DNA from: Minisyncoccia bacterium
Lineage (GTDB): Bacteria; Patescibacteriota; Minisyncoccia; Phycocordibacterales; Phycocordibacteraceae
Direction: 5' to 3'
DNA: 64,000 bases
Assembly: GCA_050011835.1 (NCBI GenBank)
Contig: JBEKII010000002.1
Span: forward strand, 76,173-140,172
In this document: positions 1-64,000 of the stretch, one piece after another
How the letters are laid out: every line of letters starts with the position of its first letter
How positions within the stretch are numbered: the stretch's first letter is position 1
Program-made: the position numbers and the translations under genes
The notes under the pieces: generated by a model
The model's input: the letters and a program-made list of their open reading frames with translations, nothing else
Told to the model about the DNA's origin: nothing
The model's database searches: none

Positions 1-204
1 TATGACGCCCTCACTGACGAGGTTGTTGAGGATATGCTCGCTTCCGGCATCGTTGACCCAGTGAAGATGCAGCGCATGTCGCTTGAAAATGCTATTTCTG
101 CCGCGGCGATGCTTCTCACCACCGAGGCGGCAATCGCCGATATTCCAGAACCGAAAAATCCGCCTGCTGGCGGAGCGAGCGGCATGGACGGAATGGACTA
201 TTAA
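1..204 (+). CDS. groEL: Chaperonin GroEL (Cpn60), C-terminal fragment; the 5' end lies outside the window
   Basis: Frame-1 translation reads ...[52 protein letters not shown], which is the typical GroEL C-terminus including the Gly/Met-rich tail. Stop codon at 202-204. Confidence 0.8.
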
Positions 205-836
205 GGTTTCTGATTATAGCTCACGACCTCCCAGCCGTGCGTTTGCGAAAATATTTTCCACGGATGAAATTCGCAGATGGTGATACCCGCGTTATTCGAG
301 ACATTGAAGAATGAAAGCTTTATGAAATCAGCGGCGTGAAGCTGTTCACGATAGAGCATATACGAGATCAGCATTTTGAGAAACACATGATGCGTCACAA
401 CGCAGGTCTCGCGCGCTCCCTGGCGGGGAAGGAGCGCGAGACATTTTTTCGCGCGCTTCTTCAAGTCAATAAAATTTTCCTCATCGGAGAAACGGTAATT
501 ATCAGAATGATAGGCGAGGTCCATCTGATCAATAATATGGGCGACTTCTGGTTCGTCCTGGCTTTTCTCGGTGATTTCAGAAGGGTTGCGTCGTTCAACA
601 AGAAGAGGAGAGTAAATAATAGGTACGTTGAGATGTGTGTTGATGATTTCCGCAGTTTCGCGCGCGCGTGGATACGTGCTTGAGATGATACGCGAGATGG
701 AAAGGTGTTCAAGGTCGCGGCCCACATTCTCCGCTTGTCGCCGGCCGTTTTCGGAGAGTGCGCCCTCTTCTCCTTGGCGGATATGTTTAGCGTTCATCAT
801 CGTTTCGCCGTGGCGGACAAAATAAAATCGCATCAC
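201..836 (-). CDS. Histidine phosphatase family protein (phosphoglycerate mutase-like)
   Basis: 211-aa ORF. N-terminal RHGE motif ([10 protein letters not shown]), a PGAM-like fold signature. Confidence 0.65.
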
Positions 837-953
837 TTTCAGTATACTCGCACTCTGTCACGTTTTGCACAGGGGGGTCTCCAAATAATTTAAAAGGAGT
901 CATACTAGAAGAAGCGGACGATCAACTCCCGCTTTAACAATCTTTCAAATCAC

Positions 954-1196
954 ATGAAAGCACTGCACAAAATAGCATTCGTCCTCGTCATCATTGGCGG
1001 ACTTGATTGGGGCCTTATCGGGCTCGGTGGCTGGGTGGGCGGCAATTGGAATGTCATAAATCTTATCCTCGGTTCGGTGCCGGTAGTTGAGAATCTCGTC
1101 TACTTGCTCGTCGGCATCTCGGCACTCATCCTTATCTTCAAGAAGAAAGGAGGCTATATGGCTAGCAATCCTCAAGGGATGTCCCAAGGGATGTAA
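954..1196 (+). CDS. DUF378-family small membrane protein
   Basis: 80 aa. The IIGGLDWGLIGLGGW pattern and two predicted TM helices are typical of DUF378/YuzA. Confidence 0.65.
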   Translation: MKALHKIAFVLVIIGGLDWGLIGLGGWVGGNWNVINLILGSVPVVENLVYLLVGISALILIFKKKGGYMASNPQGMSQGM

Positions 1197-1217
1197 TTAT
1201 TTGCGCGAAGCGCAAAA

Positions 1218-1250
1218 AAGAATCGCCGGCCTAATGCCGGCGATTCTTTT
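1218..1250 (+). terminator. Rho-independent terminator after the DUF378 gene
   Basis: aagaatcgccggc-ctaat-gccggcgattctttt: a GC-rich hairpin followed by a T-run. Confidence 0.6.
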
Positions 1251-1346
1251 CAGAGTTGCAAATAAACGCAACTTATAGTATATTGTATGCGGATTTTGAT
1301 CTCTGAAAAGATGCTTAACATAGGAAAAGGGAAAGAGAGGTGAGTC

Positions 1347-1952
1347 ATGGAAAGAAGAATAGTTCAGATTTTGTTGGCAGTGGCGTTGGCAGTGGCGTTG
1401 ATTATTGTTTTTTCGCCATCGCCAGCAGGGGCGCGCGGCGGCGGACATGGAGGAGGGGGCGGACATGGAGGTGGAGGTGGTTACCATGGTGGTGGCTATA
1501 GTGGTGGTTTCCACGGCGGAGGCGGTCATTACGGAGGATACTACGGAGGATACCATGGTGGTGGCTACCGCGGCGGTTATTATGGCGGTTATCGTGGTGG
1601 ATATATCGGCGGCCGCTACCCTTATTGGGGGCCGTTCATTGCTGCAGGGTATCCATATTGGTACTATCCATATTCTTTTTGGTATAGGGATGCCTATTAC
1701 CCGGGTGGATATTCCTACTGGTATTCACCAGACCAAATTGTTGTAGACCCGAATTCTTATAATTATGGGTCTGGGCAGATGTCGCCCCCGCCGCAAATGT
1801 CGCAGGCGCCACCACCACCGCAATATCAACCTCAGCAGATTCCGCAAAATGTTCCTCCTCCGCCACCTGCAATGGCTCAACCGCCCCAGTCGGGGGAGAA
1901 GCTTTGTCGGGCACCGGAAAACGGCGGGTGGAAGTATTTTACCTGCCCGTGA
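1347..1952 (+). CDS. Secreted low-complexity protein: Gly/His/Tyr-rich then Pro/Gln-rich, with a C-terminal Cys pair
   Basis: 201 aa. Signal-peptide-like N-terminus, then GGGHGGGGGHGGGGGYHGG... repeats, a Y/W-rich stretch, PPPP(Q) runs, and a C-terminal CRAPENGGWKYFTC. Read directly from the translation. Confidence 0.6.
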   Translation: MERRIVQILLAVALAVALIIVFSPSPAGARGGGHGGGGGHGGGGGYHGGGYSGGFHGGGGHYGGYYGGYHGGGYRGGYYGGYRGGYIGGRYPYWGPFIAAGYPYWYYPYSFWYRDAYYPGGYSYWYSPDQIVVDPNSYNYGSGQMSPPPQMSQAPPPPQYQPQQIPQNVPPPPPAMAQPPQSGEKLCRAPENGGWKYFTCP

Positions 1953-1958
1953 AAGGAG

Positions 1959-2285
1959 ATGAACGTGAAAAAAATAATTGCTGTCATGGTTGTTGCTGTG
2001 GTCGTGGTAATGCTTGCGTTACCGCAAGTGGCGCAAGCTCACTGGCACGGTGGTCCCTGCATACTCGGGCTTGCTGGACTTTTCGCCCTTCTCTTCGGGT
2101 GGGCAGTAACCCATCCTCAACCTCCTCCGCGACCCGTTGTCATCGTTCAGCCGCCCTCGGCTCCTACGGTTCAGTGCTTCAAGATGGTTAATGGACACTG
2201 GGAACCGCGGAAGAGTGAAGACGGAAAGTACCACGAGGAATTCGTTCCAGAACCGGAACATAAAGTCCCGGTTTCCTGCCAATAG
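1959..2285 (+). CDS. Small secreted or membrane protein
   Basis: 108 aa. Hydrophobic N-terminus, proline-rich linker, two Cys (QCF...VSCQ). Follows the Gly-rich gene at a 6-nt spacing. Confidence 0.45.
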   Translation: MNVKKIIAVMVVAVVVVMLALPQVAQAHWHGGPCILGLAGLFALLFGWAVTHPQPPPRPVVIVQPPSAPTVQCFKMVNGHWEPRKSEDGKYHEEFVPEPEHKVPVSCQ

Positions 2286-2316
2286 CGAAACCGAAAAAGG
2301 TTGGGCATTTCTTCTG

Positions 2317-2361
2317 AGGAGCCCGCAACTGCATCCCGCAGTTGTTCTGGGCTCCTTTTTT
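2317..2361 (+). terminator. Rho-independent terminator
   Basis: ggagcccgcaactgc...gcagttgttctgggctcc hairpin followed by tttttt. Confidence 0.55.
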
Positions 2362-2380
2362 AAATGCAAAAAATCTTTTG

Positions 2381-2471
2381 CGGATGGGGAGGGATTCGAA
2401 CCCTCGATACGGGTTTTAAACCGTATAATGGATTAGCAATCCATCACTTTCAGCCTCTCAGTCACCCATCC
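2381..2471 (-). tRNA. tRNA-Ser(GCU), with a long variable arm
   Basis: Reverse complement reads GGATGGG...ATGGA-TTGCTAA-TCCAT...long arm...GAGGG-TTCGAAT-CCCTC-CCCATCC-G. The anticodon loop gives GCT. Confidence 0.8.
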
Positions 2472-2479
2472 TCGTACTG

Positions 2480-3481
2480 TTATCCTACTGCATTTTCGTA
2501 TCTTCTCAAATGCTTTGGATTATGACTGCCTATAATTAAGAAGTACCGTTTCATATCTCCGATACTATCAAGACGAACATCATGGCCGGTTATTCTTGAA
2601 TGAAGTCCGAATTTCCCCAGAAGAGCGTGCACAGAACGTCGCAACGGTTTCGAGGCACTTGTAAATGACAGTTTTTTGTAAGCGTACCATGTGTCTTTCA
2701 CGCGATACCGATGTGTAAAAATGGATCCATCTGTATCAATAAGTCCTCGTAGGCACGCCATCGCGAATTTTTTATCGCGCTTGATCCACACAGGAATGTC
2801 GAATTGTTGTCTGACTTTATTTCCTATCGGCAACCCTAATTCGTGCAAATATCGCACCAGTTCTGTTCTGGATACAACAATGTCGTTTACAGAATTTTTT
2901 GGTGAGTGATAAATACTCGGCGTTATTCTGAAAAGTTTCTTAATAAGATTCACTACAAATATGACATATTCCAAGTCATCGATATGATGAAGAGTAATTA
3001 TGATTTGATATTTGCTAATGCCACCATCACCCATCATGATGCCTATAAACTCAGCGAGTTTCTCACTGCGATGCGGTCTGCGAATATTTTTCGGCTCGAG
3101 GATAGGATTCCTTTTGAACTTTCCTGTAGTTTCCCACCATAGATGCCATTGTTCTTTCCGATACTTTTCGTTGCGTGGAATACAACCATATTTTTTTATG
3201 ACCGCAGCGAGACCCATTTTGCTGGCTTTTGTAATATGTGCATATGCATCACGAGTGCAAATGTTTTTAGGGATCGGAATACATATCCGTTCAGAGAGTA
3301 AATGAACGACAGTAAGCGGCATAGAAAATTTTTCTCTGCGCCAATCTCGGACAGCCCGCTCAGAGCAATGGGAAATACGAGCCATATCAGCAATCGTTAA
3401 TCTTTCCCCCACACGCTTTAAAAATGTCTGTTGTTCGCCGGAAGGAAATACGACTCTTTTATCTTTAAACGTTTTAGCCAT
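2480..3481 (-). CDS. LAGLIDADG-family (double-motif) endonuclease with an N-terminal HTH
   Basis: 333 aa. Two LAGLIDADG-like motifs (GIMMGDGGI and LRGLIDTDGS). HTH-like N-terminus (LTIADMARISHCSERAVRDW). Stop codon lies 9 nt upstream of tRNA-Ser, same strand. Confidence 0.7.
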   Translation of the reverse strand: MAKTFKDKRVVFPSGEQQTFLKRVGERLTIADMARISHCSERAVRDWRREKFSMPLTVVHLLSERICIPIPKNICTRDAYAHITKASKMGLAAVIKKYGCIPRNEKYRKEQWHLWWETTGKFKRNPILEPKNIRRPHRSEKLAEFIGIMMGDGGISKYQIIITLHHIDDLEYVIFVVNLIKKLFRITPSIYHSPKNSVNDIVVSRTELVRYLHELGLPIGNKVRQQFDIPVWIKRDKKFAMACLRGLIDTDGSIFTHRYRVKDTWYAYKKLSFTSASKPLRRSVHALLGKFGLHSRITGHDVRLDSIGDMKRYFLIIGSHNPKHLRRYENAVG

Positions 3482-3520
3482 ACTTCCATTCTAACATACT
3501 AAATAAAGCAGAACGAATGA

Positions 3521-3885
3521 TTAATGAGCGAGAGCGAGCGGGACGATGTGTTCGGCGCCGGATTTTTTGAGTACGTCAATTGCCGCTTGGAGCGTGGCGC
3601 CCGTAGTGAGGATGTCATCTAGAATAATGTATGTGCGCGCGGGATCGGCGCGGCGTGTCGCTTTAAACGCGCCGCGCATATTTTCTTCACGTTTACGGTG
3701 GGGGAGTGCGACCTGCGAATCCGTTTCGCGCAGGCGAATGAGCATATTGGGCTTAAGAACGAACTCGGGCGCGTTTCGGGTACGAGTTTCGGGGCGACAA
3801 GGGAGAGAAGGTTGTCGCTTGAAATATCGCGCACCGCTTTTTCATCCACGCGCGGAGGAAAGAGGAAGTCCAGCCAATGAGTCAT
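3521..3885 (-). pseudogene. comF: ComF-family phosphoribosyltransferase-domain protein, apparently frameshifted
   Basis: The C-terminal frame encodes LIRLRETDSQVALPHRKREENMRGAF...RTYIILDDILTTGATL, the ComF/PRTase PRPP motif. The N-terminal part (WLDFLFPPR...) is in another frame and lacks the zinc-finger cysteines. Confidence 0.45.
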
Positions 3886-3912
3886 AGTATCGTCGTGGTA
3901 TTATTCTCGCAT

Positions 3913-4986
3913 ATGTCGCTCCTCGGAGGCATCTTTACGAAGAAAGAGAAGAGCGTTCTTGGCGTTGATATCGGCTCTTCATCATTAAAAGTTGTACAGC
4001 TGCGCAAAGAACACGGCAAGGCGATACTCGAGACCTACGGCGAACTCGCGCTCGGTCCTTATGGCGGAGGAGATGTCGGGCAAGCGACAAATCTTTCTGC
4101 CGAGCAAATTGCCGAGACACTGAAAGATTTGTTGCGCGAAGCGAAGGTAACGACCACCAGTTGCGGTGTCTCCATACCGTATTCCCGTTCTCTGCTCACA
4201 CTGGTTGATTTGCCTTTCAGTAAAGACCCGAAAGAACAAAAGACCATTATTGAACTTGAAGCGCGCAAGTTTATTCCTATGCCGGTATCCGAAGTGCAGC
4301 TGGATTGGTTCATTGTGCCCGAAACGGACCCTTCGCAAAGCGCAGCTGTGCGAGGGAAAGTTGAAGTGCTCATTGTTGCGGTCCATAACGATGAACTTGC
4401 ATTACTTCAGAGTTCCATCACTGGCGCAGGACTCTCTGCAAGTTTCTATGAAATTGAGATTTTCAGCACGATACGCGCGGTTGTTGATGAACCGACGAAG
4501 CCGGTTATGGTGCTTGACATCGGAGCCGCCTCGACAAAGGTATATGTCGTTGAGCGCGGGATTGTGGCACTCTCGCACGCCATAAGTGCCGGAAGCCAAG
4601 ACATTACTCGCGCTATCGCGGTTTCTCATAACGTATCTATCGCCCAAGCCGAGGTCTTGAAAAAGGAAAAGGGCATTGCCAGCGACGACGGACCGAGCTC
4701 TTCCGAACTTGTTTTTTCACGCATCTTTTCAGAAGCGCGGCGCGTGCTTATGCAATATGAGACAGAGCATAAGAAATCAATTACGTCTATTATGCTCACG
4801 GGCGGCGGCGGAGTGACGAAAGAACTCGGGACGTACGCGAAAAATATTTTTTCCATAGACGTGCGTGTCGCCGACCCGTTCGCAAAAACCGAAGCACCGG
4901 CGTTTATGCGTTCAATTCTTGAAGAAATCGGTCCGGAATTCTCAGCCGCGGTTGGCATTGCATTGCGTAAACTTACAGAGGTGTAA
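3913..4986 (+). CDS. pilM: Type IV pilus assembly protein PilM (actin-like ATPase fold)
   Basis: Start at MSLLGGIFTKKEKSVLGVDIGSSSLKVV, the hallmark PilM N-terminus. First gene of the pilM-N-O-B-T-C cluster. Confidence 0.8.
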   Translation: MSLLGGIFTKKEKSVLGVDIGSSSLKVVQLRKEHGKAILETYGELALGPYGGGDVGQATNLSAEQIAETLKDLLREAKVTTTSCGVSIPYSRSLLTLVDLPFSKDPKEQKTIIELEARKFIPMPVSEVQLDWFIVPETDPSQSAAVRGKVEVLIVAVHNDELALLQSSITGAGLSASFYEIEIFSTIRAVVDEPTKPVMVLDIGAASTKVYVVERGIVALSHAISAGSQDITRAIAVSHNVSIAQAEVLKKEKGIASDDGPSSSELVFSRIFSEARRVLMQYETEHKKSITSIMLTGGGGVTKELGTYAKNIFSIDVRVADPFAKTEAPAFMRSILEEIGPEFSAAVGIALRKLTEV

Positions 4987-5049
4987 TTAAGACGTTTTGC
5001 ACAGATGCTATAAACGGTTCTTGCGCGGGTATCGTATACTAAAGACGAA

Positions 5050-5625
5050 ATGCTTCCTCCTGCAATACCAACGTCATTCGTTCCTCATTCAGCGTCCGCG
5101 GAGCGCAAATTTCATGCTGACTTTTCCGGCGTATACGGTTTTTTCTGTTACATCGTTCTCGCTGTTATCTTCGCACTCGCGCTCGGTGTCTTCTTCTACG
5201 GAAGAATCCTCTCGGCGAGCCAATCCTCTAATGATGCCGCGCTCGCGAAAGCCGAAGCGGCGATAAATCCGACGACGATTCAAGGATTTGTTCAGCTTCG
5301 TGATCGTCTTGCCTCAGGGGAAACGCTCCTTAAAAATCACATTGCATTTTCTGGGTTCTTCGCCGCGCTCGGGGCCGTTATGCCTTCCACCATCCGTTTC
5401 TCCTCGCTTCATCTCTCAATTGACGACACGGGAACAGCGACGCTTGGGGGAACGGGCATTGCCAAGAATTTCAATGCACTCGCGGCTACTTCTATGGTAT
5501 TCGCTCAAGATGGGCGTATCAAGGATGCCATTTTTTCCAACATTGCCATTAATGCAAAAGATAGCTCCGTATCTTTTACACTTGCCGCGACGCTTGACCC
5601 GAAACTCATCGTTTTTTCTCCATGA
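5050..5625 (+). CDS. pilN: PilN-like pilus assembly protein (single TM)
   Basis: 191 aa with one N-terminal TM helix. Position follows pilM. Confidence 0.55.
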   Translation: MLPPAIPTSFVPHSASAERKFHADFSGVYGFFCYIVLAVIFALALGVFFYGRILSASQSSNDAALAKAEAAINPTTIQGFVQLRDRLASGETLLKNHIAFSGFFAALGAVMPSTIRFSSLHLSIDDTGTATLGGTGIAKNFNALAATSMVFAQDGRIKDAIFSNIAINAKDSSVSFTLAATLDPKLIVFSP

Positions 5626-6185
5626 ACAATCACATTCTTCCCACGCTCGCGCTCCTCATTGCCATCGGCATATTTTTTACTTATGTAAATCCCACATGGT
5701 CCGGTCCAATAGCGACGGCAAAGGCCGCTATCGCGAGTGATGGCCAGGCGCTTGCTGCCGCGAGCCAATACGCTGCACAACAAAACGAACTTGCTTCCGC
5801 CCGCAATGCGATTGCCCCCGCGGATATCGCGCGGCTCACCACGTTTTTGCCTGATTCGGTAAACAATGTCGGACTCATTCTTGATTTGAATGCGCTTGCC
5901 GCACGCTCCGGGATCTCGCTCTCCAACGTTAATATCACTGTAAATGCAAATAACGCAGGCGCCGCAAGTTCCGCCACCGGAGCTCTTCCGGTTTCCGGTG
6001 CGAGTCCAGTAGGTTCGGCTGATTTTTCTCTTTCCGCAAAAGGCACGTATACGGCGTTCCTGGCGTTTCTTGCCGGGATAGAGAAGAGCGAGCGCCTTCT
6101 CGATGTTCGTGACATTACCGTGGAGGGGTCCGATACGGGCGTCTACACATACCAAATGACACTGCGCCTTTACTGGCTGCAGTAA
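5622..6185 (+). CDS. pilO: PilO-like pilus assembly protein
   Basis: 187 aa with an N-terminal TM helix. Its start overlaps the pilN stop by 4 nt. Confidence 0.5.
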   Translation: MNNHILPTLALLIAIGIFFTYVNPTWSGPIATAKAAIASDGQALAAASQYAAQQNELASARNAIAPADIARLTTFLPDSVNNVGLILDLNALAARSGISLSNVNITVNANNAGAASSATGALPVSGASPVGSADFSLSAKGTYTAFLAFLAGIEKSERLLDVRDITVEGSDTGVYTYQMTLRLYWLQ

Positions 6186-6198
6186 GCGATTTTATATT

Positions 6199-6492
6199 AT
6201 GAAATCAAAAAATCTCGTACTCATTATCGTCATCGTACTCATCGCTGCAGCCGGCGTTTACTGGTATTTCTTTACCGGAACGGGGAATCAGCCCACTCTC
6301 TTAATTGGAGGGACGGAGAACCAAGCACAAGCCCAGTTTGAGACGCTGGTCAGCGAGCTGACGCCGATTTCGTTTGATACCAGCATCTTTTCGGACTCGC
6401 GTTTCAATGCGCTCGTTGATATTTCAACGCCGATCACTCCGGAACCCATCAGCCGTCCCGATCCTTTTGCAGTCATTGCTAGCGTAGATTGA
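6199..6492 (+). CDS. Small single-TM protein in the pilus operon (PilP-like accessory?)
   Basis: 97 aa, N-terminal TM helix. Sits between pilO and pilB. Confidence 0.35.
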   Translation: MKSKNLVLIIVIVLIAAAGVYWYFFTGTGNQPTLLIGGTENQAQAQFETLVSELTPISFDTSIFSDSRFNALVDISTPITPEPISRPDPFAVIASVD

Positions 6493-6501
6493 AATTGAGT
6501 A

Positions 6502-8292
6502 ATGAATCTTCTTGGATTATTTGTTGACAAGGGTTTTCTTTCTCCACGCGACCGTGCGGTAGTTGAAGCCGAACTCGCGAAGAAGCGCCCGTTCGCTGAA
6601 ATACTTGCCGAGTATGGCGTATCGCTCTCCGATGCGCTTGCAGAAGTGGGGAAAACCTACGGACTTCCGACGCGCCTTCTCGGTGACCCGCCCGCTAATG
6701 AAGAGGTGTTTAACTACGTTCCCTTCGACTCCGCTCGTCATTATGGATTTGTGCCGCTCGATATCGTGGATGGTGCGCTCGAGGTTGGCATTACCGACCC
6801 CGACAACATTGAGGCGCTCGACGCGCTGCAATTTATCTCCGGCAAAACCGGCACCCCTTATAAAATTTTTCTCATCACAAAACAGGATTTTGATCGTGTG
6901 CTCGATGCCTATCAAAATCTTTCGGGTGAAATCGGTAAAGCGCTTACTGAATATGAGACGACGACGAAGCCTGTTGCCGCCGAAACACAACAGAAGACCG
7001 GCGCACCCGCATCGCCACCTGAGACGCCCGCGTTTGAAGAAGAAGAGCTCGTTCTCACCGGTCCGCGCGAGGCGTTGAAGGAGGATGCCCCGGTAACGAA
7101 AATCGTCTCAACGATATTAAGATACGCCATTGAGGGTCATGCTTCTGATGTACATATTGAGCCCTCACCGAAGAAAACGCGAGTTCGTTTCCGCATGGAT
7201 GGCGTTCTCCATACGTCGTTGGAGTTGCCAGCGAAGGTGCACGAAGCGGTTGTCGCGCGTGTCAAAATACTTGCGAAACTACGCCTGGACGAAAAGCGGA
7301 AACCGCAAGACGGGCGCTTCTCGGCGACTGTTGAAAAGCGCCGCATTGACTTCCGCGTCTCCACTTTTCCGACGGAGTATGGCGAGAAGGTCGCGATGCG
7401 CATCCTTGACCAGTCGGCCGCAACGGCGACGCTTGAATCGGTCGGATTTTCGAGCGCAAATCTTGCCGTAGTCCGCGAAATGATGAAAATCCCTTACGGC
7501 ATTATCCTCATCGCTGGGCCAACCGGTTCGGGCAAATCGACAACGCTCTTTGCGATGCTTTCTGAACTTGACCGCGAAGCGGAGAATGTCGTGTCGCTTG
7601 AAGATCCCGTTGAATACGAAATTTCCGATGTCTCGCAGAGTCAGGTGCGGCCCGAGATCGGCTACACTTTCGCAAACGGGCTTCGTTCCATCTTGCGCCA
7701 GGACCCGGACGTTATTATGGTCGGCGAAATTCGCGATAAGGAAACCGCAGCTCTCGCCGTCCAGGCGGCGCTCACGGGACACCTCGTCTTCTCCACCATT
7801 CATACGAATACCGCTGCTGGTGCAATTCCACGCCTCGTCGATATGGGCGTTGACCCTTTCCTCATAGCGCCGACTTTGGTCGCCATCATCGGACAGCGAT
7901 TAGTTCGTCGATTCTCCGAGGGAGGAGGCAAATCTTTTCCGATTACGGATAGTCTCCGGACGTTTCTTGACAGGGAATTTATTGATTTGCCGAAAGAATA
8001 CCGAGATAAGCTCCCGCCATTTAAGGAGTTTTATCATGCGAGCCCGACCGCGCAGAGTCCTAGCGGTATCCGCGGTCGCACCGCCGTCTTTGAGATACTA
8101 CGTATGGATAAAAATCTTGAACAGGTCGTGCTCAAGGAGCCGGTAGAAGAAAAGATTTATGCCGCTGCGCGCATGGGTGGTATGCTTACTATGCGCGAAG
8201 ATGCGATCGTGAAAGCACTTACCGGCGAGATTCCCTTTGAGGAAATCAACACACTCGGCGGAGAACTTTTCCCCGAAGAGGAAGAAGATTGA
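6502..8292 (+). CDS. pilB: Type IV pilus assembly ATPase PilB (GspE family)
   Basis: 596 aa. Walker A GPTGSGKSTTL, Asp box, His box, and an N-terminal GSPII_E_N-like domain. Confidence 0.9.
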   Translation: MNLLGLFVDKGFLSPRDRAVVEAELAKKRPFAEILAEYGVSLSDALAEVGKTYGLPTRLLGDPPANEEVFNYVPFDSARHYGFVPLDIVDGALEVGITDPDNIEALDALQFISGKTGTPYKIFLITKQDFDRVLDAYQNLSGEIGKALTEYETTTKPVAAETQQKTGAPASPPETPAFEEEELVLTGPREALKEDAPVTKIVSTILRYAIEGHASDVHIEPSPKKTRVRFRMDGVLHTSLELPAKVHEAVVARVKILAKLRLDEKRKPQDGRFSATVEKRRIDFRVSTFPTEYGEKVAMRILDQSAATATLESVGFSSANLAVVREMMKIPYGIILIAGPTGSGKSTTLFAMLSELDREAENVVSLEDPVEYEISDVSQSQVRPEIGYTFANGLRSILRQDPDVIMVGEIRDKETAALAVQAALTGHLVFSTIHTNTAAGAIPRLVDMGVDPFLIAPTLVAIIGQRLVRRFSEGGGKSFPITDSLRTFLDREFIDLPKEYRDKLPPFKEFYHASPTAQSPSGIRGRTAVFEILRMDKNLEQVVLKEPVEEKIYAAARMGGMLTMREDAIVKALTGEIPFEEINTLGGELFPEEEED

Positions 8293-8321
8293 CGTAAGAA
8301 TGCGCTATACTCATTGATAAA

Positions 8322-8753
8322 ATGTCCTATCACATCTATATCGTTGACGATGATAAATTTCTTCTCGACCTTTATGCGGTCAAGTTTGAGAATGCCGGTC
8401 ATAAGGTGAGCATGTTTGGTAGCGGCGAGGATTTCCTGGCGACTCTTCGGAAAACAGATGCGCCGCCGCCCGATGCCATTCTTCTTGACCTTATTATGCC
8501 GGGCATCGGTGGTTTCGGAGCTCTTGAGGCGATGCGGAAAGAGAATCTCGCGCGGGGCGCAAAGGTTATTATTCTCTCAAATCAGGGCCGGGACTCTGAC
8601 ATAGAAAAAGCGAAGCAGCTTACCGCCGATGGTTATATTATAAAGGCATCCGCGATTCCTTCCGAGGTAGTTGCCGAGACCTTGCGCATTATTAATGCGG
8701 ATCACGCCGCCGTTGCCACTGGTGAAGTGACCAATGAAGAAAATCACTCGTAA
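8322..8753 (+). CDS. Single-domain response regulator (CheY-like receiver)
   Basis: 143 aa. IYIVDDD...LDLIMPGIGGF receiver signature with no output domain. Confidence 0.75.
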   Translation: MSYHIYIVDDDKFLLDLYAVKFENAGHKVSMFGSGEDFLATLRKTDAPPPDAILLDLIMPGIGGFGALEAMRKENLARGAKVIILSNQGRDSDIEKAKQLTADGYIIKASAIPSEVVAETLRIINADHAAVATGEVTNEENHS

Positions 8754-8755
8754 TT

Positions 8756-9826
8756 ATGACCATGATTGCCGATAAGCGTCTCGAGGAACTTCTTGATATC
8801 GTCGTCGCGGAAAATGGTTCAGACCTGCATATTTATGCCGGCGGACCGCCAGTGCTTCGCGTTGCAAGCGCACTCGTCTCGGTCTCGAAATATCCAACAT
8901 TCTCTAATGAAGAGACCGAGGCGATGCTCAAAAGTATCGTGCCTGAAGGTCGCTGGGGCTCATTTAAAGAAAATCAGACCATTGATATTTCCTACGCACA
9001 CAAGAAAACGAATACGCGTTTCCGCGTCAATGGTTATTACGTACAAGGAACAGTCGCTCTCGCGCTCCGCCTCATTCCCCCCGCGGTTCAAACATTCGCA
9101 GAGTTGAATTTGCCCCCCATACTTGAGGTATTCACGCAACGCAAGCAAGGATTCTTCCTTGTCGTGGGGCCGGTGGGGCAGGGTAAGTCAACCACGCTTG
9201 CCGCTATGGTTGACAACATTAACAATTCGCGCACTGAACACATTCTTACCATTGAAGACCCGGTTGAGTATGTCTTTACGCCGAAGAAGTCGCTTATTCA
9301 TCAGCGTGAGGTCCATATCGATACTCCCGATTTCCGCACAGCGTTGGAAAGCTCATTTCGTGAAGACGTGGACGTTATCATGGTCGGTGAGATGCGCGAC
9401 CACGATACTATTTCTTCGGCGGTGACCGCCGCAGAGACCGGCCACCTCATTTTCTCCACGCTCCACACCAACAACGCTGCGCAAACCATTGACCGTATTA
9501 TCGATATGTTTCCTGCCGAGCAGCAAAACCAGGTGCGCGTACAGTTAGCTGGCTCGCTGGCAGGCATCTTTTCCCAACGGCTTATTCCGCGTATTTCGGG
9601 CGGACTCATTCCGGCTTATGAACTTCTCATTAATAACAATGCGGTCAGTACGCTTATCCGGGATTCAATGACTCACGAGATTGACACAGTGATTCAAACA
9701 TCTTCGCAGGAAGGCATGATTGACATAAATCGTTCGCTCGCCGAGCTCGTCAAGCGGGGAGAAGTGACGATTGAACACGCCTACGAGCGCGCTTTGGATT
9801 CCAAGACCTTTGAACGGTACCTCTAA
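8756..9826 (+). CDS. pilT: Twitching-motility (retraction) ATPase PilT
   Basis: 356 aa. Walker A GPVGQGKSTTL. PilT-length hexameric ATPase. Confidence 0.9.
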   Translation: MTMIADKRLEELLDIVVAENGSDLHIYAGGPPVLRVASALVSVSKYPTFSNEETEAMLKSIVPEGRWGSFKENQTIDISYAHKKTNTRFRVNGYYVQGTVALALRLIPPAVQTFAELNLPPILEVFTQRKQGFFLVVGPVGQGKSTTLAAMVDNINNSRTEHILTIEDPVEYVFTPKKSLIHQREVHIDTPDFRTALESSFREDVDVIMVGEMRDHDTISSAVTAAETGHLIFSTLHTNNAAQTIDRIIDMFPAEQQNQVRVQLAGSLAGIFSQRLIPRISGGLIPAYELLINNNAVSTLIRDSMTHEIDTVIQTSSQEGMIDINRSLAELVKRGEVTIEHAYERALDSKTFERYL

Positions 9827-9838
9827 ATCTATTTATTT

Positions 9839-11044
9839 ATGCTCTTCAAATATCACGCGATTGACCAGGACGGACACGGGCGGGGGGGAACCATTGAAGC
9901 TCTTTCGCAGGAAGTCGCTGTTTCTTCGCTCCAGCGGCGCAATCTCATCATCTCGTCGATTGAATCCGTAGAGAAACATTCGTTCCTTAATTTTAATATT
10001 CCATTCATTGGTAGAGTGTCCAACAAGGATATCGTTATTCTCTCGCGTCAGATAGCGACCTTGTTTGAGGCACAGGTATCTGCGCTCCGTGTCTTTCGTC
10101 TTCTCGCTTCCGAGGTTGACAATAAGCAGCTCGCCACCATTCTCTCAACGATCGGCGATGATCTCCAGGGCGGAAGTCCAATCAGTAAAGCACTTTTACG
10201 CCATCCGAAGGTCTTTTCAGCATTTTATGTGAATATGGTTCGCGCGGGAGAGGAATCCGGCAAATTATCGGAGACATTTGTATATCTCGCCGATTATCTC
10301 GACCGTTCGTATGACGTTATGAGCAAGGCGGAAAATGCGCTTATTTACCCGATTTTTGTCGTCGTGGTCTTCTTTGTCGTCATGGCGCTTATGTTGACGC
10401 TCGTTATACCGAAAATCAGCGCGGTTTTGGTTGATTCCGGCCAAGCGGTACCGATTTATACCTCTATTATCATCGGTTTTTCAAACTTTCTCGTCCACTA
10501 TAGTATTTTTATTCTTGCCGCACTTATCGCGGGCGGCTTTTATGTATGGCAGTTAAGGAAGACCGAACACGGGAAACTCATTCTTGATCGTCTAAAGCTC
10601 TCGGTGCCGTATGTCGGCGACCTATATAAAAAACTGTATCTCTCGCGTATCGCGGACAATTTCTCCACAATGCTTCATTCTGGAGTTTCGGTTGTTGAGG
10701 CGATAGATATCACTGGCTCCGTTGTGGGTAATGCCGCGTACGCGGCCGTGCTTGCAGAGGTCGGGAAGGAAGTAAAAGGAGGTTCTTCCATATCCGACGC
10801 CCTTGCACGGCATCCGGAAATTCCCGGTATTATGGTCGCGATGACGAAGGTCGGCGAAGAAACAGGCGAACTCTGGAATATCCTTACCACACTCGCCAAA
10901 TTCTATAATCGCGAAGTGGCGAATGCCGTGGATACGTTGGTTGGTCTTATTGAGCCGATTACGATCGTGATTCTTGGTCTCGGTGTCGGCATACTCGTCG
11001 CCGCGGTGCTTCTTCCCATCTATAATCTTGCCAGTGCGATCTAG
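9839..11044 (+). CDS. pilC: Type IV pilus platform protein PilC (GspF family)
   Basis: 401 aa. Two T2SS_F repeats and multiple TM helices. Confidence 0.85.
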   Translation: MLFKYHAIDQDGHGRGGTIEALSQEVAVSSLQRRNLIISSIESVEKHSFLNFNIPFIGRVSNKDIVILSRQIATLFEAQVSALRVFRLLASEVDNKQLATILSTIGDDLQGGSPISKALLRHPKVFSAFYVNMVRAGEESGKLSETFVYLADYLDRSYDVMSKAENALIYPIFVVVVFFVVMALMLTLVIPKISAVLVDSGQAVPIYTSIIIGFSNFLVHYSIFILAALIAGGFYVWQLRKTEHGKLILDRLKLSVPYVGDLYKKLYLSRIADNFSTMLHSGVSVVEAIDITGSVVGNAAYAAVLAEVGKEVKGGSSISDALARHPEIPGIMVAMTKVGEETGELWNILTTLAKFYNREVANAVDTLVGLIEPITIVILGLGVGILVAAVLLPIYNLASAI

Positions 11045-11122
11045 GCGGAGTTTATCCACACCCTTGTTTTTAGCCATAAAATATGGGTATACAATCTAGT
11101 CATTAACCGAATATAATTAATT

Positions 11123-11599
11123 ATGTACAACAATCGTTTCCGGGGCTTCACTCTTATAGAATTACTCGTCGTAATCGCCATCATCGGCATCCTTTCGGCG
11201 GTCGTGCTCGCGTCCTTGAATACCGCTCGTTCTAAGGGCAATGACGCAGCCATCCAATTGGACCTTGCGACCATTCAGACCCAGGCGGAAATTTATTATG
11301 GGAATAATTCGAACAAGTACAACTCGGACGGTACGACTGGCGTTGCTGGTATCGCTTGCCCGGGAGTCGGTACCGCCACGCTCTTTGGCGATACGACCAT
11401 CGCGAATGCAATCAATGGCGTAAAGACTGCCAGCAGCGGTAACGTTGCATATTGCTATGCGGCTGCCAATGGGTCTGCCTATGCTGTTCAGGCGCCACTG
11501 AAGACCAATTCATCACTTTATTGGTGCGTTGACAGTACCGGGGTTGCTTCCTCAACCGCTGTTCAATTCTCCGGCGCTACGACTAAGTGCGGTACATAG
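11123..11599 (+). CDS. pilA: Type IV pilin (prepilin), paralog 1
   Basis: N-terminal RGFTLIELLVVIAIIGILSAVVLASLNTARSKGNDAAIQ, the class III signal and methylation motif. C-terminal Cys pair. Confidence 0.85.
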   Translation: MYNNRFRGFTLIELLVVIAIIGILSAVVLASLNTARSKGNDAAIQLDLATIQTQAEIYYGNNSNKYNSDGTTGVAGIACPGVGTATLFGDTTIANAINGVKTASSGNVAYCYAAANGSAYAVQAPLKTNSSLYWCVDSTGVASSTAVQFSGATTKCGT

Positions 11600-11613
11600 T
11601 TTTAACCGTGTAA

Positions 11614-12156
11614 TTGAATATGATTCCTATTCGCTTTCGCGGCTTCACCCTTATTGAATTACTCGTCGTAATCGCCATCATCGGCATCCTCTCGGCGGTC
11701 GTGCTCGCGTCCTTGAATACTGCCCGCTCAAAGGGTAACGATGCGGCTATCCAGTCCGACCTCAACACCGTTCAAACTGAAGCCGAAATAGCGTATGGCG
11801 GAGGCGGTACAGCAGGTCTCACCAATACGTACAATTCCACTGGCTCGGCCGTCTCGAGCTCCGCCTGTTCTGGAGTTACGACAGCAGGAACTATTTTCGC
11901 AGACACGACAATTCAGAACGCATTGAAGGGCGCAAAGAGCGCCGCAGGAGGCAGCAACGACAGCGACTGCGGCATTACCAGTACTGGTGGTGCGTATTCC
12001 ATTGCGGCGCCACTTGTGTCAGGTAAGGCGTGGTGCATTGACTCAACGGGTGTGGCTCGCGGTGCAACAGTTAACGGTCTCCCATATACAGCACTCATAG
12101 GTACGGTTGCAGCCGGTGGTGCCCATATCACAAGTGGGCAAACAACCTGCAATTGA
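11614..12156 (+). CDS. pilA: Type IV pilin, paralog 2
   Basis: Same N-terminal ~40 aa. The first ~90 nt of DNA are nearly identical to paralog 1. Confidence 0.85.
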   Translation: MNMIPIRFRGFTLIELLVVIAIIGILSAVVLASLNTARSKGNDAAIQSDLNTVQTEAEIAYGGGGTAGLTNTYNSTGSAVSSSACSGVTTAGTIFADTTIQNALKGAKSAAGGSNDSDCGITSTGGAYSIAAPLVSGKAWCIDSTGVARGATVNGLPYTALIGTVAAGGAHITSGQTTCN

Positions 12157-12198
12157 ATTAGCCCATAAATCAGAAGCTCTCTTCTGGTTAGAGGAAAA

Positions 12199-12237
12199 GA
12201 AATCCACTGTTCCTAACTGTGGATTTCTTTTTTTTGG
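12199..12237 (+). terminator. Rho-independent terminator between pilin 2 and pilin 3
   Basis: aaatccactgt-tcctaa-ctgtggattt followed by a T9 run. Confidence 0.55.
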
Positions 12238-12255
12238 TGTTATACCTATAAGCAT

Positions 12256-12765
12256 ATGAATCCAAAAAATAAGAACCAGGGCTTCACCCTTATTGAATTA
12301 CTCGTCGTAATCGCCATCATCGGCATCCTCTCGGCGGTCGTGCTCGCGTCCTTGAACACCGCTCGTTCTAAGGGTGGCGATGCTGCAATTCAGTCCGATC
12401 TCAATACAATCCGGATAGAAGCAGAGATTTTCTATGGGAGCAACACTAATTCCTATAACACGGGCTCAACCCTCGCATACAGTAATTGTTCAACGCATAC
12501 AGATGCTGGTTCAATTCTCGCTGACACAACCATCCAAAACGCCCTTAAAGGTGCAAAAAATACTTCAGGCAGTGATAGCGACTGCGGTATAACTTCTACA
12601 GCGTATTCCATTGCGGCGCCACTTGTGTCAGGTAAGGCGTGGTGCATTGACTCAACGGGTGTGGCTCGCAATTCAACCGCCAACGGTCTCCCATATACAG
12701 CACTCATAGGTACGGTTGCAGCCGGTGGTGCCCATATCACAAGTGGGCAAACAACCTGCAATTAA
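12256..12765 (+). CDS. pilA: Type IV pilin, paralog 3
   Basis: Same prepilin N-terminus. The C-terminal ~60 aa are nearly identical to paralog 2 (AYSIAAPLVSGKAWCIDSTGVAR...GQTTCN). Confidence 0.85.
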   Translation: MNPKNKNQGFTLIELLVVIAIIGILSAVVLASLNTARSKGGDAAIQSDLNTIRIEAEIFYGSNTNSYNTGSTLAYSNCSTHTDAGSILADTTIQNALKGAKNTSGSDSDCGITSTAYSIAAPLVSGKAWCIDSTGVARNSTANGLPYTALIGTVAAGGAHITSGQTTCN

Positions 12766-12791
12766 TTTAATAATAGTTTAATATAAATATT

Positions 12792-13250
12792 ATGATATAT
12801 AAATATAACAATCGCGCTTTCACCCTTATTGAATTACTCGTCGTAATCGCCATCATCGGCATCCTCTCGGCGGTCGTGCTCGCATCGCTGAATGCCGCTC
12901 GCTCAAAAGGCAGTGATGCGGCTATTCAGTCAGATCTGGATGGCATCCGAACACAAGCCCAGATCTATTACGGCAATAATGGCAGCAGTTACGGTTCGAA
13001 TGCCGCTGTAGAAAGCAATTGTAGCGCGACCGATAATATGTTCAGCGACCCAACAATCACAAAACAAGTGCAAGGAGCAGATACGGCAAATGGTCCCTCC
13101 GGTTCTGTAGTGTGCAACGTAGCTGCCTCTGGTACGGCTTATGCGGTGTCAGCAGACCTTGTCGCGACACCCGGAACGTATTATTGCGTTGACAGTACCG
13201 GCGTGAGCACGACAACGACAACGGCTCTGGACACCAACACAAATTGCTAA
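12792..13250 (+). CDS. pilA: Type IV pilin, paralog 4
   Basis: Same prepilin N-terminus, with a divergent C-terminal domain. Confidence 0.85.
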   Translation: MIYKYNNRAFTLIELLVVIAIIGILSAVVLASLNAARSKGSDAAIQSDLDGIRTQAQIYYGNNGSSYGSNAAVESNCSATDNMFSDPTITKQVQGADTANGPSGSVVCNVAASGTAYAVSADLVATPGTYYCVDSTGVSTTTTTALDTNTNC

Positions 13251-13294
13251 TTAAAAATATTTTCAAGTGACGCGACTCCGCTCCAGGCGGGATT

Positions 13295-14083
13295 GTGTTA
13301 CGTTATACTAATTCCTACATGATTCTCCTGCCGGTCGCACTGCTGTTCATTCTTGGTGCCATTGTCGCGAGTTTTGTCGGAGTACTCGTTGCGCGACTCA
13401 ATACCGGTCAAGGATTTCTTACAGGGCGCTCTCATTGTGATGCGTGCAATGCACCGCTTGCGCCATCTGCGCTCATACCGGTTATTTCCTATATTGTCTC
13501 TAGCGGACGCGCACGTTGTTGCGGTGCGCATCTTTCGTGGCATGCGCCACTTTCCGAGTTCTTGCTCGGCGGACTCTTCGCGCTTTCATATCTAAAACTC
13601 GGCCTTTCAGGCACATTGGTATGGATGCTCCTTTCGCTTTCAGTCCTCCTTGCGCTCACTCTTTATGACCTTGCGCATCAGATACTGCCGCCCGTGCTTC
13701 TCGCGCCATTTGTCGCAGTGAGCGCTGTAACTGGATTTCTTCTTGCGCCGTCTCTCTCACTATTTTTGAGCACTCTCTTTATCGCTTTTCTTATCGCGCT
13801 CTTTCTCGCGTTCATTCATTTTTTTTCGCGTGGCCGTTATATGGGTCTTGCAGATGCGCCATTTGCTTTCGGCCTCTCACTTCTCGCCGGACCGTTCGCA
13901 TTCCCCGGTTTCGTTTTTTCATTCTGGATCGGTGCCGTTGTCGGGATAATTATATTGTACAAGAGACCTCGTGGCTCTAGAATGGGAGTTGAGGTACCGT
14001 TCGCGCCTTTTCTGGCCGCCGGTTTCCTTCTCGCTTATTTTATTCAATGGAATCCATTCGTCTTCGTCGCGGCTTTACACTGA
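13295..14083 (+). CDS. pilD: Prepilin peptidase PilD (A24 family)
   Basis: Tetracysteine motif CDACNAP...CCGAH and polytopic membrane topology. Start could instead be at 13319. Confidence 0.8.
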   Translation: MLRYTNSYMILLPVALLFILGAIVASFVGVLVARLNTGQGFLTGRSHCDACNAPLAPSALIPVISYIVSSGRARCCGAHLSWHAPLSEFLLGGLFALSYLKLGLSGTLVWMLLSLSVLLALTLYDLAHQILPPVLLAPFVAVSAVTGFLLAPSLSLFLSTLFIAFLIALFLAFIHFFSRGRYMGLADAPFAFGLSLLAGPFAFPGFVFSFWIGAVVGIIILYKRPRGSRMGVEVPFAPFLAAGFLLAYFIQWNPFVFVAALH

Positions 14084-14709
14084 TCGAGCTTATGGTCGTG
14101 GTGGCGATCATCGGTATCGTTTCGTTAATCGTGTTGACCAACCAGAGCACATTTAATAAAACGCTCATTCTCCAGAACACCGCGTACGATATCGCGCTTA
14201 CGCTCCGCGATGCCGAGACCTATGGTCTTGGAAGTCGCGCCATTGGCATAACCGCGAATGCGGGATATGGTGTTCACTTTCAAAACGCGCCAACCACGTC
14301 TTTCATTCTTTTTGCCGATACTTATCCCTCAACTCCGAGTGCGTCCAATTGCCATGGAGTGCCGATTGACGGTGCAAGCGCGCCAGACGCGCAGCCCGGC
14401 GACTGCATCTATACGTCGAGCCAAGATCAAAAAATAAATGCTTATACACTCGGGAATGGAATCACGGTGAGTGATTTCTGCGTATTCAACGGCAGTTGGT
14501 CGTGCGCGCAGAACAATGGGTTGACTTCGCTCGACATCGTTTTCGCGCGCCCGAATCCGGCTACGTTCATAAGCGTGAACGGTTCGTATTCGGCGGCACC
14601 CGCTGTAACTGCGGCATGTCTCACCGTGAGCGCATCCGAAGGAGGTAAGCGCTTTGTTTCGGTCGCGTCGTCAGGAGAGATAACTGCGAATGCTACTTCA
14701 TGCCCATGA
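14047..14709 (+). CDS. Minor pilin / pseudopilin
   Basis: RRGFTLIELMVVVAIIGIV prepilin N-terminus. Overlaps the pilD 3' end. Confidence 0.65.
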   Translation: MESIRLRRGFTLIELMVVVAIIGIVSLIVLTNQSTFNKTLILQNTAYDIALTLRDAETYGLGSRAIGITANAGYGVHFQNAPTTSFILFADTYPSTPSASNCHGVPIDGASAPDAQPGDCIYTSSQDQKINAYTLGNGITVSDFCVFNGSWSCAQNNGLTSLDIVFARPNPATFISVNGSYSAAPAVTAACLTVSASEGGKRFVSVASSGEITANATSCP

Positions 14710-15914
14710 CACTGAAAATCAGAGGATATACGCTTGTGGAACTTATTGTCGCGGTCGGGCTTTTCGCGCTCATTATGACGCTCACAGCCGGCGCCTATAT
14801 TATCGTTATAGGTCTGACTGCACGGGCACAGGGCACTGCTTCCAGCATAGATAATCTCTCCTTCGCACTCGAAACGATGACGCGCAATATTCGAACGGGT
14901 ACTGGATACAATTGCGGCGGTTTGGGTGATTGCTCGAGCGGTTCCAGCAACTTTTCTTTCAGGAATGCACAGGGAACGGCGACGAGTTACTCGCTCTCGA
15001 ACGGAGTTATTATGACGCAAAACACCATTCCCCTCACCGACCCTTCGGTGAAGGTCACTTCACTTATGTTTTATGCGTCCGGCACCAAGACCAGCGACAA
15101 CTATCAACCTAACGTTACCATTGTCGTTTCGGGCACGGTTTCGTCCGGCCGGGGGACGACCCAATCCTTTTCCGTAGAAACGGGAGCGACAATGCGCGGA
15201 TCCGATATCGCCGGTATTGTCAGCAGCGGCGGCTCTGTAATCTATACCGCTGGGCAATCAGGCAATTGGACTGTGCCATCGGGAGTAACTTCTGTCATCG
15301 TAACGATGTGGGGCGGTGGGGGATCGGGAAGTTCTTACGCTGGCGGCGGCGGAGGCGGTGCAGGAGTTATTTATCAGTATCCTCTTACCGTAACTCCAGG
15401 TCAAATTTCTTACGCGGTAGGCTATGGAGGAGCGGCAGTTACAGGACAGGTTGACGGGAATGATGGACAACAGACCACTTTTGGTTCCTTAATCGCGTCT
15501 CCCGGATTAAGGGGACATAACTATAATACCCCAACAGATCGTGGCTATGGAGGTCGCGGAGGTAATGCCTCAGATAGCACTAACACAGGCACAGGTGGAC
15601 TCTGGGGTTATTCCGCCCATTACGCTGGTTACGACGGAAGTTCATACCCCACTACTTTATTTGGAGGGGGTGGAGGTGGTTATGGTGGTTACGCGGGAGG
15701 TGACGATGGCGTAGGCGGTGCTAGTTATAGCAATACTCATGCGGCTGCCGGAGCCACAATTGGAGGTGGAGGTGGAGCAAGTTACGGAACAGGCGGTGCT
15801 GGAAGTAATACCATTGCGAGTGCGGGAACAGATGGCGGCGGCGGCGGCGGATCGTGGACGGGTTCTTATTATTCTGGTGCTGGTGGTGACGGGAAGATAA
15901 TCATAAGCTGGTAA
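14700..15914 (+). CDS. Large minor pilin with a Gly-rich C-terminal domain
   Basis: RGYTLVELIVAVGLFALIM prepilin-like N-terminus. The C-terminal 200 aa are GGGGSG/GGYGGY-rich. Confidence 0.6.
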   Translation: MPMTLKIRGYTLVELIVAVGLFALIMTLTAGAYIIVIGLTARAQGTASSIDNLSFALETMTRNIRTGTGYNCGGLGDCSSGSSNFSFRNAQGTATSYSLSNGVIMTQNTIPLTDPSVKVTSLMFYASGTKTSDNYQPNVTIVVSGTVSSGRGTTQSFSVETGATMRGSDIAGIVSSGGSVIYTAGQSGNWTVPSGVTSVIVTMWGGGGSGSSYAGGGGGGAGVIYQYPLTVTPGQISYAVGYGGAAVTGQVDGNDGQQTTFGSLIASPGLRGHNYNTPTDRGYGGRGGNASDSTNTGTGGLWGYSAHYAGYDGSSYPTTLFGGGGGGYGGYAGGDDGVGGASYSNTHAAAGATIGGGGGASYGTGGAGSNTIASAGTDGGGGGGSWTGSYYSGAGGDGKIIISW

Positions 15915-15918
15915 AAAT

Positions 15919-16497
15919 ATGACTACAAAAGGATTCACCCTCATCGAGACCATGGTTGCCATCACGATTCTCACTGTCGCGATTGCGGGAGCTTTTTTTA
16001 CCGCGAATAGTTCACTCGTCGCTGCAGAAATTGCGCGCGACCAACTTACCGCTTCCTACCTCGCGCAAGAGGGCATCGAGTATGTGCGCATGATGCGCGA
16101 TGACGAATATCTCAAGGCTTATCAGGTAGGCGGCACGAACGTTTCGACTACCGCGTGGAATAATTTCTTAAATGGGTCTGATGCCGCATCGATTACCCAG
16201 TGTCGCGGTACGATAAGCAGTCCGATAACCTGTACGCTTGACCCATCGCGCTCTATGGGCTCGGGAAGTGGTTCTTCGCTTCAGCCCTGTTCTGGTTCTG
16301 CGTGTATACCACTCTATCTAGCGAGCACGGGCATTTATAACGAGCAAAGTTCAGGAACGAAAACATCTTTCACGCGCACCATACAAGCAGTCGATATTTC
16401 CGCGAGCGATGAACGTATTGTCTCAAAAGTGTCATGGAGTTTCCATGGCATCTCGCATTCGGTAACTATCACCGACCATCTCACGCCATGGCAATGA
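15919..16497 (+). CDS. Minor pilin / pseudopilin
   Basis: MTTKGFTLIETMVAITILTVAIAG prepilin N-terminus. Confidence 0.65.
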   Translation: MTTKGFTLIETMVAITILTVAIAGAFFTANSSLVAAEIARDQLTASYLAQEGIEYVRMMRDDEYLKAYQVGGTNVSTTAWNNFLNGSDAASITQCRGTISSPITCTLDPSRSMGSGSGSSLQPCSGSACIPLYLASTGIYNEQSSGTKTSFTRTIQAVDISASDERIVSKVSWSFHGISHSVTITDHLTPWQ

Positions 16498-17009
16498 AAA
16501 ATAAAAACCAGAAAGGTTTCGCACTTCTCGTCGCCGTCATCTTTATGTCGGTGATGCTTACACTTGGTCTTGCGCTCGCTTCCCTCGGCTATAAACAGGA
16601 ACTTCTCGCGTCAACGGCCATTGAATCGCAGTATGCATTTTATGCCGCCGATGCCGGTCTTGAGTGCGCTCTCTATGCTGATCAACAACTGGACTTATTT
16701 GATTATGCTTCGCATAGTGTGGCCACTCCTCCTAATACAATTACCTGCGATGGCGTATCGGCGACGCAATTACCTGGAAGTTATTCATATACTACTGGCA
16801 CCAATGGCACACTATCTGTCTCCGAACGTCTCTCGCTCGATTCAAACACACACTGCGCAATTGTAACGATTTATAAATACAGTACACCGCAGTCGCCAAC
16901 AAATTTTGTTACCTACCTTTTCTCCCAGGGCTTCGACGTTCCCTGCACTACCGTGGCGAATCCGGGAGGAACGCGCTTTGTATCGCGGGGTATCAGCGCC
17001 CATTATTAA
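16488..17009 (+). CDS. PilX-like minor pilin
   Basis: MAMKNKNQKGFALLVAVIFMSVMLTLGLALA. The start is placed at the internal Met so it does not overlap the preceding gene. Confidence 0.5.
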   Translation: MAMKNKNQKGFALLVAVIFMSVMLTLGLALASLGYKQELLASTAIESQYAFYAADAGLECALYADQQLDLFDYASHSVATPPNTITCDGVSATQLPGSYSYTTGTNGTLSVSERLSLDSNTHCAIVTIYKYSTPQSPTNFVTYLFSQGFDVPCTTVANPGGTRFVSRGISAHY

Positions 17010-19034
<2,025 letters not shown>

Positions 19035-19047
19035 TACACTGCGCATA

Positions 19048-19350
19048 ATGGCGACGAAAGAAGAAGTGAAAAAGCTCGCGGCGCTCGCGCGCATCCGCGT
19101 CGCGGACGCAGAACTTGATAAATTCACGAGCGAATTTGACGCGATACTCGCGTATGTTGGACAACTCGAAAAGCTGGACGTGCCGCAAAATTTCAAAGAT
19201 AAAAGGCCGCCGTTGCGCAACGTAATGCGTGTAGACGGTGAGCCGCATGTGCGGGAGGTATATACCGAGAAACTGGTAAAACAATTTCCTGCACGTGAGG
19301 GAACTGCGCTTGTCGTGAAGCAAATTATCCAGCATGACGAAACCGAATGA
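19048..19350 (+). CDS. gatC: Glu/Asp-tRNA amidotransferase subunit C
   Basis: 100 aa. GatC-like and immediately upstream of gatA. Confidence 0.75.
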   Translation: MATKEEVKKLAALARIRVADAELDKFTSEFDAILAYVGQLEKLDVPQNFKDKRPPLRNVMRVDGEPHVREVYTEKLVKQFPAREGTALVVKQIIQHDETE

Positions 19351-20767
19351 GATGACCATCAGAGAGGCCGCGCGCGCGCTCCGCGCGAAAGAATTTTCCG
19401 TGCACGAGCTGTGGGATGCATGCGCCGCCGCCGCGCGCGCGCGCAACAGCGAATTAAACGCATTTCTTGAACTATTTGATGCAGACGATGCGGCGATAGC
19501 TGCGGCACAGAAACGCATTGATACCGAGCGAGAATTGGCGGACGTATCGCTCCTCGCCGGCATTCCGCTCGCGATAAAAGACAACATACTTATAGAAGGG
19601 AAGATTGCGAGCGCGGCGTCAAAGATATTGGAGAATTATCGCGCAACTTATGATGCGACGGTTATAAGAAAGTTAAAAGAAGCGGGAGCGCTCTTTCTCG
19701 GGCGCACCAATATGGACGAATTCGCGATGGGTTCTTCAACGGAGCACTCCGCCTTTGGCACAACGTTGAATCCTCACGATGTATCTCGCGTGCCTGGCGG
19801 TTCTTCCGGCGGTTCCGCCGTAGCTGTTGCCGCGCATCTTGCTATTGCCGCTCTCGGTTCCGATACCGGCGGTTCCGTCCGCCAGCCGGCGGCGTTTACC
19901 GGTATCGTGGGATTAAAGCCGACTTACGGTGCCGTCTCGCGTTCCGGACTCATTGCTATGGGTTCCTCGCTTGACCAAATCGGTCCTCTGACTCAAACCG
20001 TTGAAGACGCGCATATTCTCTACAAAGCAATCCGCGGCAGGGACGCGATGGATTCAACGACCATTCCGGACGGACTCTACGGCTCGCGTGAGCTTTTGAA
20101 GCGTCTTCGGGTGGGTGTGCCGCGGCATTTACTTAATCAGGGTATTGATGCGGATGTGCGCGCCGCCTTTGATTCTATGCTTGAGCGACTCATGAACGCA
20201 GGACACGTGCTCGTTGATGTCGAACTGCCGATGAGCTCTCATGCGCTCGCGGCGTATTACGTCATCATGTTTGCCGAAGTTTCCACGAATCTCGCGCGTC
20301 TTGATGGCATCCGCTATGGCCGCGCGGCGCGCGGAGGAACCCTGCTTGACGATTACATCATCTCGCGCACCGAGGGCTTCGGGGGAGAAACGCGCCGCCG
20401 CATCCTGCTCGGCACTTTCGTTCTCTCTTCGGGCTATATTGATGCGTATTATCGGAAGGCGGACGCCGCGCGTGCGATATTGCGCCAAGAGTATGAAGGC
20501 GCCTTTCGGAAAGTAGATGTTATCGCTTTCCCCACGACGCCATCTCCGGCATTTAAATTTGGCGAGAAAAGCGACCCGCTCTCTATGTACCTTGGAGATA
20601 TCTTTACCGTGACCGCAAATCTTACCGGCATGCCGGCGATTTCCGTTCCAATGGGTCGTGTTGAGCGCGAAGGGAAAAAACTTCCTGTCGGCATCCATTT
20701 CACTGCGCCGCATCAGGCAGAACACGTACTCTTTGCCGCTGGAATTGCGGTGGAGAAGACGCGATAA
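19334..20767 (+). CDS. gatA: Glu/Asp-tRNA amidotransferase subunit A (amidase)
   Basis: 477 aa. Amidase signature GGSSGGSAVAVAA. Confidence 0.9.
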   Translation: MTKPNEMTIREAARALRAKEFSVHELWDACAAAARARNSELNAFLELFDADDAAIAAAQKRIDTERELADVSLLAGIPLAIKDNILIEGKIASAASKILENYRATYDATVIRKLKEAGALFLGRTNMDEFAMGSSTEHSAFGTTLNPHDVSRVPGGSSGGSAVAVAAHLAIAALGSDTGGSVRQPAAFTGIVGLKPTYGAVSRSGLIAMGSSLDQIGPLTQTVEDAHILYKAIRGRDAMDSTTIPDGLYGSRELLKRLRVGVPRHLLNQGIDADVRAAFDSMLERLMNAGHVLVDVELPMSSHALAAYYVIMFAEVSTNLARLDGIRYGRAARGGTLLDDYIISRTEGFGGETRRRILLGTFVLSSGYIDAYYRKADAARAILRQEYEGAFRKVDVIAFPTTPSPAFKFGEKSDPLSMYLGDIFTVTANLTGMPAISVPMGRVEREGKKLPVGIHFTAPHQAEHVLFAAGIAVEKTR

Positions 20768-20795
20768 ATCCTTCTCGCCGCGTATACTAGAGGCA

Positions 20796-21368
20796 ATGCC
20801 TGCAGAGCAACTCAATGTAGAATATCTTTTCCGTCTCATTTACGATTGTTTTCGTGGCTCGTGTTATGGGTCAATGAGCGGACTCTCTGCATGGCTCGCA
20901 CATCTCTGGCTCTGGATTATCGCTATTGGCTATACACTTTCGGTTATAGGGCTTTTCGTTATCGTCTATACGACAGTGCGCCTCTTTGAACTGCGCGCGC
21001 GAGAGGAGAAATATTATGGTACGGTCATTTCCGTTCCAGGTGCGAAAGGCGCCACAAATCCGCGCTGGAAGCATATTGAGTCGCTTGCAGACAGCGCGAG
21101 CGCGAGTGAGTGGCGTGAAGCGATTATTGAGGCCGATATCATGCTTGATGACCTGTTAGCGAGGCAGGGATATGTGGGCGACGGCATTGGCGAGAAGTTG
21201 AAGAGCGTTGAACCGACAGAATTCAAAACTCTCCAGGATGCGTGGGAGGCGCACAAAGTTCGCAACCAGATCGCGCACGAGGGTTCCGCTTTTGAACTCT
21301 CCGAGGTGCTCGCGCATCGCACCATTGCGCGCTATGGGAATGTCTTTCGCGAATTTAAGGAGATATAA
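20796..21368 (+). CDS. Hypothetical membrane protein
   Basis: Internal Met start (MPAEQLN...). Two TM helices followed by a soluble domain. No family recognised. Confidence 0.4.
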   Translation: MPAEQLNVEYLFRLIYDCFRGSCYGSMSGLSAWLAHLWLWIIAIGYTLSVIGLFVIVYTTVRLFELRAREEKYYGTVISVPGAKGATNPRWKHIESLADSASASEWREAIIEADIMLDDLLARQGYVGDGIGEKLKSVEPTEFKTLQDAWEAHKVRNQIAHEGSAFELSEVLAHRTIARYGNVFREFKEI

Positions 21369-21421
21369 AGTTGCGGAGCGTATTTAATAAGTATATTATT
21401 TATTTTGTTAGAAATTTATAT

Positions 21422-21492
21422 CGCGGGGTAGAGGAGAGGTACCTCGGGAGGCCCATAACCTCCAGACGCCGGTTCGATTCCGGCCCCCGCAA
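21422..21492 (+). tRNA. tRNA-Met(CAU)
   Basis: Acceptor CGCGGGG/CCCCGCA with a C1:A72 mismatch. T8A9. D-stem GAGG/CCTC. Anticodon stem GGAGG/CCTCC with loop CCCATAA. T-arm GCCGG-TTCGATT-CCGGC. Confidence 0.75.
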
Positions 21493-21575
21493 CACGGTTG
21501 TGAGTCAGTGTCAAGTACCGCCCCGCACCAGAAGTTTTGAAAAGTTGATACAGTACCGATAGGCATGAAGCTCCG
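21488..21575 (+). repeat. att-like core CAACACGGTTGTGA plus ~80-nt tail, copy 1; overlaps the tRNA-Met 3' end
   Basis: The same core and a related tail (..CAGTACCG..GTACTGTACCGA..) recur at 32572 and 34618. Degenerate cores occur at 24752 and 35848. Confidence 0.6.
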
Positions 21576-21585
21576 AAAAAACACA

Positions 21586-21615
21586 AAAGCCGCGACGTAC
21601 GTCGCGGCTTTTGTG
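21586..21615. terminator. Bidirectional terminator (perfect palindrome)
   Basis: aaaagccgcgacg-tac-gtcgcggctttt, lying between tRNA-Met (+) and the RT 3' end (-). Confidence 0.6.
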
Positions 21616-21632
21616 TTTGTCTAGCACACATG

Positions 21633-22715
<1,083 letters not shown>

Positions 22716-22717
22716 GT

Positions 22718-23068
22718 ATGAATGATGCCGATATTCCGATTCTGAAGAAAGCATATGATTTGTATCTCACCTTTCACACGTATCGGCGTGTCGTGCCCAA
22801 AGCCGAGCGATTCACCCTCTACGAACGTTGTGAGAACGCAATTCTCGATATGGTCGAAGCGATTCTTGAAGCCGGATACTCGAAGAGCGCACAGAAGATG
22901 ACAGTGCTCGAACGTGCAAGCGTGAAGCTCAATATCATTCGCTTTTTCATCCGCCTTTTGAAGGAAACTCGTTCCATCGATACGAAGAAATATGTGAAGC
23001 TCCAAGAAATGATTGATGAGATCGGTAGAATGCTCGGCGGATGGATACGATCGACGGATTCTCGATAA
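22718..23068 (+). CDS. avd: DGR accessory variability determinant (Avd; four-helix-bundle family)
   Basis: 116 aa. C-terminus EIGRMLGGWIRS resembles the Bordetella phage bAvd EVGRILGSWIAR. Placed adjacent to the RT. Confidence 0.75.
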   Translation: MNDADIPILKKAYDLYLTFHTYRRVVPKAERFTLYERCENAILDMVEAILEAGYSKSAQKMTVLERASVKLNIIRFFIRLLKETRSIDTKKYVKLQEMIDEIGRMLGGWIRSTDSR

Positions 23069-23109
23069 CAAACAGCGTCCGTCAGGACGCTGTTTGGGGT
23101 GAGAAGCGA

Positions 23110-23239
23110 CTTCGGAAGGAACGCCGATGCCGAACCATAGTTGTCGTTCGCATTGTCGATCCAGTTCGTGTTGAACTTGAGCCTGCCGTCGTTGAAGTTG
23201 AAGATCGGCGCGTTCGAGAACTCGGACTCGTCGCTCGGC
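23110..23239 (-). repeat. DGR template repeat (TR); sense strand is minus
   Basis: ~130 nt matching the 3' end of the target gene. Rich in AAC codons. Mismatches to the VR are mostly at TR adenines. Flanked by the perfect hairpin aaacagcgtcc-gtca-ggacgctgttt (23075-23105). Confidence 0.7.
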
Positions 23240-23675
23240 GTTTGCCCTCGCCCGTCCGTGGCACCGGAGCTTGAGACCGTCTCTCGCTCCTGAACTTTAT
23301 CCGGCGACACCGTATTAGCGGTTCGCCTTGGGCGAAGGCAAGCAGTATCTCCTCACCAAGGGCACGCTTGTGCAAATCGTGATCGGCACAACTCTGGCCC
23401 GGTTTCTCGAAGAGAAAGAGTTCGGCGACGGCCGTCCGTGGAGAACCGTGCATGAGCCTAGACTCGCTCATGAATATAGCAGATGCGGCGGAATCGCGGA
23501 ATTTGACTATTTATACCAGACGTGCTATCCTCTAGCCAGATTAAAAGTCCTTTCCAATCCAAGAATCACTGGGTATGAGACGAGCTTTTTGCGGCTTATT
23601 GCTAGGCCGTAGCAAGCTCGTCTCATACAGAGCCGCACGTCGGGGCGAATCCGGCAAAAAAGGAGAGCTAACGTT

Positions 23676-24582
23676 ATGAAAACGCTTACTCAAACTCAAG
23701 AACCAGCAACCGAAGGGCAGATCAAATCGATTGCGCGCGTAGGTTCGGACGCTGCCGACAAAGCCGTTCGCGATTATTTCGCAGCAAACCCAACGACCAA
23801 AGAAAATGCACAGCGCGGACATGCGAGCGGCGACCAACTCGCCGACGTAATCCGCACCGCCGTACAGTCCTGGCTCGCTGACACCGTCGTCTCCGACAAG
23901 TACAAGGACGAAGAAGTGGAATCCAGCTACGGCTATCTTTCCGGGTATATCAAGCCGAAAGATAGTGCCGACCAGCTCAAGATCCTGCACGAATACTTTC
24001 CGGAGCTGCCAAAGGGCGATTTGTCGCCGCTCGGCATCGCTGCAGAAAATGCAGAGGGTACTTTCATCATTCCGCACTGGTCGCTCGTTGCCAAAACCTA
24101 TCCTGAAGCGGTACAGAAAATCATCGTTGCACTCACCAAACAGCGTGGCGGCAAATTCCACAACTACCGCGATGGCGAGATTGACGCAGATCACATTCGC
24201 GAAACGACGCAAAAGATTGCGGCCATGCAACAGCTGCGTGACGCACAGAAGAGCGATCTGCTTCAGGTTCCTGCACAGTTCGGCATTCGCCATCGCGGAC
24301 GCTCAGTCCGCAGGGCACGCGAAATCTTCGCCGTCAACGAGTTCGGTCTCGGTGCCTGGGAAATCGGCTGTATGCTCCTCACCACCCATCCCGAGCGCCT
24401 CAACGACTACAACGACCTCTGGATCGATTGTGCTGGCGATGAGTTCAAGCCGAGCGACGAGTCCGAGTTCTCGCGCGCGCCGGTCTTCAGCTTCCGCGGC
24501 GGCAAGCCCATGTTCGGCGCTGGCGAGGTCGGCATTGCCAACGACGACTATGGCTCCGCATCGGCGTTCCTCCCGCAGTGAT
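23676..24582 (+). CDS. DGR target protein with a C-terminal variable region (C-type-lectin-like VR)
   Basis: 301 aa. Strong RBS aaggagag. The C-terminus ...SDESEFSRAPVFSFRGGKPMFGAGEVGIANDDYGSASAFLPQ matches the TR-encoded ...SDESEFSNAPIFNFNDGRLKFNTNWIDNANDNYGSASAFLPK. Confidence 0.75.
24450..24579 (+). repeat. DGR variable repeat (VR)
   Basis: Aligns to the TR over ~130 nt with 28 mismatches, 19 of them at TR adenines. Followed by the inverted repeat ctcgagtcc...ggctcgag (24591-24637). Confidence 0.7.
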
Positions 24583-24643
24583 TCTTGTATCTCGAGTCCT
24601 TGGCTCTTTTGTGTATTCTTGATCCTTGGGCTCGAGAAATTTT

Positions 24644-24680
24644 CGGGGCTGTCCATTGCGGATGGCCCCGATTTCTTTTT
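24644..24680 (+). terminator. Rho-independent terminator after the DGR target gene
   Basis: cggggctgtccat-tgcg-gatggccccg followed by atttcttttt. Confidence 0.55.
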
Positions 24681-24689
24681 ATTATGATG

Positions 24690-24770
24690 GGCGTCGGAAT
24701 CGAACTAAAAGTTCAAGCATCTAGGCCATAGAAAGTCCAGTTCGATTATGGACCCGGCAACAAGGTCAGA
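24690..24770. repeat. Island junction: two oppositely oriented tRNA-3'-end-like fragments, a 30-mer repeat, and a degenerate att core
   Basis: Minus strand: GTTCGATTCCGACGCCCATCA. Plus strand: AAGTCCAGTTCGATTATGGACCCGGCAACA, identical to 34595-34624, followed by aggtcagactg (degenerate CAACACGGTTGTGA). Confidence 0.55.
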
Positions 24771-26267
24771 CTGTCCAGCACGGAAGTCCTTAGATAGCTT
24801 GAATATGGGCGACAAAACAGCGGTGCCAAACAATCCGGTGGTTTTGTCGTACACGATGCCCTCTGGTAGCACCAATTTCTGCAATCGTTGCTTCTTTGCA
24901 GGGTTCGTTAGATCGAGCCACTGACGCGCCACATCGCGCACAAATTGCGTTCCATAGGCCAGTTGTATCTCAAGGTCTGCTTCGCTCGTCTGTGCCTCGT
25001 TCTTGGCGATTCTAAGCCCTGTGAGCTGGTTATCTAGCGAATCACGCATCTCGGTATATTCTTCTTTAGAAATCTCTTGGTTAACGCGCATAGTCAGTAG
25101 TCGTCGCTTCTGATTCTCCAAGTTGCCCAATCGGACGGCATAATGCTGTTTCTCCTGTCCCGCGCTTGTCTTGCGAGAGCGTATCTCGTCGAGCATCACT
25201 TGTTCAAACATACTGACAAACTTCTCGGTAGGCGTAATCCGCTTTAGGTAACCGTAGAACTTCTTTTCCAAAATATCCTTGGCGATATTATCTCTGTTGG
25301 TACAGGCCGAATTGTGGCAACGATAGTAGGGGTACTTTTTACCACTACGGCCTGTCTGCCAACTCGCGGTCATGAAAGATCCACAGGTACAGCGAATAGC
25401 CCCGCGTAACGGGAAATCGGGATGGTGTTTAAGGCGGAAACTGGTCGCGTTATTTGATAACCCGCGCTTCACGTTCTGAATGGCCCCGTATTCTTCAAGC
25501 GTAATCATCGGCTTGTGCAGTCCTCGATGTTCGTCGCCGCTCCACGGGTCAGTAAGGACTCCGGCATAGAACTTGTTTGTAAGTATTACGTTCCAGAGCT
25601 GTTTGCTCATCGGCTTACCGGTTCGCGTTTGTAAACCCCATTTATTACTCTCCTCGGCCAGTTGCGTGATGGTGTGCTGTCCGCCAGTATAAAGGCGTAA
25701 ACCCTTTTGAATGAGATAGAAACGCTCCTCATCTGGTTGATCCGGTAGAAGCTTGCGACGCTCCACTCTGTTCTTTGAGTTCGTATATCCTATTGGCGGC
25801 ATCCATGGCGAAATGCCATCGCGCAGACGCGCCCGCATACCGCCCTCGCATCGTTGCTTGCGTATATCGTTTTCAAATTGAGCATATCCGGCTAGCATCG
25901 CCTCAAGCATTTTTCCTACAGGCCCCTCGCTGATTATTTCTTCCGTAACTGAATGTAGAGAAGTGCCGTACTTGAGCAGTTGCGCTTGTAGCCCATAGTG
26001 GTCGGTCATGTTGCGAGCGAAGCGGTCGAGCTTCCAGACAATGAAGGCCTTTATCTCGTCCTTATGTTCCTTGCAGTAGTCGAGTGCCTTGATGAGTTCG
26101 GTGCGATTCGCGGCAGTAGCCGATTCGCCGCGCTCAATGAAAATCTTTGCCACCTTTAAGCCCTTATTTTCGGCATACTCTATACACGCACGCTCTTGGC
26201 TCTCCAAACTGGTGCCGTGGAGCTGGTCGTTAGAAGATACTCGACAGTATATGATTCCTTGGTTCAT
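24705..26267 (-). CDS. Large serine recombinase (integrase)
   Basis: 520 aa. N-terminal resolvase catalytic domain IYCRVSSNDQ...S...R, a recombinase domain, and a Cys-rich zinc-ribbon region (CTCGSF...CHNSAC). Its 3' end overlaps the 30-mer repeat. Confidence 0.85.
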   Translation of the reverse strand: MNQGIIYCRVSSNDQLHGTSLESQERACIEYAENKGLKVAKIFIERGESATAANRTELIKALDYCKEHKDEIKAFIVWKLDRFARNMTDHYGLQAQLLKYGTSLHSVTEEIISEGPVGKMLEAMLAGYAQFENDIRKQRCEGGMRARLRDGISPWMPPIGYTNSKNRVERRKLLPDQPDEERFYLIQKGLRLYTGGQHTITQLAEESNKWGLQTRTGKPMSKQLWNVILTNKFYAGVLTDPWSGDEHRGLHKPMITLEEYGAIQNVKRGLSNNATSFRLKHHPDFPLRGAIRCTCGSFMTASWQTGRSGKKYPYYRCHNSACTNRDNIAKDILEKKFYGYLKRITPTEKFVSMFEQVMLDEIRSRKTSAGQEKQHYAVRLGNLENQKRRLLTMRVNQEISKEEYTEMRDSLDNQLTGLRIAKNEAQTSEADLEIQLAYGTQFVRDVARQWLDLTNPAKKQRLQKLVLPEGIVYDKTTGLFGTAVLSPIFKLSKDFRAGQSDLVAGSIIELDFLWPRCLNF

Positions 26268-26497
26268 GGGGTTCCTTCGGTTAATGATACACCGGAAAGC
26301 GCGTCTCGTTTTCCATACCCGTCTTCTTTGCCAATGTCCAAAATCAATCCGGCGAGTTTATACATCTCGTCTCTAACAGCTGCAACCTCGGAATCACTCA
26401 TTGATTCGCTGGTTTCAGCGTCTAGATATTTCCGGCAATCTTGAACGTTGAGCATAGCTATCTCCTGTTTTCGCCCTCGGACATACACGGCATACAC
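26264..26497 (-). CDS. Small hypothetical protein upstream of the integrase (excisionase or regulator candidate)
   Basis: 77 aa, acidic. Its stop overlaps the integrase start (operon-like). Confidence 0.35.
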   Translation of the reverse strand: MYAVYVRGRKQEIAMLNVQDCRKYLDAETSESMSDSEVAAVRDEMYKLAGLILDIGKEDGYGKRDALSGVSLTEGTP

Positions 26498-26499
26498 AA

Positions 26500-26610
26500 A
26501 ATGATTTCAATGAGCATCTGTAAGGGCACTGTGAGTGTATGCGCCCGTGTATGCGCAAGTGTGGTGTATGAGGAGCATGCACTTGGAATCGATATACACG
26601 TTTCCATACA
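26500..26610. promoter_or_regulatory. Iteron-like cluster of TGTATG/CATACA motifs
   Basis: At least 7 copies in 110 bp (catacac, gtgtatgcgc x2, gtgtatgag, atatacacg, catacact), immediately upstream of the small-ORF/integrase operon. Confidence 0.45.
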
Positions 26611-28050
26611 CTAGGATTCTTTAACATCTCCCTCATTCGTTTCGGGAGTGCATGGTTGTGTAGGCACATCCTCGTTTGCGACAGAGAAGTACGCCTTGTA
26701 GACCGCATCGACCTGTTCTCGCTTGAAGCGGTAACGTGCAGCCCTGTTGCTTCTCGGAAGTTTTTCAGAAGAGAGATTGAATTTAGCGATGACTTTCCCA
26801 ACTTCAGCCGCCCGCTGTTTTTTTGTGATGCAGTCCTCATCAAACAGAAAGACGTCTACAGACTCAGAGATTTCAGATGGCGAAAGAACCATCTCATCCT
26901 GCTCGCCTAAGAGCTGGCGTGTGACCTCTATGATGGCTTGCTCCAGATCCGATACTTGGTATTCAGTGAAGTTGTATTGAGACAAGAATCGTTCCTTGGC
27001 TATTCGCTGGTCGTTTTCCGGTACTCCAAGTACAGAAAACATGACATCGAAAAGCATCCAGAGTTCCAGTTTCCTTGCAAAAAATGCAGGGTTGGTCTGT
27101 CGTTCATACTCAATCTTCTTCATTACATGCGTACCTACAGCAAACATAAAATGGCCAATCAACAATCGGTACAAAGCCCCTCTGGTCTCTTTCCATATAG
27201 GGCTCTCCTCATCAAGAGACTTGAAATTCTTTCTGCTACGCACCAACGAAATGACGATGCACCGGTCGCGCAAGTCTTCGGGGAGTTCTTTTATTGAGGC
27301 AAACGCCTTCGGACTATACGCTTGAAATTCCTCCAAATTCCAATTCTTGCCCTTATCGGCAACCATTTTTCGAATGTTGCCACCCCCACGCTTATAGGAA
27401 TCAGTGAGGATGTCGAGAAGGTCTTCCATGTAGAATGGTCTATTGAGAACATCGGCTTGATCCATGAGATATGTGCCTCGCAACGAATCAACCGTGTCTC
27501 GTAGCGCTGGGAGGCTTGCACGGGCTTTGGTGGCGTTGAAACAGACTTGGTTCAAGAAGCTCAAGCACTGGGTCTTTCCGGAGCCTTTTGGCGCTTTAAT
27601 GTGCAGATAGGGATACGCCGAGAACAGCGGAAAGAAATACGTTCCGATAGCCCATGTACACATAAGAATTACATCAGCCTCGTCAATATCCATGTGTTGT
27701 TTGAGGAGGCTTTTGAGACTCTCGAATATCTCTAGTGGCGCTTGTACTTTCTGACCCGTGAGAAAGGTTTTTAGGAACGCATCGAGTTCTTTTCTGCTCC
27801 ACCGGTGCGCGAGCTTGGCCAGCACTCTTTTCTTAGTGTCAATGTAGTATGTTTTATCTTTAATCGTGAAAGAGTTGCCGGTGATGGTAAAGGCCGATGT
27901 GGCGGTCGCAATAACGAAAAGCTCACTACCGTCTTTGTTAGCCTCCGGTTTGACTCTGAATCCGAGCACGAGAATGTCGTCCTTGATGTCGAGTGATGGG
28001 TGAAAGTTTATTTCCTCGTAGAAGTCAGTCTCGTTGCTTTGCGTTTCCAT
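26611..28050 (-). CDS. P-loop NTPase, likely a replication helicase/primase-associated protein (VirE/D5-like)
   Basis: 479 aa. Walker A KAPKGSGKTQ. Walker-B-like YLMDQAD. In island context. Confidence 0.5.
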   Translation of the reverse strand: METQSNETDFYEEINFHPSLDIKDDILVLGFRVKPEANKDGSELFVIATATSAFTITGNSFTIKDKTYYIDTKKRVLAKLAHRWSRKELDAFLKTFLTGQKVQAPLEIFESLKSLLKQHMDIDEADVILMCTWAIGTYFFPLFSAYPYLHIKAPKGSGKTQCLSFLNQVCFNATKARASLPALRDTVDSLRGTYLMDQADVLNRPFYMEDLLDILTDSYKRGGGNIRKMVADKGKNWNLEEFQAYSPKAFASIKELPEDLRDRCIVISLVRSRKNFKSLDEESPIWKETRGALYRLLIGHFMFAVGTHVMKKIEYERQTNPAFFARKLELWMLFDVMFSVLGVPENDQRIAKERFLSQYNFTEYQVSDLEQAIIEVTRQLLGEQDEMVLSPSEISESVDVFLFDEDCITKKQRAAEVGKVIAKFNLSSEKLPRSNRAARYRFKREQVDAVYKAYFSVANEDVPTQPCTPETNEGDVKES

Positions 28051-28062
28051 ATCAATTTAGTG

Positions 28063-28332
28063 TTAATTTCCATTTAATCTGTCGAGTAACTCGTTTCGCG
28101 CACGCTCGTAGAGATGCACCGGCACGAGTAATTCCGTGTCGTTTCGTTCACCGAATTTATATTTCTCAACTAGCTCCTCTAGGTAAGGTGAGAGCACGAA
28201 CGCAAACTCTTTTTTGCCCGAATCCGATACAACATTGATGCCTGCTATCTGCTGGTTTTTAGCGAATAAAAAGATAGCGAGTTTTAATGATGTGGTGCGG
28301 AGGTACCGCTCTTTATCTGTTCTTGATTTCAT
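28063..28332 (-). CDS. Hypothetical small protein (island)
   Basis: 89-aa ORF in operon arrangement with the ATPase. Confidence 0.35.
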   Translation of the reverse strand: MKSRTDKERYLRTTSLKLAIFLFAKNQQIAGINVVSDSGKKEFAFVLSPYLEELVEKYKFGERNDTELLVPVHLYERARNELLDRLNGN

Positions 28333-28476
28333 CTTTCAATTTTCTTACGAATCATGAATGATGCGAAGCGATTGTGGCCGATGGGAAAATCTAAAACACG
28401 GCTCAAATCATAAAGAAAATACCTGCGGAAGCAGGTCATATTTCACTCGCGTACAATCGACTGCGCTAAAACTACT

Positions 28477-29025
28477 TTATCGTGTGTTGTTAAAAATTAT
28501 TCCTTCGCCCTTTTTCGCTTCTATCAGAGGGCGATTCTCACTTGAGCTGTTTTCAATATTTTTCGCGTATCTGAAAAAACCATTCTGTTCGCTGGTCAAG
28601 TTAGTTCTTATTCTGGCATCTCTGTCACTTCCGTTTTTAGGAGCTATTTTTCTTCCCTTAATCCTTCGTTTTCTAAGAGCAGTCTCAATCTCTGCGTACG
28701 TTTTTTCTCCACCATCTGGCATAAGCTCGAATACAACATCAAAAACATTAAAATAGAGGGTGTTTCGGTTACCTATCGAAATAGAAGCTCCATTGTAATA
28801 ATAAGTCTTATCTACCTTGTCTACGATTCGATTGTCTTTGACTTTAAATCTATTTTCTAACTCCTTAATCCGCCTCTCATGTCCGTCAACCATATCTAAT
28901 CTTGCTTCAATCATTGCTATATGTAGGGCTTTACTGTGAGGGGTGCCGTAAAGAGCATCAAAAAGCAAGTGACGCCTCTTGCGTTTTAGATCCCCCTCAT
29001 TTACTGAAATATTCTTATTCTCCAT
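28477..29025 (-). CDS. Hypothetical protein (island)
   Basis: 182-aa ORF. No recognisable motif. Confidence 0.4.
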   Translation of the reverse strand: MENKNISVNEGDLKRKRRHLLFDALYGTPHSKALHIAMIEARLDMVDGHERRIKELENRFKVKDNRIVDKVDKTYYYNGASISIGNRNTLYFNVFDVVFELMPDGGEKTYAEIETALRKRRIKGRKIAPKNGSDRDARIRTNLTSEQNGFFRYAKNIENSSSENRPLIEAKKGEGIIFNNTR

Positions 29026-29149
29026 ATCAATCTCAATGCAATTATCTCATATTTTGCGCCATATTTCAAGCGTTTTGTACACATGTGAGCGTCATGAACT
29101 TTGATGGTGCTAGCAAGATTACTACTACCTGCTACACTAACCTCGTAAA

Positions 29150-29300
29150 CCGAATATGTGCCTAAACCCTCGGTAACGAGGGCATGGCGAGAGGCCCTGT
29201 AGAGATCAGAAAACCCATCATGTGGGACTGTCTCTACAGGCCGTAGCGGGAAACCGTTATGGAGGGCGCAAGCCCTCACCCATGTGGTGGGTTTTCTGCG
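29150..29300 (+). ncRNA. Candidate structured RNA or cis-regulatory leader with three GNRA-capped hairpins
   Basis: ccctcg-GTAA-cgaggg. ggccctgtagaga...tctctacaggcc (13-bp stem). cgg-GAAA-ccg. gagggc-GCAA-gccctc. Strand is uncertain. Confidence 0.3.
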
Positions 29301-29336
29301 TAAACACAAACTCTCCTCTGGCTTTAATAGATTGAG

Positions 29337-31157
29337 ATGAAAATTACCATGAAAAAAATTACCGTCGCTCTCGCCGTTCTATTTTTTGTAGTGCCATCAG
29401 TATCGTTTGCAGCGGGTCTCACGAATTCACAAATTCAAGCAATACTCTCACTTCTTTCCTCTTTTGGCGCAGATAGCGCGACGGTTGCAAGTGTTCAGAC
29501 AGCTCTAACCGGAACATCAACGACCGGAGGGCAATCCTGCTACAACTTCTCTACCAATTTACGCATAGGACAAAGCGGCTCTGGCATCACCGCGCTTCAA
29601 ACGGCGCTTCGGAATGACGGGGAATCAGTAACCGTGAGCGGCTCGTTTGACGATCAAACCGCCTCTGCTGTTACGGGTCTCCAACAAAAGTATGCAAACG
29701 ATATCCTTACCCCGAATGGCCTTCAATACGGTACTGGCTATGTTGGTGCTGCAACGAGAGCGAAATTGAATAGCCTTTGTGCCAATGGTTATCAACAGAC
29801 GACCTCAGCGATGAATCCGGCGACAACACAAACAGTAACGCCGACACCGCCGACACCGCAGACCAATCAACAAAATACTCAGCCGGTAACACCAACTCCG
29901 ACACCTTCTGTTTCTTCAACACAAACAAATTCACCATGGGTAGACATTAAGGCCGATGGTTCTAATGGCCCGATTACTATGCCCATAGACGGCCCAGCAG
30001 TAACAATCTCTTGGACATCGCATGGTGTACTGAATTGTGCCTTTACCGACATGTCGGGTGTAGCGACGAGCGTCAGCACATCTGGCAGTAAATCGGAATC
30101 GTTCTCAGGAACGGCGCAGAAGAATACAGTAACTATTAGCTGCTCTGCTCTGGTGAATAATGTTGTTACACCAAATGCGGTTTCCGACTCGGTCGTTGTG
30201 AATGTAGCCCCTCCAACAGGGCAAATCTCACCGATTTCCGTTTCATCCGATTCGAGTCCAGCCAATGTATTCCAAGGTACCGGCGGGACACTCGCTAGCT
30301 TCACTCTGACTGGTTCAAATGAGGCAGTAAAAGTTACCGACCTCTATCTCTGCTCCATTGATTCGATTCATCATGGTGGTCTTGCAAACGTCTCCATCAT
30401 GGGAGTCAATGCCTCGACACTGTCGATTGTCGACTGCGATACGAGCCCTGCAGGCACTGACTTCTCGCTCGGTTCTTCTCTCATCCTGCCAGCCAGAGGT
30501 ACGGCCTCAATAACTGTCTCCGGCACTGTGAAAACATCGACAGGAACAAATCTCTCGGACGGCGAGACGGTGCAAATCAAGCTCGTCGGTCAGGGTTCTC
30601 AAGGATCTAATGGCGTAGGCCAATCTTCACTCAATCCTTACACCATACCGAGTAGCGATGTCTTAGGACGCGCGGTGCCCGTTGTCGGTAGTGGGACACT
30701 TTCTGCATCTCCGGCATACTCGTGCTCGTTGGTTCAGACCGGTCTTGGTAATCAGAGTGCCTGTCTCGGATCATTTACGCTCTCTGCGATGAAAGAGGGA
30801 ATCACCGTTAACACAATAGGAATTGATATGTCGGCAGCCAATGCGGCGCTCGTGACGAATCTAACACTGAAGTATCACTATGGTGATAACAATCAGGGTG
30901 CAGTACTTGGCTCAGTCATCACAACACCAAGTGCAAACAATCCGTTTTATATGACTCCTGTATCTTTTGGTACTGGGAGGGGTCTCGATATTTCAACCTC
31001 GGGACTCACAACGATTGATGTCTATGGAAATGTTCCATCGGGTGCGGGTACAATTCAATTGACTCTCGACCCATCGACGAGCGGTACTGGCGATATGACG
31101 GGCATTTCGGCCTCGCTTGCCTCGCCAGTGCAGCTCAAGGCCGTTACAATTCAGTAG
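29337..31157 (+). CDS. Secreted cell-surface protein with a PG-binding-like domain and Ig-like repeats
   Basis: 606 aa. Signal peptide plus a conserved leader (AAGLTNSQIQAILSLLSSFGADSAT). A LxxGxxGxxVxxLQ PG_binding_1-like block. Thr/Pro-rich linker. Confidence 0.65.
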   Translation: MKITMKKITVALAVLFFVVPSVSFAAGLTNSQIQAILSLLSSFGADSATVASVQTALTGTSTTGGQSCYNFSTNLRIGQSGSGITALQTALRNDGESVTVSGSFDDQTASAVTGLQQKYANDILTPNGLQYGTGYVGAATRAKLNSLCANGYQQTTSAMNPATTQTVTPTPPTPQTNQQNTQPVTPTPTPSVSSTQTNSPWVDIKADGSNGPITMPIDGPAVTISWTSHGVLNCAFTDMSGVATSVSTSGSKSESFSGTAQKNTVTISCSALVNNVVTPNAVSDSVVVNVAPPTGQISPISVSSDSSPANVFQGTGGTLASFTLTGSNEAVKVTDLYLCSIDSIHHGGLANVSIMGVNASTLSIVDCDTSPAGTDFSLGSSLILPARGTASITVSGTVKTSTGTNLSDGETVQIKLVGQGSQGSNGVGQSSLNPYTIPSSDVLGRAVPVVGSGTLSASPAYSCSLVQTGLGNQSACLGSFTLSAMKEGITVNTIGIDMSAANAALVTNLTLKYHYGDNNQGAVLGSVITTPSANNPFYMTPVSFGTGRGLDISTSGLTTIDVYGNVPSGAGTIQLTLDPSTSGTGDMTGISASLASPVQLKAVTIQ

Positions 31158-31962
31158 GGGTACTGTTTGGTAGTGTGTTATTTGGCGCAAAATAGTTAGG
31201 AATTAAGCCTTATTCATCAATGTCAGCACACGACACCAATTTTGTTGTTCTTGGTCAATATCTTGCCGGCTAGCTTGGTCTAAGCTAAGTTATAAATAGG
31301 AACGCAAAAAAGCCCTTCTTTCGAAGAGCTTTCTGGGTTCTCAAGAGTTACACCTCTTTTTGAACAGTCTTGTTTCTAGGAAGCGCTCTTAACCTTACGG
31401 CGAGAGCGTTTTCCTTTTCTCGACACTCCCCCAATAGGGAAGCACTTGAACCCGTAATCGGAAGCGTGTAATACGCGACCGTTACGGAGGGTTATGGTTG
31501 CAACGCAATTCATAGTTCTGTTTTTGTTGGCGGAGCTTGATAAAGATTTCATTATTTCAGGGCGTCACGCACTTCACTCCCTAATGCGCTGGCAGAAAAC
31601 ACCGATGGATAGACCAACGGTCAAAGCCAATAGATTTCAAAGAACAAAGGCCTCAAGGGACGGGACTCCGTGGAAGTTTCCTTCCGCGAAATACCCTCCT
31701 CTAAGGCCTTCTAATCTGTTCGATTTGAAAATCTGTTGTCTTAGGTAATTCGGTAAGTCCCGTCCCCTCTTGCGAGGTAACTCCAATATAACACTTTTTT
31801 CTTTGTCAATAGCCTTTTCGGAAAGACACCTGTGGAGAGCGGATTATTCGTCGTCTTTCCCTTCCATCTTTGCAGTAATTATCCTAGTTAAACTAAAATA
31901 ACCTATCATCAGGCTAGTTAAACTAACATAATATATCATCCGACAGCATCCATTCGGGCTAT

Positions 31963-32481
31963 TTAAGTGGCCGCTGCCGCGACGTCCTCCATCGTGATAC
32001 CAGCCCGCTTGATGAGCATGTATTTCGTTTCGCCGGAGAGATATGGCTTTCGTATCGCACGGGATATCGCTCTCGCTTTCCTCGATGGTTGCTCATACTG
32101 AAGGCGACAGCAGATACGGCAGAGCGGGGATTCCAACATACTGTATTCGTAAAGGTACTTTACACGGCGGTAACAGCCGTTGCAGCGGAAGTAGAAAATA
32201 TATCCTCGGTCTGGCCCAAGATTGGAGGGTACGAACTCTACTTTCTGCCGATCCCAGTATAAATAACCGCCATGAATATCTCGCGCCGACTTAAAAGCGG
32301 TATTTTCAGGAAGATTTATCTGCTCAACCATATTTTTGACTTCGCCTAGATGTCGGGTGTTGAATATCCGCCCCCTATCCCTCATGTGCCACACAAAGGT
32401 TCTGATGTAGTCAGTAATATCCTTTCGATCTAACACTGTTATTTTCTGGTTTTTCTCTTGTCGGGAGCTGTACATAATCAC
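31963..32481 (-). CDS. Hypothetical protein with a Cys4 zinc-finger-like motif
   Basis: 172 aa. CNGC...CRICC motif. Confidence 0.4.
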   Translation of the reverse strand: MIMYSSRQEKNQKITVLDRKDITDYIRTFVWHMRDRGRIFNTRHLGEVKNMVEQINLPENTAFKSARDIHGGYLYWDRQKVEFVPSNLGPDRGYIFYFRCNGCYRRVKYLYEYSMLESPLCRICCRLQYEQPSRKARAISRAIRKPYLSGETKYMLIKRAGITMEDVAAAAT

Positions 32482-32571
32482 TAAGAATCTCTAAGACAAC
32501 TCTGCATAGCTCCGCAAATCCACGCTCAGCCATGCCGAAATCTGTTGCCAATCTCGTCTAACGGATGCAAC

Positions 32572-32690
32572 ACGGTTGTGACGCCAGGAACCAGTACCGT
32601 CCCCCGTCAAAATTGGTACTGTACCGACCCTCATGGTCGGCTAGAAAAGCGCATAAAACCACGAGAGTGATTTTTGCGTATGTAGCATTT
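32572..32690 (+). repeat. att-like core plus tail, copy 3
   Basis: caacacggttgtgacgccaggaaccagtaccg...ggtactgtaccgac...aaaagcgcataaaaccac. Confidence 0.6.
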
Positions 32691-32812
32691 CCAACATATT
32701 TCCAGTTCAATTCCGACTCTCGTATTCGCCACTGTTTTGTGTTCTAATCACGGGAATCTGGTTCAATTCCGGCGCGGGTTTTTATATAAGAAAAGAGTAT
32801 ATAATCTAGAAA

Positions 32813-33397
32813 ATGAAGCGCATACCAATACCAAGTCCTTATTTTGACCTGAACGAACAGGTGAGCGATCTCTATTACGACGCAATGGAATTGGTTGATA
32901 GCGGGAAGGTTGGTGCGAAAAGGGCAGAGAAACTTTTAACAAAGGCACTTGAGCTCGATCAGCATTCCGTTCAGGTTCATATTGGTTTTGCACATGTATA
33001 CGGAACGCTTGGGGACAAAGTGAAGGCCGAGGATCATATTAAAAAAGCGTATAAAGAAACACAAAAACTCTTTCCCTCATGGCCTCGGCGCATGGAATGG
33101 GGCATTATGGAGAACCGGCCGTATATGCGAGCCATTCAATATCAGGCAGATTTATACGCTCGCACGAAAGTGAACGAAAAAGCCATTGAGCTATACCGGC
33201 TCCTTTTAAAAATGAATCCGAATGATAATCAGGGAGTTAGGTACACACTTTCTGGCGTCTATGCGGGAATAAGCGGTCAGGAGATAAACGCGATGTTTGA
33301 TGAGGGGAACGAAAAGCAAAACTGGGACGCGCTTGAACTACTGGTCAAGGAACAAAACGCGCAACACAGGTTTTGGAAAGAACCAAAACTGAAGTAG
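32813..33397 (+). CDS. TPR-like repeat protein
   Basis: 194 aa. Helical repeat pattern of the form (ALELDQH...AYKE). Confidence 0.5.
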   Translation: MKRIPIPSPYFDLNEQVSDLYYDAMELVDSGKVGAKRAEKLLTKALELDQHSVQVHIGFAHVYGTLGDKVKAEDHIKKAYKETQKLFPSWPRRMEWGIMENRPYMRAIQYQADLYARTKVNEKAIELYRLLLKMNPNDNQGVRYTLSGVYAGISGQEINAMFDEGNEKQNWDALELLVKEQNAQHRFWKEPKLK

Positions 33398-33412
33398 TTT
33401 TGCTGAGCCTAA

Positions 33413-34468
33413 TTATTTTCTTCGATATCGCGTCGAACGGCCGCTACCGATGCGCTCGATCATCTTGAGCCGCATGAGTTTCTGCAAGGCTTGATTCACA
33501 GTCGGGCGCGGCACTCCAGCCGCGAGAGCAATTTCGCTCGGAGTCGCAGTGCCGGTCTGTGGAATATTCTTCCACACTAATTCCTGTTGCGGCGAAAGAA
33601 GTTGTTCGGTCTGTGCGTGCGTGAGCAAGTTGAGTGCCTGTTTCGACTGTTCAAGAATCACATTCAAGAAGAAGCGCATCCACGGTGTGATATTCGCATT
33701 GTTAAATCGAAACGTTCGTTGGCTCTGTCGGAGCGCGAGATAGTAATCGGTCTTATGGTCCTCGATGATTTTCTCATGCGAGACGTAGGGCATATAGGCG
33801 TAGCCCTGCTGCAAGAGAAGAAGGTTCGTGAGAATGCGTGACAGCCGCCCGTTGCCGTCCTCGAACGGATGAATGGCGAGAAATTCCACGATGAAGTTGC
33901 CGATGACGAGAAGAGGATGAAATTTCCGTTCGAGAATCGCTTGTTGTGTCCACTCCACGAGTTCCAACATTTCTTTGCCGGTCAGATACGCAGGCGTAGT
34001 ATCGAACAGCACACCAACCGACTCATCGGCGGCGTTTACCATCTCAACACGATTTTCTTTCTTCTTGTATTCGCCCCGATGCAGTTCGTCTTTTTCTGCA
34101 TGCTTCAAAAGCTCGCGATGGAAAAATTTAATAGTGCCTTCGGAGAAGGGAATTGATTGATACGAATTGAAGACATTCGTGAGCAATTCATAATATCCTT
34201 GGACCTCTTGCGCATCGCGACTTCGGAATCGCTTGAGCGAGAGTCCGCGCATGAGTTTCTCTACGTCTTCATCAGAGAGTTCTGATCCTTCGATGCGCGT
34301 CGAAGCGCCTGTCGAAGTGACTAGTACTGATTTTCGCAGACGCGTGAGCACCTGCCGATCCAAGTTAGCGCCTTCAACCCACTGCCCGCGAAGCTCGTCT
34401 ATCTGGCGAATAAGCTCCGAGATTTCGTTCGGAAAGGTCGTTATTCTTTTGTTAAATTTTCCATTCAT
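33413..34468 (-). CDS. Fic/Doc family protein with a C-terminal winged HTH
   Basis: Fic motif HPFEDGNGRLSR (HPFxxGNGR). Start set at the internal Met (MNGKF...). C-terminal wHTH. Confidence 0.8.
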   Translation of the reverse strand: MNGKFNKRITTFPNEISELIRQIDELRGQWVEGANLDRQVLTRLRKSVLVTSTGASTRIEGSELSDEDVEKLMRGLSLKRFRSRDAQEVQGYYELLTNVFNSYQSIPFSEGTIKFFHRELLKHAEKDELHRGEYKKKENRVEMVNAADESVGVLFDTTPAYLTGKEMLELVEWTQQAILERKFHPLLVIGNFIVEFLAIHPFEDGNGRLSRILTNLLLLQQGYAYMPYVSHEKIIEDHKTDYYLALRQSQRTFRFNNANITPWMRFFLNVILEQSKQALNLLTHAQTEQLLSPQQELVWKNIPQTGTATPSEIALAAGVPRPTVNQALQKLMRLKMIERIGSGRSTRYRRK

Positions 34469-34594
34469 AATCTTATATATCTGATACATGAGATTGTATA
34501 AGATTACATAAGAAAATGCAATATCCTGAGTACTGAACGGGGCGTAGAATTTAATAAAAGCAAGTAGATAAGCCACATGTGACACTTTTCAGAT

Positions 34595-34730
34595 AAGTCC
34601 AGTTCGATTATGGACCCGGCAACACGGTTGTGATGTCGGTTTCCAGTACCGGTGTTCGTCAAAATCAGTACTGTACCGACTCCTTCGATTGGCCAAAAAA
34701 GCGCATAAAACCACATGAGCGCCAAGAAAG
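34595..34730 (+). repeat. 30-mer (integrase 3'-end duplicate) plus att-like core plus tail, copy 4
   Basis: aagtccagttcgattatggacccggcaaca-cggttgtga-tgtcggtttccagtaccgg...gtactgtaccgac...aaaagcgcataaaaccac. Confidence 0.6.
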
Positions 34731-34754
34731 CGCTATACTGCGCTCATCGGTCCT

Positions 34755-35747
34755 ATGAAGAAGAGTACACTTATCCGAACTTTCGTCATCGCGCTCTTGC
34801 TCGTGGCGCCCTCCATGGCGCTCGCAGCAGGTCTTACCTCATCGCAGGTAGGCGCGATCCTTGGTCTCCTTCGCGCCTTCAATGCACGGGAATCACTCAT
34901 CGCGAGCGTCGCCGACGCCCTCGTGCCCTCGCAGCTTGCCGATCCGCTTCCGGCACCAGTCTCTTCATCGACTCCCGTCGTACCACTTACGCGCCCTGAC
35001 ACGAGCGGCAGTCCCTACACCTCGGGCAGCCTCGGCTACGATCTTTCATTCAATACGCAAAACTATCCCCAGATACCGTTCGGCTTCGTTGTAGTCGGCG
35101 TCACGACCGGCAAGGCATACGCGTATAATGAGCGCGCCCGCTCGGAATATTCTTTTGCGCAGTTCGGTTCCATACGACCGACCTTCTATCTCAATCTCAA
35201 TGCACCGTATGGCAGCACCGCGACGAGCACGAACATGAACGCACCACATGCCTGCGATGCGCTTTTCGGCGCAGCCACCACATCCACTTCGGCTGGCGGC
35301 ACGTATCCAGAGCCGACCGTCTGCGCAAGCTATAACTATGGTTACAACGCAGCGAAAGGCGCCTACGCCTATGCGGCGGGCGCAGGCGTCTCGGCGCCAC
35401 TTTGGTGGCTCGATGTCGAGGATGCGAACAGCTGGTCGCCCGATGTCGCCGTGAACGATGCGGTGATACAGGGAGCAATGGATTACCTGAATGACGAGGG
35501 CATCCGCGTCGGCATCTACTCCGTGCCACGCATGTGGCGCGATATCGCTGGCGATAGCTTCTCTCTCGCACAATCGTTCTCGGGCAGAAGCGCCGCCACG
35601 CCAACCTGGTTTCCAATCGGAATCGCCACGGAGGTTGGAGCTCTCAATGCATGCCTCACCGGCAGCTCCCTCATCTCCGGCAGTCCCATCTGGATCATCC
35701 AGTATGAGACGGATTCGACCGCCGTCGACCAGAACATCGCATGCTAA
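34755..35747 (+). CDS. Secreted protein with a putative glycoside-hydrolase-like (GH25/DUF1906-like) domain
   Basis: 330 aa. Signal peptide plus the same conserved leader (AAGLTSSQVGAILGLLRAF). C-terminal domain with WWLDVE...SW and GIYS motifs. The family call is tentative. Confidence 0.5.
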   Translation: MKKSTLIRTFVIALLLVAPSMALAAGLTSSQVGAILGLLRAFNARESLIASVADALVPSQLADPLPAPVSSSTPVVPLTRPDTSGSPYTSGSLGYDLSFNTQNYPQIPFGFVVVGVTTGKAYAYNERARSEYSFAQFGSIRPTFYLNLNAPYGSTATSTNMNAPHACDALFGAATTSTSAGGTYPEPTVCASYNYGYNAAKGAYAYAAGAGVSAPLWWLDVEDANSWSPDVAVNDAVIQGAMDYLNDEGIRVGIYSVPRMWRDIAGDSFSLAQSFSGRSAATPTWFPIGIATEVGALNACLTGSSLISGSPIWIIQYETDSTAVDQNIAC

Positions 35748-35932
35748 GAGAGCGCCACATCAACACTTTTTCTCTCACCAAAAACTAGCAAGCAATTCTC
35801 TAAACGTTTTAAAATGTCCTCTGGATTGACTGCGGCGGGTACGGCATCGGCGCATGCAATACAGTTGTGATGTTCATATCTGCCTCGTTCAATGATGTAT
35901 ATTAGGGGCATTAATCAATTAATCACCGTATT

Positions 35933-36208
35933 ATGAAAAATGCTTGGTGGTGGATTGTGATAGTGGTAATCGTTCTTGCCGTCGGTTTCTTCTTCTTGCG
36001 CCCGCAGACAACGTCAAATCAAGCGTCTTCGACGGCGGTGAAGCAAACGACAAGCATGCCTGCAACGGCGGCGGTAGAAACGGCGCCGACGCCCGCGGCA
36101 GGCATTGCCGCGCGCAACAACTCGGATGCGTCACTTAACGCCGACATAAACGACATTAACAGCCAAATAACTCAGCTCAACGCCGATTCTCAGGCAGCGG
36201 CGCAATAA
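35933..36208 (+). CDS. Small single-TM protein
   Basis: 91 aa. WWWIVIVVIVLAVGFFF TM helix. Confidence 0.4.
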   Translation: MKNAWWWIVIVVIVLAVGFFFLRPQTTSNQASSTAVKQTTSMPATAAVETAPTPAAGIAARNNSDASLNADINDINSQITQLNADSQAAAQ

Positions 36209-36214
36209 AATAAT

Positions 36215-37012
36215 ATGAAACACCTCAAATCTTTTCTTGCCGCGGGTATGGTTGCTACACTGGTGCTTGGTGCAGCGCCAGTATTCGCGCAATCGATCAC
36301 CGCGACCGCGGCTGTCTCGCCGCGCACTACGCGCGTCGCTTCCACCTCTGCTCTACGCGCGGCACGTGGGGCGAATGCCGTTGCGAATGCAAAATCCGCC
36401 GCTGATAAACAAATTGCCGCGCGCGTAGACAGTTTAAACAAGCTCCTTACGCGAGTGCAGGCGATGGTGCATCTCACTGCCGATGAAAAATCTTCAATTT
36501 CCGTAACTGTCTCTGGCAATATCTCTTCGCTTAATGCGCTCCAGAGCAAGATTGACGCCGATGCGACAACCACGCTCAAGGCCGACATCCAATCAATCAC
36601 AAAGGGCGAGCGCATTTATCTCCTTGTTGAGCCGCAAATTGCAATTCTTGCCGCCGCCGACCGCGCCGCATCTATCGGCGACATGTTCACCGCGCTCGCG
36701 GGCAAGATAGCAACGCGTCTCGCATCAACACCAAACGCCACGGCATCTTCACTTCTCGCTGATCTTCAGGCGAAAGTCGCTGATGTGGAAACGCAATCCG
36801 CAGCGGCAATTTCAGAAACTGCGTCGCTCCAGCCGGACAACGGCGTTGCTTCCGTGCGGGCGTCAAACACAGCGGCGCTGAAGGATGCGCGTAGCAAAAT
36901 TCAAGCCGCGCAGAAAGACCTCAAGACGGCGTATCAGGACGCGGCACAGATCGTGAAGGCCATCAAGGGCGCGCAACCGATGACCTCTTCAACGTCAACG
37001 AGCCCGCAATAA
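36215..37012 (+). CDS. Secreted Ala-rich coiled-coil protein
   Basis: 265 aa. Signal peptide. Ala/Thr-rich low-complexity sequence. Confidence 0.45.
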   Translation: MKHLKSFLAAGMVATLVLGAAPVFAQSITATAAVSPRTTRVASTSALRAARGANAVANAKSAADKQIAARVDSLNKLLTRVQAMVHLTADEKSSISVTVSGNISSLNALQSKIDADATTTLKADIQSITKGERIYLLVEPQIAILAAADRAASIGDMFTALAGKIATRLASTPNATASSLLADLQAKVADVETQSAAAISETASLQPDNGVASVRASNTAALKDARSKIQAAQKDLKTAYQDAAQIVKAIKGAQPMTSSTSTSPQ

Positions 37013-37032
37013 AACGCTGTCTCGTTAAGGTC

Positions 37033-37605
37033 ATGGGCAATCTCTCTATTGATAAATCGAAAACGGCGCTAGTCGTTATTGACCTCCAGAAGGGTATCGC
37101 AGGACGACCGACCGCTCCGCACACATCCGAGGTCGTCATAAAAAATGCGGCGGCGCTCGCCGCCGCATTCAGGAAGAACTCCATGCCGGTGTTTTTGGTG
37201 CGGGTCACCCCATCTTTTGACGGAAAGGATGCATTGCGTCCTATCGTTGATACGACAATGCCGGCTCACGCTCTTCCGTCGAATTGGGCGGATATTGTTC
37301 CTGAGATGGGACCGAAGCACGGAGACTTCGTGATCACCAAGCATCAATGGGGCGCCTTTTACGGTACGGAATTGGATTTGGAATTTAGACGGCGCGCCAT
37401 TACGACGATGGTGCTCTGTGGCATCGCGACAAACATCGGCGTTGAGAGCACCGCCCGATTCGCGTATGAATACGGCTACCAGCAAATCTTTGCCGAAGAT
37501 GCGATGTCTGCCATGTCCGCCGAGGAGCACGTATTTACCGTTACTAAAATATTTCCTCGTATCGGTTTGGTGAGGATAACCAAGGAAATAATCGCCGGTT
37601 TGTAA
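37033..37605 (+). CDS. Isochorismatase-family (cysteine) hydrolase
   Basis: 190 aa. VVIDLQKG and CGIATNIGV catalytic Cys motif. Confidence 0.7.
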   Translation: MGNLSIDKSKTALVVIDLQKGIAGRPTAPHTSEVVIKNAAALAAAFRKNSMPVFLVRVTPSFDGKDALRPIVDTTMPAHALPSNWADIVPEMGPKHGDFVITKHQWGAFYGTELDLEFRRRAITTMVLCGIATNIGVESTARFAYEYGYQQIFAEDAMSAMSAEEHVFTVTKIFPRIGLVRITKEIIAGL

Positions 37606-37621
37606 ACAAAAATCACATGGT

Positions 37622-38026
37622 ATGCAGAAACCAACCGAAAGGCGAGTAGAATATTATCTGAAAATTATTATTGCGATAGCCGCCGTGATTCTCGCGGTCC
37701 TGTGCGTAATGCTCGTAAGGGAATATAAGCATCTGCGCCGGATTGATCATTTTACGGCATACGGGCCATGGCTCGCTGCGCTTCATGCGAGAAGTCCTTT
37801 GGGAGCAAGCGATGCGAGTTCCGTGCAGACATGGATGACGTTTGATTACATCAATCATCTTTTTGCTTTGCCGTCGCGGTATGTGCAGACAACTCTTCAC
37901 ATAACGGATAGCCGCTACCCTCGTTTGACCGTAGCCGAATATGCCGAGGACCAGCATATGAAGCAACTAACATTTCTCGCGCAAGTACAAAACGCTATTC
38001 GTGCGTATTTTGCCCAGAAACAATGA
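37622..38026 (+). CDS. Hypothetical membrane protein
   Basis: 134 aa with one TM helix. Confidence 0.35.
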   Translation: MQKPTERRVEYYLKIIIAIAAVILAVLCVMLVREYKHLRRIDHFTAYGPWLAALHARSPLGASDASSVQTWMTFDYINHLFALPSRYVQTTLHITDSRYPRLTVAEYAEDQHMKQLTFLAQVQNAIRAYFAQKQ

Positions 38027-38664
38027 ACGGTTTTGTAGCGTCGCTGTTGTCGTTCCTATTGCTCTATAAATATTGGGCGCTCTTCGTCGTTATGTTCACT
38101 GCTGCTATTATCCTGCCGCTCCCGACGAACAGCATGCTTCTTGCGGCGGGTGCCTTTGCGAGCCAGGGATACTTTAGTTTCTCGCTCTCGTTCGTCGTTG
38201 CCGTTGTCGCAAGTATTTTTGGAGATTGCCTCGATTACTTTTTAGCCCGCAGATACGGGCGCCACATACTCGAAATGCTTCACCTGCGCATACCTTCTTA
38301 TATTGAGCGGCTTGAACACTACGTGAGGAGACATTCAGGACCGACGATATTTTTTACGCGGTTTGCAGGTACTGCCGATTCGTTGGCGAATCTTCTTTCC
38401 GGATTCATCGGCATGTCGTTTGGAACATTTATTGCATATGATTTTCTTGGCAACGCCGCCTCTATAGGCGGCGTGCTGTATTCCGGTTATTTTCTCGGCA
38501 GCTACTGGCAAAGTTTCTCGGAACTTTTCAATATCGCGGGATGGATATTTCTTGGATTTATCGTTATGGCCGCTTTAGCGGTGACTGTGTGGTACAGAAA
38601 CCACACCAGAGGCGAGACGGCCTCTAGAAGAATCCGAACAGATGAGAGAAGAATCCGCCAATAG
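38023..38664 (+). CDS. DedA/TVP38-family membrane protein
   Basis: 213 aa. DedA-like topology and motifs (GDCLDYFLARRYGR). Confidence 0.65.
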   Translation: MNGFVASLLSFLLLYKYWALFVVMFTAAIILPLPTNSMLLAAGAFASQGYFSFSLSFVVAVVASIFGDCLDYFLARRYGRHILEMLHLRIPSYIERLEHYVRRHSGPTIFFTRFAGTADSLANLLSGFIGMSFGTFIAYDFLGNAASIGGVLYSGYFLGSYWQSFSELFNIAGWIFLGFIVMAALAVTVWYRNHTRGETASRRIRTDERRIRQ

Positions 38665-39631
38665 CGTTAAGGACACCGCGATGCACTGGGGGATTGGAGC
38701 CCGTTGAATTATTCGGAGAGCTTGGAGAGGTTCCTTGATCAATGATAGACGAAGCGGTTACTGACGTACCGTTTACGGTGCCCTGCACAACGACGTTATC
38801 TCCTACGACGACGTTTGAAATCGTCGCTCCCATCGTCGTGACACCCGCTTTTGATACCTTTGCGGAAGAGGCATCCACGGTGTACGTGACGTTGCTCTTG
38901 TTCGTGACGGTAAGAGTTGAGCCGTTGATTGCGGTCATGTTACCGCCGATAACTGGCTGGCCGTTCCCTTGGATTGCCGGTGTCTGTCCCTGCGACATGC
39001 CGTCGCGAATGGTTTTCGCGGTTACCGATGTGCCGCTCACTGTTCCTTGCACCATTACTGTGTCGCCTGTCGCAATGTTTGACACGGATGAGTTTGCTCC
39101 GTTCTTAGTAACCGTGGCGTTGGATGCGTCTACTGTGTAGGTCGTCGCGGTCGCATTTTGTCTGAAGCCCTTGCTGGTTACGGTTAGCGTCGTACCGCTA
39201 ACCGAAGCGACGGTGCCGAAGACGCCGGGATTCATGCCCGTGTGCCCGCCCATCATCATTGAACCGTCACGGATTGCGGTTGCCGTAACGCTTGAACCGC
39301 TTACGGTTCCTTGAATCATCACGGTATCACCGACAGCGATAGCCGAGACGGACGAACTCGCTCCGTTCTTGGTGACGGTCGCGTTTGTTGCGTCAACCGT
39401 ATAAGGGGTCGAAGCCGTGCTACCGCGTTGCCAATTCTTAGAATTGACTGTGAGCGTGTTGCCAGAAATCGAAGTAACCATGCCGACAACTGCCGGACGC
39501 GACATAGCAGCACCACCATGACCGAATCCGCCCGTGCCTGCCGCAAGTGCAGTACCAACGAGAGCGAAAGAACCAATAAGTGCTGAACCGACGATAAGAG
39601 CTGATAAATTGCGTTTAGTAAGTTTGTGCAT
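38624..39631 (-). CDS. Secreted repeat protein with three ~80-aa tandem repeats and a C-terminal GxLNAIGGFFSHLFGFF motif
   Basis: Start at MHKLTKRN (signal peptide). Repeat unit TLTVxSK...TYTVDAxNATVTKNGAxSSVSxIAxGDTVMxQGTVSG. Confidence 0.55.
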   Translation of the reverse strand: MHKLTKRNLSALIVGSALIGSFALVGTALAAGTGGFGHGGAAMSRPAVVGMVTSISGNTLTVNSKNWQRGSTASTPYTVDATNATVTKNGASSSVSAIAVGDTVMIQGTVSGSSVTATAIRDGSMMMGGHTGMNPGVFGTVASVSGTTLTVTSKGFRQNATATTYTVDASNATVTKNGANSSVSNIATGDTVMVQGTVSGTSVTAKTIRDGMSQGQTPAIQGNGQPVIGGNMTAINGSTLTVTNKSNVTYTVDASSAKVSKAGVTTMGATISNVVVGDNVVVQGTVNGTSVTASSIIDQGTSPSSPNNSTGSNPPVHRGVLNAIGGFFSHLFGFF

Positions 39632-39734
39632 AATGATGTTGTGGTTAGTGACTAATAGCTGATAGCTAAGCGTACAGGTATATATACGCCTGAGAAGTAA
39701 AAACATTTCTTTATGCCGTGCGTATATTATAATA

Positions 39735-41753
39735 GTGAGTATGAAACGCACCTTTTCTTTAAATCTCGCCGCTTTATCCGTAAGTTTTTTTATTAGTCTT
39801 GCGCCCTCTGCTTTCGCCACGGTGCCGCCGACTCTCTCGCTCGCAGCAACTGGCAGCGGAGACAACGTTCAAATAACTATTACCGGCGACCCGAATGTGA
39901 GCGTTCTTCTCTCGTATACCGAAACCGGCTCTGGCCCGCAAATCACCTCGCTCGGTTCAACTGATTCAACGGGTTCTTTCTCAACAGTCGTGTCAAGCGC
40001 GACGTACGGCCTTACCTCCGGCACGCTCGTTACCGCGATTTTAAACGGCACCAGCGGGCCAAAGTCGCCGACCGTTGCGTGGCCAACGGTTAATTCTACG
40101 AATTCTCTTGCCTTGAGCCAGAATGCCGTCGTGCTCAACGCCGGTTCCTCAGCGAGCGTCACTGCGACGAATATCGGTTCTGGGGCATTGTATGTTTCCA
40201 ACAACTCAAATCCTTCAATCGCGAATGTAAGCGTCAGCGGAACCCAAGTCACTTTTTCGGGCAATACTGCCGGAGCGACGACGGTGACGCTTTGTCAGGT
40301 TGGTAACGCGACTAGCTGCCCGAGCGTGTATGTCACCGTGGAGCAGTCGGGAGCAGGACAACTCTCTTTCAGCCAAAATAACGTCTCGGTTGTCAACGGA
40401 CAAAATTTACCGATCACTATCAGCGGCGGCAACGGAGCGTATGAGATTACTTACAATTCAAACTCCAGTGTCATTCAGGCAAGTATTAGCGGTTCGGTAC
40501 TTACCTTGAGCACGGGCGCGTCAAGCGGTTCCTCTTCAATTACCGTCTGCTCTTCTGATATGGCGATGTGTGGTGTCGTCGTGGCTGTGGCGGGGAGCGC
40601 AAACTCCGTCGCGATTTCTTTCAGCAACGGCGCTCCTGTTCTTTCAACCAACCAGAGTATGACGATTAATATCTACGGACCATCAGGCGTGCAGTTCTAT
40701 GTTTCTTCCAATTCAAGCCCGAGCATTGTGCAGGCGAATCTCTCTGGCACGACACTCACGTTAACTGGTATCGCGGCGGGTTCATCGTCCATCTCCGTTT
40801 GCGCTTCAACGGGCACGTGCGCATCGCTTATCGCGACGGTTCAGTACGCCACGACCGGCGCGAACATTACGATTAGCCAAAACGCCCTTTCTCTTCTTGC
40901 GGGCCAAAACACCACGATAACCATTTCAGGCGGCGAACAACCTTATTTTGTCTCGGGCGGAACGAGCTCAATAGCGCAGGAGACCTTGAACGGTAGCACG
41001 CTCACGGTCTACGGCGTCGCGATTGGCACATCGTCATCAAATGTATGTTCGGCAGGTGGCGGTTGCGTGCCGCTTACCGTAACGGTGAACGGTTCGGGCA
41101 CAACCGCGGCATTCTCTATGAGCCAGAGCAATGTTTCGCTTGTCGTGGGCCAAATTTCAACAGTCACTTTGTACGGCAACGGCAATTATTATCTCTCTAG
41201 CAATACCGGACCGAGCGTCGCTTCGGTTACCATAAGCGGGCCAAGCGCGATTGTCTCCGGATTAAGCTCCGGGAGTACAAACGCTGCTATCTGCGAGAGT
41301 GGCGGTTCTTGCGCGACGCTTGTTGTGACAGTCAATAATACGGCGGCGCAAACATCACCGGCGCCGACCGCTATAGTGACGAATCCGCCGACTAGTACAT
41401 TCACAAAATATCTTGCGCCCGGCTCGGGAAACGCACAAGTGACCGTGCTTCAGCAGGCACTCGCGGCCCAAGGTTATTTCTCCGGCGCCGTCACAGGTTA
41501 CTACGGCGCGCAGACCAAAGCCGCTGTCATTAAATTTCAGACAGCGCATAGCATCAATCCGCTTGGCGTCGTCGGCCCTGCGACACGCACGGCGCTTAAT
41601 CAGCTTGGGAGTACGTCCGTGCCGAACACGAATAACATCTCAAACGTGGACATTACCACTATGACCCTGAGTCAGCTTCAGGCCGAAGTGCAATCACTTG
41701 AATCGCAACTCACTCAAGTTCTCAACCGCATCACGCAATTAACGGGGCAGTAG
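39735..41753 (+). CDS. Large secreted surface protein with repeated Cys-pair domains and a C-terminal PG-binding domain
   Basis: 672 aa. At least 6 repeats, each ending ...CxxGxCxxxxVTV. YFSGAVTGYYGAQTKAAVIKFQ PG_binding_1. C-terminal coiled coil. Confidence 0.6.
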   Translation: MSMKRTFSLNLAALSVSFFISLAPSAFATVPPTLSLAATGSGDNVQITITGDPNVSVLLSYTETGSGPQITSLGSTDSTGSFSTVVSSATYGLTSGTLVTAILNGTSGPKSPTVAWPTVNSTNSLALSQNAVVLNAGSSASVTATNIGSGALYVSNNSNPSIANVSVSGTQVTFSGNTAGATTVTLCQVGNATSCPSVYVTVEQSGAGQLSFSQNNVSVVNGQNLPITISGGNGAYEITYNSNSSVIQASISGSVLTLSTGASSGSSSITVCSSDMAMCGVVVAVAGSANSVAISFSNGAPVLSTNQSMTINIYGPSGVQFYVSSNSSPSIVQANLSGTTLTLTGIAAGSSSISVCASTGTCASLIATVQYATTGANITISQNALSLLAGQNTTITISGGEQPYFVSGGTSSIAQETLNGSTLTVYGVAIGTSSSNVCSAGGGCVPLTVTVNGSGTTAAFSMSQSNVSLVVGQISTVTLYGNGNYYLSSNTGPSVASVTISGPSAIVSGLSSGSTNAAICESGGSCATLVVTVNNTAAQTSPAPTAIVTNPPTSTFTKYLAPGSGNAQVTVLQQALAAQGYFSGAVTGYYGAQTKAAVIKFQTAHSINPLGVVGPATRTALNQLGSTSVPNTNNISNVDITTMTLSQLQAEVQSLESQLTQVLNRITQLTGQ

Positions 41754-41825
41754 CACGATGCCTACATTTTTAGAGTAGTGCAATATAGCACACAATAGAG
41801 TTAGATTCGTGATAAAATAAATTGT

Positions 41826-42740
41826 ATGACGTGGTTTTTTATTGCGCTGGCAGGATCACTTCTGGTTGCGTTTTCAAACCATATTGATAAATATCTAATT
41901 TCGAAGTATCTGCAGGGTGGGCAGGTCGGTTCACTCATTATATTTTCCGCGATATTTTCTACCGTTGCCCTGCCAATCTTAGTACTCATTCATCCGGCAA
42001 TTTTTAACATCACTCCGTTGCAGGGAATTGCGCTGATGATCAATGGCATGCTAGTGGTTCTGGCTGTTCTTTGTTATTTTTATGCGCTTCATAAAGATGA
42101 AGCGACTTTTGTCGTTCCTTTTTATCAAACGATACCAATTTTTGCGTTTATTCTCGGCTATTTCATTCTTGGAGAAACCATCTCTAAGATTCAAATATTT
42201 GGATCTTTTATTATTATTGCCGGGGGACTCATTTTATCTTTCGAGTTGCTTGAGAGAAAAAAAATAAAATTTAAAAAAGAAGTAGTGTTGCTGATGCTCA
42301 CCGCATCCATTTTTTACGCGATAAATGGCGTGATATTTAAATTGATCGCTATAAACGAGGGATTTTGGCCGTCTATATTCTGGGGTCTTGCTGGACATCT
42401 TGTGATTGGAATCTGGTTTTTAACTTTCATTCCAAAGTATCGTAGGCAGTTTTTCGAAATGTTGAGGGAAAATAAGGCCGCGGTCATTAGTCTGAACTCG
42501 TTTAGCGAAATGCTTTTTATTGTATCAGAGGCTTTAACTGCATATGCAACCCTCCTTGCGCCAGTTGCGCTGGTTCTTCTGGTGAATGCATTCCAGCCCG
42601 TTTTTGTCTTTATAATTGGTATTATCTTAGCCATATTTTTGCCACATATTAGTCAAGAATCAATTGAACGAAGAGTCCTGATTCAAAAAATTGCTGGGAT
42701 ATGCCTTGTCCTCATCGGTTCATATTTTATTGGAGTGTAA
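41826..42740 (+). CDS. EamA/DMT-family transporter
   Basis: 304 aa, about 10 TM helices, two EamA-like halves. Confidence 0.65.
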   Translation: MTWFFIALAGSLLVAFSNHIDKYLISKYLQGGQVGSLIIFSAIFSTVALPILVLIHPAIFNITPLQGIALMINGMLVVLAVLCYFYALHKDEATFVVPFYQTIPIFAFILGYFILGETISKIQIFGSFIIIAGGLILSFELLERKKIKFKKEVVLLMLTASIFYAINGVIFKLIAINEGFWPSIFWGLAGHLVIGIWFLTFIPKYRRQFFEMLRENKAAVISLNSFSEMLFIVSEALTAYATLLAPVALVLLVNAFQPVFVFIIGIILAIFLPHISQESIERRVLIQKIAGICLVLIGSYFIGV

Positions 42741-42803
42741 TGAGGGAAAAATCTTGTCGTCGTTTTATATGGATGGTATACTTAGAATGTAGAATGAAGT
42801 AAC

Positions 42804-43193
42804 ATGTCAAAAATAGACCCATTCGGATATCTCTTAACACTCGATCTTTACGAATGTAAAAAGGGCGCATGCGATGACCTATCACTATGCTCTAAATTTT
42901 TAGAGGATATCGTTGTCCAACTTAAGATGGATAAACAATCGCCCCCATTCATCTTCCGAAGTGATACGATTGCGTATCCTAACAAAGCGGGACTCTCCGG
43001 ATGGATCCCTCTTATTCAAAGCGGTGTCCAGATTCATACGTTGACGCCAAAGAATTTCATTTCAATTGATATTTACTCATGTGGAAAGTTTTCAGCGGAT
43101 AATATCGAAGAGTACGTCCGAAATTATTTTGGATGCAAGGAAGTCGAGGTCCACTTTATTGAGAGGGGCGTAAAATATAATAGTATACGTTAA
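42804..43193 (+). CDS. S-adenosylmethionine decarboxylase proenzyme-like (SpeH/SpeD class 1b)
   Basis: 129 aa. The ...SGWIPLIQSGVQIHTLTPKNFISIDIYSCG block resembles the SpeH core ...SESHISIHTWPE...VDVFTCG. Confidence 0.45.
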   Translation: MSKIDPFGYLLTLDLYECKKGACDDLSLCSKFLEDIVVQLKMDKQSPPFIFRSDTIAYPNKAGLSGWIPLIQSGVQIHTLTPKNFISIDIYSCGKFSADNIEEYVRNYFGCKEVEVHFIERGVKYNSIR

Positions 43194-43345
43194 GAAGATG
43201 ATTGAATCCCTTGGTCGAAATTGACTACTGAATAGTTGCCCTTTATTATCGTTTCATAAAACGTCAATGTAACGGAAACAACACCCAATAAGACAACGAA
43301 TATGAATAAGAATTTCCCGAGTTTCCTCATACGCTAAATTATACC

Positions 43346-44665
43346 ATGAGAATATTACTTATATCATCAAGTAATAGCATTGCTGCCCACTTAGCGTATC
43401 TGCTGAAGCAAGAAGGCAATGAGGTAAGGCTTTTTATAGATGATATCGATCGTAAAGAAAATTTTGAAAATATGGTTGAAAAAACCGACAATTGGCAGAA
43501 AGAGCTGAAATGGATCGGAAGAGGAGGGAATGGTCTTATAGTTTTTGACGATATCGGTTATGGAAAGATTCAAGATGAGCTTAGAAAAGAGGGGTTTTCA
43601 GTATTCGGGGGTTCAGAGTTAGCAGATAAGCTGGAGGATGACCGACAGTATGCCCAGGAGATTTTTACTAAGGAGGGTATAAAAACGGTAACAACGAAAA
43701 ATTTTAATGATATTCAAAGTGCTATCGATTTTGTCAAGAAGTATAAAGGGGCATGGGTGATTAAACAGAACGGCCACGACTCAAAAGGTCTCAATTATGT
43801 AGGCTTCTTTGATGACGGACATGATTTGGTAAATGTTTTGGAGAATTATCAAACAAACTTGAATCTGAAAGGAGAAGCGCGAATCATTACTCTTCAGCAG
43901 AAAATCAAAGGAGTTGAAATAGCTGTAGCAAGATATTTTAATGGTATTGACTGGGTTGGTCCGATCGAGCTCAACATCGAGCATAAAAAATTCTTTCCTG
44001 GTGACATGGGTCCGGCAACGAGTGAGATGGGAACCCTCGGATGGTATATTGATAGAGAAAATAATAAATTATTCAATGAGACTCTTGGGAAACTCAAATC
44101 ACATCTCAAGAAAATCAATTATAAAGGAGCGATAGATTTAAATTGTATTGTGAATGAAACCGGAGCATATCCTCTTGAGGTAACACCACGTTTTGGATCA
44201 CCCATTGTTTATCTTCAGGCAGAATTGCATAAATCCCCATGGGGAGAGTTTTTAAAGGCCATTGCTGACGGGAAGTCGTATGATCTAAAATGGGAAAAAG
44301 GTTATGGAGTAGTTATTCTTGTTACGGCTCCGCCATTTCCATATGCAAAAAAGCTTCCCGATTTGTCTCCCAAAGGTTTGAATATTTATCTAGATCCTTC
44401 CCTGAAAGAAAGCGGTCTTAAACATATTCATTTTGAAGGAGTGGGCTTAAGAAAAGGGAGTGGCCCGAAACAATACTACATCTCTGATTATCAGGGCTAT
44501 GTTTTGTATGTGACAGCTGTAGATAATACAGTTGAAACCGCTCGTACCAAAGCATCACAAATCATTCGACATATCTATTTCCCAAAAATGTTCTACCGCC
44601 ACGATATCGGGATCAGTTTTATAGAAACAGAATACGACAAGCTTTGTCGATGGGGGTATATATGA
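43346..44665 (+). CDS. ATP-grasp enzyme, divergent phosphoribosylamine-glycine ligase (PurD)-like
   Basis: 439 aa. KGAWVIKQNGHDSKG and EHKKFFPGDMGPATSEMG resemble PurD's VVKADGLAAGKG and DHKR..DGD.GPNTGGMG. Confidence 0.5.
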   Translation: MRILLISSSNSIAAHLAYLLKQEGNEVRLFIDDIDRKENFENMVEKTDNWQKELKWIGRGGNGLIVFDDIGYGKIQDELRKEGFSVFGGSELADKLEDDRQYAQEIFTKEGIKTVTTKNFNDIQSAIDFVKKYKGAWVIKQNGHDSKGLNYVGFFDDGHDLVNVLENYQTNLNLKGEARIITLQQKIKGVEIAVARYFNGIDWVGPIELNIEHKKFFPGDMGPATSEMGTLGWYIDRENNKLFNETLGKLKSHLKKINYKGAIDLNCIVNETGAYPLEVTPRFGSPIVYLQAELHKSPWGEFLKAIADGKSYDLKWEKGYGVVILVTAPPFPYAKKLPDLSPKGLNIYLDPSLKESGLKHIHFEGVGLRKGSGPKQYYISDYQGYVLYVTAVDNTVETARTKASQIIRHIYFPKMFYRHDIGISFIETEYDKLCRWGYI

Positions 44666-44709
44666 GATGCGTGAAATTATAATCGGGTTTATAATGACAT
44701 CGATACCAC

Positions 44710-46332
44710 ATGAATCCAATTCTTTGCTCAGGAGAAACACCATATTTTCTAAAATTTTTTGATTTATCTACCGCTCCACCTCTTCTTTTTTACACGTATA
44801 TTCCAGCGATCACCGCATCTCTTTTCCTAGGTTTTTACGTTTATAAAAAAGCAAAAGGATCGCTGGAAAGCAAGTTGCTCCTTTTTATATCAATTTTCTT
44901 TTCGCTGTGGGTTCTAGATATTTTGGTTCTCTGGGTGGCTTCGTATAACAGTCTGCTTATGTTCGGCTGGCAGATAACGCCAATATTTGAAGTCCCTCTT
45001 TTTATTTTTACTGTTTATTTCACTTATGTGATGACCGATAAACAAAGGAAAGACATTAGTCCTACGCTTAAACTTATCTTCTTAAGCATTATGGGCATCG
45101 TCTTTTTAATTCTTCCAACGAAATTAAATATTCCTTTCTACAATCTAAACAATTGCGAGGGGGTTCCGGGTATCTATTGGAATTTTGAATATATTGCCGA
45201 GATGGTAGTGATAGTCTGGGTATTAGGTATCTGTATAAGTAGATTCCGCGCCCTAAAAAAAGGTGACGAGTTTAAGAAACAAATCATTTATTTCGGTATC
45301 GGAGTCGCGTCGTTTTTAGTTCTATTCGCCGGATCGAACATTGTCGGGCAGATGACTGACATACAGGTAATAAGTTTTTTAGGCTCGCTCGGCGTAGTTA
45401 TACTTCTTGCTTTCCTTTCTTATCTCATTGTTCGTTATAATGAATTTAAGATCAAAGTATTTGCTACTCAGGCCTTAGTTTTTGCAATCACATTACTTAT
45501 TGGATCACAGATATTCACGCCGAGCAGTACTACCGATCTGTTTGTTACCGCTATTACACTCATTGCATTCTTGGCAAGTGGATTCTTTCTTATAAAAAGT
45601 GTCAAAGGAGAAATTGAGCAGCGCGAACGCGTTGAGCAACTCGCAGAACAACTCTCTGAGTTTATGTCGCTCGCGACACATGAGATTCGCGGTCCCGCCA
45701 CGTTTATTAAAGGATTCACGGCGAGCGCGCTTGAGGGCGATATCGGCGAGCTCACGTCAGCGACTAAGGATGGCATGCAGAAAATTTTTGTTCGAGCCGA
45801 TGACATTATCCATCTTAGCAATCAGTATCTGGATAAATCAAAATTGGAATTGAACCAGTTGAAATATGAATTTGCGCCGACCGACCTCGGGGAAATGGTG
45901 GGAGATCTCGTGCGCGAGTTCCAGCCCGCCGCCGCCCAGCGAGGCATCATGGTTATGTCTGCTATAGACAAAAACCAATCCTACGGGGTGCAAGCCGATA
46001 GCGGGAAAATAAAAGAAGTTATCGGGAATCTCATTGATAACGCAGTCAAATACACGCCGAAAGGGTCCGTGACGATTTCTATTGCGAAAGACGAAAAAAC
46101 AGTAACAGTAAAAATCGCCGATACTGGCGTCGGCATATCGGCCGAGACCATCCCGCAACTTTTTAAGAAATTCTCTCGGGCCGATGCCGAAAAAGTAAAT
46201 CTACTTGGCTCCGGCCTCGGGCTCTATCTCGCCAAGATATTTATTGATGCCCATCATGGCCGCATCTGGGTTGAATCAGAAGGGAAGGATAAGGGCTCTA
46301 CATTCTTTGTCGAACTTCCTACTGGTTCATAA
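44710..46332 (+). CDS. Sensor histidine kinase with an N-terminal multi-TM sensor
   Basis: 540 aa. HisKA H-box LATHEIRGP. HATPase_c G-boxes DTGVGI and GSGLGLYLAK. Confidence 0.8.
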   Translation: MNPILCSGETPYFLKFFDLSTAPPLLFYTYIPAITASLFLGFYVYKKAKGSLESKLLLFISIFFSLWVLDILVLWVASYNSLLMFGWQITPIFEVPLFIFTVYFTYVMTDKQRKDISPTLKLIFLSIMGIVFLILPTKLNIPFYNLNNCEGVPGIYWNFEYIAEMVVIVWVLGICISRFRALKKGDEFKKQIIYFGIGVASFLVLFAGSNIVGQMTDIQVISFLGSLGVVILLAFLSYLIVRYNEFKIKVFATQALVFAITLLIGSQIFTPSSTTDLFVTAITLIAFLASGFFLIKSVKGEIEQRERVEQLAEQLSEFMSLATHEIRGPATFIKGFTASALEGDIGELTSATKDGMQKIFVRADDIIHLSNQYLDKSKLELNQLKYEFAPTDLGEMVGDLVREFQPAAAQRGIMVMSAIDKNQSYGVQADSGKIKEVIGNLIDNAVKYTPKGSVTISIAKDEKTVTVKIADTGVGISAETIPQLFKKFSRADAEKVNLLGSGLGLYLAKIFIDAHHGRIWVESEGKDKGSTFFVELPTGS

Positions 46333-46493
46333 AACATGGAGATTTGCTAATCATCGGCGCGATGACGGTCTCCAATATCTCGGCCATTATCTCACTGACA
46401 TATTGACAGATAGCATGTTTCTGTAGTAGGATTTCTTTAGAATATTGATCTTGAAATGGCACTTATGCCTAAAATAAGAGAAAGGAGTTAATC

Positions 46494-47123
46494 ATGAGTA
46501 ACATTGTTTGGGTAGTTCTCGCATTTTTCTTTGGCGCATTCATTATGTGGGGAGTAATGCGGAACAAATTACGCGAGATGACAGCCGAGGCGGAATTTTA
46601 CAAGCATCTCCAGCATTTATGGGAAGTGGTCTCGAGGGAACAAGGAGATTACGCCAGTCCTTGTGTTGACGTGGGGCTTGCTTACATTAACAGTGTCTCG
46701 TCTAGGGGAAGGCGTGATTACATTAGAAAGGAGGTGTACAAGCTTCTCGATAAAAGTTATCATGGCTACCTCTATACGTTAGAAAAACAAGTGCACTGGT
46801 ATCTTTCATGGCACGGTATGGATGCTGAAAGGGATAAGTCAATCTGTCTCTTCTTTGTGAAAAATCACCGTTGGTTGAAATACGATGAAAAAGCCTGTGA
46901 TTGGTACGGTGCCACATCCTTTGAACCATCGAGGAAAGACAAGAGTTCAGGAAGAAATAAATTTCTGGTAGAAGAAAGGAACGCTTGCGAAAGGCGTTTA
47001 GCCGCGGAGAAGGCCGCGGAGGAAAAGAGATTTCTGAAATTTAGAGAGGAAGGACTTCAGGCGATTATCAGAGAACAAAAAATCAGAGGATTCTGGCGTG
47101 GCATGGCGGATGTTAGTGGATAA
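46494..47123 (+). CDS. Hypothetical membrane-anchored protein
   Basis: 209 aa. N-terminal TM helix. Basic, coiled C-terminus. Confidence 0.35.
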   Translation: MSNIVWVVLAFFFGAFIMWGVMRNKLREMTAEAEFYKHLQHLWEVVSREQGDYASPCVDVGLAYINSVSSRGRRDYIRKEVYKLLDKSYHGYLYTLEKQVHWYLSWHGMDAERDKSICLFFVKNHRWLKYDEKACDWYGATSFEPSRKDKSSGRNKFLVEERNACERRLAAEKAAEEKRFLKFREEGLQAIIREQKIRGFWRGMADVSG

Positions 47124-47233
47124 AGATTGCCAAGCCAAATTTCTCAACGGCGTGTGATTCTGGTTGCAATTTGCAATGCGGAATTCACGCCGTTTTTTGC
47201 TTCTGTTTTATTAAAATGCGATATACTGGAGCT

Positions 47234-48004
47234 ATGGAACAAAAATCAATTTCAGAACTCATGAATCTCTCGGGGAAGACCGCTATCGTGACCGGCGGCG
47301 CGATGGGAATCGGGTTTGCGATTTCGGCGCGGCTTGCGGAGGCGGGTGCGAACGTGCTCATTGCGGATAGAGATGCCGCGGCCGCCAAGGCGGCCGCGGC
47401 GAAGATTCCTCATTCAGTCGCATGTACCGTTGACGTTTCAGACGAGACGCAGGTTGATGCAATGGTTGCGAAAGCGGTAAGCGAGTTTGGCGGTATTGAT
47501 ATTCTCGTCAACAACGTCGGCATTTATCCGCAGAAGCCGGTGCTGGAAGAAACAACAGAAGAATTTGAAAAAGTCGTTCATGTTAATTTATTGGGTGCAT
47601 ATCTTTCTGCAAAAGCCACGGCGAAACAGATGATTGCACAAGGAAGGGGTGGCTCAATTATTAACATTACTTCCATTGACGCGCTCCATCCATCATCAGT
47701 CGGTCTCGCGTTTTATGACGCGAGCAAGCACGGTCTCTGGGGCTTCACTAAAAATCTCGCGTTGGAACTCGCTCCGCACAACATCTCCGTGAACGCCATC
47801 GCGCCGGGCGGAGTCGCAACGCCGGGGACGAATTTCGGCAAGATGCCCGACGAATTCTCGAAAGCATTCCTCGCCAAGATCCCGATGCATCGCATGGCGG
47901 AAGCCGACGAAATCGGCAAGGTCGCGCTCTTCCTCGCCTCCGGTCTCTCTTCTTATATGACCGGTTCGCAAATCGTCGTAGATGGCGGTACCTTGCTTGC
48001 CTAA
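47234..48004 (+). CDS. SDR-family oxidoreductase
   Basis: TGGAMGIG Rossmann motif and YxxxK. Start at MEQKS. Confidence 0.8.
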   Translation: MEQKSISELMNLSGKTAIVTGGAMGIGFAISARLAEAGANVLIADRDAAAAKAAAAKIPHSVACTVDVSDETQVDAMVAKAVSEFGGIDILVNNVGIYPQKPVLEETTEEFEKVVHVNLLGAYLSAKATAKQMIAQGRGGSIINITSIDALHPSSVGLAFYDASKHGLWGFTKNLALELAPHNISVNAIAPGGVATPGTNFGKMPDEFSKAFLAKIPMHRMAEADEIGKVALFLASGLSSYMTGSQIVVDGGTLLA

Positions 48005-48055
48005 TAATTTCTTTATTGTATATTAAACGCACCAGCCCTGCGGCTATTTTTATTT

Positions 48056-49852
48056 ATGGAAATCAGGAATATCGCCATCATCGCGCATGTTGACCACGGG
48101 AAGACGGCTCTTACCGATGCTATTTTGAAACAAACGGGCGCGGTGGCTGAGGGTGTGTCCATGGACAGCGACGCACTTGAACTGGAGCGCGGCATTACCA
48201 TTTATTCCAAGAATGCAGCAGTTGAATATAAAGGCACAAAAATAAATATCGTGGACACACCCGGACACGCGGATTTTGGCAGTGAAGTGGAGCGCGTATT
48301 GCGTTCCATTGATTCGGTGCTCCTTGTCGTTGACGCGCAGGAAGGGCCGATGCCGCAGACCCGCTTCGTACTGAAAAAGTCCCTGGAGCTTGGCCTCCGG
48401 CCGATTGTCGTTATTAATAAGATTGATAAGCCGGCGGCTGATCCGGCGAGGACAGAAGAACAGGTCTTTGAGCTTTTTCTTGAACTTGGCGCTACGAATG
48501 AGCAGTCCAATTTTCCCGCCATCTATTCAATTGGGCGCGAAGGCATTGCGCTTAAGAATCTCAATGATGAGCGCAAAGATCTCACGCCGCTTCTGGATAC
48601 GATTCTTGAGAAGGTTCCAGCGGCGAATAGTGCTGCGTCCGCCAACGCACCCCTTATGCTGCAGCCGTTCAATCTCGCCTATGACAACTTTATGGGGCGA
48701 CTCGCGATTGGCCGTATTTATTCAGGAACTGTTTGCCCGAACCAGAATGTTTTTATAAAAAAATCAAACGGGGAAACGCGCGCCGGTCGCGTTACTAAAG
48801 TGTTCACCTTTAAAGGACTTGAGCGCATTGAGACGGCCGAAGCATCAGCAGGAGACATCGTTCTTATTGCGGGCCTCCCCGACATCTATATCGGCGAGAC
48901 GGTAACGACCGATGAAACCGCCGCGCCCTTACCGGCAATCGCGGTGGATGAACCGACCATCGCGCTTAATTTTCTCGTCAATAATTCTCCATTCGCCGGG
49001 CGAGAAGGAAAATATGTAACCGGCCGTCAAATTCGTGAGCGGCTTGAAAAAGAGTTGGAAGTCAATGTCGGTCTTAAGGTTGATTTTTCAGATGCGGATT
49101 CTTTTCACGTATCTGGTCGTGGAGAATTGCATATCGCGATTCTTCTTGAAAACATGCGCCGCGAGGGCTACGAGCTCCAGGTCTCGCAACCACAGGTCAT
49201 TTTCCATCGGGAAAATAATGGTGAGCGAAGTGAACCATTTGAAGAAGTCGTTATTGATGTGCCGTCTGAGTTTCAGGGGGTTGTCATCGAGAAGCTTGGG
49301 GCGCGCGGGTTCGTGCTTCAGAATTTTGCGCATCCGCCAACGGGCGGAAATAATGCACGTCTCACGCTTCTTGGCCCGACGCGTGGTCTGCTCGGGTATA
49401 AGAATATATTTATCATTGACACACACGGCGAGGGAATTCTCTCCTCGCGCGTCGTCGGTTTCAAGCCCTATGCGGGCGAGATTAAAAAACGGCACGTCGG
49501 TTCAATGATTTCTATGGCGGCAGGTAAGGCGCTTGGCTACTCGCTCTGGGGTCTCCAGGAGCGCGGTCAGCTCTACATCAAACCGGCGGACGAGGTCTAC
49601 GAAGGCATGGTTATCGGTAATACTGCGAAGGGCGAAGAGATGCTGGTAAATCCAACGAAAGGGAAGAATCAATCCAATGTTCGTTCTATCAGCAAGGATG
49701 AAGCTATTGTGCTCGTGCCGCCATTTGAACTCACCATTGAACGTGGATTGGAAATAATGGCGGACGACGAGTATCTTGAGATTACGCCGAAGAGCGTCCG
49801 CCTGCGTAAGCAATTCTTGACCCAAAATGACCGTACGAAATCGCGTCGCTAA
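48056..49852 (+). CDS. typA: Translational GTPase TypA/BipA
   Basis: 598 aa. AHVDHGKT G1 motif. EF-G-like domain order. Confidence 0.9.
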   Translation: MEIRNIAIIAHVDHGKTALTDAILKQTGAVAEGVSMDSDALELERGITIYSKNAAVEYKGTKINIVDTPGHADFGSEVERVLRSIDSVLLVVDAQEGPMPQTRFVLKKSLELGLRPIVVINKIDKPAADPARTEEQVFELFLELGATNEQSNFPAIYSIGREGIALKNLNDERKDLTPLLDTILEKVPAANSAASANAPLMLQPFNLAYDNFMGRLAIGRIYSGTVCPNQNVFIKKSNGETRAGRVTKVFTFKGLERIETAEASAGDIVLIAGLPDIYIGETVTTDETAAPLPAIAVDEPTIALNFLVNNSPFAGREGKYVTGRQIRERLEKELEVNVGLKVDFSDADSFHVSGRGELHIAILLENMRREGYELQVSQPQVIFHRENNGERSEPFEEVVIDVPSEFQGVVIEKLGARGFVLQNFAHPPTGGNNARLTLLGPTRGLLGYKNIFIIDTHGEGILSSRVVGFKPYAGEIKKRHVGSMISMAAGKALGYSLWGLQERGQLYIKPADEVYEGMVIGNTAKGEEMLVNPTKGKNQSNVRSISKDEAIVLVPPFELTIERGLEIMADDEYLEITPKSVRLRKQFLTQNDRTKSRR

Positions 49853-50073
49853 TCTTTTTTCTCAATCGTCCGTTTGAGCTTTCTAAGTGCTTTTTCTGAT
49901 TCTTCATATTGCACGCGAGAAGTCACTTGGTTCATTTTTTCGTCCAGCTCTTCTATTCGGCCTTCCCTTGCGGCTTTTTCTCTTTCTTCTTTGGTCGCCT
50001 TGGCTTGTCCGTACATATAATCTTGTATATCGTGTTCTTTTTCACCCGGTTTTTCCTTTGGTGGTTTTTCCAT
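49849..50073 (-). CDS. Small Lys/Glu-rich hypothetical protein
   Basis: 74-aa ORF. Low complexity. Confidence 0.25.
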   Translation of the reverse strand: MEKPPKEKPGEKEHDIQDYMYGQAKATKEEREKAAREGRIEELDEKMNQVTSRVQYEESEKALRKLKRTIEKKD

Positions 50074-50120
50074 CTCTCTATTATAACCGATAACTATAAT
50101 TATTATGACTTTTGTAAAAA

Positions 50121-50693
50121 CTAACGGCTTACAAACGAATTATTTTTTATATAAAAGCGCCACGGGAAATTCGTGCCGTTCTTAATGCCGACACGAGAAG
50201 AAATGCCGATATCTGATTTTGCAATTTCTGGCGCGTCATAGATTGTCAATCCATTTCCATTCGGACTGCCGTTTAATGCACCCGTGATGCCGAATGCTTC
50301 GCAAAATTTTGCCGGACCTGAACAAAGATTCCGCACATTTTGTGTTTTGCGGCGATGTTTCATCGTCCCGAGTCCTGCGAGGGGTTCAACAGCGCGGATA
50401 AGCACCGCGCCAATGCCGTTTTTATCGGTTGTTATATTCGCGCACCAATGCATGCCGTACGTGAAATAAATGTACCAATGGCCGTAGGTATCGCGCATAA
50501 TGGCGCTTCGAGGCGTGATTTTAAATGCGTGTGAAGCGGGGTCGGTGCCGTATGCCTCCGTCTCAACAATAATGCCCGCGCACGAACCTCTCCTCACGAT
50601 TTTCCCGAGCAGTTTTGGTGCAAGCTTAAGCGCGCTTCTCGTAAACCACGAGCGGGGAAGTGCCTTCATATGGGTAATAAAAGCATAGAACAA
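50121..50693 (-). CDS. DNA-3-methyladenine glycosylase (Mpg/AAG family)
   Basis: 190 aa. IVETEAYG...DPASHA motif. Confidence 0.7.
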   Translation of the reverse strand: MFYAFITHMKALPRSWFTRSALKLAPKLLGKIVRRGSCAGIIVETEAYGTDPASHAFKITPRSAIMRDTYGHWYIYFTYGMHWCANITTDKNGIGAVLIRAVEPLAGLGTMKHRRKTQNVRNLCSGPAKFCEAFGITGALNGSPNGNGLTIYDAPEIAKSDIGISSRVGIKNGTNFPWRFYIKNNSFVSR

Positions 50694-50767
50694 AAAGAAA
50701 AAAATGAGAGCCGGCAGACCTCGGAAGATCGCCGGCTCTTAGAAAAGATCTATTGCTGTCGATGGTC

Positions 50768-51502
50768 TTACGGAAACTGGTGGGCTTTTATCTCCTCCTC
50801 CACCCGCTTCACCGTTTCTTTCGGCCACAATCCAAACTCACTGTAGACGAAGGTTATATCCAGTAAGTTATAGCATACGACGATTCGCTTGAATCCAGCG
50901 GCTTGGAGGCGTTTGATAGTTCCTTGCTGACGGTCAACGAATATCAATTGGGGCATATCTTTACTCGGGTAGCCGTCTTCTTCCAGATGTTCCGCTTGCT
51001 TGACCTTCGTGCCACCATCAGTCCCGATATTGTCCACTGTCCAGAAGGTGAACTTCTTTAAATCAGGTACTTCGCCGTTGACCCAGCGGTCGTTCGCACC
51101 ATGCTCCTTTTTTAGTTTCTCACGCATGACGCGGCATGCAATTAATGGAAAGCACGGATTTGATTCATGCAGCTCAATGCTGGCCATCGAAGCCGCAATG
51201 GCGAGAGCAGTTCCTGCCGTTGGCAAGCCAATTAGGTTTGGCTGATTGTCGGCACAAGTTATGTTCTCATCTACCGCATTGGCGATTTTCTGTCCCGCCA
51301 TCTTTAGAAGGACAGGACAATCGGTAAGGTCGCCCCGAAGGAAAACATAGATGTTTGATTCGATGCCTGACGTCAATGTGAATGGTTTTTCCCTATACAC
51401 AATGGAGCCAACTTCGTTTGCTTTTTTAAGAAGCAAGATATCGTGGGATGTATACACCACTCCAGATGGAACTTCCAATCTGTTGCGGGAATGCGGGAAC
51501 AT
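50768..51502 (-). CDS. Type I phosphoribosyltransferase, orotate PRTase (PyrE)-like
   Basis: PRPP-binding motif FWTVDNIGTDGGT. The LIFVDRQQG stretch resembles PyrE. Adjacent to pyrF. Confidence 0.5.
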   Translation of the reverse strand: MFPHSRNRLEVPSGVVYTSHDILLLKKANEVGSIVYREKPFTLTSGIESNIYVFLRGDLTDCPVLLKMAGQKIANAVDENITCADNQPNLIGLPTAGTALAIAASMASIELHESNPCFPLIACRVMREKLKKEHGANDRWVNGEVPDLKKFTFWTVDNIGTDGGTKVKQAEHLEEDGYPSKDMPQLIFVDRQQGTIKRLQAAGFKRIVVCYNLLDITFVYSEFGLWPKETVKRVEEEIKAHQFP

Positions 51503-51514
51503 TTTTACCTCCTC

Positions 51515-52402
51515 TCATCGGTACTGGTTGATGAAATTTTGGAGCTTTAGCGTCTCGCGATGAGCCGCCTCGGCGAAGTCCGCGCCCTTTGATGCGAAGA
51601 TAATGCCTCGTGCCGAGTTGATGATCATGCCTTCCTTGCGGCTATTTTTCCCCGCGGAAACAACTTGCTCCACTTGCTTTTCAAGCGGAACGTCTTTCTG
51701 CTGGAATCCAACACCCGGAATAAGAATCGGCATATCGCCAACGATCCGACGTACTTCTTGGAGTTCATGGGGATATGTTGCCCCCACAACGATGGCACAA
51801 TTTCCGTTTTTGTTCCAGTGGTTTGCTACGCGATGCGCGACGTACTTGTAGAACGGCATATAGCTGTTTGGCTTGTTCTCGTCATCGGCTACTTCTTTAT
51901 CCTGAAATTCTCCTGCGCCAGGATTGGATGTCCGGCAAAGCACGATGATGCCATTATCCGCGCGATCCAGAAACGGCTGAAGTGCCTCTTGTCCTAGATA
52001 TGGATGCACCGTGATCGCGTCTACGTCCAGATACTCGAACGCCATCTTCACGTAACCATTGTTGGTGTTGCCGATATCGGCGCGTTTCGCATCGAGAATT
52101 ATCGGGATGTCCGGCGCAATGGTATGGATGTCGATGATAGTTCTGCGCAAAGCTGCGATACCCTCGTTGCCATGCGCTTCATAAAATGCGGAGTTTGGCT
52201 TGTAAGCACACACGATGTCTCGCGTCGCTTCTACAATTGCTCGATTGAATGCGACAATGACATCGGTAATATTAGGGCTGCGCTCGTTACCGAAAAACGC
52301 GCGCACGCGCTTATGCACGGACTCGGGAATTTTATCAAGCTCGCTATCGAGTCCGACGCAAATGAAGTTACTTTTTTCCCACCGGGCTCTCAACATTTCC
52401 AT
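51515..52402 (-). CDS. pyrF: Orotidine-5'-phosphate decarboxylase (type 2)
   Basis: Active-site motif ILDAKRADIGNT. Start taken at an internal Met. Confidence 0.75.
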   Translation of the reverse strand: MEMLRARWEKSNFICVGLDSELDKIPESVHKRVRAFFGNERSPNITDVIVAFNRAIVEATRDIVCAYKPNSAFYEAHGNEGIAALRRTIIDIHTIAPDIPIILDAKRADIGNTNNGYVKMAFEYLDVDAITVHPYLGQEALQPFLDRADNGIIVLCRTSNPGAGEFQDKEVADDENKPNSYMPFYKYVAHRVANHWNKNGNCAIVVGATYPHELQEVRRIVGDMPILIPGVGFQQKDVPLEKQVEQVVSAGKNSRKEGMIINSARGIIFASKGADFAEAAHRETLKLQNFINQYR

Positions 52403-52763
52403 GAAGTTTCGTTCTCTCATTTCTCTCTCCTTCCTTTGGTTGGGGGTTAACGAGATGAATTGTACCCCGACTCTCATTCGCTGCTTTTTCGGATCGAGGC
52501 ATTCTTACTCTCCCTCCGCATTTCGTGCATATCTCGTAGCGACGACCATCGGCAAGCTTTCCATCTTGGCCTTGGTTACCGGAGATAGGCGTCCTCCCGT
52601 CCTGGCATTCCTCACAGTCCACTACCACGTCCCGGTCTCCCACTTTTTCCTCTCCTTTCTTTACCGAAATGAACAACGATAGCCCGATGTCCGGGCCGAC
52701 TTCCGAGAATGACACTAACAAAAATGTTAATGAAACGCAATTAAGGAGTATACTTTCTTTCAT
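52368..52763 (-). CDS. Small secreted protein with a CxxC...CxxC zinc ribbon (doubtful)
   Basis: Starts at MKESILL. Overlaps the pyrF 5' end and has a start codon back-to-back with smpB. Confidence 0.25.
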   Translation of the reverse strand: MKESILLNCVSLTFLLVSFSEVGPDIGLSLFISVKKGEEKVGDRDVVVDCEECQDGRTPISGNQGQDGKLADGRRYEICTKCGGRVRMPRSEKAANESRGTIHLVNPQPKEGERNERTKLHGNVESPVGKK

Positions 52764-53205
52764 GGTCCTCGTTGAATACAAAAAGGCCTTTCTCAAATAC
52801 GCGCCACTTGAAAGTTTCACGACTGGTATTGAATTGCTTGGCCAAGAGGTAAAAGCGCTGCGGAATAAACTCGGTTCTCTGGATGGCTCGCGCGTGGTGG
52901 TGCGCGGCGGTGAGGCGTTCATTGTTGGTATGACTATTCCGCCATATCAAGTGGCGAACATGCCGAAGAATTATGATAAAGAACGAGCGCGGCGGCTCTT
53001 GCTCACTAAAAAAGAAATCTCTCAACTTGCCGATGCGGAATCTAAGAAGGGATTGACAATTATCCCACTTGAGGTGTATACTGCGGGCAGATTCGTGAAA
53101 GTGCGCATCGCCGTCGTTCGTGGTAAAGGGAAAGCCGACCGCCGCGAAGATTTAAAAAAGCGCGATGCTCTGCGCGAAACGGAACGCGTTTTGAAAACCA
53201 GATAA
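52762..53205 (+). CDS. smpB: SsrA-binding protein SmpB
   Basis: Start at MVLVEYKKAF. SmpB core and basic C-terminal tail. tmRNA lies immediately downstream. Confidence 0.85.
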   Translation: MVLVEYKKAFLKYAPLESFTTGIELLGQEVKALRNKLGSLDGSRVVVRGGEAFIVGMTIPPYQVANMPKNYDKERARRLLLTKKEISQLADAESKKGLTIIPLEVYTAGRFVKVRIAVVRGKGKADRREDLKKRDALRETERVLKTR

Positions 53206-53254
53206 TTCGATCAGTCGCTGTCAGCTTGTAGGCATTTGTGCGTATAATTTAACA

Positions 53255-53677
53255 GGGGGTGACCGGCTTTGACGGTCTGTTCTTTGAAAGACGTGCGGCG
53301 CAGTGCACTCCCGTTCACCACTTAAAACTGGCGGGAAACAAACTTGCCAAGAACACTCTTGCAAGCGCGAAGTCGCCTTACTTCGGTAAGGTCGGCGATA
53401 TCGCGTTCGCCTACGCGACGGCTCGCGGTTAACGCCACGACCCTTCTCGCCTAGCGCGACGTTTGTCCTCTAACGGTGCTCACAGCGCGAGGACGGGCGG
53501 AATTTTCTGTGAAATCGATGCCCGGAATCCCGACCGGCACATTTAAATAAGGGATCGGGCAGGAATGGTTTCGTTGGTGTTCCTCACATCCTGCCTTAAA
53601 ATTAACGCTGACTATGCGTCGTAGAAACGCTTTCATCAACTGACTCGGACCGGGGTTCAATTCCCCGCACCTCCACA
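53255..53677 (+). ncRNA. ssrA: tmRNA (SsrA)
   Basis: 5' end GGGGGTGACCGGCTTTGACGG. 3' tRNA-like end GGACCGGGGTTCAATTCCCCGCACCTCCA. Extended -10 tgcgTATAAT at 53240-53248. Confidence 0.8.
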
Positions 53678-53763
53678 TAGGTCTGCAAAAATCGCCGATA
53701 GGCGGTTTTTGTGTTGGGTTGGACAGATTACCAAAAAATTAGCGTTATGGTATAGTACTTTTC

Positions 53764-55686
53764 GTGGCAACTGCATCCCAAAAACCGAAAAATAAAAAGA
53801 CCGCACCGCCGTCTCCGAAACGGCGGGGTTGGCGCGCGCTCCTCGGCGGCCCGTCCTTTTTCGGCAACCTCACGACTACCGTACTCATATTCCTTCTTCT
53901 TATGAGTTTGTATTCGCTCTTTACGAGTTTTTCCCAGCCGAACAATATTATTCCCCTGTCAACTGTTGCGGCTGATGTTGCGGCGGGGAAGGTAACTTCA
54001 ATTACGGTCAACGGCGATTCGCTTAATCTCACTTATGCTGACAAGTCCGTGAAGACGTCGCGCAAGGACCCTTCCGCCGGTCTCCCGGAGACGCTCGCGA
54101 CGTATGGCGTCACTCCCGCGGAGCTTGCAAAAGTTTCGATTACGGTACAAGGACAGTCGGGATTTGAATTTTGGTTTGTCACGCTCGCGCCGATTATTTT
54201 GCCGCTTCTTTTCATCGTGTTTATTTTTTGGTTTCTCTCGCGTCAGGTGCGCGGGGCGGGGATGCAGGCCTTTACTTTCGGTCAATCCAAAGCGCGCATC
54301 ATTGATCCCGCCGATTCCTCGCAGCGCGTTACGTTTGCCGATGTCGCGGGCGCACGCGAAGCGAAGGAAGAACTTTTGGAGATTGTGGATTTCCTCAAGA
54401 GTCCGAAAAAATTCTTGGATATTGGCGCGCGAATTCCGAAGGGCATTATCCTGATGGGCGCGCCGGGGACGGGTAAGACGTTGCTTGCGCGCGCGGTTGC
54501 TGGCGAAGCGGGCGTACCGTTCTTTTCTATCTCGGGCTCTGAATTCGTTGAGATGTTTGTCGGCGTTGGTGCGTCACGCGTGCGCGACCTCTTCCAGATG
54601 GCGAAAAAAGCCGCACCGGCGATTATCTTCGTTGACGAGCTTGACGCCGTCGGGCGCGTACGCGGCACGGGCGTTGGCGGAGGCAATGATGAACGCGAAC
54701 AAACGCTCAATCAAATCCTCGTAGAAATGGACGGTTTTGAGCCGACAGAAAAAGTCGTGGTTATGGCGGCGACCAATAGGCCTGACGTTCTGGATTCGGC
54801 CCTGCTTCGGCCCGGACGCTTTGACCGCCGCGTCACTATTGACCTCCCGGACCGTCGCGACCGTGAAGAAATTCTGCAAATTCATGCGCGGCAAAAGCCG
54901 CTGGGGCCGGACGTCAATCTCGCCATTATCGCCGAACGCACCCCCGGTTTTTCTGGTGCCGAATTGTATTCACTGATGAATGAAGGAGCGATTCTCGCCG
55001 CACGCGAGAATCGGAAAGAAGTCACGCAATACGATCTCATCCGTTCCATAGAAAAAGTAATGCTTGGTCCGGAACGCAAGAGCCATTTGCTTTCAAAGAA
55101 AGAAAAGGAAATAACCGCATACCACGAGGCCGGCCACGCACTTGTTTCTTCGGTGCTTCCAAATGCCGACCCGGTGCACAAAATCTCAATTATCAGCCGC
55201 GGCCGTGCAGCCGGATACACTTTGAAACTTCCGTTTGAAGACAAAAAAATGCAATCGCGGAAGCAATTTTTGGACGATATCGCAACAACTCTGGGCGGTT
55301 ATGTCGCCGAAGAGATGCTCTTTAACGATGTAACGACGGGACCGAGCAACGACCTCGTTATGGTCACGGCGATTGCCCGCGATATGATTATGCATTATGG
55401 AATGAGCGAGAAGCTCGGGCCGATTGCGTTCGGCGATCGCCAGCTTGGGAACGAGCCGTATTCCGAAAAAGTCGCGGCCGAGATTGACGCCGAAGTGACG
55501 CGCATCGTTGACGAAGCGAAGGCGCGCGCGAAACAAACCATCAGCGAGCATCGTGGCGCGCTTGATGCTATTGCGAAGGAACTCATTGAAAAGGAAACCA
55601 TTGAACGCGCTGATTTTGAAAAAATTCTCATCGCCAATGGCATCACGCCCAAAAAGCGCGACGAGGAGGAGAGTGTTGTAGTATAA
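53764..55686 (+). CDS. ftsH: ATP-dependent zinc metalloprotease FtsH
   Basis: 640 aa. Two TM helices, AAA+ domain (GAPGTGKT), HEAGH zinc motif. Confidence 0.9.
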
Positions 55687-55692
55687 AAATAG

Positions 55693-55766
55693 CCGCCCCT
55701 AGCTTAATTGGTTAAAGCCCCGAGCTTATACCTCGGTGAGTCTTGGTTCAAGTCCAAGGGGGCGGA
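55693..55766 (+). tRNA. tRNA-Ile(UAU)
   Basis: Cloverleaf CCGCCCC-TA-GCTT..AAGC-C-CCGAG-CTTATAC-CTCGG-TGAGT-CTTGG-TTCAAGT-CCAAG-GGGGCGG-A. Anticodon TAT. Confidence 0.8.
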
Positions 55767-55776
55767 CTAAATAAAT

Positions 55777-56292
55777 ATGATCACTCCTGGCCAAGAAAAA
55801 TATCTTGCAACTCTGCCGAACGGAAGAATTGCCCACGTAAAACCCTTTGATCCTTTGGCTCGAGAAACAGGACTTGCTCTCGTTGCTGAAATTAAAAAGG
55901 CTTTACCCGAGGTAGCGATTTATTATATCGGCTCTTCTGTACTAGGTATTGCTGGCGAAAATGATATAGATATCAGTATCATAAGCGCAGGATTATTCGG
56001 AACGGAATTATCCGCGTTAGAAAGTTTGTATGACAAACCAACAAGTTATAAGCCCGATAAAAAACGAGCAGAGTGGAAATTTGAGAGAAATAATTTTCCT
56101 GTTGAACTTTATTTCAAAGGAGAAATGACGCCGCTTTTTGCTGAACAACTAAAAACGCACGAAATTCTTAAGCGTTCTCCTGTATTGGCAAAAGAGTATG
56201 AACAAATAAAACTTGCCGCCGGCGGATTAAATTGGAAAGATTATATGCGCCGGAAATACGAATTCTTCAATAGAATCTCTGGCGCGAATTAA
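55777..56292 (+). CDS. GrpB/UPF0157-like nucleotidyltransferase-fold protein
   Basis: 171 aa. IYYIGSSVLGIAGENDIDISI resembles the GrpB IEHIGSTSVPGL..DIDI stretch. Confidence 0.5.
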   Translation: MITPGQEKYLATLPNGRIAHVKPFDPLARETGLALVAEIKKALPEVAIYYIGSSVLGIAGENDIDISIISAGLFGTELSALESLYDKPTSYKPDKKRAEWKFERNNFPVELYFKGEMTPLFAEQLKTHEILKRSPVLAKEYEQIKLAAGGLNWKDYMRRKYEFFNRISGAN

Positions 56293-56439
56293 AATTTTGC
56301 TCAGAGCTATTACAAATGCATCTCTTCGCCGATCTTACGTTCGAGTCGTGGTGGGCGCACAAATTAAGAGAGGTAACCTTATATTTCTTTGTGAGGTATA
56401 ATTATTTTAGAGAGCCAGAAAACCTTGAGGAGGTGGAAA

Positions 56440-56622
56440 ATGAAGAAGAAAGTCAGTTGTGAACTAACGCAGGAAGTGGGCGAAAGGGAGGAAAAAAAGA
56501 ATTCGGAAGCTCTTGAGCACCTGACACCATCTCCGAAGTTGAATAAAATAATAGAGGAGGAGCTTGACCCGAGTGGTGTAGGAGTGAACGAACTTTCAAG
56601 ATTACTGGAAAGGTTGAATTAG
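56440..56622 (+). CDS. Small Lys/Glu-rich protein (module 1)
   Basis: ATG 7 nt after the gaggaggtgg RBS. 60 aa. Confidence 0.4.
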   Translation: MKKKVSCELTQEVGEREEKKNSEALEHLTPSPKLNKIIEEELDPSGVGVNELSRLLERLN

Positions 56623-56649
56623 ATTAGAAAGGTCACAGGGGGGGGAATA

Positions 56650-56673
56650 AGAGGGGCCGGCCCCTCTTTTTTA
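56650..56673 (+). terminator. Rho-independent terminator (module 1)
   Basis: gaggggcc-ggcccctc followed by tttttt. Confidence 0.6.
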
Positions 56674-56803
56674 TTCCAGACGCATCTCTTCGCTGACTTT
56701 ACGTTCGAGTCATGCTAGACGCATCTTAAGGTTTTGATGTATAATTAACTCCAGCTAGAGAATCTTTAGAGTACTGTTCCTTGAGGGAGGAGGTGAAAGT
56801 AAA

Positions 56804-57001
56804 ATGGATAAAGAGATCAGTCATGGATCAATGGAAGAAGTGTTAAGAAATGCGTTGACTAACCCAAAGCATTTCGAAGGTGGTAATCCTCTACCAACAC
56901 CACTTTCAGAACTAAATGCACAAATAAAAAAGTATGACCCGGATGGTAAAAAGGCACTCGAGATAGTAAGGAACATGCGTAAGAAAAAGAAGAAAAAATA
57001 G
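56804..57001 (+). CDS. Small Lys-rich protein (module 2), weakly homologous to the module 1 ORF
   Basis: RBS ggaggaggtgaaag. 65 aa ending in K6. Shares TPSPKLNKIIEE ~ TPLSELNAQIKK with the module 1 ORF. Confidence 0.4.
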   Translation: MDKEISHGSMEEVLRNALTNPKHFEGGNPLPTPLSELNAQIKKYDPDGKKALEIVRNMRKKKKKK

Positions 57002-57017
57002 TTACAGATGTAATGAT

Positions 57018-57045
57018 GAGGGGACTTGCTCCCCTCTCTTTATTC
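57018..57045. terminator. Bidirectional terminator (module 2 / recG)
   Basis: gaggggacttgctcccctc. Confidence 0.55.
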
Positions 57046-59205
57046 CAGATGCATTTCTTCGCTGGCGGAACGGGAGCGGAGAAGAAGCGCGGGATGATTT
57101 TTTAGTTCGGGGTCGGCGGCGACCAGAGTCGCCGCTTCAGTACGGGCGGCTTCAACGAGTTTAATATTTTTTAATGCTTCCATCGCGATATCCGAAACGC
57201 CCCACTGTTTGCCGCCCGCGAGCTCGCCCGCGCCGCGAAGCGCGAGGTCATATTCGGCGAGCTCAAATCCATTTTTTGCGGAAGTGAATGCTTTCATCCG
57301 TCCGCGCGTCATTTCGCCGAACGATTCGGGAAATGCGAAGCAGTACGACTGATACGTTGAACGGAGAACGCGCCCGCGTAGCTGATGCAGCTGCGCGAGC
57401 CCGAAGCGCTCGGCGCCTTCAATAAGGATGACAGTCGCGTTCGGAACATTGACACCCACTTCAATGACGGACGTTGCGACGAGAATATCTATGTTTCCAT
57501 TTTCAAAATCCCTCATCGTGTTTTCCTTTTCTGCTGGCCGCATTTTGCTGTGGAGAATGCCTATAGTCGCTTCGGGGAAGATACTTTTTTTCAAACGAGC
57601 TGCCTCAGCCTTAACCGATTTCGCCTGGAGCGCAAGCTCTTTCGCAGGGTCCGGTTCATCAATGCGCGGGCAGATGATATATGCCTGATGGCCGGCGGAT
57701 AATTCGACGCGAATGCGCTCATATGCGCGTTCTCGCTCCTTTGGTCCGAGCACTTCAGTTATGACTTTTTTCCTGCCCGCGGGCATTTCATCAAGAAGCG
57801 TGAGATCAAGGTCGCCATAAATGGTGAGCGCGAGCGTGCGCGGAATGGGCGTCGCCGTCATTGAAAGCAGGTGCGGCGCCACTCCTCCTTTCGTTGCGAG
57901 TTTTTGCCGATGTATGGTGCCGAAACGGTGTTGCTCGTCAATGATGGCATACGCGAGGTATTTGAACGAAAGCGATTTCTCAATGAGCGCGTGCGTGCCG
58001 ATGACAATGGGAATTTCGCCATTCGCTACCATTTTCTTAAATGCCGTTTTGGAAAGTTTCGCGGATTCTTCGTAACGGACTCGGGAAGGAAATTTTCGGC
58101 ATTCGCTCCCGGTGATGAGACCGATGGGGATGGGATGGTCGCGGAAATATGAGACGAAAGTGGAAAAATGTTGTTTTGCGAGGACCTCGGTCGGGCAAAG
58201 ATACGCAACTTGAAGTGTTCCTGCGATTCTCTCGAAAGGAAGTGATGTCGCAACAAGATACGCCGTCGCAGCTGCAACGGCGGTCTTGCCGCTTCCCACA
58301 TCGCCTTCAAGAAGGCGCAGCATCGGGTGCGTTTTTTCGAAATCAGCGACGATTGTCTCAATTGCGCGCGTCTGCGCGGAGGTCGCGGGGAAGGGGAATG
58401 ACGCGACGAAATCGGAGAGCGCCTCGCGGTCAATCGTAACTGACAATGCCTTCTGCGCCGCGAGGACGCGGCGCCGTCCTTGCATTATGACCTGGAGTGC
58501 GAAAACCTCTTCAAAGGCAAAACGTTTGCGCGCCGCAGTCGCATCGGATATTTTCTGCGGCGCATGTATAAAAACGAGTGCAGAGGCGAGTACGGGCAAG
58601 TTATAACGCGCGAGAATTTCCGGCGGGATAGGATCTTCAAAATGCTCGTGTGCTTTTGCCTCAATTATTTTTCTGATGGCATGCAAAAACCATAAAGAAG
58701 AAATTCCCTGACTTTCCGAATAGATCGGGTACACCGCCTCTTCTTTTTGCGCTCCTCTTTTTATAAAGAGGGAGTTATGTACGGATTCAGGAACAACGGG
58801 TGATTTATCGATAGACGGATTCGCGAGGTACACTTTTACTCCTGTTCCTACCACTTTTCCGCTTACTTTCACCACCATTCCGTCATATAAGGTCTTCGCG
58901 ATATATGGCTGGGAGAACCATATCATTTTTATTTTTCCCGACGCATCTTCCAGCCACGCCTCGGCAATCGGTCGGCGACTCTTCCAGGTTTTACGAATAT
59001 CGGGCTTGCGCACCGTTCCGTAAAGCGTTACATCGCCTCCGACTGTCGTGCCGGCAATCGTCCCTGTTGCGCCGGCCTGTTCGTATCGGGCGGGGAAATG
59101 GTAGAGCAAATCACGAATCGTCCGTATCTTCAGCTTATGCAGAGCGCGCTTCTGTTCAGGTTTTAGGCGAGTGAAATGCTTATCAACAAGGTCCTCGGGC
59201 TGCAT
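57040..59205 (-). CDS. recG: ATP-dependent DNA helicase RecG
   Basis: 721 aa. Wedge domain and SF2 helicase motifs (GDVGSGKT, DEQHRFG). Confidence 0.9.
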   Translation of the reverse strand: MQPEDLVDKHFTRLKPEQKRALHKLKIRTIRDLLYHFPARYEQAGATGTIAGTTVGGDVTLYGTVRKPDIRKTWKSRRPIAEAWLEDASGKIKMIWFSQPYIAKTLYDGMVVKVSGKVVGTGVKVYLANPSIDKSPVVPESVHNSLFIKRGAQKEEAVYPIYSESQGISSLWFLHAIRKIIEAKAHEHFEDPIPPEILARYNLPVLASALVFIHAPQKISDATAARKRFAFEEVFALQVIMQGRRRVLAAQKALSVTIDREALSDFVASFPFPATSAQTRAIETIVADFEKTHPMLRLLEGDVGSGKTAVAAATAYLVATSLPFERIAGTLQVAYLCPTEVLAKQHFSTFVSYFRDHPIPIGLITGSECRKFPSRVRYEESAKLSKTAFKKMVANGEIPIVIGTHALIEKSLSFKYLAYAIIDEQHRFGTIHRQKLATKGGVAPHLLSMTATPIPRTLALTIYGDLDLTLLDEMPAGRKKVITEVLGPKERERAYERIRVELSAGHQAYIICPRIDEPDPAKELALQAKSVKAEAARLKKSIFPEATIGILHSKMRPAEKENTMRDFENGNIDILVATSVIEVGVNVPNATVILIEGAERFGLAQLHQLRGRVLRSTYQSYCFAFPESFGEMTRGRMKAFTSAKNGFELAEYDLALRGAGELAGGKQWGVSDIAMEALKNIKLVEAARTEAATLVAADPELKNHPALLLRSRSASEEMHLE

Positions 59206-59261
59206 GGGTAACAGTATAGCTTGAGGTATATACTATACGTTACTAAACTCTTTTCATTAAA

Positions 59262-62012
59262 ATGAAAAAGTATATCCTCGGTGCCATTTTCTCCTTCGGC
59301 GTTCTTGTCCCATCAACATTCGCTCAAGCAGCAATCCTCTCAAATTCGCAAATTCAATCAATCCTCTCGCTTCTTTCTTCATTTGGTGCAGACAGTGCAA
59401 CAATAGCGAATGTCCGATCGGTACTTGTTGGTGGCACATCGGCTCACACACTTTCTTCTTCAGGAACAACCCAAAACATCAAAAGTTATGATGTAGTTAT
59501 TTACGGAGGCACAAGTGCCGGAGTAACCGCAGCAGTAGAAGCCGCTAGAACGGGGGAAACCGTAGCCATCATAGAACCCAGCAATCATCTCGGCGGTATG
59601 ACGTCAAATGGGCTGGGAGCCACGGATATCGGTAACCTGCAAACTGTGGGCGGAATCGCAAAAGAATTTTATCAGGACGTTCTTTCTTATTATAACAATT
59701 CGGCTAATTGGCAGTACGGGCAAAATTTCGACGCCTACAAAAACTTAGCAGCGAATTTCGGATATGTCGGCACAGACACTATGATGAGTTTCGAACCGCA
59801 TGTCGCGGAAAATATCTTTAAGCAATTCATTCAAACCTACAACATACCCGTTTTCTACGGGCAGAGACTGAACCTTGATTCTGGCGTAACCAAAAGCGGC
59901 AGCACCATTACACAAATCGTCATGGAGTCGGGAATGATTTTTAAGGCTCAAATGTTTATTGATGCGTCGTATGAAGGTGACCTGATGGCGAAAGCAGGAG
60001 TGTCTTATACCGTTGGCCGGGAGTCAGATAGCATCTATGGGGAAACGCTTAATGGCGTGATTTTTAATCCAAACGGTCCCCATCAATTTGCATCTTCAGT
60101 TGACCCGTATGTTATTAAGGGCAATCCCTCGAGCGGTTTATTGCCGGGAATAAATTCAAATCCCGGGACGAGTGGCCAAGGCGACAATAAAGTACAGGCA
60201 TATAATTTCAGATTATGCACGACCGACGTGCCTCAAAATGCTATTCCCTGGTCTAAGCCGGCTGGATATGACCCCAGCAGATACGAATTGCTTTTGCGTT
60301 ATTTTGACTCCGGTTACGGCAGCAATGTGCAAAGCTCCGACTTTGGTTATAACCCAGGTACACCGTGGGCCTTTCTGCCTATGCCAAACCTCAAAACAGA
60401 TACAAATAACAACGGTCCCTTTTCTACTGACAACATTGGAATGAATTACGATTACCCCGATGGGGATTACACCACCAGAGAAAATATAATTCGCGACCAA
60501 ATTTCCTATCAGCAAGGCCTGTTTTGGACGCTCGCGACGAATCCGAGGGTTCCCCAAAATATCAGGAATGAAATAAATAAATGGGGGCTTTGCAAGGATG
60601 AATTTACCGATAACGGAGGATGGCCAGATCAAATATACGTACGAGAGGGAAGGAGAATGATATCGGATTATGTGATGACGGAAAGTAATTCCAATGGCAG
60701 TAGAAATGCTAGCGATTCCGTAGGGATGGGTTCGTATCCCATAGATTCCCATAATGTGCAGAGATATTTGACGAGCGGAGGAACAGTCCAGAACGAAGGC
60801 GACTTAGTTGGCCTGTCCGGTACGAACTTGGCCGCACCGTATCCCATAAGTTACCGCTCCATCGTTCCTAAAAAGCAAGAAGTAACAAATCTTTTGGACC
60901 CCGTCACTCTCTCGGCCAGCCATGTGGCGTATGGTTCAATGCGAACGGAACCCATATTGATGATTCTTGGCCAAAGTGCGGGAGCTGCCGCGTCTATCGC
61001 AATTGATGACAATGTGGCTGTCCAGAATGTTAACTACAATGAATTAAAACAACAGCTTGTTCATGATGGTCAAATATTAGGCACGGGAGGTCCTGCGGCT
61101 GCCGTTCACTGTCAAAGATGCAGCGTGAATAGTTCCTATCAATGGGTGAATTTTGATTCTACTGACTCCTCCTGCGCTTCAGTTGTTCCTTCTACCAATC
61201 CCGTAACAAGGACCTGCAATTGCAGTTGTCCGGGCAATGTGGGCAACTCTTATCCGCCGGATTGTAGTGCGCAATGCAAAGCGTGCACTGACACCACATG
61301 GTCTCCTGATCCTTCCACGGTTTGCTCTGGCCAATCCTTTACCCAAACGAGCAACTGCGGTACGACCAGAACAGCGGCAGGCACCGAAAATTGTGCGCCG
61401 GTATCTGTCCACTGTGGAAGATGCAGCACGGTGATGTCCTATCAGTGGGCGAGCTTTGATTCTACCGACCCCACCTGCGCCACGGTCGTTCCTTCCACCA
61501 ATCCGGTCACAAGAACCTGCAACTGCAGCTGCCCGGGCGGCTTAAGCAATACGCTCTACCCGCCGAATTGCAGCAGCCAGTGCACAGCACCCTCTGTCGT
61601 TAACGTTTCCGGAGTGTGGAACAAAACAGCGGGAACGGTTCAAAGTGTTTGGACATTGTCTCAGTCCGGATCTTCAGTCAGTGGAACCAGCAGTAGCGGA
61701 GCCACTATCACTTCAGGAAGTATCGGACCAGATGGACACTCTATCTCACTAACTTGGAGTAATGGGTACCGCTTTAACGCGACGGTTTCAAGCGATGGGA
61801 ATAGTATGAGCGGCACGCAGACCAATCCCGACGGTACTTCCGGCGGAACATGGTCAGCCACGAGATCTACGGCTAGCTTCCTTGGCGGCACCAAACAAAC
61901 AGCCAATGCGCTGGGCGCCTTGAACAGCTCGAGTGGCTCACAGCCAACGGCGCGAGGAGGCTTCCTCAACGCTGTCGGCGGATTCTTCTCTCGCCTTGTC
62001 GGGTCTTTCTAA
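59262..62012 (+). CDS. Large secreted protein with an FAD-dependent oxidoreductase-like domain, tandem Cys-rich repeats and a conserved C-terminal tail
   Basis: 916 aa. Signal peptide plus the conserved leader (AAILSNSQIQSILSLLSSFGADSAT). VVIYGGTSAGVTAAVEAA dinucleotide-binding motif. Two ~100-aa Cys-rich repeats. C-terminal GGFLNAVGGFFSRLVGSF. Confidence 0.6.
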   Translation: MKKYILGAIFSFGVLVPSTFAQAAILSNSQIQSILSLLSSFGADSATIANVRSVLVGGTSAHTLSSSGTTQNIKSYDVVIYGGTSAGVTAAVEAARTGETVAIIEPSNHLGGMTSNGLGATDIGNLQTVGGIAKEFYQDVLSYYNNSANWQYGQNFDAYKNLAANFGYVGTDTMMSFEPHVAENIFKQFIQTYNIPVFYGQRLNLDSGVTKSGSTITQIVMESGMIFKAQMFIDASYEGDLMAKAGVSYTVGRESDSIYGETLNGVIFNPNGPHQFASSVDPYVIKGNPSSGLLPGINSNPGTSGQGDNKVQAYNFRLCTTDVPQNAIPWSKPAGYDPSRYELLLRYFDSGYGSNVQSSDFGYNPGTPWAFLPMPNLKTDTNNNGPFSTDNIGMNYDYPDGDYTTRENIIRDQISYQQGLFWTLATNPRVPQNIRNEINKWGLCKDEFTDNGGWPDQIYVREGRRMISDYVMTESNSNGSRNASDSVGMGSYPIDSHNVQRYLTSGGTVQNEGDLVGLSGTNLAAPYPISYRSIVPKKQEVTNLLDPVTLSASHVAYGSMRTEPILMILGQSAGAAASIAIDDNVAVQNVNYNELKQQLVHDGQILGTGGPAAAVHCQRCSVNSSYQWVNFDSTDSSCASVVPSTNPVTRTCNCSCPGNVGNSYPPDCSAQCKACTDTTWSPDPSTVCSGQSFTQTSNCGTTRTAAGTENCAPVSVHCGRCSTVMSYQWASFDSTDPTCATVVPSTNPVTRTCNCSCPGGLSNTLYPPNCSSQCTAPSVVNVSGVWNKTAGTVQSVWTLSQSGSSVSGTSSSGATITSGSIGPDGHSISLTWSNGYRFNATVSSDGNSMSGTQTNPDGTSGGTWSATRSTASFLGGTKQTANALGALNSSSGSQPTARGGFLNAVGGFFSRLVGSF

Positions 62013-62032
62013 TTCCTGCTATACTTTCAGAT

Positions 62033-62596
62033 ATGTCTACCACAATAATCGTTGTTATCATCGTCCTCGTACTTATCGTGCTCTGGATTGCCGGTTCTTA
62101 TAATCACCTTATTACGCTTACCAATCGCGCGAAAGAATCGTGGGCCGATATTCAGGTGCAACTGAAACGTCGCTATGACCTCATACCGAACCTCGTTCAA
62201 ACAGTGAAGGGCTACGCCGCGCATGAATCCAGGGCTTTTGAGAATGTAACGAAGGCGCGCGCGGCCGCGATGGGTGCAACGAGTACTGCGGACAAAGTGC
62301 AGGCGGAAAACCAGCTCACTGGTGCATTGAAAACGCTTTTTGCCGTTTCCGAAGCCTATCCGGACCTCAAAGCGAATCAAAACTTCTTGCAGCTTCAGCA
62401 AGAGCTCGGCGATACTGAGGATAAGATTCAAGCCGCCCGCCGCTTCTATAACACGACCGTGATGACTCTCAATACTGCTGCGCAGTCTTTCCCCGGCAAC
62501 ATCATCGCATCTTCGTTCGGTTTCAAGCTGATGGACCTTTTTGAACTTGCGAGTTCTGACCAGGCCGCAAACGAACCAGTAAAAGTGCAATTCTAA
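62033..62596 (+). CDS. lemA: LemA-family protein
   Basis: 187 aa. N-terminal TM helix and LemA core. Confidence 0.75.
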   Translation: MSTTIIVVIIVLVLIVLWIAGSYNHLITLTNRAKESWADIQVQLKRRYDLIPNLVQTVKGYAAHESRAFENVTKARAAAMGATSTADKVQAENQLTGALKTLFAVSEAYPDLKANQNFLQLQQELGDTEDKIQAARRFYNTTVMTLNTAAQSFPGNIIASSFGFKLMDLFELASSDQAANEPVKVQF

Positions 62597-63499
62597 ATGG
62601 ATCTCTATAAACAAAAATCAAGCAACATTCGCCGGACTTGGGCGCTCGTGCTCGGATTCCTCATCGTGGTCATCGCGGTTGGCTACGCAATCTCGTGGTA
62701 CTACGATAATCCATCCATTCTCGTTATCGCAGTCATTATCGCCGTGGCGACGAATTTCTATGCGTACTGGTCTTCGGACAAATTGGTGCTTTCCTTGAAT
62801 CATGCACGGCCAGCTTCGCGCACGGAATTTTTTGATTTCTATACCGTGACGGAAAATCTCTCTATCACCGCGGGACTACCGATGCCGAAACTGTATGTGA
62901 TTGATGACCCGGCACCGAATGCGTTCGCGACCGGCCGCGACGAGAAGCATGCCGTAGTTTGTGCGACGACCGGGTTACTTCGGATGATGAACCGTACCGA
63001 GCTGGAAGGCGTTATTGGCCATGAGCTCTCGCATATCAAGAATCGCGACATGCTTCTGATGACGGTTGCGGTTGTCCTCGCGGGTTTCGTCGCTCTCGCA
63101 GCGAATATATTTCTGCGCTTTTCTTTCTTTGGTGGCGGACGGCGCGATAATAGGGGAAATGGAAATGCGATTCTCTTGATTCTCGCGATTGTCGGCATCA
63201 TACTCGCGCCCATCGCCGCGAAACTTATAGAACTCGCCGTCTCGCGTCGACGCGAATACCTCGCGGACGCCTCGGGCGCCTTACTCACGCGCTATCCCGA
63301 AGGCCTCGCCTCCGCGCTCCAAAAAATCGGCAATGATACAATGCCGATGCGGAGCGCCAACCTCGCAACGGCGCACCTCTTTATCGGTGACCCGTTTGGC
63401 GCGAAGGCCGGTGGCACGAACGGCTGGGTTGAAAGATTATTTTCAACGCATCCGCCTATTCCCGAACGTATTAAAGCGCTTCTCAGTTCGGGAGCGTGA
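62597..63499 (+). CDS. htpX: M48-family zinc metalloprotease (HtpX-like)
   Basis: HELSHI zinc motif and multiple TM helices. The lemA-htpX gene pair is common. Confidence 0.8.
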   Translation: MDLYKQKSSNIRRTWALVLGFLIVVIAVGYAISWYYDNPSILVIAVIIAVATNFYAYWSSDKLVLSLNHARPASRTEFFDFYTVTENLSITAGLPMPKLYVIDDPAPNAFATGRDEKHAVVCATTGLLRMMNRTELEGVIGHELSHIKNRDMLLMTVAVVLAGFVALAANIFLRFSFFGGGRRDNRGNGNAILLILAIVGIILAPIAAKLIELAVSRRREYLADASGALLTRYPEGLASALQKIGNDTMPMRSANLATAHLFIGDPFGAKAGGTNGWVERLFSTHPPIPERIKALLSSGA

Positions 63500-63531
63500 T
63501 AAACGTTTTTCTGATATAACGGTTTCCATAC

Positions 63532-63618
63532 GGAGGCGTCGCATAGCGGTCTAGTGCACCGCCTTGGAAAGGCGGCAGGCTCGAAAGGGTCTCGAGAGTT
63601 CGAATCTCTCCGCCTCCG
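63532..63618 (+). tRNA. tRNA-Ser(GGA), with a long variable arm
   Basis: GGAGGCG...CCGCC-TTGGAAA-GGCGG...long arm...GAGAG-TTCGAAT-CTCTC-CGCCTCC-G. Confidence 0.75.
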
Positions 63619-63695
63619 CAAAGAGATTCGAACTTTTTTAATGGCGCCAGAGGGACCGAGACAATTCGGATATTATTCTCCTCACGATTTTTTGA

Positions 63696-63977
63696 TTAAC
63701 GACGAGCCTTCATCAGAAAGACGACTAATTCCCCTATTAACGCGCTGACTGATTCTGGCGATATTGAAAGTGTTTTTGGAGATACAAGCTCATCGACCGC
63801 TTCCATAAAGGAATGTTGTTCAACGGTAAATCCTCTTTCTTCAAAAAATACTTGCGCCTCTATTTTATTTCTAAAATAATTTTTGTCTCTGTTGATGCCG
63901 GTCATCTTTTCTACCGCGCTTGATCTTTCCCGCATTTCTTTACTTTGCCCTGTAATTCGCTCAAGAATACTAGCCAC
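63696..63977 (-). CDS. Hypothetical small protein (near the window edge)
   Basis: 93-aa ORF. No motif recognised. Confidence 0.25.
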   Translation of the reverse strand: MASILERITGQSKEMRERSSAVEKMTGINRDKNYFRNKIEAQVFFEERGFTVEQHSFMEAVDELVSPKTLSISPESVSALIGELVVFLMKARR

Positions 63978-64000
63978 TGGTATGTCAGGGGTTATCCAAA

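Follow-up and report, generated by a model that had tools for sequence, protein, structure and literature searches.

What does a short block shared by three otherwise dissimilar secreted proteins do at the front of each of them? The question arises in a 64,000-nt stretch of DNA from a Minisyncoccia bacterium (hereafter the window), in which three open reading frames encode the secreted proteins P1 (606 aa, 29337..31157), P2 (330 aa, 34755..35747) and P3 (916 aa, 59262..62012), all on the + strand, as are their signal peptides, modules and domains. Signal peptides were called by rule, from a basic n-region, a 10–15-residue uncharged h-region and small residues at −3/−1, as in the −3/−1 rule for SPase I sites. 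P1, P2 and P3 each carry a Sec-type signal peptide with an MKK-type n-region, an uncharged hydrophobic core and an AxA site, and cleavage is predicted at SFA↓A (P1), ALA↓A (P2) and AQA↓A (P3). The block that follows, which we call the module, is present in 3 of the ~6 Sec-type secreted proteins of the window, the remaining ones being without it.

In P1, the signal peptide (29337..29408, MKITMKKITVALAVLFFVVPSVSF, read from the sequence) is followed by the 36-aa module (29409..29516, AAGLTNSQIQAILSLLSSFGADSATVASVQTALTGT), an S/T linker, a PG_binding_1 domain bracketed by Cys68 and Cys148, and ~450 aa with no family assignment. Given the predicted SFA↓A site, the Ala at −1 counts as position 1 of the module. 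The PG_binding_1 domain (aa 80–144, 29574..29768, Pfam E 6.5e-05) is separate from the module and lies downstream of it. A LOOT RNA is found upstream of P1, and a search for it at 40 module loci elsewhere found none. P2 consists of a signal peptide, the 36-aa module (34824..34931, AAGLTSSQVGAILGLLRAFNARESLIASVADALVPS), a P/S/T linker and a body that matches no family, with nothing found in Pfam or NCBIfam at E ≤ 0.1 and zero relatives in a PDB sequence search at E ≤ 1. Its module is the most divergent of the three window copies, and a close external counterpart is present in P0090 (AASLTSSQINAILGLLRAFNAEESLITSVAGALTPA). By eye, the P2 body has the look of a GH25/DUF1906-like hydrolase (‘WWLDVE’). 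P3 comprises a signal peptide, the 36-aa module (59328..59435, AAILSNSQIQSILSLLSSFGADSATIANVRSVLVGG), an S/T linker, an FAD-dependent oxidoreductase (FAD_oxidored, PF12831, aa 77–599, 59490..61058, Pfam E 1.6e-105), two Cys-rich repeats and an S/T/G-rich tail.

The sequence-only reading of this locus had proposed that one N-terminal module heads three proteins whose remainders are unrelated, and both halves of that proposal held. The common block covers P1 aa 25–58 (29409–29510), P2 aa 24–57 (34824–34925) and P3 aa 23–56 (59328–59429), with amino acid identities of 74% for P1–P3, 56% for P1–P2 and 47% for P2–P3, and the consensus of the ~36-aa module is xxxLTxxQIxAILSLLxSFGAxxxxIxNVxxxLxGx. 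An HMM built from 45 sequences, all from outside the window, recovered only P1 (E 2.6e-17), P3 (E 6.6e-16) and P2 (E 7.4e-13) among the window's 1483 six-frame fragments, the runner-up having an E-value of 0.18. Full-length BLASTP among the three proteins found significant similarity confined to the N-termini, and Pfam assigned PG_binding_1 to P1, nothing to P2 and FAD_oxidored to P3. Since the conserved block sits after the AxA cleavage site, and the signal peptides themselves differ from one another in sequence, the similarity goes beyond that of generic signal peptides.

A full HMMER scan with the module HMM matched 1139 protein clusters (defined at 50% identity) at E ≤ 1e-3, of which 86 reached E ≤ 1e-10; a word-indexed search of proteins, queried with a 44-aa alignment, gave no match. 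The genome loci recovered were Patescibacteria in 80 of 80 cases, mostly Parcubacteria/Paceibacteria and with all finer labels pointing to that branch, in a sample that came from a genome scan with 8 close sequences and is biased to near relatives. A search of viral contigs found no module. Its commonest location is at about residues 23–58, with a median start of the first copy at residue 25, and in 75 of the 80 genomic carriers it starts 15–45 residues downstream of a Met plus hydrophobic stretch; AxA-type residues precede it, as in FASA↓AGL and FTQA↓AGL. A lone copy at the N-terminus is the form found in 181 of 229 carriers; 79 of 215 module instances are internal or C-terminal, and 38 of the best 150 matches hold 2–5 copies per protein. 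Tandem copies are spaced by 36–49 residues, and pairs often lie hundreds of residues from the N-terminus. The earlier suggestion of an export or sorting leader, or of a propeptide, agrees with the usual position but is hard to reconcile with the internal and C-terminal instances. Of the PG-anchoring mini-domain also suggested, the mini-domain part finds support, as a predicted autonomous helix-turn-helix unit recurs across the 1139 clusters in internal and tandem copies too. The module is a domain family rather than a leader quirk.

AlphaFold2 monomer models of four independent copies predict two helices, of 13 and then 11–12 residues, joined by a 4-residue turn, at pLDDT 76–89, which in the P1 module correspond to a helix at aa 30–42, a turn at 43–46 and a helix at 47–58 (pLDDT about 78–89); the pTM of 0.35 says nothing on packing between domains in these monomer models. 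Helix 1 places six strongly hydrophobic positions over a ~160° arc, in which Gln8, conserved at 98–100%, is embedded. The conserved polar positions of the module are Thr5, Gln8, Ser18 and Asn28; 7% of its residues are charged, with Lys/Arg at about 2%, and aromatics are almost absent. Two subtypes could be distinguished, an N-terminal one with Asp22 (85%) and Ala32 (64%) and an internal paired one with Asn/Ser22 and Val32. In one family of ~200-aa proteins, a TM helix and a coiled-coil stalk precede a module pair at the C-terminus. This membrane-anchored family sits among housekeeping genes, adjoining gyrA, and some members are without the pair; we looked for module carriers beside its genes and found none. 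By the positive-inside rule, the C-terminal part of these proteins could be cytoplasmic.

The module is joined to 34 partner Pfam families, including PG_binding_1, TIG, PKD, CARDB, Kre9_KNH and dockerin, and these partners make the carriers look like surface proteins, judged from their domain content. PG_binding_1 co-occurs in 67 of 102 carriers, and in P0113 and P0109 isolated internal N-type copies lie immediately before it. Many of the hits to P0002 share its N-terminal head, at 65–81% identity over just 21–30% of P0002, with the remainder divergent. In P1-like proteins, the slot between the signal peptide and PG_binding_1 is filled either by the module or by a Q/L-rich coiled-coil-like helix, which likewise occurs in Parcubacteria PG_binding_1 proteins in the order signal peptide, X, Cys-bracketed PG_binding_1. 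The shared slot in P1 homologues suggests that the two have equivalent roles, although the Q/L-rich element is one long amphipathic helix instead of a hairpin, is unrelated in sequence and is uncharacterised as well.

Searches with the module alone against Pfam-A 2025 gave no match even at E ≤ 10, wall-binding families included, and no profile in Pfam-A 2025, NCBIfam 20.0 or solved structures covers it. An N-terminal family is never present in the precomputed Pfam lists of the carriers, and literature searches on motif strings and on CPR surface-domain descriptions turned up nothing relevant. From these comparisons, the module would constitute a family with no prior database or literature entry that we could find, its recovered loci lying in Patescibacteria only. 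Foldseek searches with the P1 and P0002 models returned matches to PG_binding_1 and to Ig-like bodies and were uninformative for the 36-aa hairpin: for P1, the entries 5tv7, 6tci (SleB), 4c2c (CtpB) and 3bkh match the PG_binding_1 part only, and for P0002 the matches are to Ig-like adhesin and glycan-binding folds. The only match of module size was the SAP domain of Tho1 (8enk_E; E 7.7, probability 0.18, not significant). SAP domains resemble the module in their length of ~35 residues and in joining two short helices through a turn that contains Gly, but they are basic, nuclear and DNA-binding, while the module is nearly uncharged and lies behind a signal peptide.

Homology of the module to PG_binding_1, which is also small, helical and extracellular and is its commonest neighbour, was rejected, with an hhalign probability of 0.5% and with Pfam placing PG_binding_1 at P1 aa 80–144 only; it is a three-helix, separate domain past a low-confidence linker, and it is missing from P2 and P3. 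Dockerin type I (PF00404), built of duplicated ~22-residue loop-helix segments that bind Ca, was likewise dismissed, as the module has no Pfam match; 2 carriers contain Dockerin_1 apart from the module. A possible likeness to dockerin/cohesin and RIIa/DPY-30 systems lies in the arrangement: a short module is attached to a range of unrelated bodies, catalytic or adhesive, and some proteins that look like scaffolds bear the repeats in pairs. RIIa D/D domains are helical hairpins of comparable size. The module has no sequence match to these systems and lacks Ca-binding D/N-rich loops.

How, then, might such a hairpin serve its carriers? With somewhat less than even confidence, we favor the reading that the module is an autonomous mini-domain at the mature N-terminus that serves as a handle for docking between proteins or for oligomerisation. 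The domain itself, its boundaries, predicted hairpin, position, subtypes, partner domains and taxonomic range among the recovered loci are shown by the comparisons above; AxA cleavage, extracellular location and the association function are inferred. The module directly follows the Sec signal peptide, so SPase I cleavage at the predicted AxA site would leave it as the mature N-terminus, with a linker rich in Ser/Thr/Gly/Pro connecting it to a variable passenger such as PG_binding_1, Ig-like adhesin domains or enzymes. The hydrophobic surface of the predicted hairpin would exceed what two helices can bury mutually, and because of this surplus the hairpin may associate with a second copy of itself or with some partner protein. 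A handle of this kind would retain, cluster or organise secreted proteins on the cell surface. The hydrophobic arc, the subtypes and the coiled-coil substitute lend indirect support to the oligomerisation/docking class. Small domains of the helix-extended-loop-helix kind, the SAP motif among them, are regarded as folding in monomeric form, which is why the wide arc is only suggestive. The setting of the membrane-anchored pair family among housekeeping genes, its lack of module-bearing neighbours, the members without the pair and the possibly cytoplasmic C-terminal part also speak against docking; moreover, the pairing with PG_binding_1 and the internal N-type copies before it suit a wall-related role equally well. 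A distinctly doubtful extension, by analogy with cohesin and dockerin, is that the module belongs to a lineage-specific Parcubacteria docking system: single N-type modules, at the mature N-terminus of numerous secreted enzymes and adhesins, would plug into B-type pairs inside large surface proteins or on small membrane-anchored stalk proteins like P0018, building a large part of the surface proteome of these ultra-small episymbionts into a modular layer.

A wall-related role would make the hairpin a non-covalent anchor that binds peptidoglycan or another envelope glycopolymer, alone or with PG_binding_1. We regard this as rather unlikely, though it draws on the frequent presence of PG_binding_1, on the copies right upstream of it in P0113 and P0109, and on tandem periods of 36–49 residues that resemble wall-binding repeats such as Cpl-7; Thr5, Gln8, Ser18 and Asn28 could also touch a glycan. 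Yet these residues occupy expected helix-cap positions, the aromatic and charged residues typical of glycan-binding sites are almost missing, and a second peptidoglycan binder is not obviously needed where PG_binding_1 is already present. The negative comparisons with PG_binding_1 and with wall-binding Pfam families given above weigh on the same side. The strong preference for the site right after AxA, with no linker preceding Leu4, is what an export element would show, whether as an aid to Sec targeting or translocation, a signal-peptidase spacer or a pro-region that is cut off once the protein is outside. Sec substrates are expected to hold few Lys/Arg early in their mature part, in accordance with the scarcity of these residues in the module, and about half of the window's Sec-type secreted proteins carry it. 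But the others do without it, a protease-site motif is missing after the module, and its conservation follows a folded hairpin pattern and not a loose compositional bias. Together with the many internal or C-terminal instances, these points render the export reading improbable. The YSIRK-G/S and KxYKxGKxW motifs offer a parallel as conserved N-terminal sequences on otherwise unrelated surface proteins of one lineage; they belong to the n-region of the signal peptide and are lost together with it, whereas the module follows the predicted cleavage site, is a predicted hairpin and has internal copies too.

It could also be that the peptide is functionless, the block being a recombination cassette, kept alike by gene conversion or used as a homology patch for body swapping. 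Across the family, the earlier idea of a hotspot for cassette exchange finds agreement in one head on many bodies, as in the hits to P0002 and the 34 partner families, and at the recG locus the relative L021 carries a different module-bearing gene in place of the window's P3. P1 itself is enclosed by 34-nt att-like direct repeats (24733–24766 and 34595–34628) and is carried on a putative integrated element. P2 starts 127 nt beyond the right repeat, so only one window copy lies between the repeats and not two on island segments, as had been thought. The window itself shows no trace of recent exchange. The ~85% nucleotide identity originally reported between 29428–29510 and 59328–59420 compared ranges of unequal length (83 versus 93 nt) and out of register; in register, 29428–29510 against 59347–59429 gives 68.7%. 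P1 and P3 are 69% identical over the 102-nt module, with 84% reached only in the best core of 45 nt, and the identities among the three window copies span 46–69%. Comparing the 34 module codons of P1 and P3 gives 11 identical ones, 14 with synonymous changes only and 9 with a replaced amino acid, such that 14 of the 25 conserved residues are encoded by different codons and 21 of the 32 nucleotide differences fall at third positions. This pattern indicates old divergence under purifying selection. The upstream regions of the three genes are unrelated, without a common promoter or 5′ cassette, and the signal peptides differ. With the protein sequence conserved in many lineages of the Parcubacteria group as well, a cassette is largely refuted within the window, and we consider it very improbable as an account of the module.

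Least credible, to the point of being hardly plausible, is a distant kinship of the module with the 34-aa hairpin repeat of TALE type, a nucleic-acid or polymer-tracking unit. A PDB search with a 3-sequence module profile had no match, and with a 48-sequence profile TAL effectors were the sole family matched, through a partial motif. A local hhalign alignment paired module positions 3–14 with repeat positions 1–12 (probability 45%, E 2.2e-4, 58% identity). Module and repeat are alike in being 34–36-aa helix-loop-helix elements that start LTxxQ[IV]xAI, or more fully GLTxxQ[IV]xAIxS when compared with the Xanthomonas repeat, but the motif they share is a common helix start that combines a hydrophobic staple with a capping box. 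In the PDB match, the individual repeats each align over only 14 columns and score about 2–5 bits (E above 100 per stretch), and the low E-value for the whole sequence comes from adding up about 20 repeats that are almost the same; we judged this match a sum-of-repeats artefact. The global hhalign probability is 1.4% and requires a 4-residue gap, and Foldseek returned no TALE match. The likeness extends over only 12–14 residues, and the module, in which basic residues are all but absent, has no RVD-type loop, occurs singly or paired and not in long arrays, and sits on secreted carriers.

A large part of bacterial diversity belongs to the CPR/Patescibacteria, which are mostly uncultured and presumably live attached to host cells, and to our knowledge their surface proteins are almost wholly unannotated. 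A 36-residue tag on about half of the window's Sec-type secreted proteins, and on over a thousand protein clusters in public data, offers a cheap handle for listing the Parcubacteria surface proteome, and as a defined unit the module is a candidate for a new entry in domain databases. It is small and easily expressed, which makes it an object for testing how these cells keep proteins on their surface, and if the docking reading is true, it would be the bait for finding the partner. If it is a wall-binding or export element instead, it would still be a lineage marker worth annotating, because its carriers are now named only by the neighbouring PG_binding_1, as ‘peptidoglycan-binding domain-containing protein’.

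Three forward-strand open reading frames of the window, listed as P1 (29337..31157, 606 aa), P2 (34755..35747, 330 aa) and P3 (59262..62012, 916 aa), begin with a basic n-region, an uncharged hydrophobic core and a small-x-small site, which by rule predict signal peptides cleaved between SFA and A in P1, ALA and A in P2, and AQA and A in P3. Directly after this site lies the block they share, the module, at aa 25–60 of P1 (AAGLTNSQIQAILSLLSSFGADSATVASVQTALTGT), aa 24–59 of P2 (AAGLTSSQVGAILGLLRAFNARESLIASVADALVPS) and aa 23–58 of P3 (AAILSNSQIQSILSLLSSFGADSATIANVRSVLVGG), with identities over 34 residues of 74% for P1–P3, 56% for P1–P2 and 47% for P2–P3. Since the block follows the cleavage site and the signal peptides are unlike one another, the likeness goes beyond that of a generic signal peptide. 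A module HMM built from 45 external sequences only, and run on 1483 six-frame fragments of the window, matched exactly P1, P2 and P3 (E 2.6e-17, 6.6e-16 and 7.4e-13; next match E 0.18), and the window holds no fourth copy. The sequence-only reading had proposed a common N-terminal module on three otherwise unrelated proteins; the alignment and the external HMM uphold the first part, and the second agrees with BLASTP among the full proteins, where significance is confined to the N-termini, and with their different Pfam content (PG_binding_1 at aa 80–144 of P1; FAD_oxidored at aa 77–599 of P3; no Pfam or NCBIfam match for the body of P2).

P3 continues after its oxidoreductase domain with two ∼100-aa Cys-rich repeats (aa ∼617–775, window 61110–61585; HCxRCS...CNCSCPG...C..QC, 20 Cys in all) to which no family was assigned, then an S/T/G-rich region and a hydrophobic C-terminal tail, GGFLNAVGGFFSRLVGSF. 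The module occurs in three of the ∼6 Sec/SPase I-type secreted proteins of the window. A secreted PG_binding_1 protein at 39735–41753 (+), with the domain at aa 567–621 and a T2SS-T3SS_pil_N-like region, lacks it, so the module is not obligatory for the PG_binding_1 proteins of this genome. The type IV pilins at 11.1–17.0 kb have their own leader; their cluster (11123–17009, +) holds four tandem near-identical major-pilin-like genes (GFTLIELLVVIAIIGILSAVVLASLNTARSKG), further pilin-like genes and a polytopic membrane protein (13295..14083) that could, by position only, be a prepilin peptidase.

The sequence-only reading had suggested looking for further proteins with the module, and these proved numerous: a HMMER scan of the three-sequence profile against 1.84 billion representative proteins gave 1139 clusters at E<=1e-3, of which 86 also pass E<=1e-10. 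The best 150 proteins are between 72 and 1971 aa long, and the median start of their first copy is residue 25 (interquartile range 23–32); 38 of them carry 2–5 copies, spaced 36–49 residues apart when in tandem. N-terminal copies make up 136 of 215 instances, internal or C-terminal ones the other 79. The 36-column profile, xxxLTxxQIxAILSLLxSFGAxxxxIxNVxxxLxGx, is most conserved at Leu4 (91%), Thr5 (81%), Gln8 (98%), Leu15 and Leu16 (92%) in its first half and at Phe19 (95%), Gly20 (88%), Ala21 (91%), Val29 (79%), Leu33 (92%) and Gly35 (78%) in its second; only 7% of residues are charged, and the linker that follows is rich in Ser/Thr/Gly/Pro. AlphaFold2 models of P1 aa 1–160 (31-sequence alignment, mean pLDDT 80.8) and of a three-copy relative, P0002 (58 sequences, mean pLDDT 77.9), predict for every copy a 13-residue helix, a four-residue turn (FGAD or FGAN) and an 11–12-residue helix at pLDDT 76–89, with a low-confidence linker separating the N-terminal copy from PG_binding_1 in both; as monomer models with a pTM of 0.35, they carry no information on packing between domains. 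The module is very probably an autonomous hairpin domain at the mature N-terminus.

No curated Pfam or NCBIfam model covers the module even at E<=10, no N-terminal family appears in the carriers' precomputed Pfam lists, and the motif strings were not found in the searchable literature. That the module might be a fragment of PG_binding_1 is rejected by hhalign (probability 0.5%, versus 99.6% in a split-half control), and the sole module-sized structural match, a SAP domain, was not significant (E 7.7).

PG_binding_1 accompanies the module in 67 of 102 carriers scanned with Pfam; 34 partner families occur in all, including TIG (10), Kre9_KNH (9), PKD (8), CARDB (4), Big_13, dockerin, LCCL, trypsin-like peptidase and AA9. 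The P0002 model has fold matches to Ig-like adhesins and surface glycan-binding proteins, and many of its relatives are 65–81% identical across only the first 21–30% (signal peptide, module and PG_binding_1) and then diverge, so the joining of one constant head to varying bodies is a general feature. Of 229 carriers, the N-terminal copy stands alone in 181 and is joined by at least one internal pair in ∼21, and 9 carry pairs alone. P3 adjoins recG, and a related contig (L021, JAZDHA010000024.1) carries a recG 76% identical in DNA to that of the window (1–6105 versus 57040–62012) beside which, in place of P3, a module-bearing PG_binding_1 protein of >1067 aa is divergently transcribed, with no DNA similarity past recG. 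The two agree in locus and head and differ in the body, which is compatible with replacement of the body at a fixed locus, although coincidence could also explain it, carriers being common.

The sequence-only reading had placed two copies on island segments, which plausibly stands for P1 but not for P2. Two direct repeats of 34 nt (24733–24766 and 34595–34628, 97% identical to each other) look like the 3′-end of a tRNA; their match to the end of tRNA-Met (21465–21498) is 74%, with similarity running on ∼25 nt past the repeat. The repeats enclose ∼9.9 kb holding a large serine recombinase (24705..26267, −), unknown ORFs, P1, a TPR protein and a Fic/HTH gene; because these att-like repeats bracket both recombinase and P1, P1 plausibly lies on an integrated element, while P2 starts 127 nt outside the right repeat. 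The wider region, 21422–34650, is a putative composite element integrated at tRNA-Met (GC 0.44–0.49 versus about 0.50–0.55 flanking) with a further 101-nt repeat (32567–32667 and 34619–34719, 76%). Between tRNA-Met and the left repeat lie two unknown ORFs and a reverse transcriptase gene (21633–22754, −; RVT_1, E 7e-29), which could be a retron, group II intron or defence-type RT; no ncRNA partner matched Rfam at the gathering threshold. Inside the putative island, a full-length LOOT RNA (Rfam RF03000; 29159–29277, +; 84 bits against a gathering score of 46.4, E 2.2e-14) lies on the same strand as P1 and ends 60 nt before that gene's start codon; the absence of this RNA from 40 other module-bearing loci ties it to this context and not to the module. 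Elsewhere, a low-GC patch (42000–46000; 0.38–0.41 versus about 0.50) encodes a GARS-like ATP-grasp protein (43346..44665) along with a histidine kinase (44710..46332) and was perhaps acquired as well. A tRNA-Ile with anticodon UAU, an uncommon solution for reading AUA in bacteria, lies at 55693–55767 (+; ARAGORN; Rfam tRNA 64.6 bits).

That the module is a recombination cassette is contradicted in the window by the codons of P1 and P3. The ∼85% DNA identity reported earlier compared 29428–29510 with 59328–59420, ranges unequal in length and out of register; in register it is 68.7%, or 69% over the 102-nt module, reaching 84% only in the best 45-nt core, and DNA upstream of the three genes is unrelated. 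Across 34 codons P1 and P3 agree exactly in 11, encode the same residue by different codons in 14 and encode different residues in 9; third positions hold 21 of the 32 differences, and this mostly synonymous pattern points to an ancient split after which purifying selection has preserved the peptide, rather than to recent copying. An export element or pro-region would suit the position of the module and its lack of Lys/Arg, but does not fit the internal pairs. Binding of a wall ligand is plausible, given the frequency of PG_binding_1 as a partner and the isolated internal copies of the N-terminal subtype just upstream of it. A relationship to TALE repeats was suggested by TAL effectors being the sole PDB family matched by the module profile, with a 12-column local hhalign match (58% identity, probability 45%); the global probability is 1.4%, each repeat contributes about 2–5 bits over positions 1–14 only, and the small whole-sequence E-value sums about 20 near-identical repeats, leaving a shared helix-start motif rather than proven homology.

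Four observations together suggest that the module would serve as a docking or oligomerisation handle on secreted proteins. In P1 homologues, the slot between signal peptide and Cys-bracketed PG_binding_1 holds either the module or a single Q/L-rich coiled-coil-like helix (DLQAQIQALLxQVQQLQxQLxQLQG), so an oligomerising element is apparently able to replace it. This helix, present in P0154, P0156, P0157, P0160, P0162, P0163, P0166, P0169 and P0172, is a second recurrent N-terminal element of Parcubacteria PG_binding_1 proteins and likewise appears unannotated. In helix 1 of the module, an arc of about 160 degrees takes in six strongly hydrophobic positions together with the invariant Gln8, and in helix 2 an arc of about 120 degrees takes in five such positions, a hydrophobic surface beyond what a lone two-helix hairpin can bury. 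N-terminal and internal paired copies are distinct subtypes in the 229 carriers: Asp occupies position 22 in 85% of N-terminal copies, where paired ones have Asn/Ser, and position 32 is Ala in 64% of the former and Val in 52–59% of the latter. Finally, a ∼200-aa stalk family (P0018, P0025, P0112; loci L081–L086) has a conserved stretch in its N-terminal part (QNYIEILEKTNQQLSFWYLPYE) and a single TM helix, with a charged coiled-coil stalk leading to two modules at the C-terminus. Against docking, this family is usually encoded beside gyrA with no module carriers nearby, its distant members L087–L091 lack the pair, and its topology is only putative. Association or docking is the mechanism we prefer; by itself a docking function seems somewhat less likely than not, and the joint statement of an autonomous N-terminal hairpin with an association or docking role falls a little short of an even call.

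Back-translated patterns searched against one-genome-per-species GTDB contigs gave 98 confirmed sites, of which the best 80 were kept, all in Patescibacteria MAGs; a scan of IMG/VR viral contigs yielded none. The module starts 15–45 residues past a Met in 75 of these 80 carriers. Their labels include Kaiser-, Giovannoni-, Adler-, Wolfe-, Yanofsky- and Sungbacteria, Paceibacterota, Minisyncoccia and 'Patescibacteria/Parcubacteria group', with 16 lacking a finer label (15 'bacterium', 1 'uncultured bacterium'); the 14 'uncultured Candidatus Saccharibacteria' records we suspect of bearing a generic label, because several encode the same large orthologue as Kaiserbacteria records. This taxonomy describes the 80 loci rather than all 1139 clusters, and the sample is skewed to near relatives because the pattern was built from close sequences. 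The module is a real domain family, undescribed in the databases and literature searched and more general than three proteins of one window could reveal; new as it is, it falls within a familiar class, the small modular domains of surface proteins, and many secreted proteins of the recovered Patescibacterial genomes are marked by it.

Follow-up and report, generated by a model that had tools for sequence, protein, structure and literature searches.

The window, by which we mean the entire stretch of 64,000 nucleotides that was analysed, comes from an uncultured Patescibacteria (CPR) bacterium and contains an intact recG helicase gene convergent with a tRNA-Ile(UAU) gene. The slot between these two genes is filled with a GrpB-family gene and two small expression modules, each headed by a junction (J1 and J2) that includes a copy of the end of recG. 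From left to right the features are:

55693..55767, plus strand: resident tRNA-Ile(UAU), which is conserved and anchors the slot on its left side (ARAGORN; Rfam tRNA, 64.6 bits)
55777..56292, plus strand: GrpB-family gene, low-GC cargo (Pfam GrpB, 1.1e-08), present in the slot of this species only
56310..56336, minus strand: left part of J1, a relic of the recG 3' end reading ...KIGEEMHL*, with a GAA to TAA mutation
56337..56360, plus strand: right part of J1, a foreign 24-nt 3' fragment of tRNA-Ile (T-arm and 3' strand of the acceptor)
56397..56402, plus strand: -10 box TATAAT of module 1, paired with the -10 box of module 2 by repeat D8
56429..56435, plus strand: ribosome binding site GGAGGTG of ORF1, from the sequence
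56440..56622, plus strand: ORF1, 60 amino acids, an orphan that may belong to the ORF2 family as a divergent member
56649..56673, plus strand: hairpin terminator of module 1 (fold z=-2.6)
56671..56698, minus strand: left part of J2, a relic of the recG 3' end reading ...KVSEEMRLE*, with a CAT to CGT change (24/27 against the true end)
56701..56724, plus strand: right part of J2, a decayed tRNA-Ile 3' fragment (19/24 against the J1 fragment)
56716..56745, plus strand: promoter-like site of module 2 (TAGACG, 18-nt spacer, TATAAT at 56740-56745)
56789..56795, plus strand: ribosome binding site GGAGGTG of ORF2, from the sequence
56804..57001, plus strand: ORF2, 65 amino acids, of a rare Paceibacterota family of about 60 amino acids (motifs NPKxFEGG ... 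YDPDGKKA..LAKKYR)
57018..57036, plus strand: hairpin terminator of module 2, immediately next to the stop codon of recG (fold z=-2.2)
57040..57065, minus strand: true recG terminus (SEEMHLE*), putative target block of recombination, its synonymous sites being unusually conserved in the clade
57040..59205, minus strand: recG (Pfam RecG_wedge, DEAD, Helicase_C and RecG_dom3_C)

As predicted from the sequence, each module is a complete expression unit; the TATAAT box, the GGAGGTG site, the ORF of 60 or 65 amino acids and the GC hairpin terminator which the initial annotation had listed are all present in both. The island is low in GC. The GrpB gene has a GC content of 38-41% as compared with about 53% in the flanks, and it gave no tblastn hit in 80 relatives. 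The same tandem layout occurs in six contigs assembled independently (JGI, ENA and Logan samples). No strain variant without one or both cassettes came up in exact look-ups of ORF2 and of GrpB; the contigs have a single layout.

The two small proteins had been described as weakly similar and as possible members of one diversifying family. The similarity is indeed weak (27-31% identity, z=2.1), with the positions M.K..S, EV, P.P..LN and DP.G in common. The family holds for ORF2, a clear member of a group of about 20 proteins without a family name (P0003, P0004, P0006 and P0010-P0024), most of which are 38-52% identical to it, and it carries both motifs. ORF1, however, is an orphan; it is 25-31% identical to the family, shares DP.G and a few other positions with it and is at best a divergent relative. 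Members of the ORF2 family were found at unrelated loci in other Paceibacterota, and none of them adjoins recG or tRNA-Ile. The recG-downstream regions of 157 loci contained no homologue of ORF1 or ORF2. No Pfam family was found for either protein, and for a Pup-like modifier the best Pfam UBact score was 17.2 bits over a short stretch, the cut-off being 27.8. The AF2 model of ORF2 consists of three helices (pLDDT 77) and had no PDB match in Foldseek. Judging from this model the small proteins are probably charged three-helix proteins, and we treat them as accessory cargo.

The last about 26 nt of recG are found again at 56310 and 56671, each copy heading one module of about 365 bp. The recurrence noted in the initial annotation is therefore real, but the copies start at these positions and not at 56322 and 56688, and only about 26 nt rather than about 30 are common to the true recG end. 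A repeat search returned the 26-nt element three times (family D2; 56306, 56670 and 57039; spacing 364 and 369 nt; identity 77-92%) and in addition a 52-nt pair (family D1; 56308/56672; 81% identity). On the minus strand the J1 copy (56310-) ends in-frame with RLERKIGEEMHL* and the J2 copy (56671-) with LERKVSEEMRLE*, the true C-terminus of recG being ...SASEEMHLE*. J1 and J2 match each other over 52 nt because each also holds a tRNA-Ile fragment; both are composites in which a recG 3' end (about 26 nt) is joined to a tRNA-Ile 3' part (about 24 nt). Across the 64-kb window no further gene-end duplications were found, the repeats detected being pilin-like paralogue repeats only.

The tRNA fragment of J1 is identical (24/24) to the tRNA-Ile 3' end of locus L058, which belongs to another lineage, and matches the resident tRNA-Ile at 15/24 positions, the best score with shuffled sequence being 19/27. 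For the J2 fragment the best match is the tRNA-Ile of L063 (21/27). The fragments are those of a foreign allele and would give mismatches with the acceptor stem of the resident tRNA. Since each repeat consists of a recG end and a tRNA-Ile 3' part, the array is a head-to-tail series of units made up of tRNA-Ile 3' part, cargo and recG end. In a tRNA island a partial tRNA would lie at the end distal to the intact tRNA; here the fragments come after the recG-end relic and not before it, which is the order of a joint between two units. A contiguous block of tRNA plus flank serving as attachment site was rejected, the recG and tRNA relics standing in reversed order within the junctions. In J1 and J2 the joint is at the same position. 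The junction must therefore have arisen once, which calls either for a cassette family bearing it or for local duplication.

The variants around the sequence ATGCRT change partners. To its left J1 equals J2 and both are unlike recG (GAG versus GAA, then the tRNA arm); to its right recG equals J2 (CTGGAATAAA followed by the hairpin) and is unlike J1 (TTG..TAG, then the GrpB flank). On the sequence level this switch is the pattern that crossovers within the block would produce. The junctions are 81% identical, whereas the cassette bodies are weakly alike (z=5.8 for DNA, z=2.1 for protein). Folding of J1 and J2 on both strands gave no attC-like hairpin (z = -0.4, 0.0, +0.3 and -1.5). Convincing terminal inverted repeats were not found either, a single 12-nt inverted pair being at chance level.

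The slot and the occurrence of recG-end duplicates were then compared in 80 of 291 relatives. The order recG, tRNA-Ile(UAU), ftsH is kept in all of the about 80 genomes, the intervening cargo differs in almost every species, and the recG stop codon and ftsH lie from 89 nt to over 5 kb apart. In six of the 80 a recG-end duplicate of 20-70 nt lies directly behind cargo inserted after the recG stop codon. This cargo is unrelated between the six (NUDIX plus aldolase, a ParE-like pair, NUDIX, DUF805 and unknowns), and the ancestral neighbour tRNA follows the distal recG-end copy. On the right the repeat ends with the stop codon in each of the seven cases (the window and the six relatives). Its left boundary is variable (20-70 nt), with the last 19-20 nt or so as the common minimum. 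Two loci have perfect direct repeats (L040, 30/30; L055, 29/29). When the own recG end of each genome was used as query against its downstream sequence in the window and the 80 relatives, eight matches on the same strand and none on the opposite strand were obtained at a threshold of at least 20/27, and seven and none at at least 15/18. More distant metagenome relatives, whose recG ends in HFE*, had no duplicates. A scan of viral contigs for the recG terminal block gave 26 hits, about the number estimated for chance and none in a recG-like context. Half-tRNA duplicates are also present in the hot spot. Upstream of the distal copy at L055 there is a T-loop-like 11-mer; as a second composite junction it was rejected, having no Rfam support.

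The terminal block itself, ATGCAT(T/C)TGGARTAR, measures about 20-27 nt, is nearly identical between species and holds an ATGCAT palindrome. The recG-terminal ATGCATTTGGA is conserved at synonymous sites. The terminal codons are non-preferred ones (CAT in 57/62, TTG in 72%), and we therefore conclude that the block is conserved at the DNA level.

We also looked for enzymes that could act on such a site. Among the genes called within 10 kb on either side there is no recombinase, intI included; a motif scan, which has low sensitivity, found no tyrosine recombinase in the window, and none of the seven repeat-flanked inserts encodes a recombinase. Transposases were found neither at the locus nor in the inserts. 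The only recombinase of the window is a large serine recombinase (24705-26267) 30 kb away, an enzyme type that leaves no long repeats. One of 110 slot cargo proteins is a recombinase, again of the large serine type, in the slot of L031, and its insert has no recG-end repeat. A link of the locus to large serine recombinases was not supported in view of the distance of the window enzyme and its 26% identity to that of L031.

The best reading of the repeats is that they are scars of serial horizontal insertion via recombination in the DNA-conserved recG terminus. The modules would be horizontally acquired small-gene cassettes, gained successively at a conserved insertion hot spot that separates the convergent tRNA-Ile(UAU) and recG genes, and we give this proposal about an even chance. 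That small cassettes were inserted serially at one fixed site, as already put forward in the initial annotation, agrees with the hypervariable slot of the about 80 relatives and the duplicates in six others. The low GC content of the island, the foreign tRNA part of J1 and the presence of the ORF2 family at unrelated loci elsewhere also speak for insertion. Against it, neither a donor genome with the order tRNA-Ile, ORF1/ORF2, recG nor a strain variant lacking cassettes was found among the loci and contigs examined, the joint is the same in J1 and J2, and all seven duplicates, being at most 75 nt long with a core of about 20 nt, would equally fit a site-specific recombinase. Recombination via 20-30 nt of homology is moreover inefficient.

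Under serial insertion each unit would be the former content of the tRNA-Ile/recG slot of another genome. The first junction and the recG-end duplication may have arisen in a rare illegitimate, homology-facilitated event, and later units could have been added, or exchanged among genomes, through homologous recombination following the uptake of DNA, with recG as long arm and the terminal block as short arm; a dedicated recombinase would be unnecessary. Homology-facilitated illegitimate recombination is known from natural transformation of Acinetobacter and S. pneumoniae. As would be the case here with recG, it uses one homologous anchor, places an illegitimate joint nearby and needs no enzymes of mobile elements, and it would explain the variable left boundary and the unrelated cargo. 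It is, however, usually reported with deletion and not duplication of recipient DNA, to our knowledge it has never been shown in CPR bacteria, and alone it fails to explain the identical joint in J1 and J2.

The identical joint speaks for local tandem duplication followed by divergence into ORF1 and ORF2. From an ancestor with the order tRNA-Ile, small gene, recG, the segment from the tRNA T-arm to recG position -27 would have been duplicated, the new joint being the junction, and the unit amplified by unequal crossing-over; the tRNA-proximal unit and the tRNA would later have been replaced by a foreign tRNA-GrpB segment. The units are collinear and of equal length (364 and 369 bp), their bodies exceed shuffled sequence in similarity (z=5.8) and ORF1 and ORF2 align at the positions given above. 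Nevertheless we consider duplication rather unlikely. The non-coding junctions are far better kept than the coding bodies, and a 24/24 match of the J1 tRNA part to a living tRNA allele would hardly be expected after such divergence. In addition the GrpB gene and the mismatched resident tRNA require an extra replacement event, and the six other genomes, in which a recG-end duplicate stands beside unduplicated, unrelated cargo, are left unexplained.

The modules could also be non-autonomous cassettes that a site-specific recombinase mobilises in trans, similar to integrons, pdif modules or CIMEs (cis-mobilizable elements), with the junction as cassette attachment site and the recG terminal block as chromosomal site. 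In seven genomes the common core of about 20 nt coincides exactly with the end of the gene; this core includes a palindrome and is conserved as DNA, the junctions are better conserved than the cargo, and the hot spot contains half-tRNA duplicates as well as the large serine recombinase element of L031. This too appears rather improbable, given the lack of recombinases in all seven inserts, of tyrosine recombinases within 10 kb or by motif scan in the window, and of attC-like hairpins at the junctions, the distance and type of the sole window recombinase, and cargos without a common backbone flanked by repeats of variable length. A more specific and still more doubtful proposal is an undescribed class of integrase-less CPR micro-elements with fused recG and tRNA-Ile ends as attachment site and a trans-acting host recombinase. 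If it were true, serial insertion at the recG terminus would constitute an integron-like cassette platform on the end of a housekeeping gene, and recurrent integration would account for the homogenisation, at the DNA level, of the final recG codons across species.

Insertion of the transposon type, with the target-site duplication that the initial annotation had suggested, is very improbable: direct repeats of target sequence do flank the inserts, perfectly so in L040 and L055, but repeats of 20-70 nt are variable and far longer than any bacterial target-site duplication known to us, transposases and convincing terminal inverted repeats are missing, and the repeats of the window are composite recG/tRNA junctions containing a tRNA fragment that does not belong to the target sequence. 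An assembly artefact stringing strain variants together can likewise be dismissed as highly improbable: contigs do break at J1 in one Logan assembly, but the six contigs, obtained independently as to sample and assembler, agree in this layout, J1 and J2 have diverged from each other and the joint, being absent from both recG and the tRNA, must exist in the reads.

Integron arrays share with the recG locus the series of small cassettes in the same orientation at one fixed site and the diverse cargo, which includes toxin-antitoxin-like genes. Integron cassettes are, however, mostly promoterless and driven by the common Pc promoter, and their attC sites fold as single strands. At the recG locus intI, attI and attC hairpins are lacking, each cassette has its own promoter and terminator and the repeat derives from the end of a host gene. 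The integron reading suggested in the initial annotation was therefore rejected.

By analogy the locus resembles tandem accretion of cargo-only islands. In streptococci, integrative elements and CIMEs accrete in tandem where housekeeping or tRNA genes have their 3' end (review PMC5704250, citing Pavlovic 2004 and Bellanger 2011). The elements stack behind a conserved gene without disrupting it, members may be cargo-only without integrase, and newcomers enter at the att copy beside the gene (PMC5704250). Here, direct repeats with the recG 3' end flank each element and recG is intact. The recG units differ in measuring merely about 365 bp and in their host, a CPR bacterium; all seven repeat-flanked inserts lack an integrase, the repeats are variable (20-70 nt), and those of the window are ordered like a head-to-tail unit joint and not like a contiguous att block. 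A second parallel is offered by the Tycheposons, genomic islands of Prochlorococcus (bioRxiv 10.1101/2020.12.28.424599), which also have a conserved position beside a tRNA gene, integrase-less remnants and adaptive accessory cargo, and in which partial tRNAs mark successive integrations, older ones being pushed deeper into the island. Tycheposons, however, carry tyrosine recombinases, are several kb long and have partial tRNAs only as repeats. What recurs in the recG locus is the terminal part of a protein-coding gene, and it has no linked recombinase.

The genomes of CPR bacteria (Patescibacteria) are tiny and contain few recognisable mobile elements, and the gain of accessory genes in this group is therefore poorly understood. 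The locus offers a concrete example that can be tested. Between recG and tRNA-Ile lies a conserved slot whose cargo is replaced in nearly every species, and about one in ten genomes retains scars that mark the recombination site. The analysis also puts on the map a family of proteins of about 60 amino acids that has no name. If a recombinase is involved, a new cassette system would be defined. If DNA uptake and short conserved homology suffice, this would be a general low-cost route of gene gain for streamlined genomes; ComEC competence genes are present on related contigs.

The 3′ terminus of recG recurs twice downstream of the gene, each copy starting a module of ~360 bp as the initial annotation had described. 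The features concerned are:

57040-59205, minus strand: recG, protein ending in SASEEMHLE before the stop
57040-57057, and the recG ends of loci L007-L086 of related genomes: terminal block ATGCATTTGGA, near-invariant non-preferred codons
56306-56331: recG-end copy 1, ~26 nt of the recG terminus, in-frame on the minus strand as RLERKIGEEMHL and stop
56670-56695: recG-end copy 2, ~26 nt of the recG terminus, in-frame on the minus strand as LERKVSEEMRLE and stop
56440-56622: ORF1, 60 aa
56804-57001: ORF2, 65 aa
56337-56360: tRNA part of junction J1, ACGTTCGAGTCGTGGTGGGCGCAC
56701-56724: tRNA part of junction J2, a decayed version of the J1 fragment
55693-55767: resident tRNA-Ile

The ~26-nt repeats are spaced 364 and 369 nt apart, and the 52 nt common to the two upstream copies are 81% identical. 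Each copy carries a single decay mutation within the otherwise invariant EMHLE-stop motif: in copy 1 GAA has become TAA, and in copy 2 CAT has become CGT. Both copies are followed, in this order, by all of the module parts originally proposed, namely a TATAAT box, a GGAGGTG site, a small ORF and a GC hairpin which folds better than shuffles (z=-2.6 in module 1, -2.2 in module 2). The GC content of 55777-57040 is ~40% versus ~53% in the flanking DNA, and independent samples and assemblers yielded six contigs with the identical arrangement.

Past the recG-like portion both copies run into tRNA-like sequence, forming the composite junctions J1 and J2 ahead of modules 1 and 2. The J1 fragment is identical at 24 of 24 positions to the tRNA-Ile(UAU) that L058, a related genome, carries, covering its T-arm and the 3′ end of the acceptor (shuffled-query maximum 19/27). 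Its match to the resident tRNA-Ile is only 15 of 24, the T-stem differences being compensatory. On the plus strand the reverse-complemented recG end precedes the tRNA 3′ part, opposite to the empty site, in which the recG stop directly adjoins the 3′ end of the tRNA. This reversed order is the one expected of a head-to-tail joint between units consisting of tRNA 3′ part, cargo and recG end. The locus thus reads as tRNA-Ile, GrpB (a GrpB-family gene), J1, cassette 1, J2, cassette 2 and recG. Since J1 and J2 have the identical joint, the junction must be of single origin and appears to travel with the cassettes. Left of an ATGCRT core the variants of J1 match those of J2 and both depart from recG; right of it those of J2 match recG (CTGGAATAAA plus hairpin) and J1 departs (TTG..TAG, then the GrpB flank). 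Such a pattern would be expected from two successive crossovers within the block at the recG terminus, by which two related cassettes entered a GrpB-recG genome.

The final His codon of recG is CAT in 57 of 62 clade genes, with CAC favoured in 12 of the 13 other conserved His columns, and 72% of the 62 genes use TTG as the final Leu codon, versus 8% TTG elsewhere, other conserved Leu columns favouring CTC. These non-preferred codons argue that ATGCATTTGGA is conserved at the DNA level besides the protein level and indicate a DNA- or RNA-level constraint on it; a stretch of near-universal identity between species is the consequence.

We compared the region downstream of recG in 80 related genomes (Kaiserbacteria-like Paceibacteria, retrieved via RecG). 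The gene order recG, tRNA-Ile(UAU), ftsH is retained in all 80, with the tRNA in both orientations across species and with 89 nt to >5 kb between the recG stop and ftsH. Instead of a single conserved gene, this slot holds different cargo in nearly every species (NUDIX hydrolases, methyltransferases, dihydroorotate dehydrogenase-like proteins, an HTH protein, DUF805, a two-component kinase, one large serine recombinase); GrpB and both small ORFs at the slot are limited to the species of the window. In six of the 80 relatives (L024, L030, L032, L040, L055, L064) the genome's own recG terminus recurs 524-1342 nt downstream, immediately after unrelated cargo, and the ancestral neighbour follows. 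Opposite-strand copies were absent from the 80 relatives and the window, and duplicates of the recG end from 77 more distant loci. The seven cases all have the stop codon as the right limit of the similarity, and the left limit lies 20-70 nt upstream of it, the common minimum being the last ~19-20 nt. That 7/7 joints lie within 75 nt of the recG end would be extremely unlikely if they were spread evenly over a 2.1-kb gene, which ties the process to the recG terminus.

Other features were seen in the slot. In L020, L027 and L028 partial copies flank the tRNA-Ile(UAU), one of its 5′ half and, on the opposite side, one of its 3′ half. L024, L030, L044 and L068 each have a single partial duplicate of the tRNA. 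These duplicates suggest recombination within the tRNA itself. A protein of 217-242 aa with an HTH_23 domain at its N-terminus adjoins the tRNA-Ile, between it and ftsH, in 11 relatives (among them L019, L036, L046, L048, L008 and L023) and is absent from the window. L016 has a perfect 44-nt direct repeat whose copies lie, counted from the recG stop, at +34 and +137 (spacing 103 nt).

As to mechanism, we propose that the first scar came from a rare homology-facilitated illegitimate insertion. Any deletion at its other side would hit the adjacent, presumably essential tRNA-Ile, so that duplications alone would survive. Ordinary homologous recombination following DNA uptake would then spread or add units, with recG and the short conserved block as arms; ComEC genes are found on related contigs. 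No donor genome was seen among the family-member and recG-downstream loci searched, and no strain polymorphism in exact look-ups of ORF2 and GrpB.

A site-specific recombinase acting in trans on the recG terminus is a serious alternative. No recombinase is encoded in the cassettes of the window, within ±10 kb of them, or in the six other repeat-flanked inserts. The only one in the window, a large serine recombinase (24705-26267, minus strand; Resolvase, Recombinase and Zn_ribbon_recom domains), lies ~3 kb from a tRNA-Met (21422-21493) and probably indicates a distinct integrated element. Its identity to the slot recombinase of L031 (9704-11320 of that locus, plus strand, 539 aa), whose ORF extends into the tRNA, is only 26%. 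Large serine recombinases leave no long repeats behind. The 4.8-kb insert of L031, between recG and tRNA-Ile, lacks a recG-end repeat and thus represents a second, different kind of element in the same slot. That the modules arose by local duplication alone and then diverged is less likely for three reasons: the non-coding junctions (81% identity) are conserved far above the coding bodies, J1 still has a tRNA part identical to an allele of a present-day genome, and six other genomes have the recG-end duplicate but no duplicated cargo. The integron proposed at first, among integron or miniature-cassette systems, is ruled out by the lack of attC-like folding at the junctions and of a recombinase within ±10 kb, and a transposon by the variable repeat length.

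The closest analogues among known systems are the tandem accretion of ICE, IME and CIME (cis-mobilizable) elements behind conserved genes, at their 3′ ends (PMC5704250), and the tycheposons, tRNA-linked islands with partial-tRNA scars (10.1101/2020.12.28.424599). Unlike these, the recG locus has very small units without any integrase, a variable repeat length, a composite recG/tRNA joint and a patescibacterial (CPR) host. The finding is real and extends past one genome, but what the locus shows is a variation on a known theme, namely a hot spot carrying att-like scars.

The cassette genes had been suggested to form a weakly similar small-protein family. A word-indexed search with ORF1 and ORF2 gave no relatives, and an exhaustive profile search matched small proteins of 58-62 aa, from which a follow-up search built a family of ~20 members, characterised by NPKxFEGG and YDPDGKKA..LAKKYR motifs. 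ORF2 clearly belongs to this family. ORF1 could at most be a divergent member (identity 25-31%, alignment z=2.1 versus shuffles). The family genes elsewhere stand at unrelated loci, for example beside def, beside a HicAB pair or, in three genomes, flanked by comEC and an RNase H gene; all come with an SD and a terminator of their own, often with a second, unrelated small ORF adjacent. Pfam holds no family for these proteins, and hits to UBact were sub-threshold and not credible. The AlphaFold model of the ORF2 protein has three helices (pLDDT 77) and no PDB match. We treat the small proteins as accessory cargo. In one member (P0020, L172 4001-4219) the DPxGxKA...KKYR motif is present twice, an internal duplication. 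In L168 a 30-nt direct repeat (25/30; 3610 and 4963) has its first copy beginning at the HicA stop codon and its second 1.35 kb downstream, the two bracketing family member P0004 and a racemase; it may be a further scar of a gene end, or a chance match in AT-rich DNA.

Elsewhere in the window, the tmRNA gene (53255-53676, tag AKSPYFGKVGDIAFAYATARG and stop), between smpB (~52669-53205) and ftsH, is an ordinary feature. Four tandem genes at 11134-12940 have a common 5′ region of ~100-125 nt at 88-96% identity and a 163-nt repeat at 11992 and 12601; they look like tandem paralogues, possibly pilin-like.

Follow-up and report, generated by a model that had tools for sequence, protein, structure and literature searches.

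PBP5/DacA, PBP6 and DacD of E. coli are exported by a signal peptide and carry an amphipathic helix in their last 17-20 residues. Helices of this class fasten their proteins to the outer face of the cytoplasmic membrane. In MinD (...KKGFLKRLFGG) and FtsA, too, a short amphipathic helix stands at the terminus, and its GF(L/F)xxLFG-like core is akin to the tail described here. A second kind of C-terminal signal is tripartite, as in LPXTG/sortase, PEP-CTERM/exosortase, GlyGly-CTERM/rhombosortase and PGF-CTERM/archaeosortase, in which a short motif is followed by a transmembrane helix and a terminal Arg/Lys cluster, is common to many protein families of a genome and has a cognate enzyme. CPR/Patescibacteria are almost entirely uncultured, and how proteins are retained on their surface is poorly known. 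A stretch of 64,000 nucleotides from a contig of an uncultured, ultra-small Minisyncoccia bacterium of the CPR (hereafter, the window) encodes two proteins of unrelated domain content that end in the same Phe-rich tail of 17 residues. By analogy with PBP5, it appears somewhat probable that this tail is a self-sufficient anchor that lies in the plane of the cell membrane, at its outer face.

The first protein, encoded at 59262-62012 on the plus strand, is a multidomain FAD oxidoreductase-like protein of 916 aa, predicted to be exported and recorded as MGD0328525.1, 'FAD-dependent oxidoreductase [Minisyncoccia bacterium]'. It consists of a signal peptide (about aa 1-23, MKKYILGAIFSFGVLVPSTFAQA), a FAD_oxidored domain (PF12831, E = 1.6e-105; aa 77-599, 59490-61058), two Cys-rich repeats (about aa 616-775, 61107-61586), a small beta domain seen in the AF2 model (about aa 797-867, 61650-61862) and a Ser/Gly-rich linker that joins this domain to the tail. 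The second, encoded on the minus strand at 38624-39631 and starting MHKLTKRNL..., is a predicted exported triple-DUF5666 protein of 335 aa, matched by PF18914 over two stretches with 51.6 bits against a gathering cut-off of 27. Behind its N-terminal signal peptide (MHKLTKRNLSALIVGSALIGSFALVGTALA) lie three beta-barrel, OB-fold-like DUF5666 domains at aa 47-122 (39266-39493), aa 136-210 (39002-39226) and aa 227-301 (38729-38953), followed by a disordered Ser/Pro/Asn linker (aa 302-316) and the tail. AF2 models the three beta domains at pLDDT >90, and their best fold matches are the S1, cold-shock and CusF OB-folds. The labels 'oxidoreductase-like' and 'repeat protein', given to these proteins in an earlier note made from the DNA, are therefore borne out by the domain matches. 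Its label 'secreted' rests on the N-termini, both of which are, by inspection and hydropathy, basic at the start and hydrophobic in the core (19-residue Kyte-Doolittle maxima of 1.73 for the FAD enzyme and 2.06 for the DUF5666 protein), with AQA/ALA sites, indicating that both proteins are probably exported via an N-terminal signal peptide.

In the FAD enzyme the tail occupies 61950-62012 (+), where ARGGFLNAVGGFFSRLVGSF is followed by a TAA stop in frame with the ORF, its amphipathic core GFLNAVGGFFSRLVGSF corresponding to 61959-62009. The minus-strand ORF terminates at 38624 with HRGVLNAIGGFFSHLFGFF and a TAG stop (38624-38683, aa 317-335). The retained C-terminal peptide of the tail would read ...IGGFFSHLFGFF. 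In an ungapped comparison, 12 of the 17 terminal residues of the two proteins are identical. The window has 177 stop-to-stop ORFs with a length of 100 aa or more; of the 15,576 pairs that they form, only two tandem pilin paralogues exceed this value (17/17), and the best of the remaining pairs reaches 6/17. The shared motif claimed in the earlier note is thus real and is located at the extreme C-terminus of two proteins with unrelated domains (PF12831 vs PF18914). At the DNA level the two tails agree at 39 of 49 bases (61963-62011 vs 38625-38673), this block aligning with a score of 48, compared to 17 +/- 2.3 for shuffles (maximum 29). The similarity is limited to these 49 nt and ends exactly at the tail end, and the same codon is used for eight of the 11 residues that are identical between the tails. 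No third tailed ORF was found in the window or in 79.5 of the 170 kb of the source contig.

Sequence comparisons show that the tail belongs, for the most part, to a single family, DUF5666, of which it is the characteristic C-terminus. Homologues of the DUF5666 protein number 1,479 at E <= 0.001, those with a named source belonging to Paceibacterota, Parcubacteria, Doudnabacteria or Minisyncoccia, and 118 of 120 homologues (Paceibacterota/Minisyncoccia) carry the tail, with the consensus G-[FM]-[FM]-G-G-I-G-x-F-F-[KHSQ]-H-L-F-G-F-(F). When 1.84 billion proteins were searched exhaustively with a profile, 48 matches were obtained, all but six on DUF5666 proteins. Similarly, two DNA-pattern scans, of genomes and of metagenomes, returned at least 119 and at least 120 loci, samples made up mostly of chance or T-rich low-complexity matches, and all 20 genuine tails among the matches listed are on DUF5666 proteins. 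A scan of viral contigs for GGFFxxLxGxF plus stop, which doubles as a negative control, gave 20 matches, all due to chance (TGG instead of a stop, or ORFs that are too short). A 44-aa alignment used as query against an index of 5.8 billion proteins, a word index ill-suited to short motifs, gave one candidate, a fragment of a DUF5666 homologue. Look-alike ends (GGFFxxLFGGF plus stop) are found in Alphaproteobacteria, where YcbB-type L,D-transpeptidases with a signal peptide carry them, and in Syntrophus, on an Adhesin_E-like protein; they are in line with an anchoring role. The tail profile has no match in the PDB, and nothing on the tail was found in the literature on DUF5666, the motif and CPR surface anchoring; the motif itself is undescribed, and the kind of anchor is already known.

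Within the family, no other stretch of the DUF5666 protein is as well conserved as the tail. In 154 tails, Phe is found at +5 in 153 and at +7 in 148, Gly at +6 in 147 and His at +3 in 99; across 59 homologues F332 never varies, and F327, F328, G333 and F334 hardly do. The tail is often preceded by a basic residue and Gly and is strictly C-terminal in about 150 proteins; one protein, P0248, has an internal copy with more sequence after it. The FAD enzyme of the window is the single clear exception to the restriction of the tail to DUF5666. None of its 120 best homologues carries the tail, ruling out that the tail derives from the FAD family, and a tail on this enzyme is seen in one genome only. 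This copy differs at two near-invariant positions, with Val for Phe at +5 and Ser for Phe at +7, and might be a weaker or decaying one; the resident DUF5666 tail ties for its best match (12/17). The FAD oxidoreductase appears to be horizontally acquired and bears a diverged copy of the tail. An orthologue that is 76% identical, P0124, retains the FAD domain and Cys-rich repeats and ends, behind a similar linker, in a different, basic, amphipathic-looking tail (...GVANVLKTAQGVVNKILRFFKGR) whose hydrophobic moment is not above that of its shuffles. That another amphipathic-looking tail occupies this place suggests that the requirement is physicochemical and not sequence-specific.

The physical properties of the tail are consistent with an amphipathic helix. 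The helical hydrophobic moment is 0.40 for the FAD tail, with a peak at 90-100 degrees, and 0.45 for the DUF5666 tail, values reached by 0.6% and 0.2% of shuffles, respectively, and the mean hydrophobicities are 0.47 and 0.51. For 140 distinct tails, the mean moment spectrum rises to one sharp peak only, at the alpha-helical period of 100 degrees (0.385 vs 0.178 +/- 0.007 for shuffles; 0.585 vs 0.223 on a second hydrophobicity scale), and at the beta-strand angles of 160-180 degrees, it stays at background (0.08-0.10). The Phe/Ile/Leu/Met columns (-7, -6, -3, 0, +1, +4, +5, +7, +8) and the Gly/polar columns (-8, -5, -4, -1, +2, +3, +6) follow an i, i+3, i+4, i+7 pattern. The 19-residue Kyte-Doolittle maxima of the tails, 0.68 for the FAD enzyme and 0.88 for the DUF5666 protein, lie well below those of the signal peptides, indicating that the tail does not span the membrane. 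In both AF2 models folded domains are followed by a disordered linker and a terminal helix, which is predicted with low confidence at aa 901-913 of the FAD enzyme (pLDDT about 50) and at aa 321-332 of the DUF5666 protein (about 55). The tail is rich in Gly, which disfavours a helix in water but is frequent in membrane-induced helices.

These properties suggest how the tail may work as an anchor. Once the protein has been exported by Sec and has lost its N-terminal signal peptide, an amphipathic alpha-helix of about 17 residues, behind a flexible Ser/Thr/Gly/Asn-rich linker, would lie flat in the outer leaflet of the cytoplasmic membrane, with its broad Phe/Ile/Leu/Met face buried in the bilayer interface and its narrow Gly/Asn/Ser/Lys/His face toward water. 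The motif would have arisen as the standard C-terminus of the DUF5666 surface proteins of Paceibacteria/Minisyncoccia. As a diverged copy also ends the FAD oxidoreductase, the tail would be an anchoring module that can move between proteins. Export, binding to the membrane and topology are all inferred here. The tail is conserved more tightly than generic lipid binding needs, which counts against a simple anchor and hints at a specific partner or geometry.

Such a partner could be a transpeptidase, a protease or a receptor of the wall or S-layer, with the conserved ...FFxHLFGF(F)-COOH end as the feature by which it would select the protein for cleavage, attachment or docking. The strong conservation of the end in an otherwise divergent family, its strict C-terminal position and its presence on a second, unrelated exported protein of the same genome are in line with this notion, which we nevertheless regard as unlikely, if the best placed of the alternatives. 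There is no transmembrane-grade segment in the tail and no Arg/Lys past the motif, the two proteins ending in ...VGSF (FAD) and ...FGFF (DUF5666). The last 45 residues of either protein, read directly, hold no LPXTG-like motif, and in an NCBIfam scan at E <= 10, neither the full proteins nor the 48-50-aa tails match a sorting-signal model, the tail fragments matching no NCBIfam family whatsoever; the earlier note was therefore right that the tail is neither LPXTG nor PEP-CTERM. The co-occurring sortase, exosortase or rhomboid for which it proposed to look was not found, as no gene for these or for a CPBP protein is present in 79.5 of the 170 kb of the source contig, and no sorting-enzyme gene is conserved beside the tail genes at four other loci in three other genomes. 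The neighbouring LemA-HtpX pair, a candidate processing machinery, is ruled out by its absence from all five DUF5666 loci examined. Nor does the tail spread over many families as PEP-CTERM does: there are two tailed proteins in the 79.5 kb, and elsewhere it is found almost only on DUF5666, essentially one family and not a substrate repertoire. The internal copy in P0248 and the different tail of the FAD-enzyme orthologue further argue against a sorting signal. Of the 'sorting or anchoring system' that the earlier note suggested, anchoring is thus retained as the most likely function, and the dedicated sorting with a processing enzyme is not. A motif confined to these two proteins, with no associated machinery, had been named as the outcome that speaks against the idea; this is nearly what is seen in the genome fragment, yet across genomes the tail is widespread in one family.

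Less likely still is the possibility that the small-residue face of the helix (Gly/Ala/Ser at i, i+4, i+8, resembling a glycine zipper) mediates helix-helix association, by which the OB-fold stalks would oligomerise, or that the tail inserts into another membrane, such as that of a host cell in episymbiosis, possibly after a cut at the basic residue in front of it has set it free. The columns at -8, -5, -4, -2 and +6 are enriched in Gly, a basic residue and Gly often stand ahead of the tail, and the tail resembles membrane-active amphipathic peptides. A fungal protein of Tephrocybe (KAG6844169.1, P0268) has four internal copies of SIFGKIGGFFKH[LM][VI]GF, with RRE after each and ER before three of the four, an arrangement that resembles a processed peptide precursor and also fits this possibility. 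However, a simple in-plane anchor would be expected to show these features too. A related and more doubtful proposal is that the tail goes beyond a passive anchor and is a lineage-specific, sequence-specific surface module of Paceibacteria/Minisyncoccia, either a tag for an attachment or processing factor or a Phe-rich, Gly-faced helix on an OB-fold stalk that inserts into the membrane of a partner cell in episymbiosis. A specific interaction would be expected to keep FFxHLFGF near-invariant, as it is in homologues that otherwise share only 50-66% identity.

The least probable reading, that the FAD tail has no function of its own and was left behind when recombination fused the FAD gene with the 3' end of a DUF5666 gene, with the tail perhaps stemming from the first strand of a truncated DUF5666 repeat, would account for the short extent and shared codons of the DNA match, the two deviating positions, the occurrence of the fusion in one genome only and the weak match of the tail profile to the PGVFGTVxxI start of each DUF5666 repeat, but beta-strand periodicity is absent, and the FAD copy has kept its reading frame, linker and basic-Gly preface along with the amphipathic periodicity, which, together with the amphipathic-looking tail of the orthologue, indicates that such a tail is selected for in the FAD enzyme. 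The lack of beta periodicity also rules out the beta-strand or donor-strand role that the weak repeat-start matches had suggested, as well as an outer-membrane beta-signal with its C-terminal Phe, with which the soluble passenger folds are likewise at odds. T1SS and T9SS signals are ruled out on architecture, given the N-terminal signal peptide and soluble domains.

If the tail is an enzyme-free, portable C-terminal anchor, it would explain how the DUF5666 proteins, a very widespread surface family, stay on the cell, and it would provide a cheap annotation rule for surface-tethered proteins in CPR genomes. It would also advise caution against taking every conserved C-terminal motif for a sortase-type signal. 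Its single graft, that onto a horizontally acquired oxidoreductase, would illustrate the adaptation of a foreign secreted enzyme to a cell with, presumably, no outer membrane.

Among the known systems, the helices of MinD and FtsA differ from the window tails in acting at the cytoplasmic face and in being more cationic and much less hydrophobic (mean about -0.1), whereas the window proteins carry export signals. In the pestivirus glycoprotein Erns, a C-terminal in-plane amphipathic helix serves as the anchor, as described in two reports (PMC3937272, PMC4536213). The Erns helix is much longer than the window tails, viral and eukaryotic, and unrelated to them in sequence. With the tripartite sorting signals, the window tails share the short C-terminal motif, the signal peptide and the low-complexity linker, but they lack the transmembrane helix after the motif and the terminal Arg/Lys cluster, are not common to many families per genome and have no cognate enzyme in view. 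From PBP5, they differ in having no sequence homology, other passenger domains, a Gly-rich polar face, far tighter conservation and an organism presumed, unlike E. coli, to have a single membrane. Nevertheless, the verified PBP5 anchor has a moment of 0.43 and a hydrophobicity of 0.38, close to the 0.40-0.45 and about 0.5 of the window tails. Both are Phe- and His-rich, neither appears to need a processing enzyme, and both follow export by a signal peptide with a terminal amphipathic helix, which in the window proteins is predicted to tether the protein, as in PBP5, to the outer face of the cytoplasmic membrane.

The FAD protein, a 916-aa oxidoreductase-like protein encoded at 59262-62012 (+) and deposited as MGD0328525.1, has the C-terminal end ...SQPTARGGFLNAVGGFFSRLVGSF; positions 61950-62012 (+), in frame with this ORF, read ARGGFLNAVGGFFSRLVGSF followed by a TAA stop. 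The DUF5666 protein, from a minus-strand ORF ending at 38624, terminates in ...NPPVHRGVLNAIGGFFSHLFGFF before a TAG stop; counted from the Met at 39631 it has 335 residues, and its N-terminus is signal-peptide-like. Aligned without gaps, 12 of the 17 terminal residues of the two are identical, which bears out the earlier note's description of a shared C-terminal motif on two large proteins. When 177 ORF ends of the window were compared pairwise (15,576 pairs), the sole closer match was between two tandem pilin paralogues (11614-12156 and 12217-12765) whose last 17 residues are identical, and none of the remaining pairs exceeded 6/17 identities. The DNA likeness of the two ends is a 49-nt block, identical at 39/49 positions and coextensive with the tail, that scores 48 versus 17 ± 2.3 in shuffles. 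Neither the window nor the examined 79.5 kb of the 170-kb source contig contains a third tail-bearing ORF.

The N-terminal signal peptide of the FAD protein is followed by a PF12831 FAD-oxidoreductase domain (59490-61058 (+), Pfam E = 1.6e-105), two Cys-rich repeats of ~75 aa each (HC(Q/G)RCS...TRTCNCSCPG..., 61107-61586 (+)) without any Pfam family match, a small beta domain and, past a linker rich in Ser and Gly, the tail. The DUF5666 protein (38624-39631 (-)) begins with a signal peptide and has three DUF5666 domains, from which a linker leads to the tail. These domains have pLDDT >90 in the predicted model, and model comparison likens their fold to S1, cold-shock and CusF OB-folds. A tail profile weakly matches the PGVFGTVxxI opening of each DUF5666 repeat (38729-39493), and a truncated repeat, by way of its first strand, may have given rise to the tail.

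Judged from its distribution, the tail is a family hallmark of DUF5666, since the tails recovered by homologue, profile and DNA searches nearly all lie on DUF5666 proteins. Of 120 homologues listed for the DUF5666 protein, which have 50-66% identity with it and, where a source is named, belong to Paceibacterota, Parcubacteria, Doudnabacteria or Minisyncoccia, 118 carry the tail at their end. The tail is also the most conserved stretch of this protein, with the consensus G-[FMVI]-[FML]-G-[GAS]-I-G-[GNS]-F-F-[KHSQ]-[HNRK]-L-F-G-F-(F). A profile built from 44 tails and run on all 1.84 billion representative proteins (E ≤ 0.001) gave 48 matches, all but six being DUF5666 proteins with the motif at the extreme end. 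Of these six, one is a piece of the FAD protein of the window itself, one an apparently decayed DUF5666 protein (P0262) and one a DUF5666 protein with an additional internal copy (P0248); the other three, a fungal protein among them, are unrelated repeat proteins. DNA-pattern scans, which sample tails independently of protein family, yielded among the matches listed at least 6 genuine tails in GTDB genomes and at least 14 in metagenomes, all on DUF5666 proteins, and chance matches only in a viral collection. The 254-aa JGI protein P0248 carries the motif both internally (PGFFGKVGHFFSNLFGGGDKNN...) and C-terminally, so that the motif does not depend strictly on a free C-terminus, unless the gene is mis-joined. 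The fungal protein (P0268, Tephrocybe sp. KAG6844169.1), which looks secreted, has four internal copies of SIFGKIGGFFKH[LM][VI]GF, with RRE after each and ER before three, and resembles a precursor of repeated amphipathic peptides.

The tail thus appears to have been grafted onto an unrelated enzyme, once as far as the data show. At two positions that hardly vary among tails, the FAD tail has a different residue (V for F at +5, S for F at +7), and the resident DUF5666 tail is its joint-closest match. The tail is missing from every one of the FAD protein's 120 best homologues, which are mostly Planctomycetota-type enzymes with 50-58% identity over the FAD domain only, the named sources of FAD_oxidored relatives being Planctomycetota (Fimbriiglobus, Pirellulales, Rhodopirellula). 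One close CPR orthologue was found, P0124, which is 76% identical and carries the same Cys-rich repeats many times, and its different C-terminus (...GVANVLKTAQGVVNKILRFFKGR) is basic and amphipathic-looking. This pattern of Planctomycetota relatives against a lone close CPR orthologue suggests horizontal acquisition of the FAD domain, after which Cys-rich repeats of CPR type and an anchor would have been added.

The source contig belongs to JGI metagenome 3300037993 and has a second deposit as part of a Minisyncoccia (CPR/Patescibacteria) MAG. The gene content (type IV pilus cluster, diversity-generating retroelement, RecG, FtsH, LemA-HtpX) agrees with this lineage. The pilus cluster is complete (3877-17009 (+): PilM, PilO-like, PilB, PilT, PilC, several N-methyl pilins, a PilX_N protein and an A24 prepilin peptidase), with a response-regulator gene called between its two ATPase genes. 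The retroelement core has a reverse transcriptase (RVT_1, 21633-22754 (-)) beside a bAvd accessory gene (~22718-23068 (+)). A free-standing LAGLIDADG homing-endonuclease-like ORF (2480-3481 (-)) encodes a protein that five different contigs record in identical form. Upstream of the window start by 2.3-6.5 kb (L268 15802-19981), tyrosine integrase, HTH_17 and Prim-Pol genes beside GroES/GroEL look like a small integrated mobile element.

The mean hydrophobic-moment spectrum, taken from 140 distinct tails, shows a single, sharp maximum at 100 degrees (0.385 versus 0.178 ± 0.007 in shuffles; a second scale agrees) and no signal at beta-strand angles. The window tails have moments of 0.40 (FAD) and 0.45 (DUF5666), reached by only 0.6% and 0.2% of shuffles, and a mean hydrophobicity of ~0.5. 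Gly and polar residues occupy columns -8, -5, -4, -1, +2, +3 and +6, with Phe, Ile, Leu and Met elsewhere. In the AF2 models a low-confidence helix comes after a disordered linker, spanning aa 321-332 in the DUF5666 protein and aa 901-913 in the FAD protein. On the Kyte-Doolittle scale the tails score no higher than 0.68 and 0.88 in any 19-residue window, well under the values of transmembrane segments; the corresponding maxima for the signal peptides of the two proteins are 1.73 and 2.06. Most likely, the tail would serve as a self-sufficient in-plane amphipathic anchor, holding a protein of predicted export and topology on the outer face of the cytoplasmic membrane. The substitute tail of P0124 fits this reading, as do ends of the GGFFxxLFGGF type in signal-peptide-bearing YcbB-type L,D-transpeptidases (Alphaproteobacteria) and a Syntrophus Adhesin_E-like protein. 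One transpeptidase (L130, 640 aa) ends in ...KGLGGFFNDLFGGF, with Scaffold, PG_binding_1 and YkuD domains and a signal peptide confirmed; that of Hyphomicrobium (L045) ends in ...KGGGFFDQLFGGF and has a YkuD-type SHGC motif only, with no Pfam match; the Syntrophus protein ends in ...GGFFGWLKGLF. All three ends give the impression of C-terminal amphipathic anchors that arose convergently on proteins of the periplasm.

What speaks most against a purely generic anchor is how tightly FFxHLFGF is conserved; this leaves room for a specific partner, oligomerisation via the Gly face or a membrane-active role. A role as a specific CPR module, of the surface-attachment or host-membrane kind, is improbable, although it would raise the interest of the tail considerably. 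The literature searched mentions neither the tail motif nor a DUF5666 role in CPR. A dedicated sorting system is disfavoured by the build of the tail, its confinement to one family and the lack of an enzyme in the examined DNA, so that only the anchoring part of the earlier proposal is retained, as likely. Sortase, exosortase, rhomboid and CPBP genes are absent from the 79.5 kb of source contig examined, and no enzyme is shared near tail-bearing genes across neighbourhoods in three other genomes. LemA-HtpX, a pair 3' of the FAD gene, was rejected as machinery, being missing from all five DUF5666 loci examined. In two loci, the window (39735-41753 (+)) and another Minisyncoccia contig (L143 35-1840), the divergent neighbour of the DUF5666 gene encodes a large secreted protein that combines Ig-like repeats with a peptidoglycan-binding PG_binding_1 domain, a possible cell-wall functional partner.

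In known sorting signals, a motif is accompanied by a transmembrane helix and a basic end; many families in a genome bear them, and a dedicated enzyme goes with them. The tail, in contrast, has neither transmembrane segment nor basic end, is essentially confined to one family and matches no NCBIfam model even at E ≤ 10; it thus lacks the defining features of sortase- and exosortase-type signals, in keeping with the earlier view that it is not PEP-CTERM or LPXTG. A closer likeness is to E. coli PBP5, whose last 18 residues keep it on the outer side of the cytoplasmic membrane (PMC2909392). The PBP5 anchor, its sequence checked as the exact C-terminus of PDB chain 6ntz_A, has a moment of 0.43 and a hydrophobicity of 0.38, close to the window tails. 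Since a PDB search with the tail profile gave no match, the tail is not homologous to the PBP5, PBP6 and DacD anchors, but would resemble them in its mode of action.
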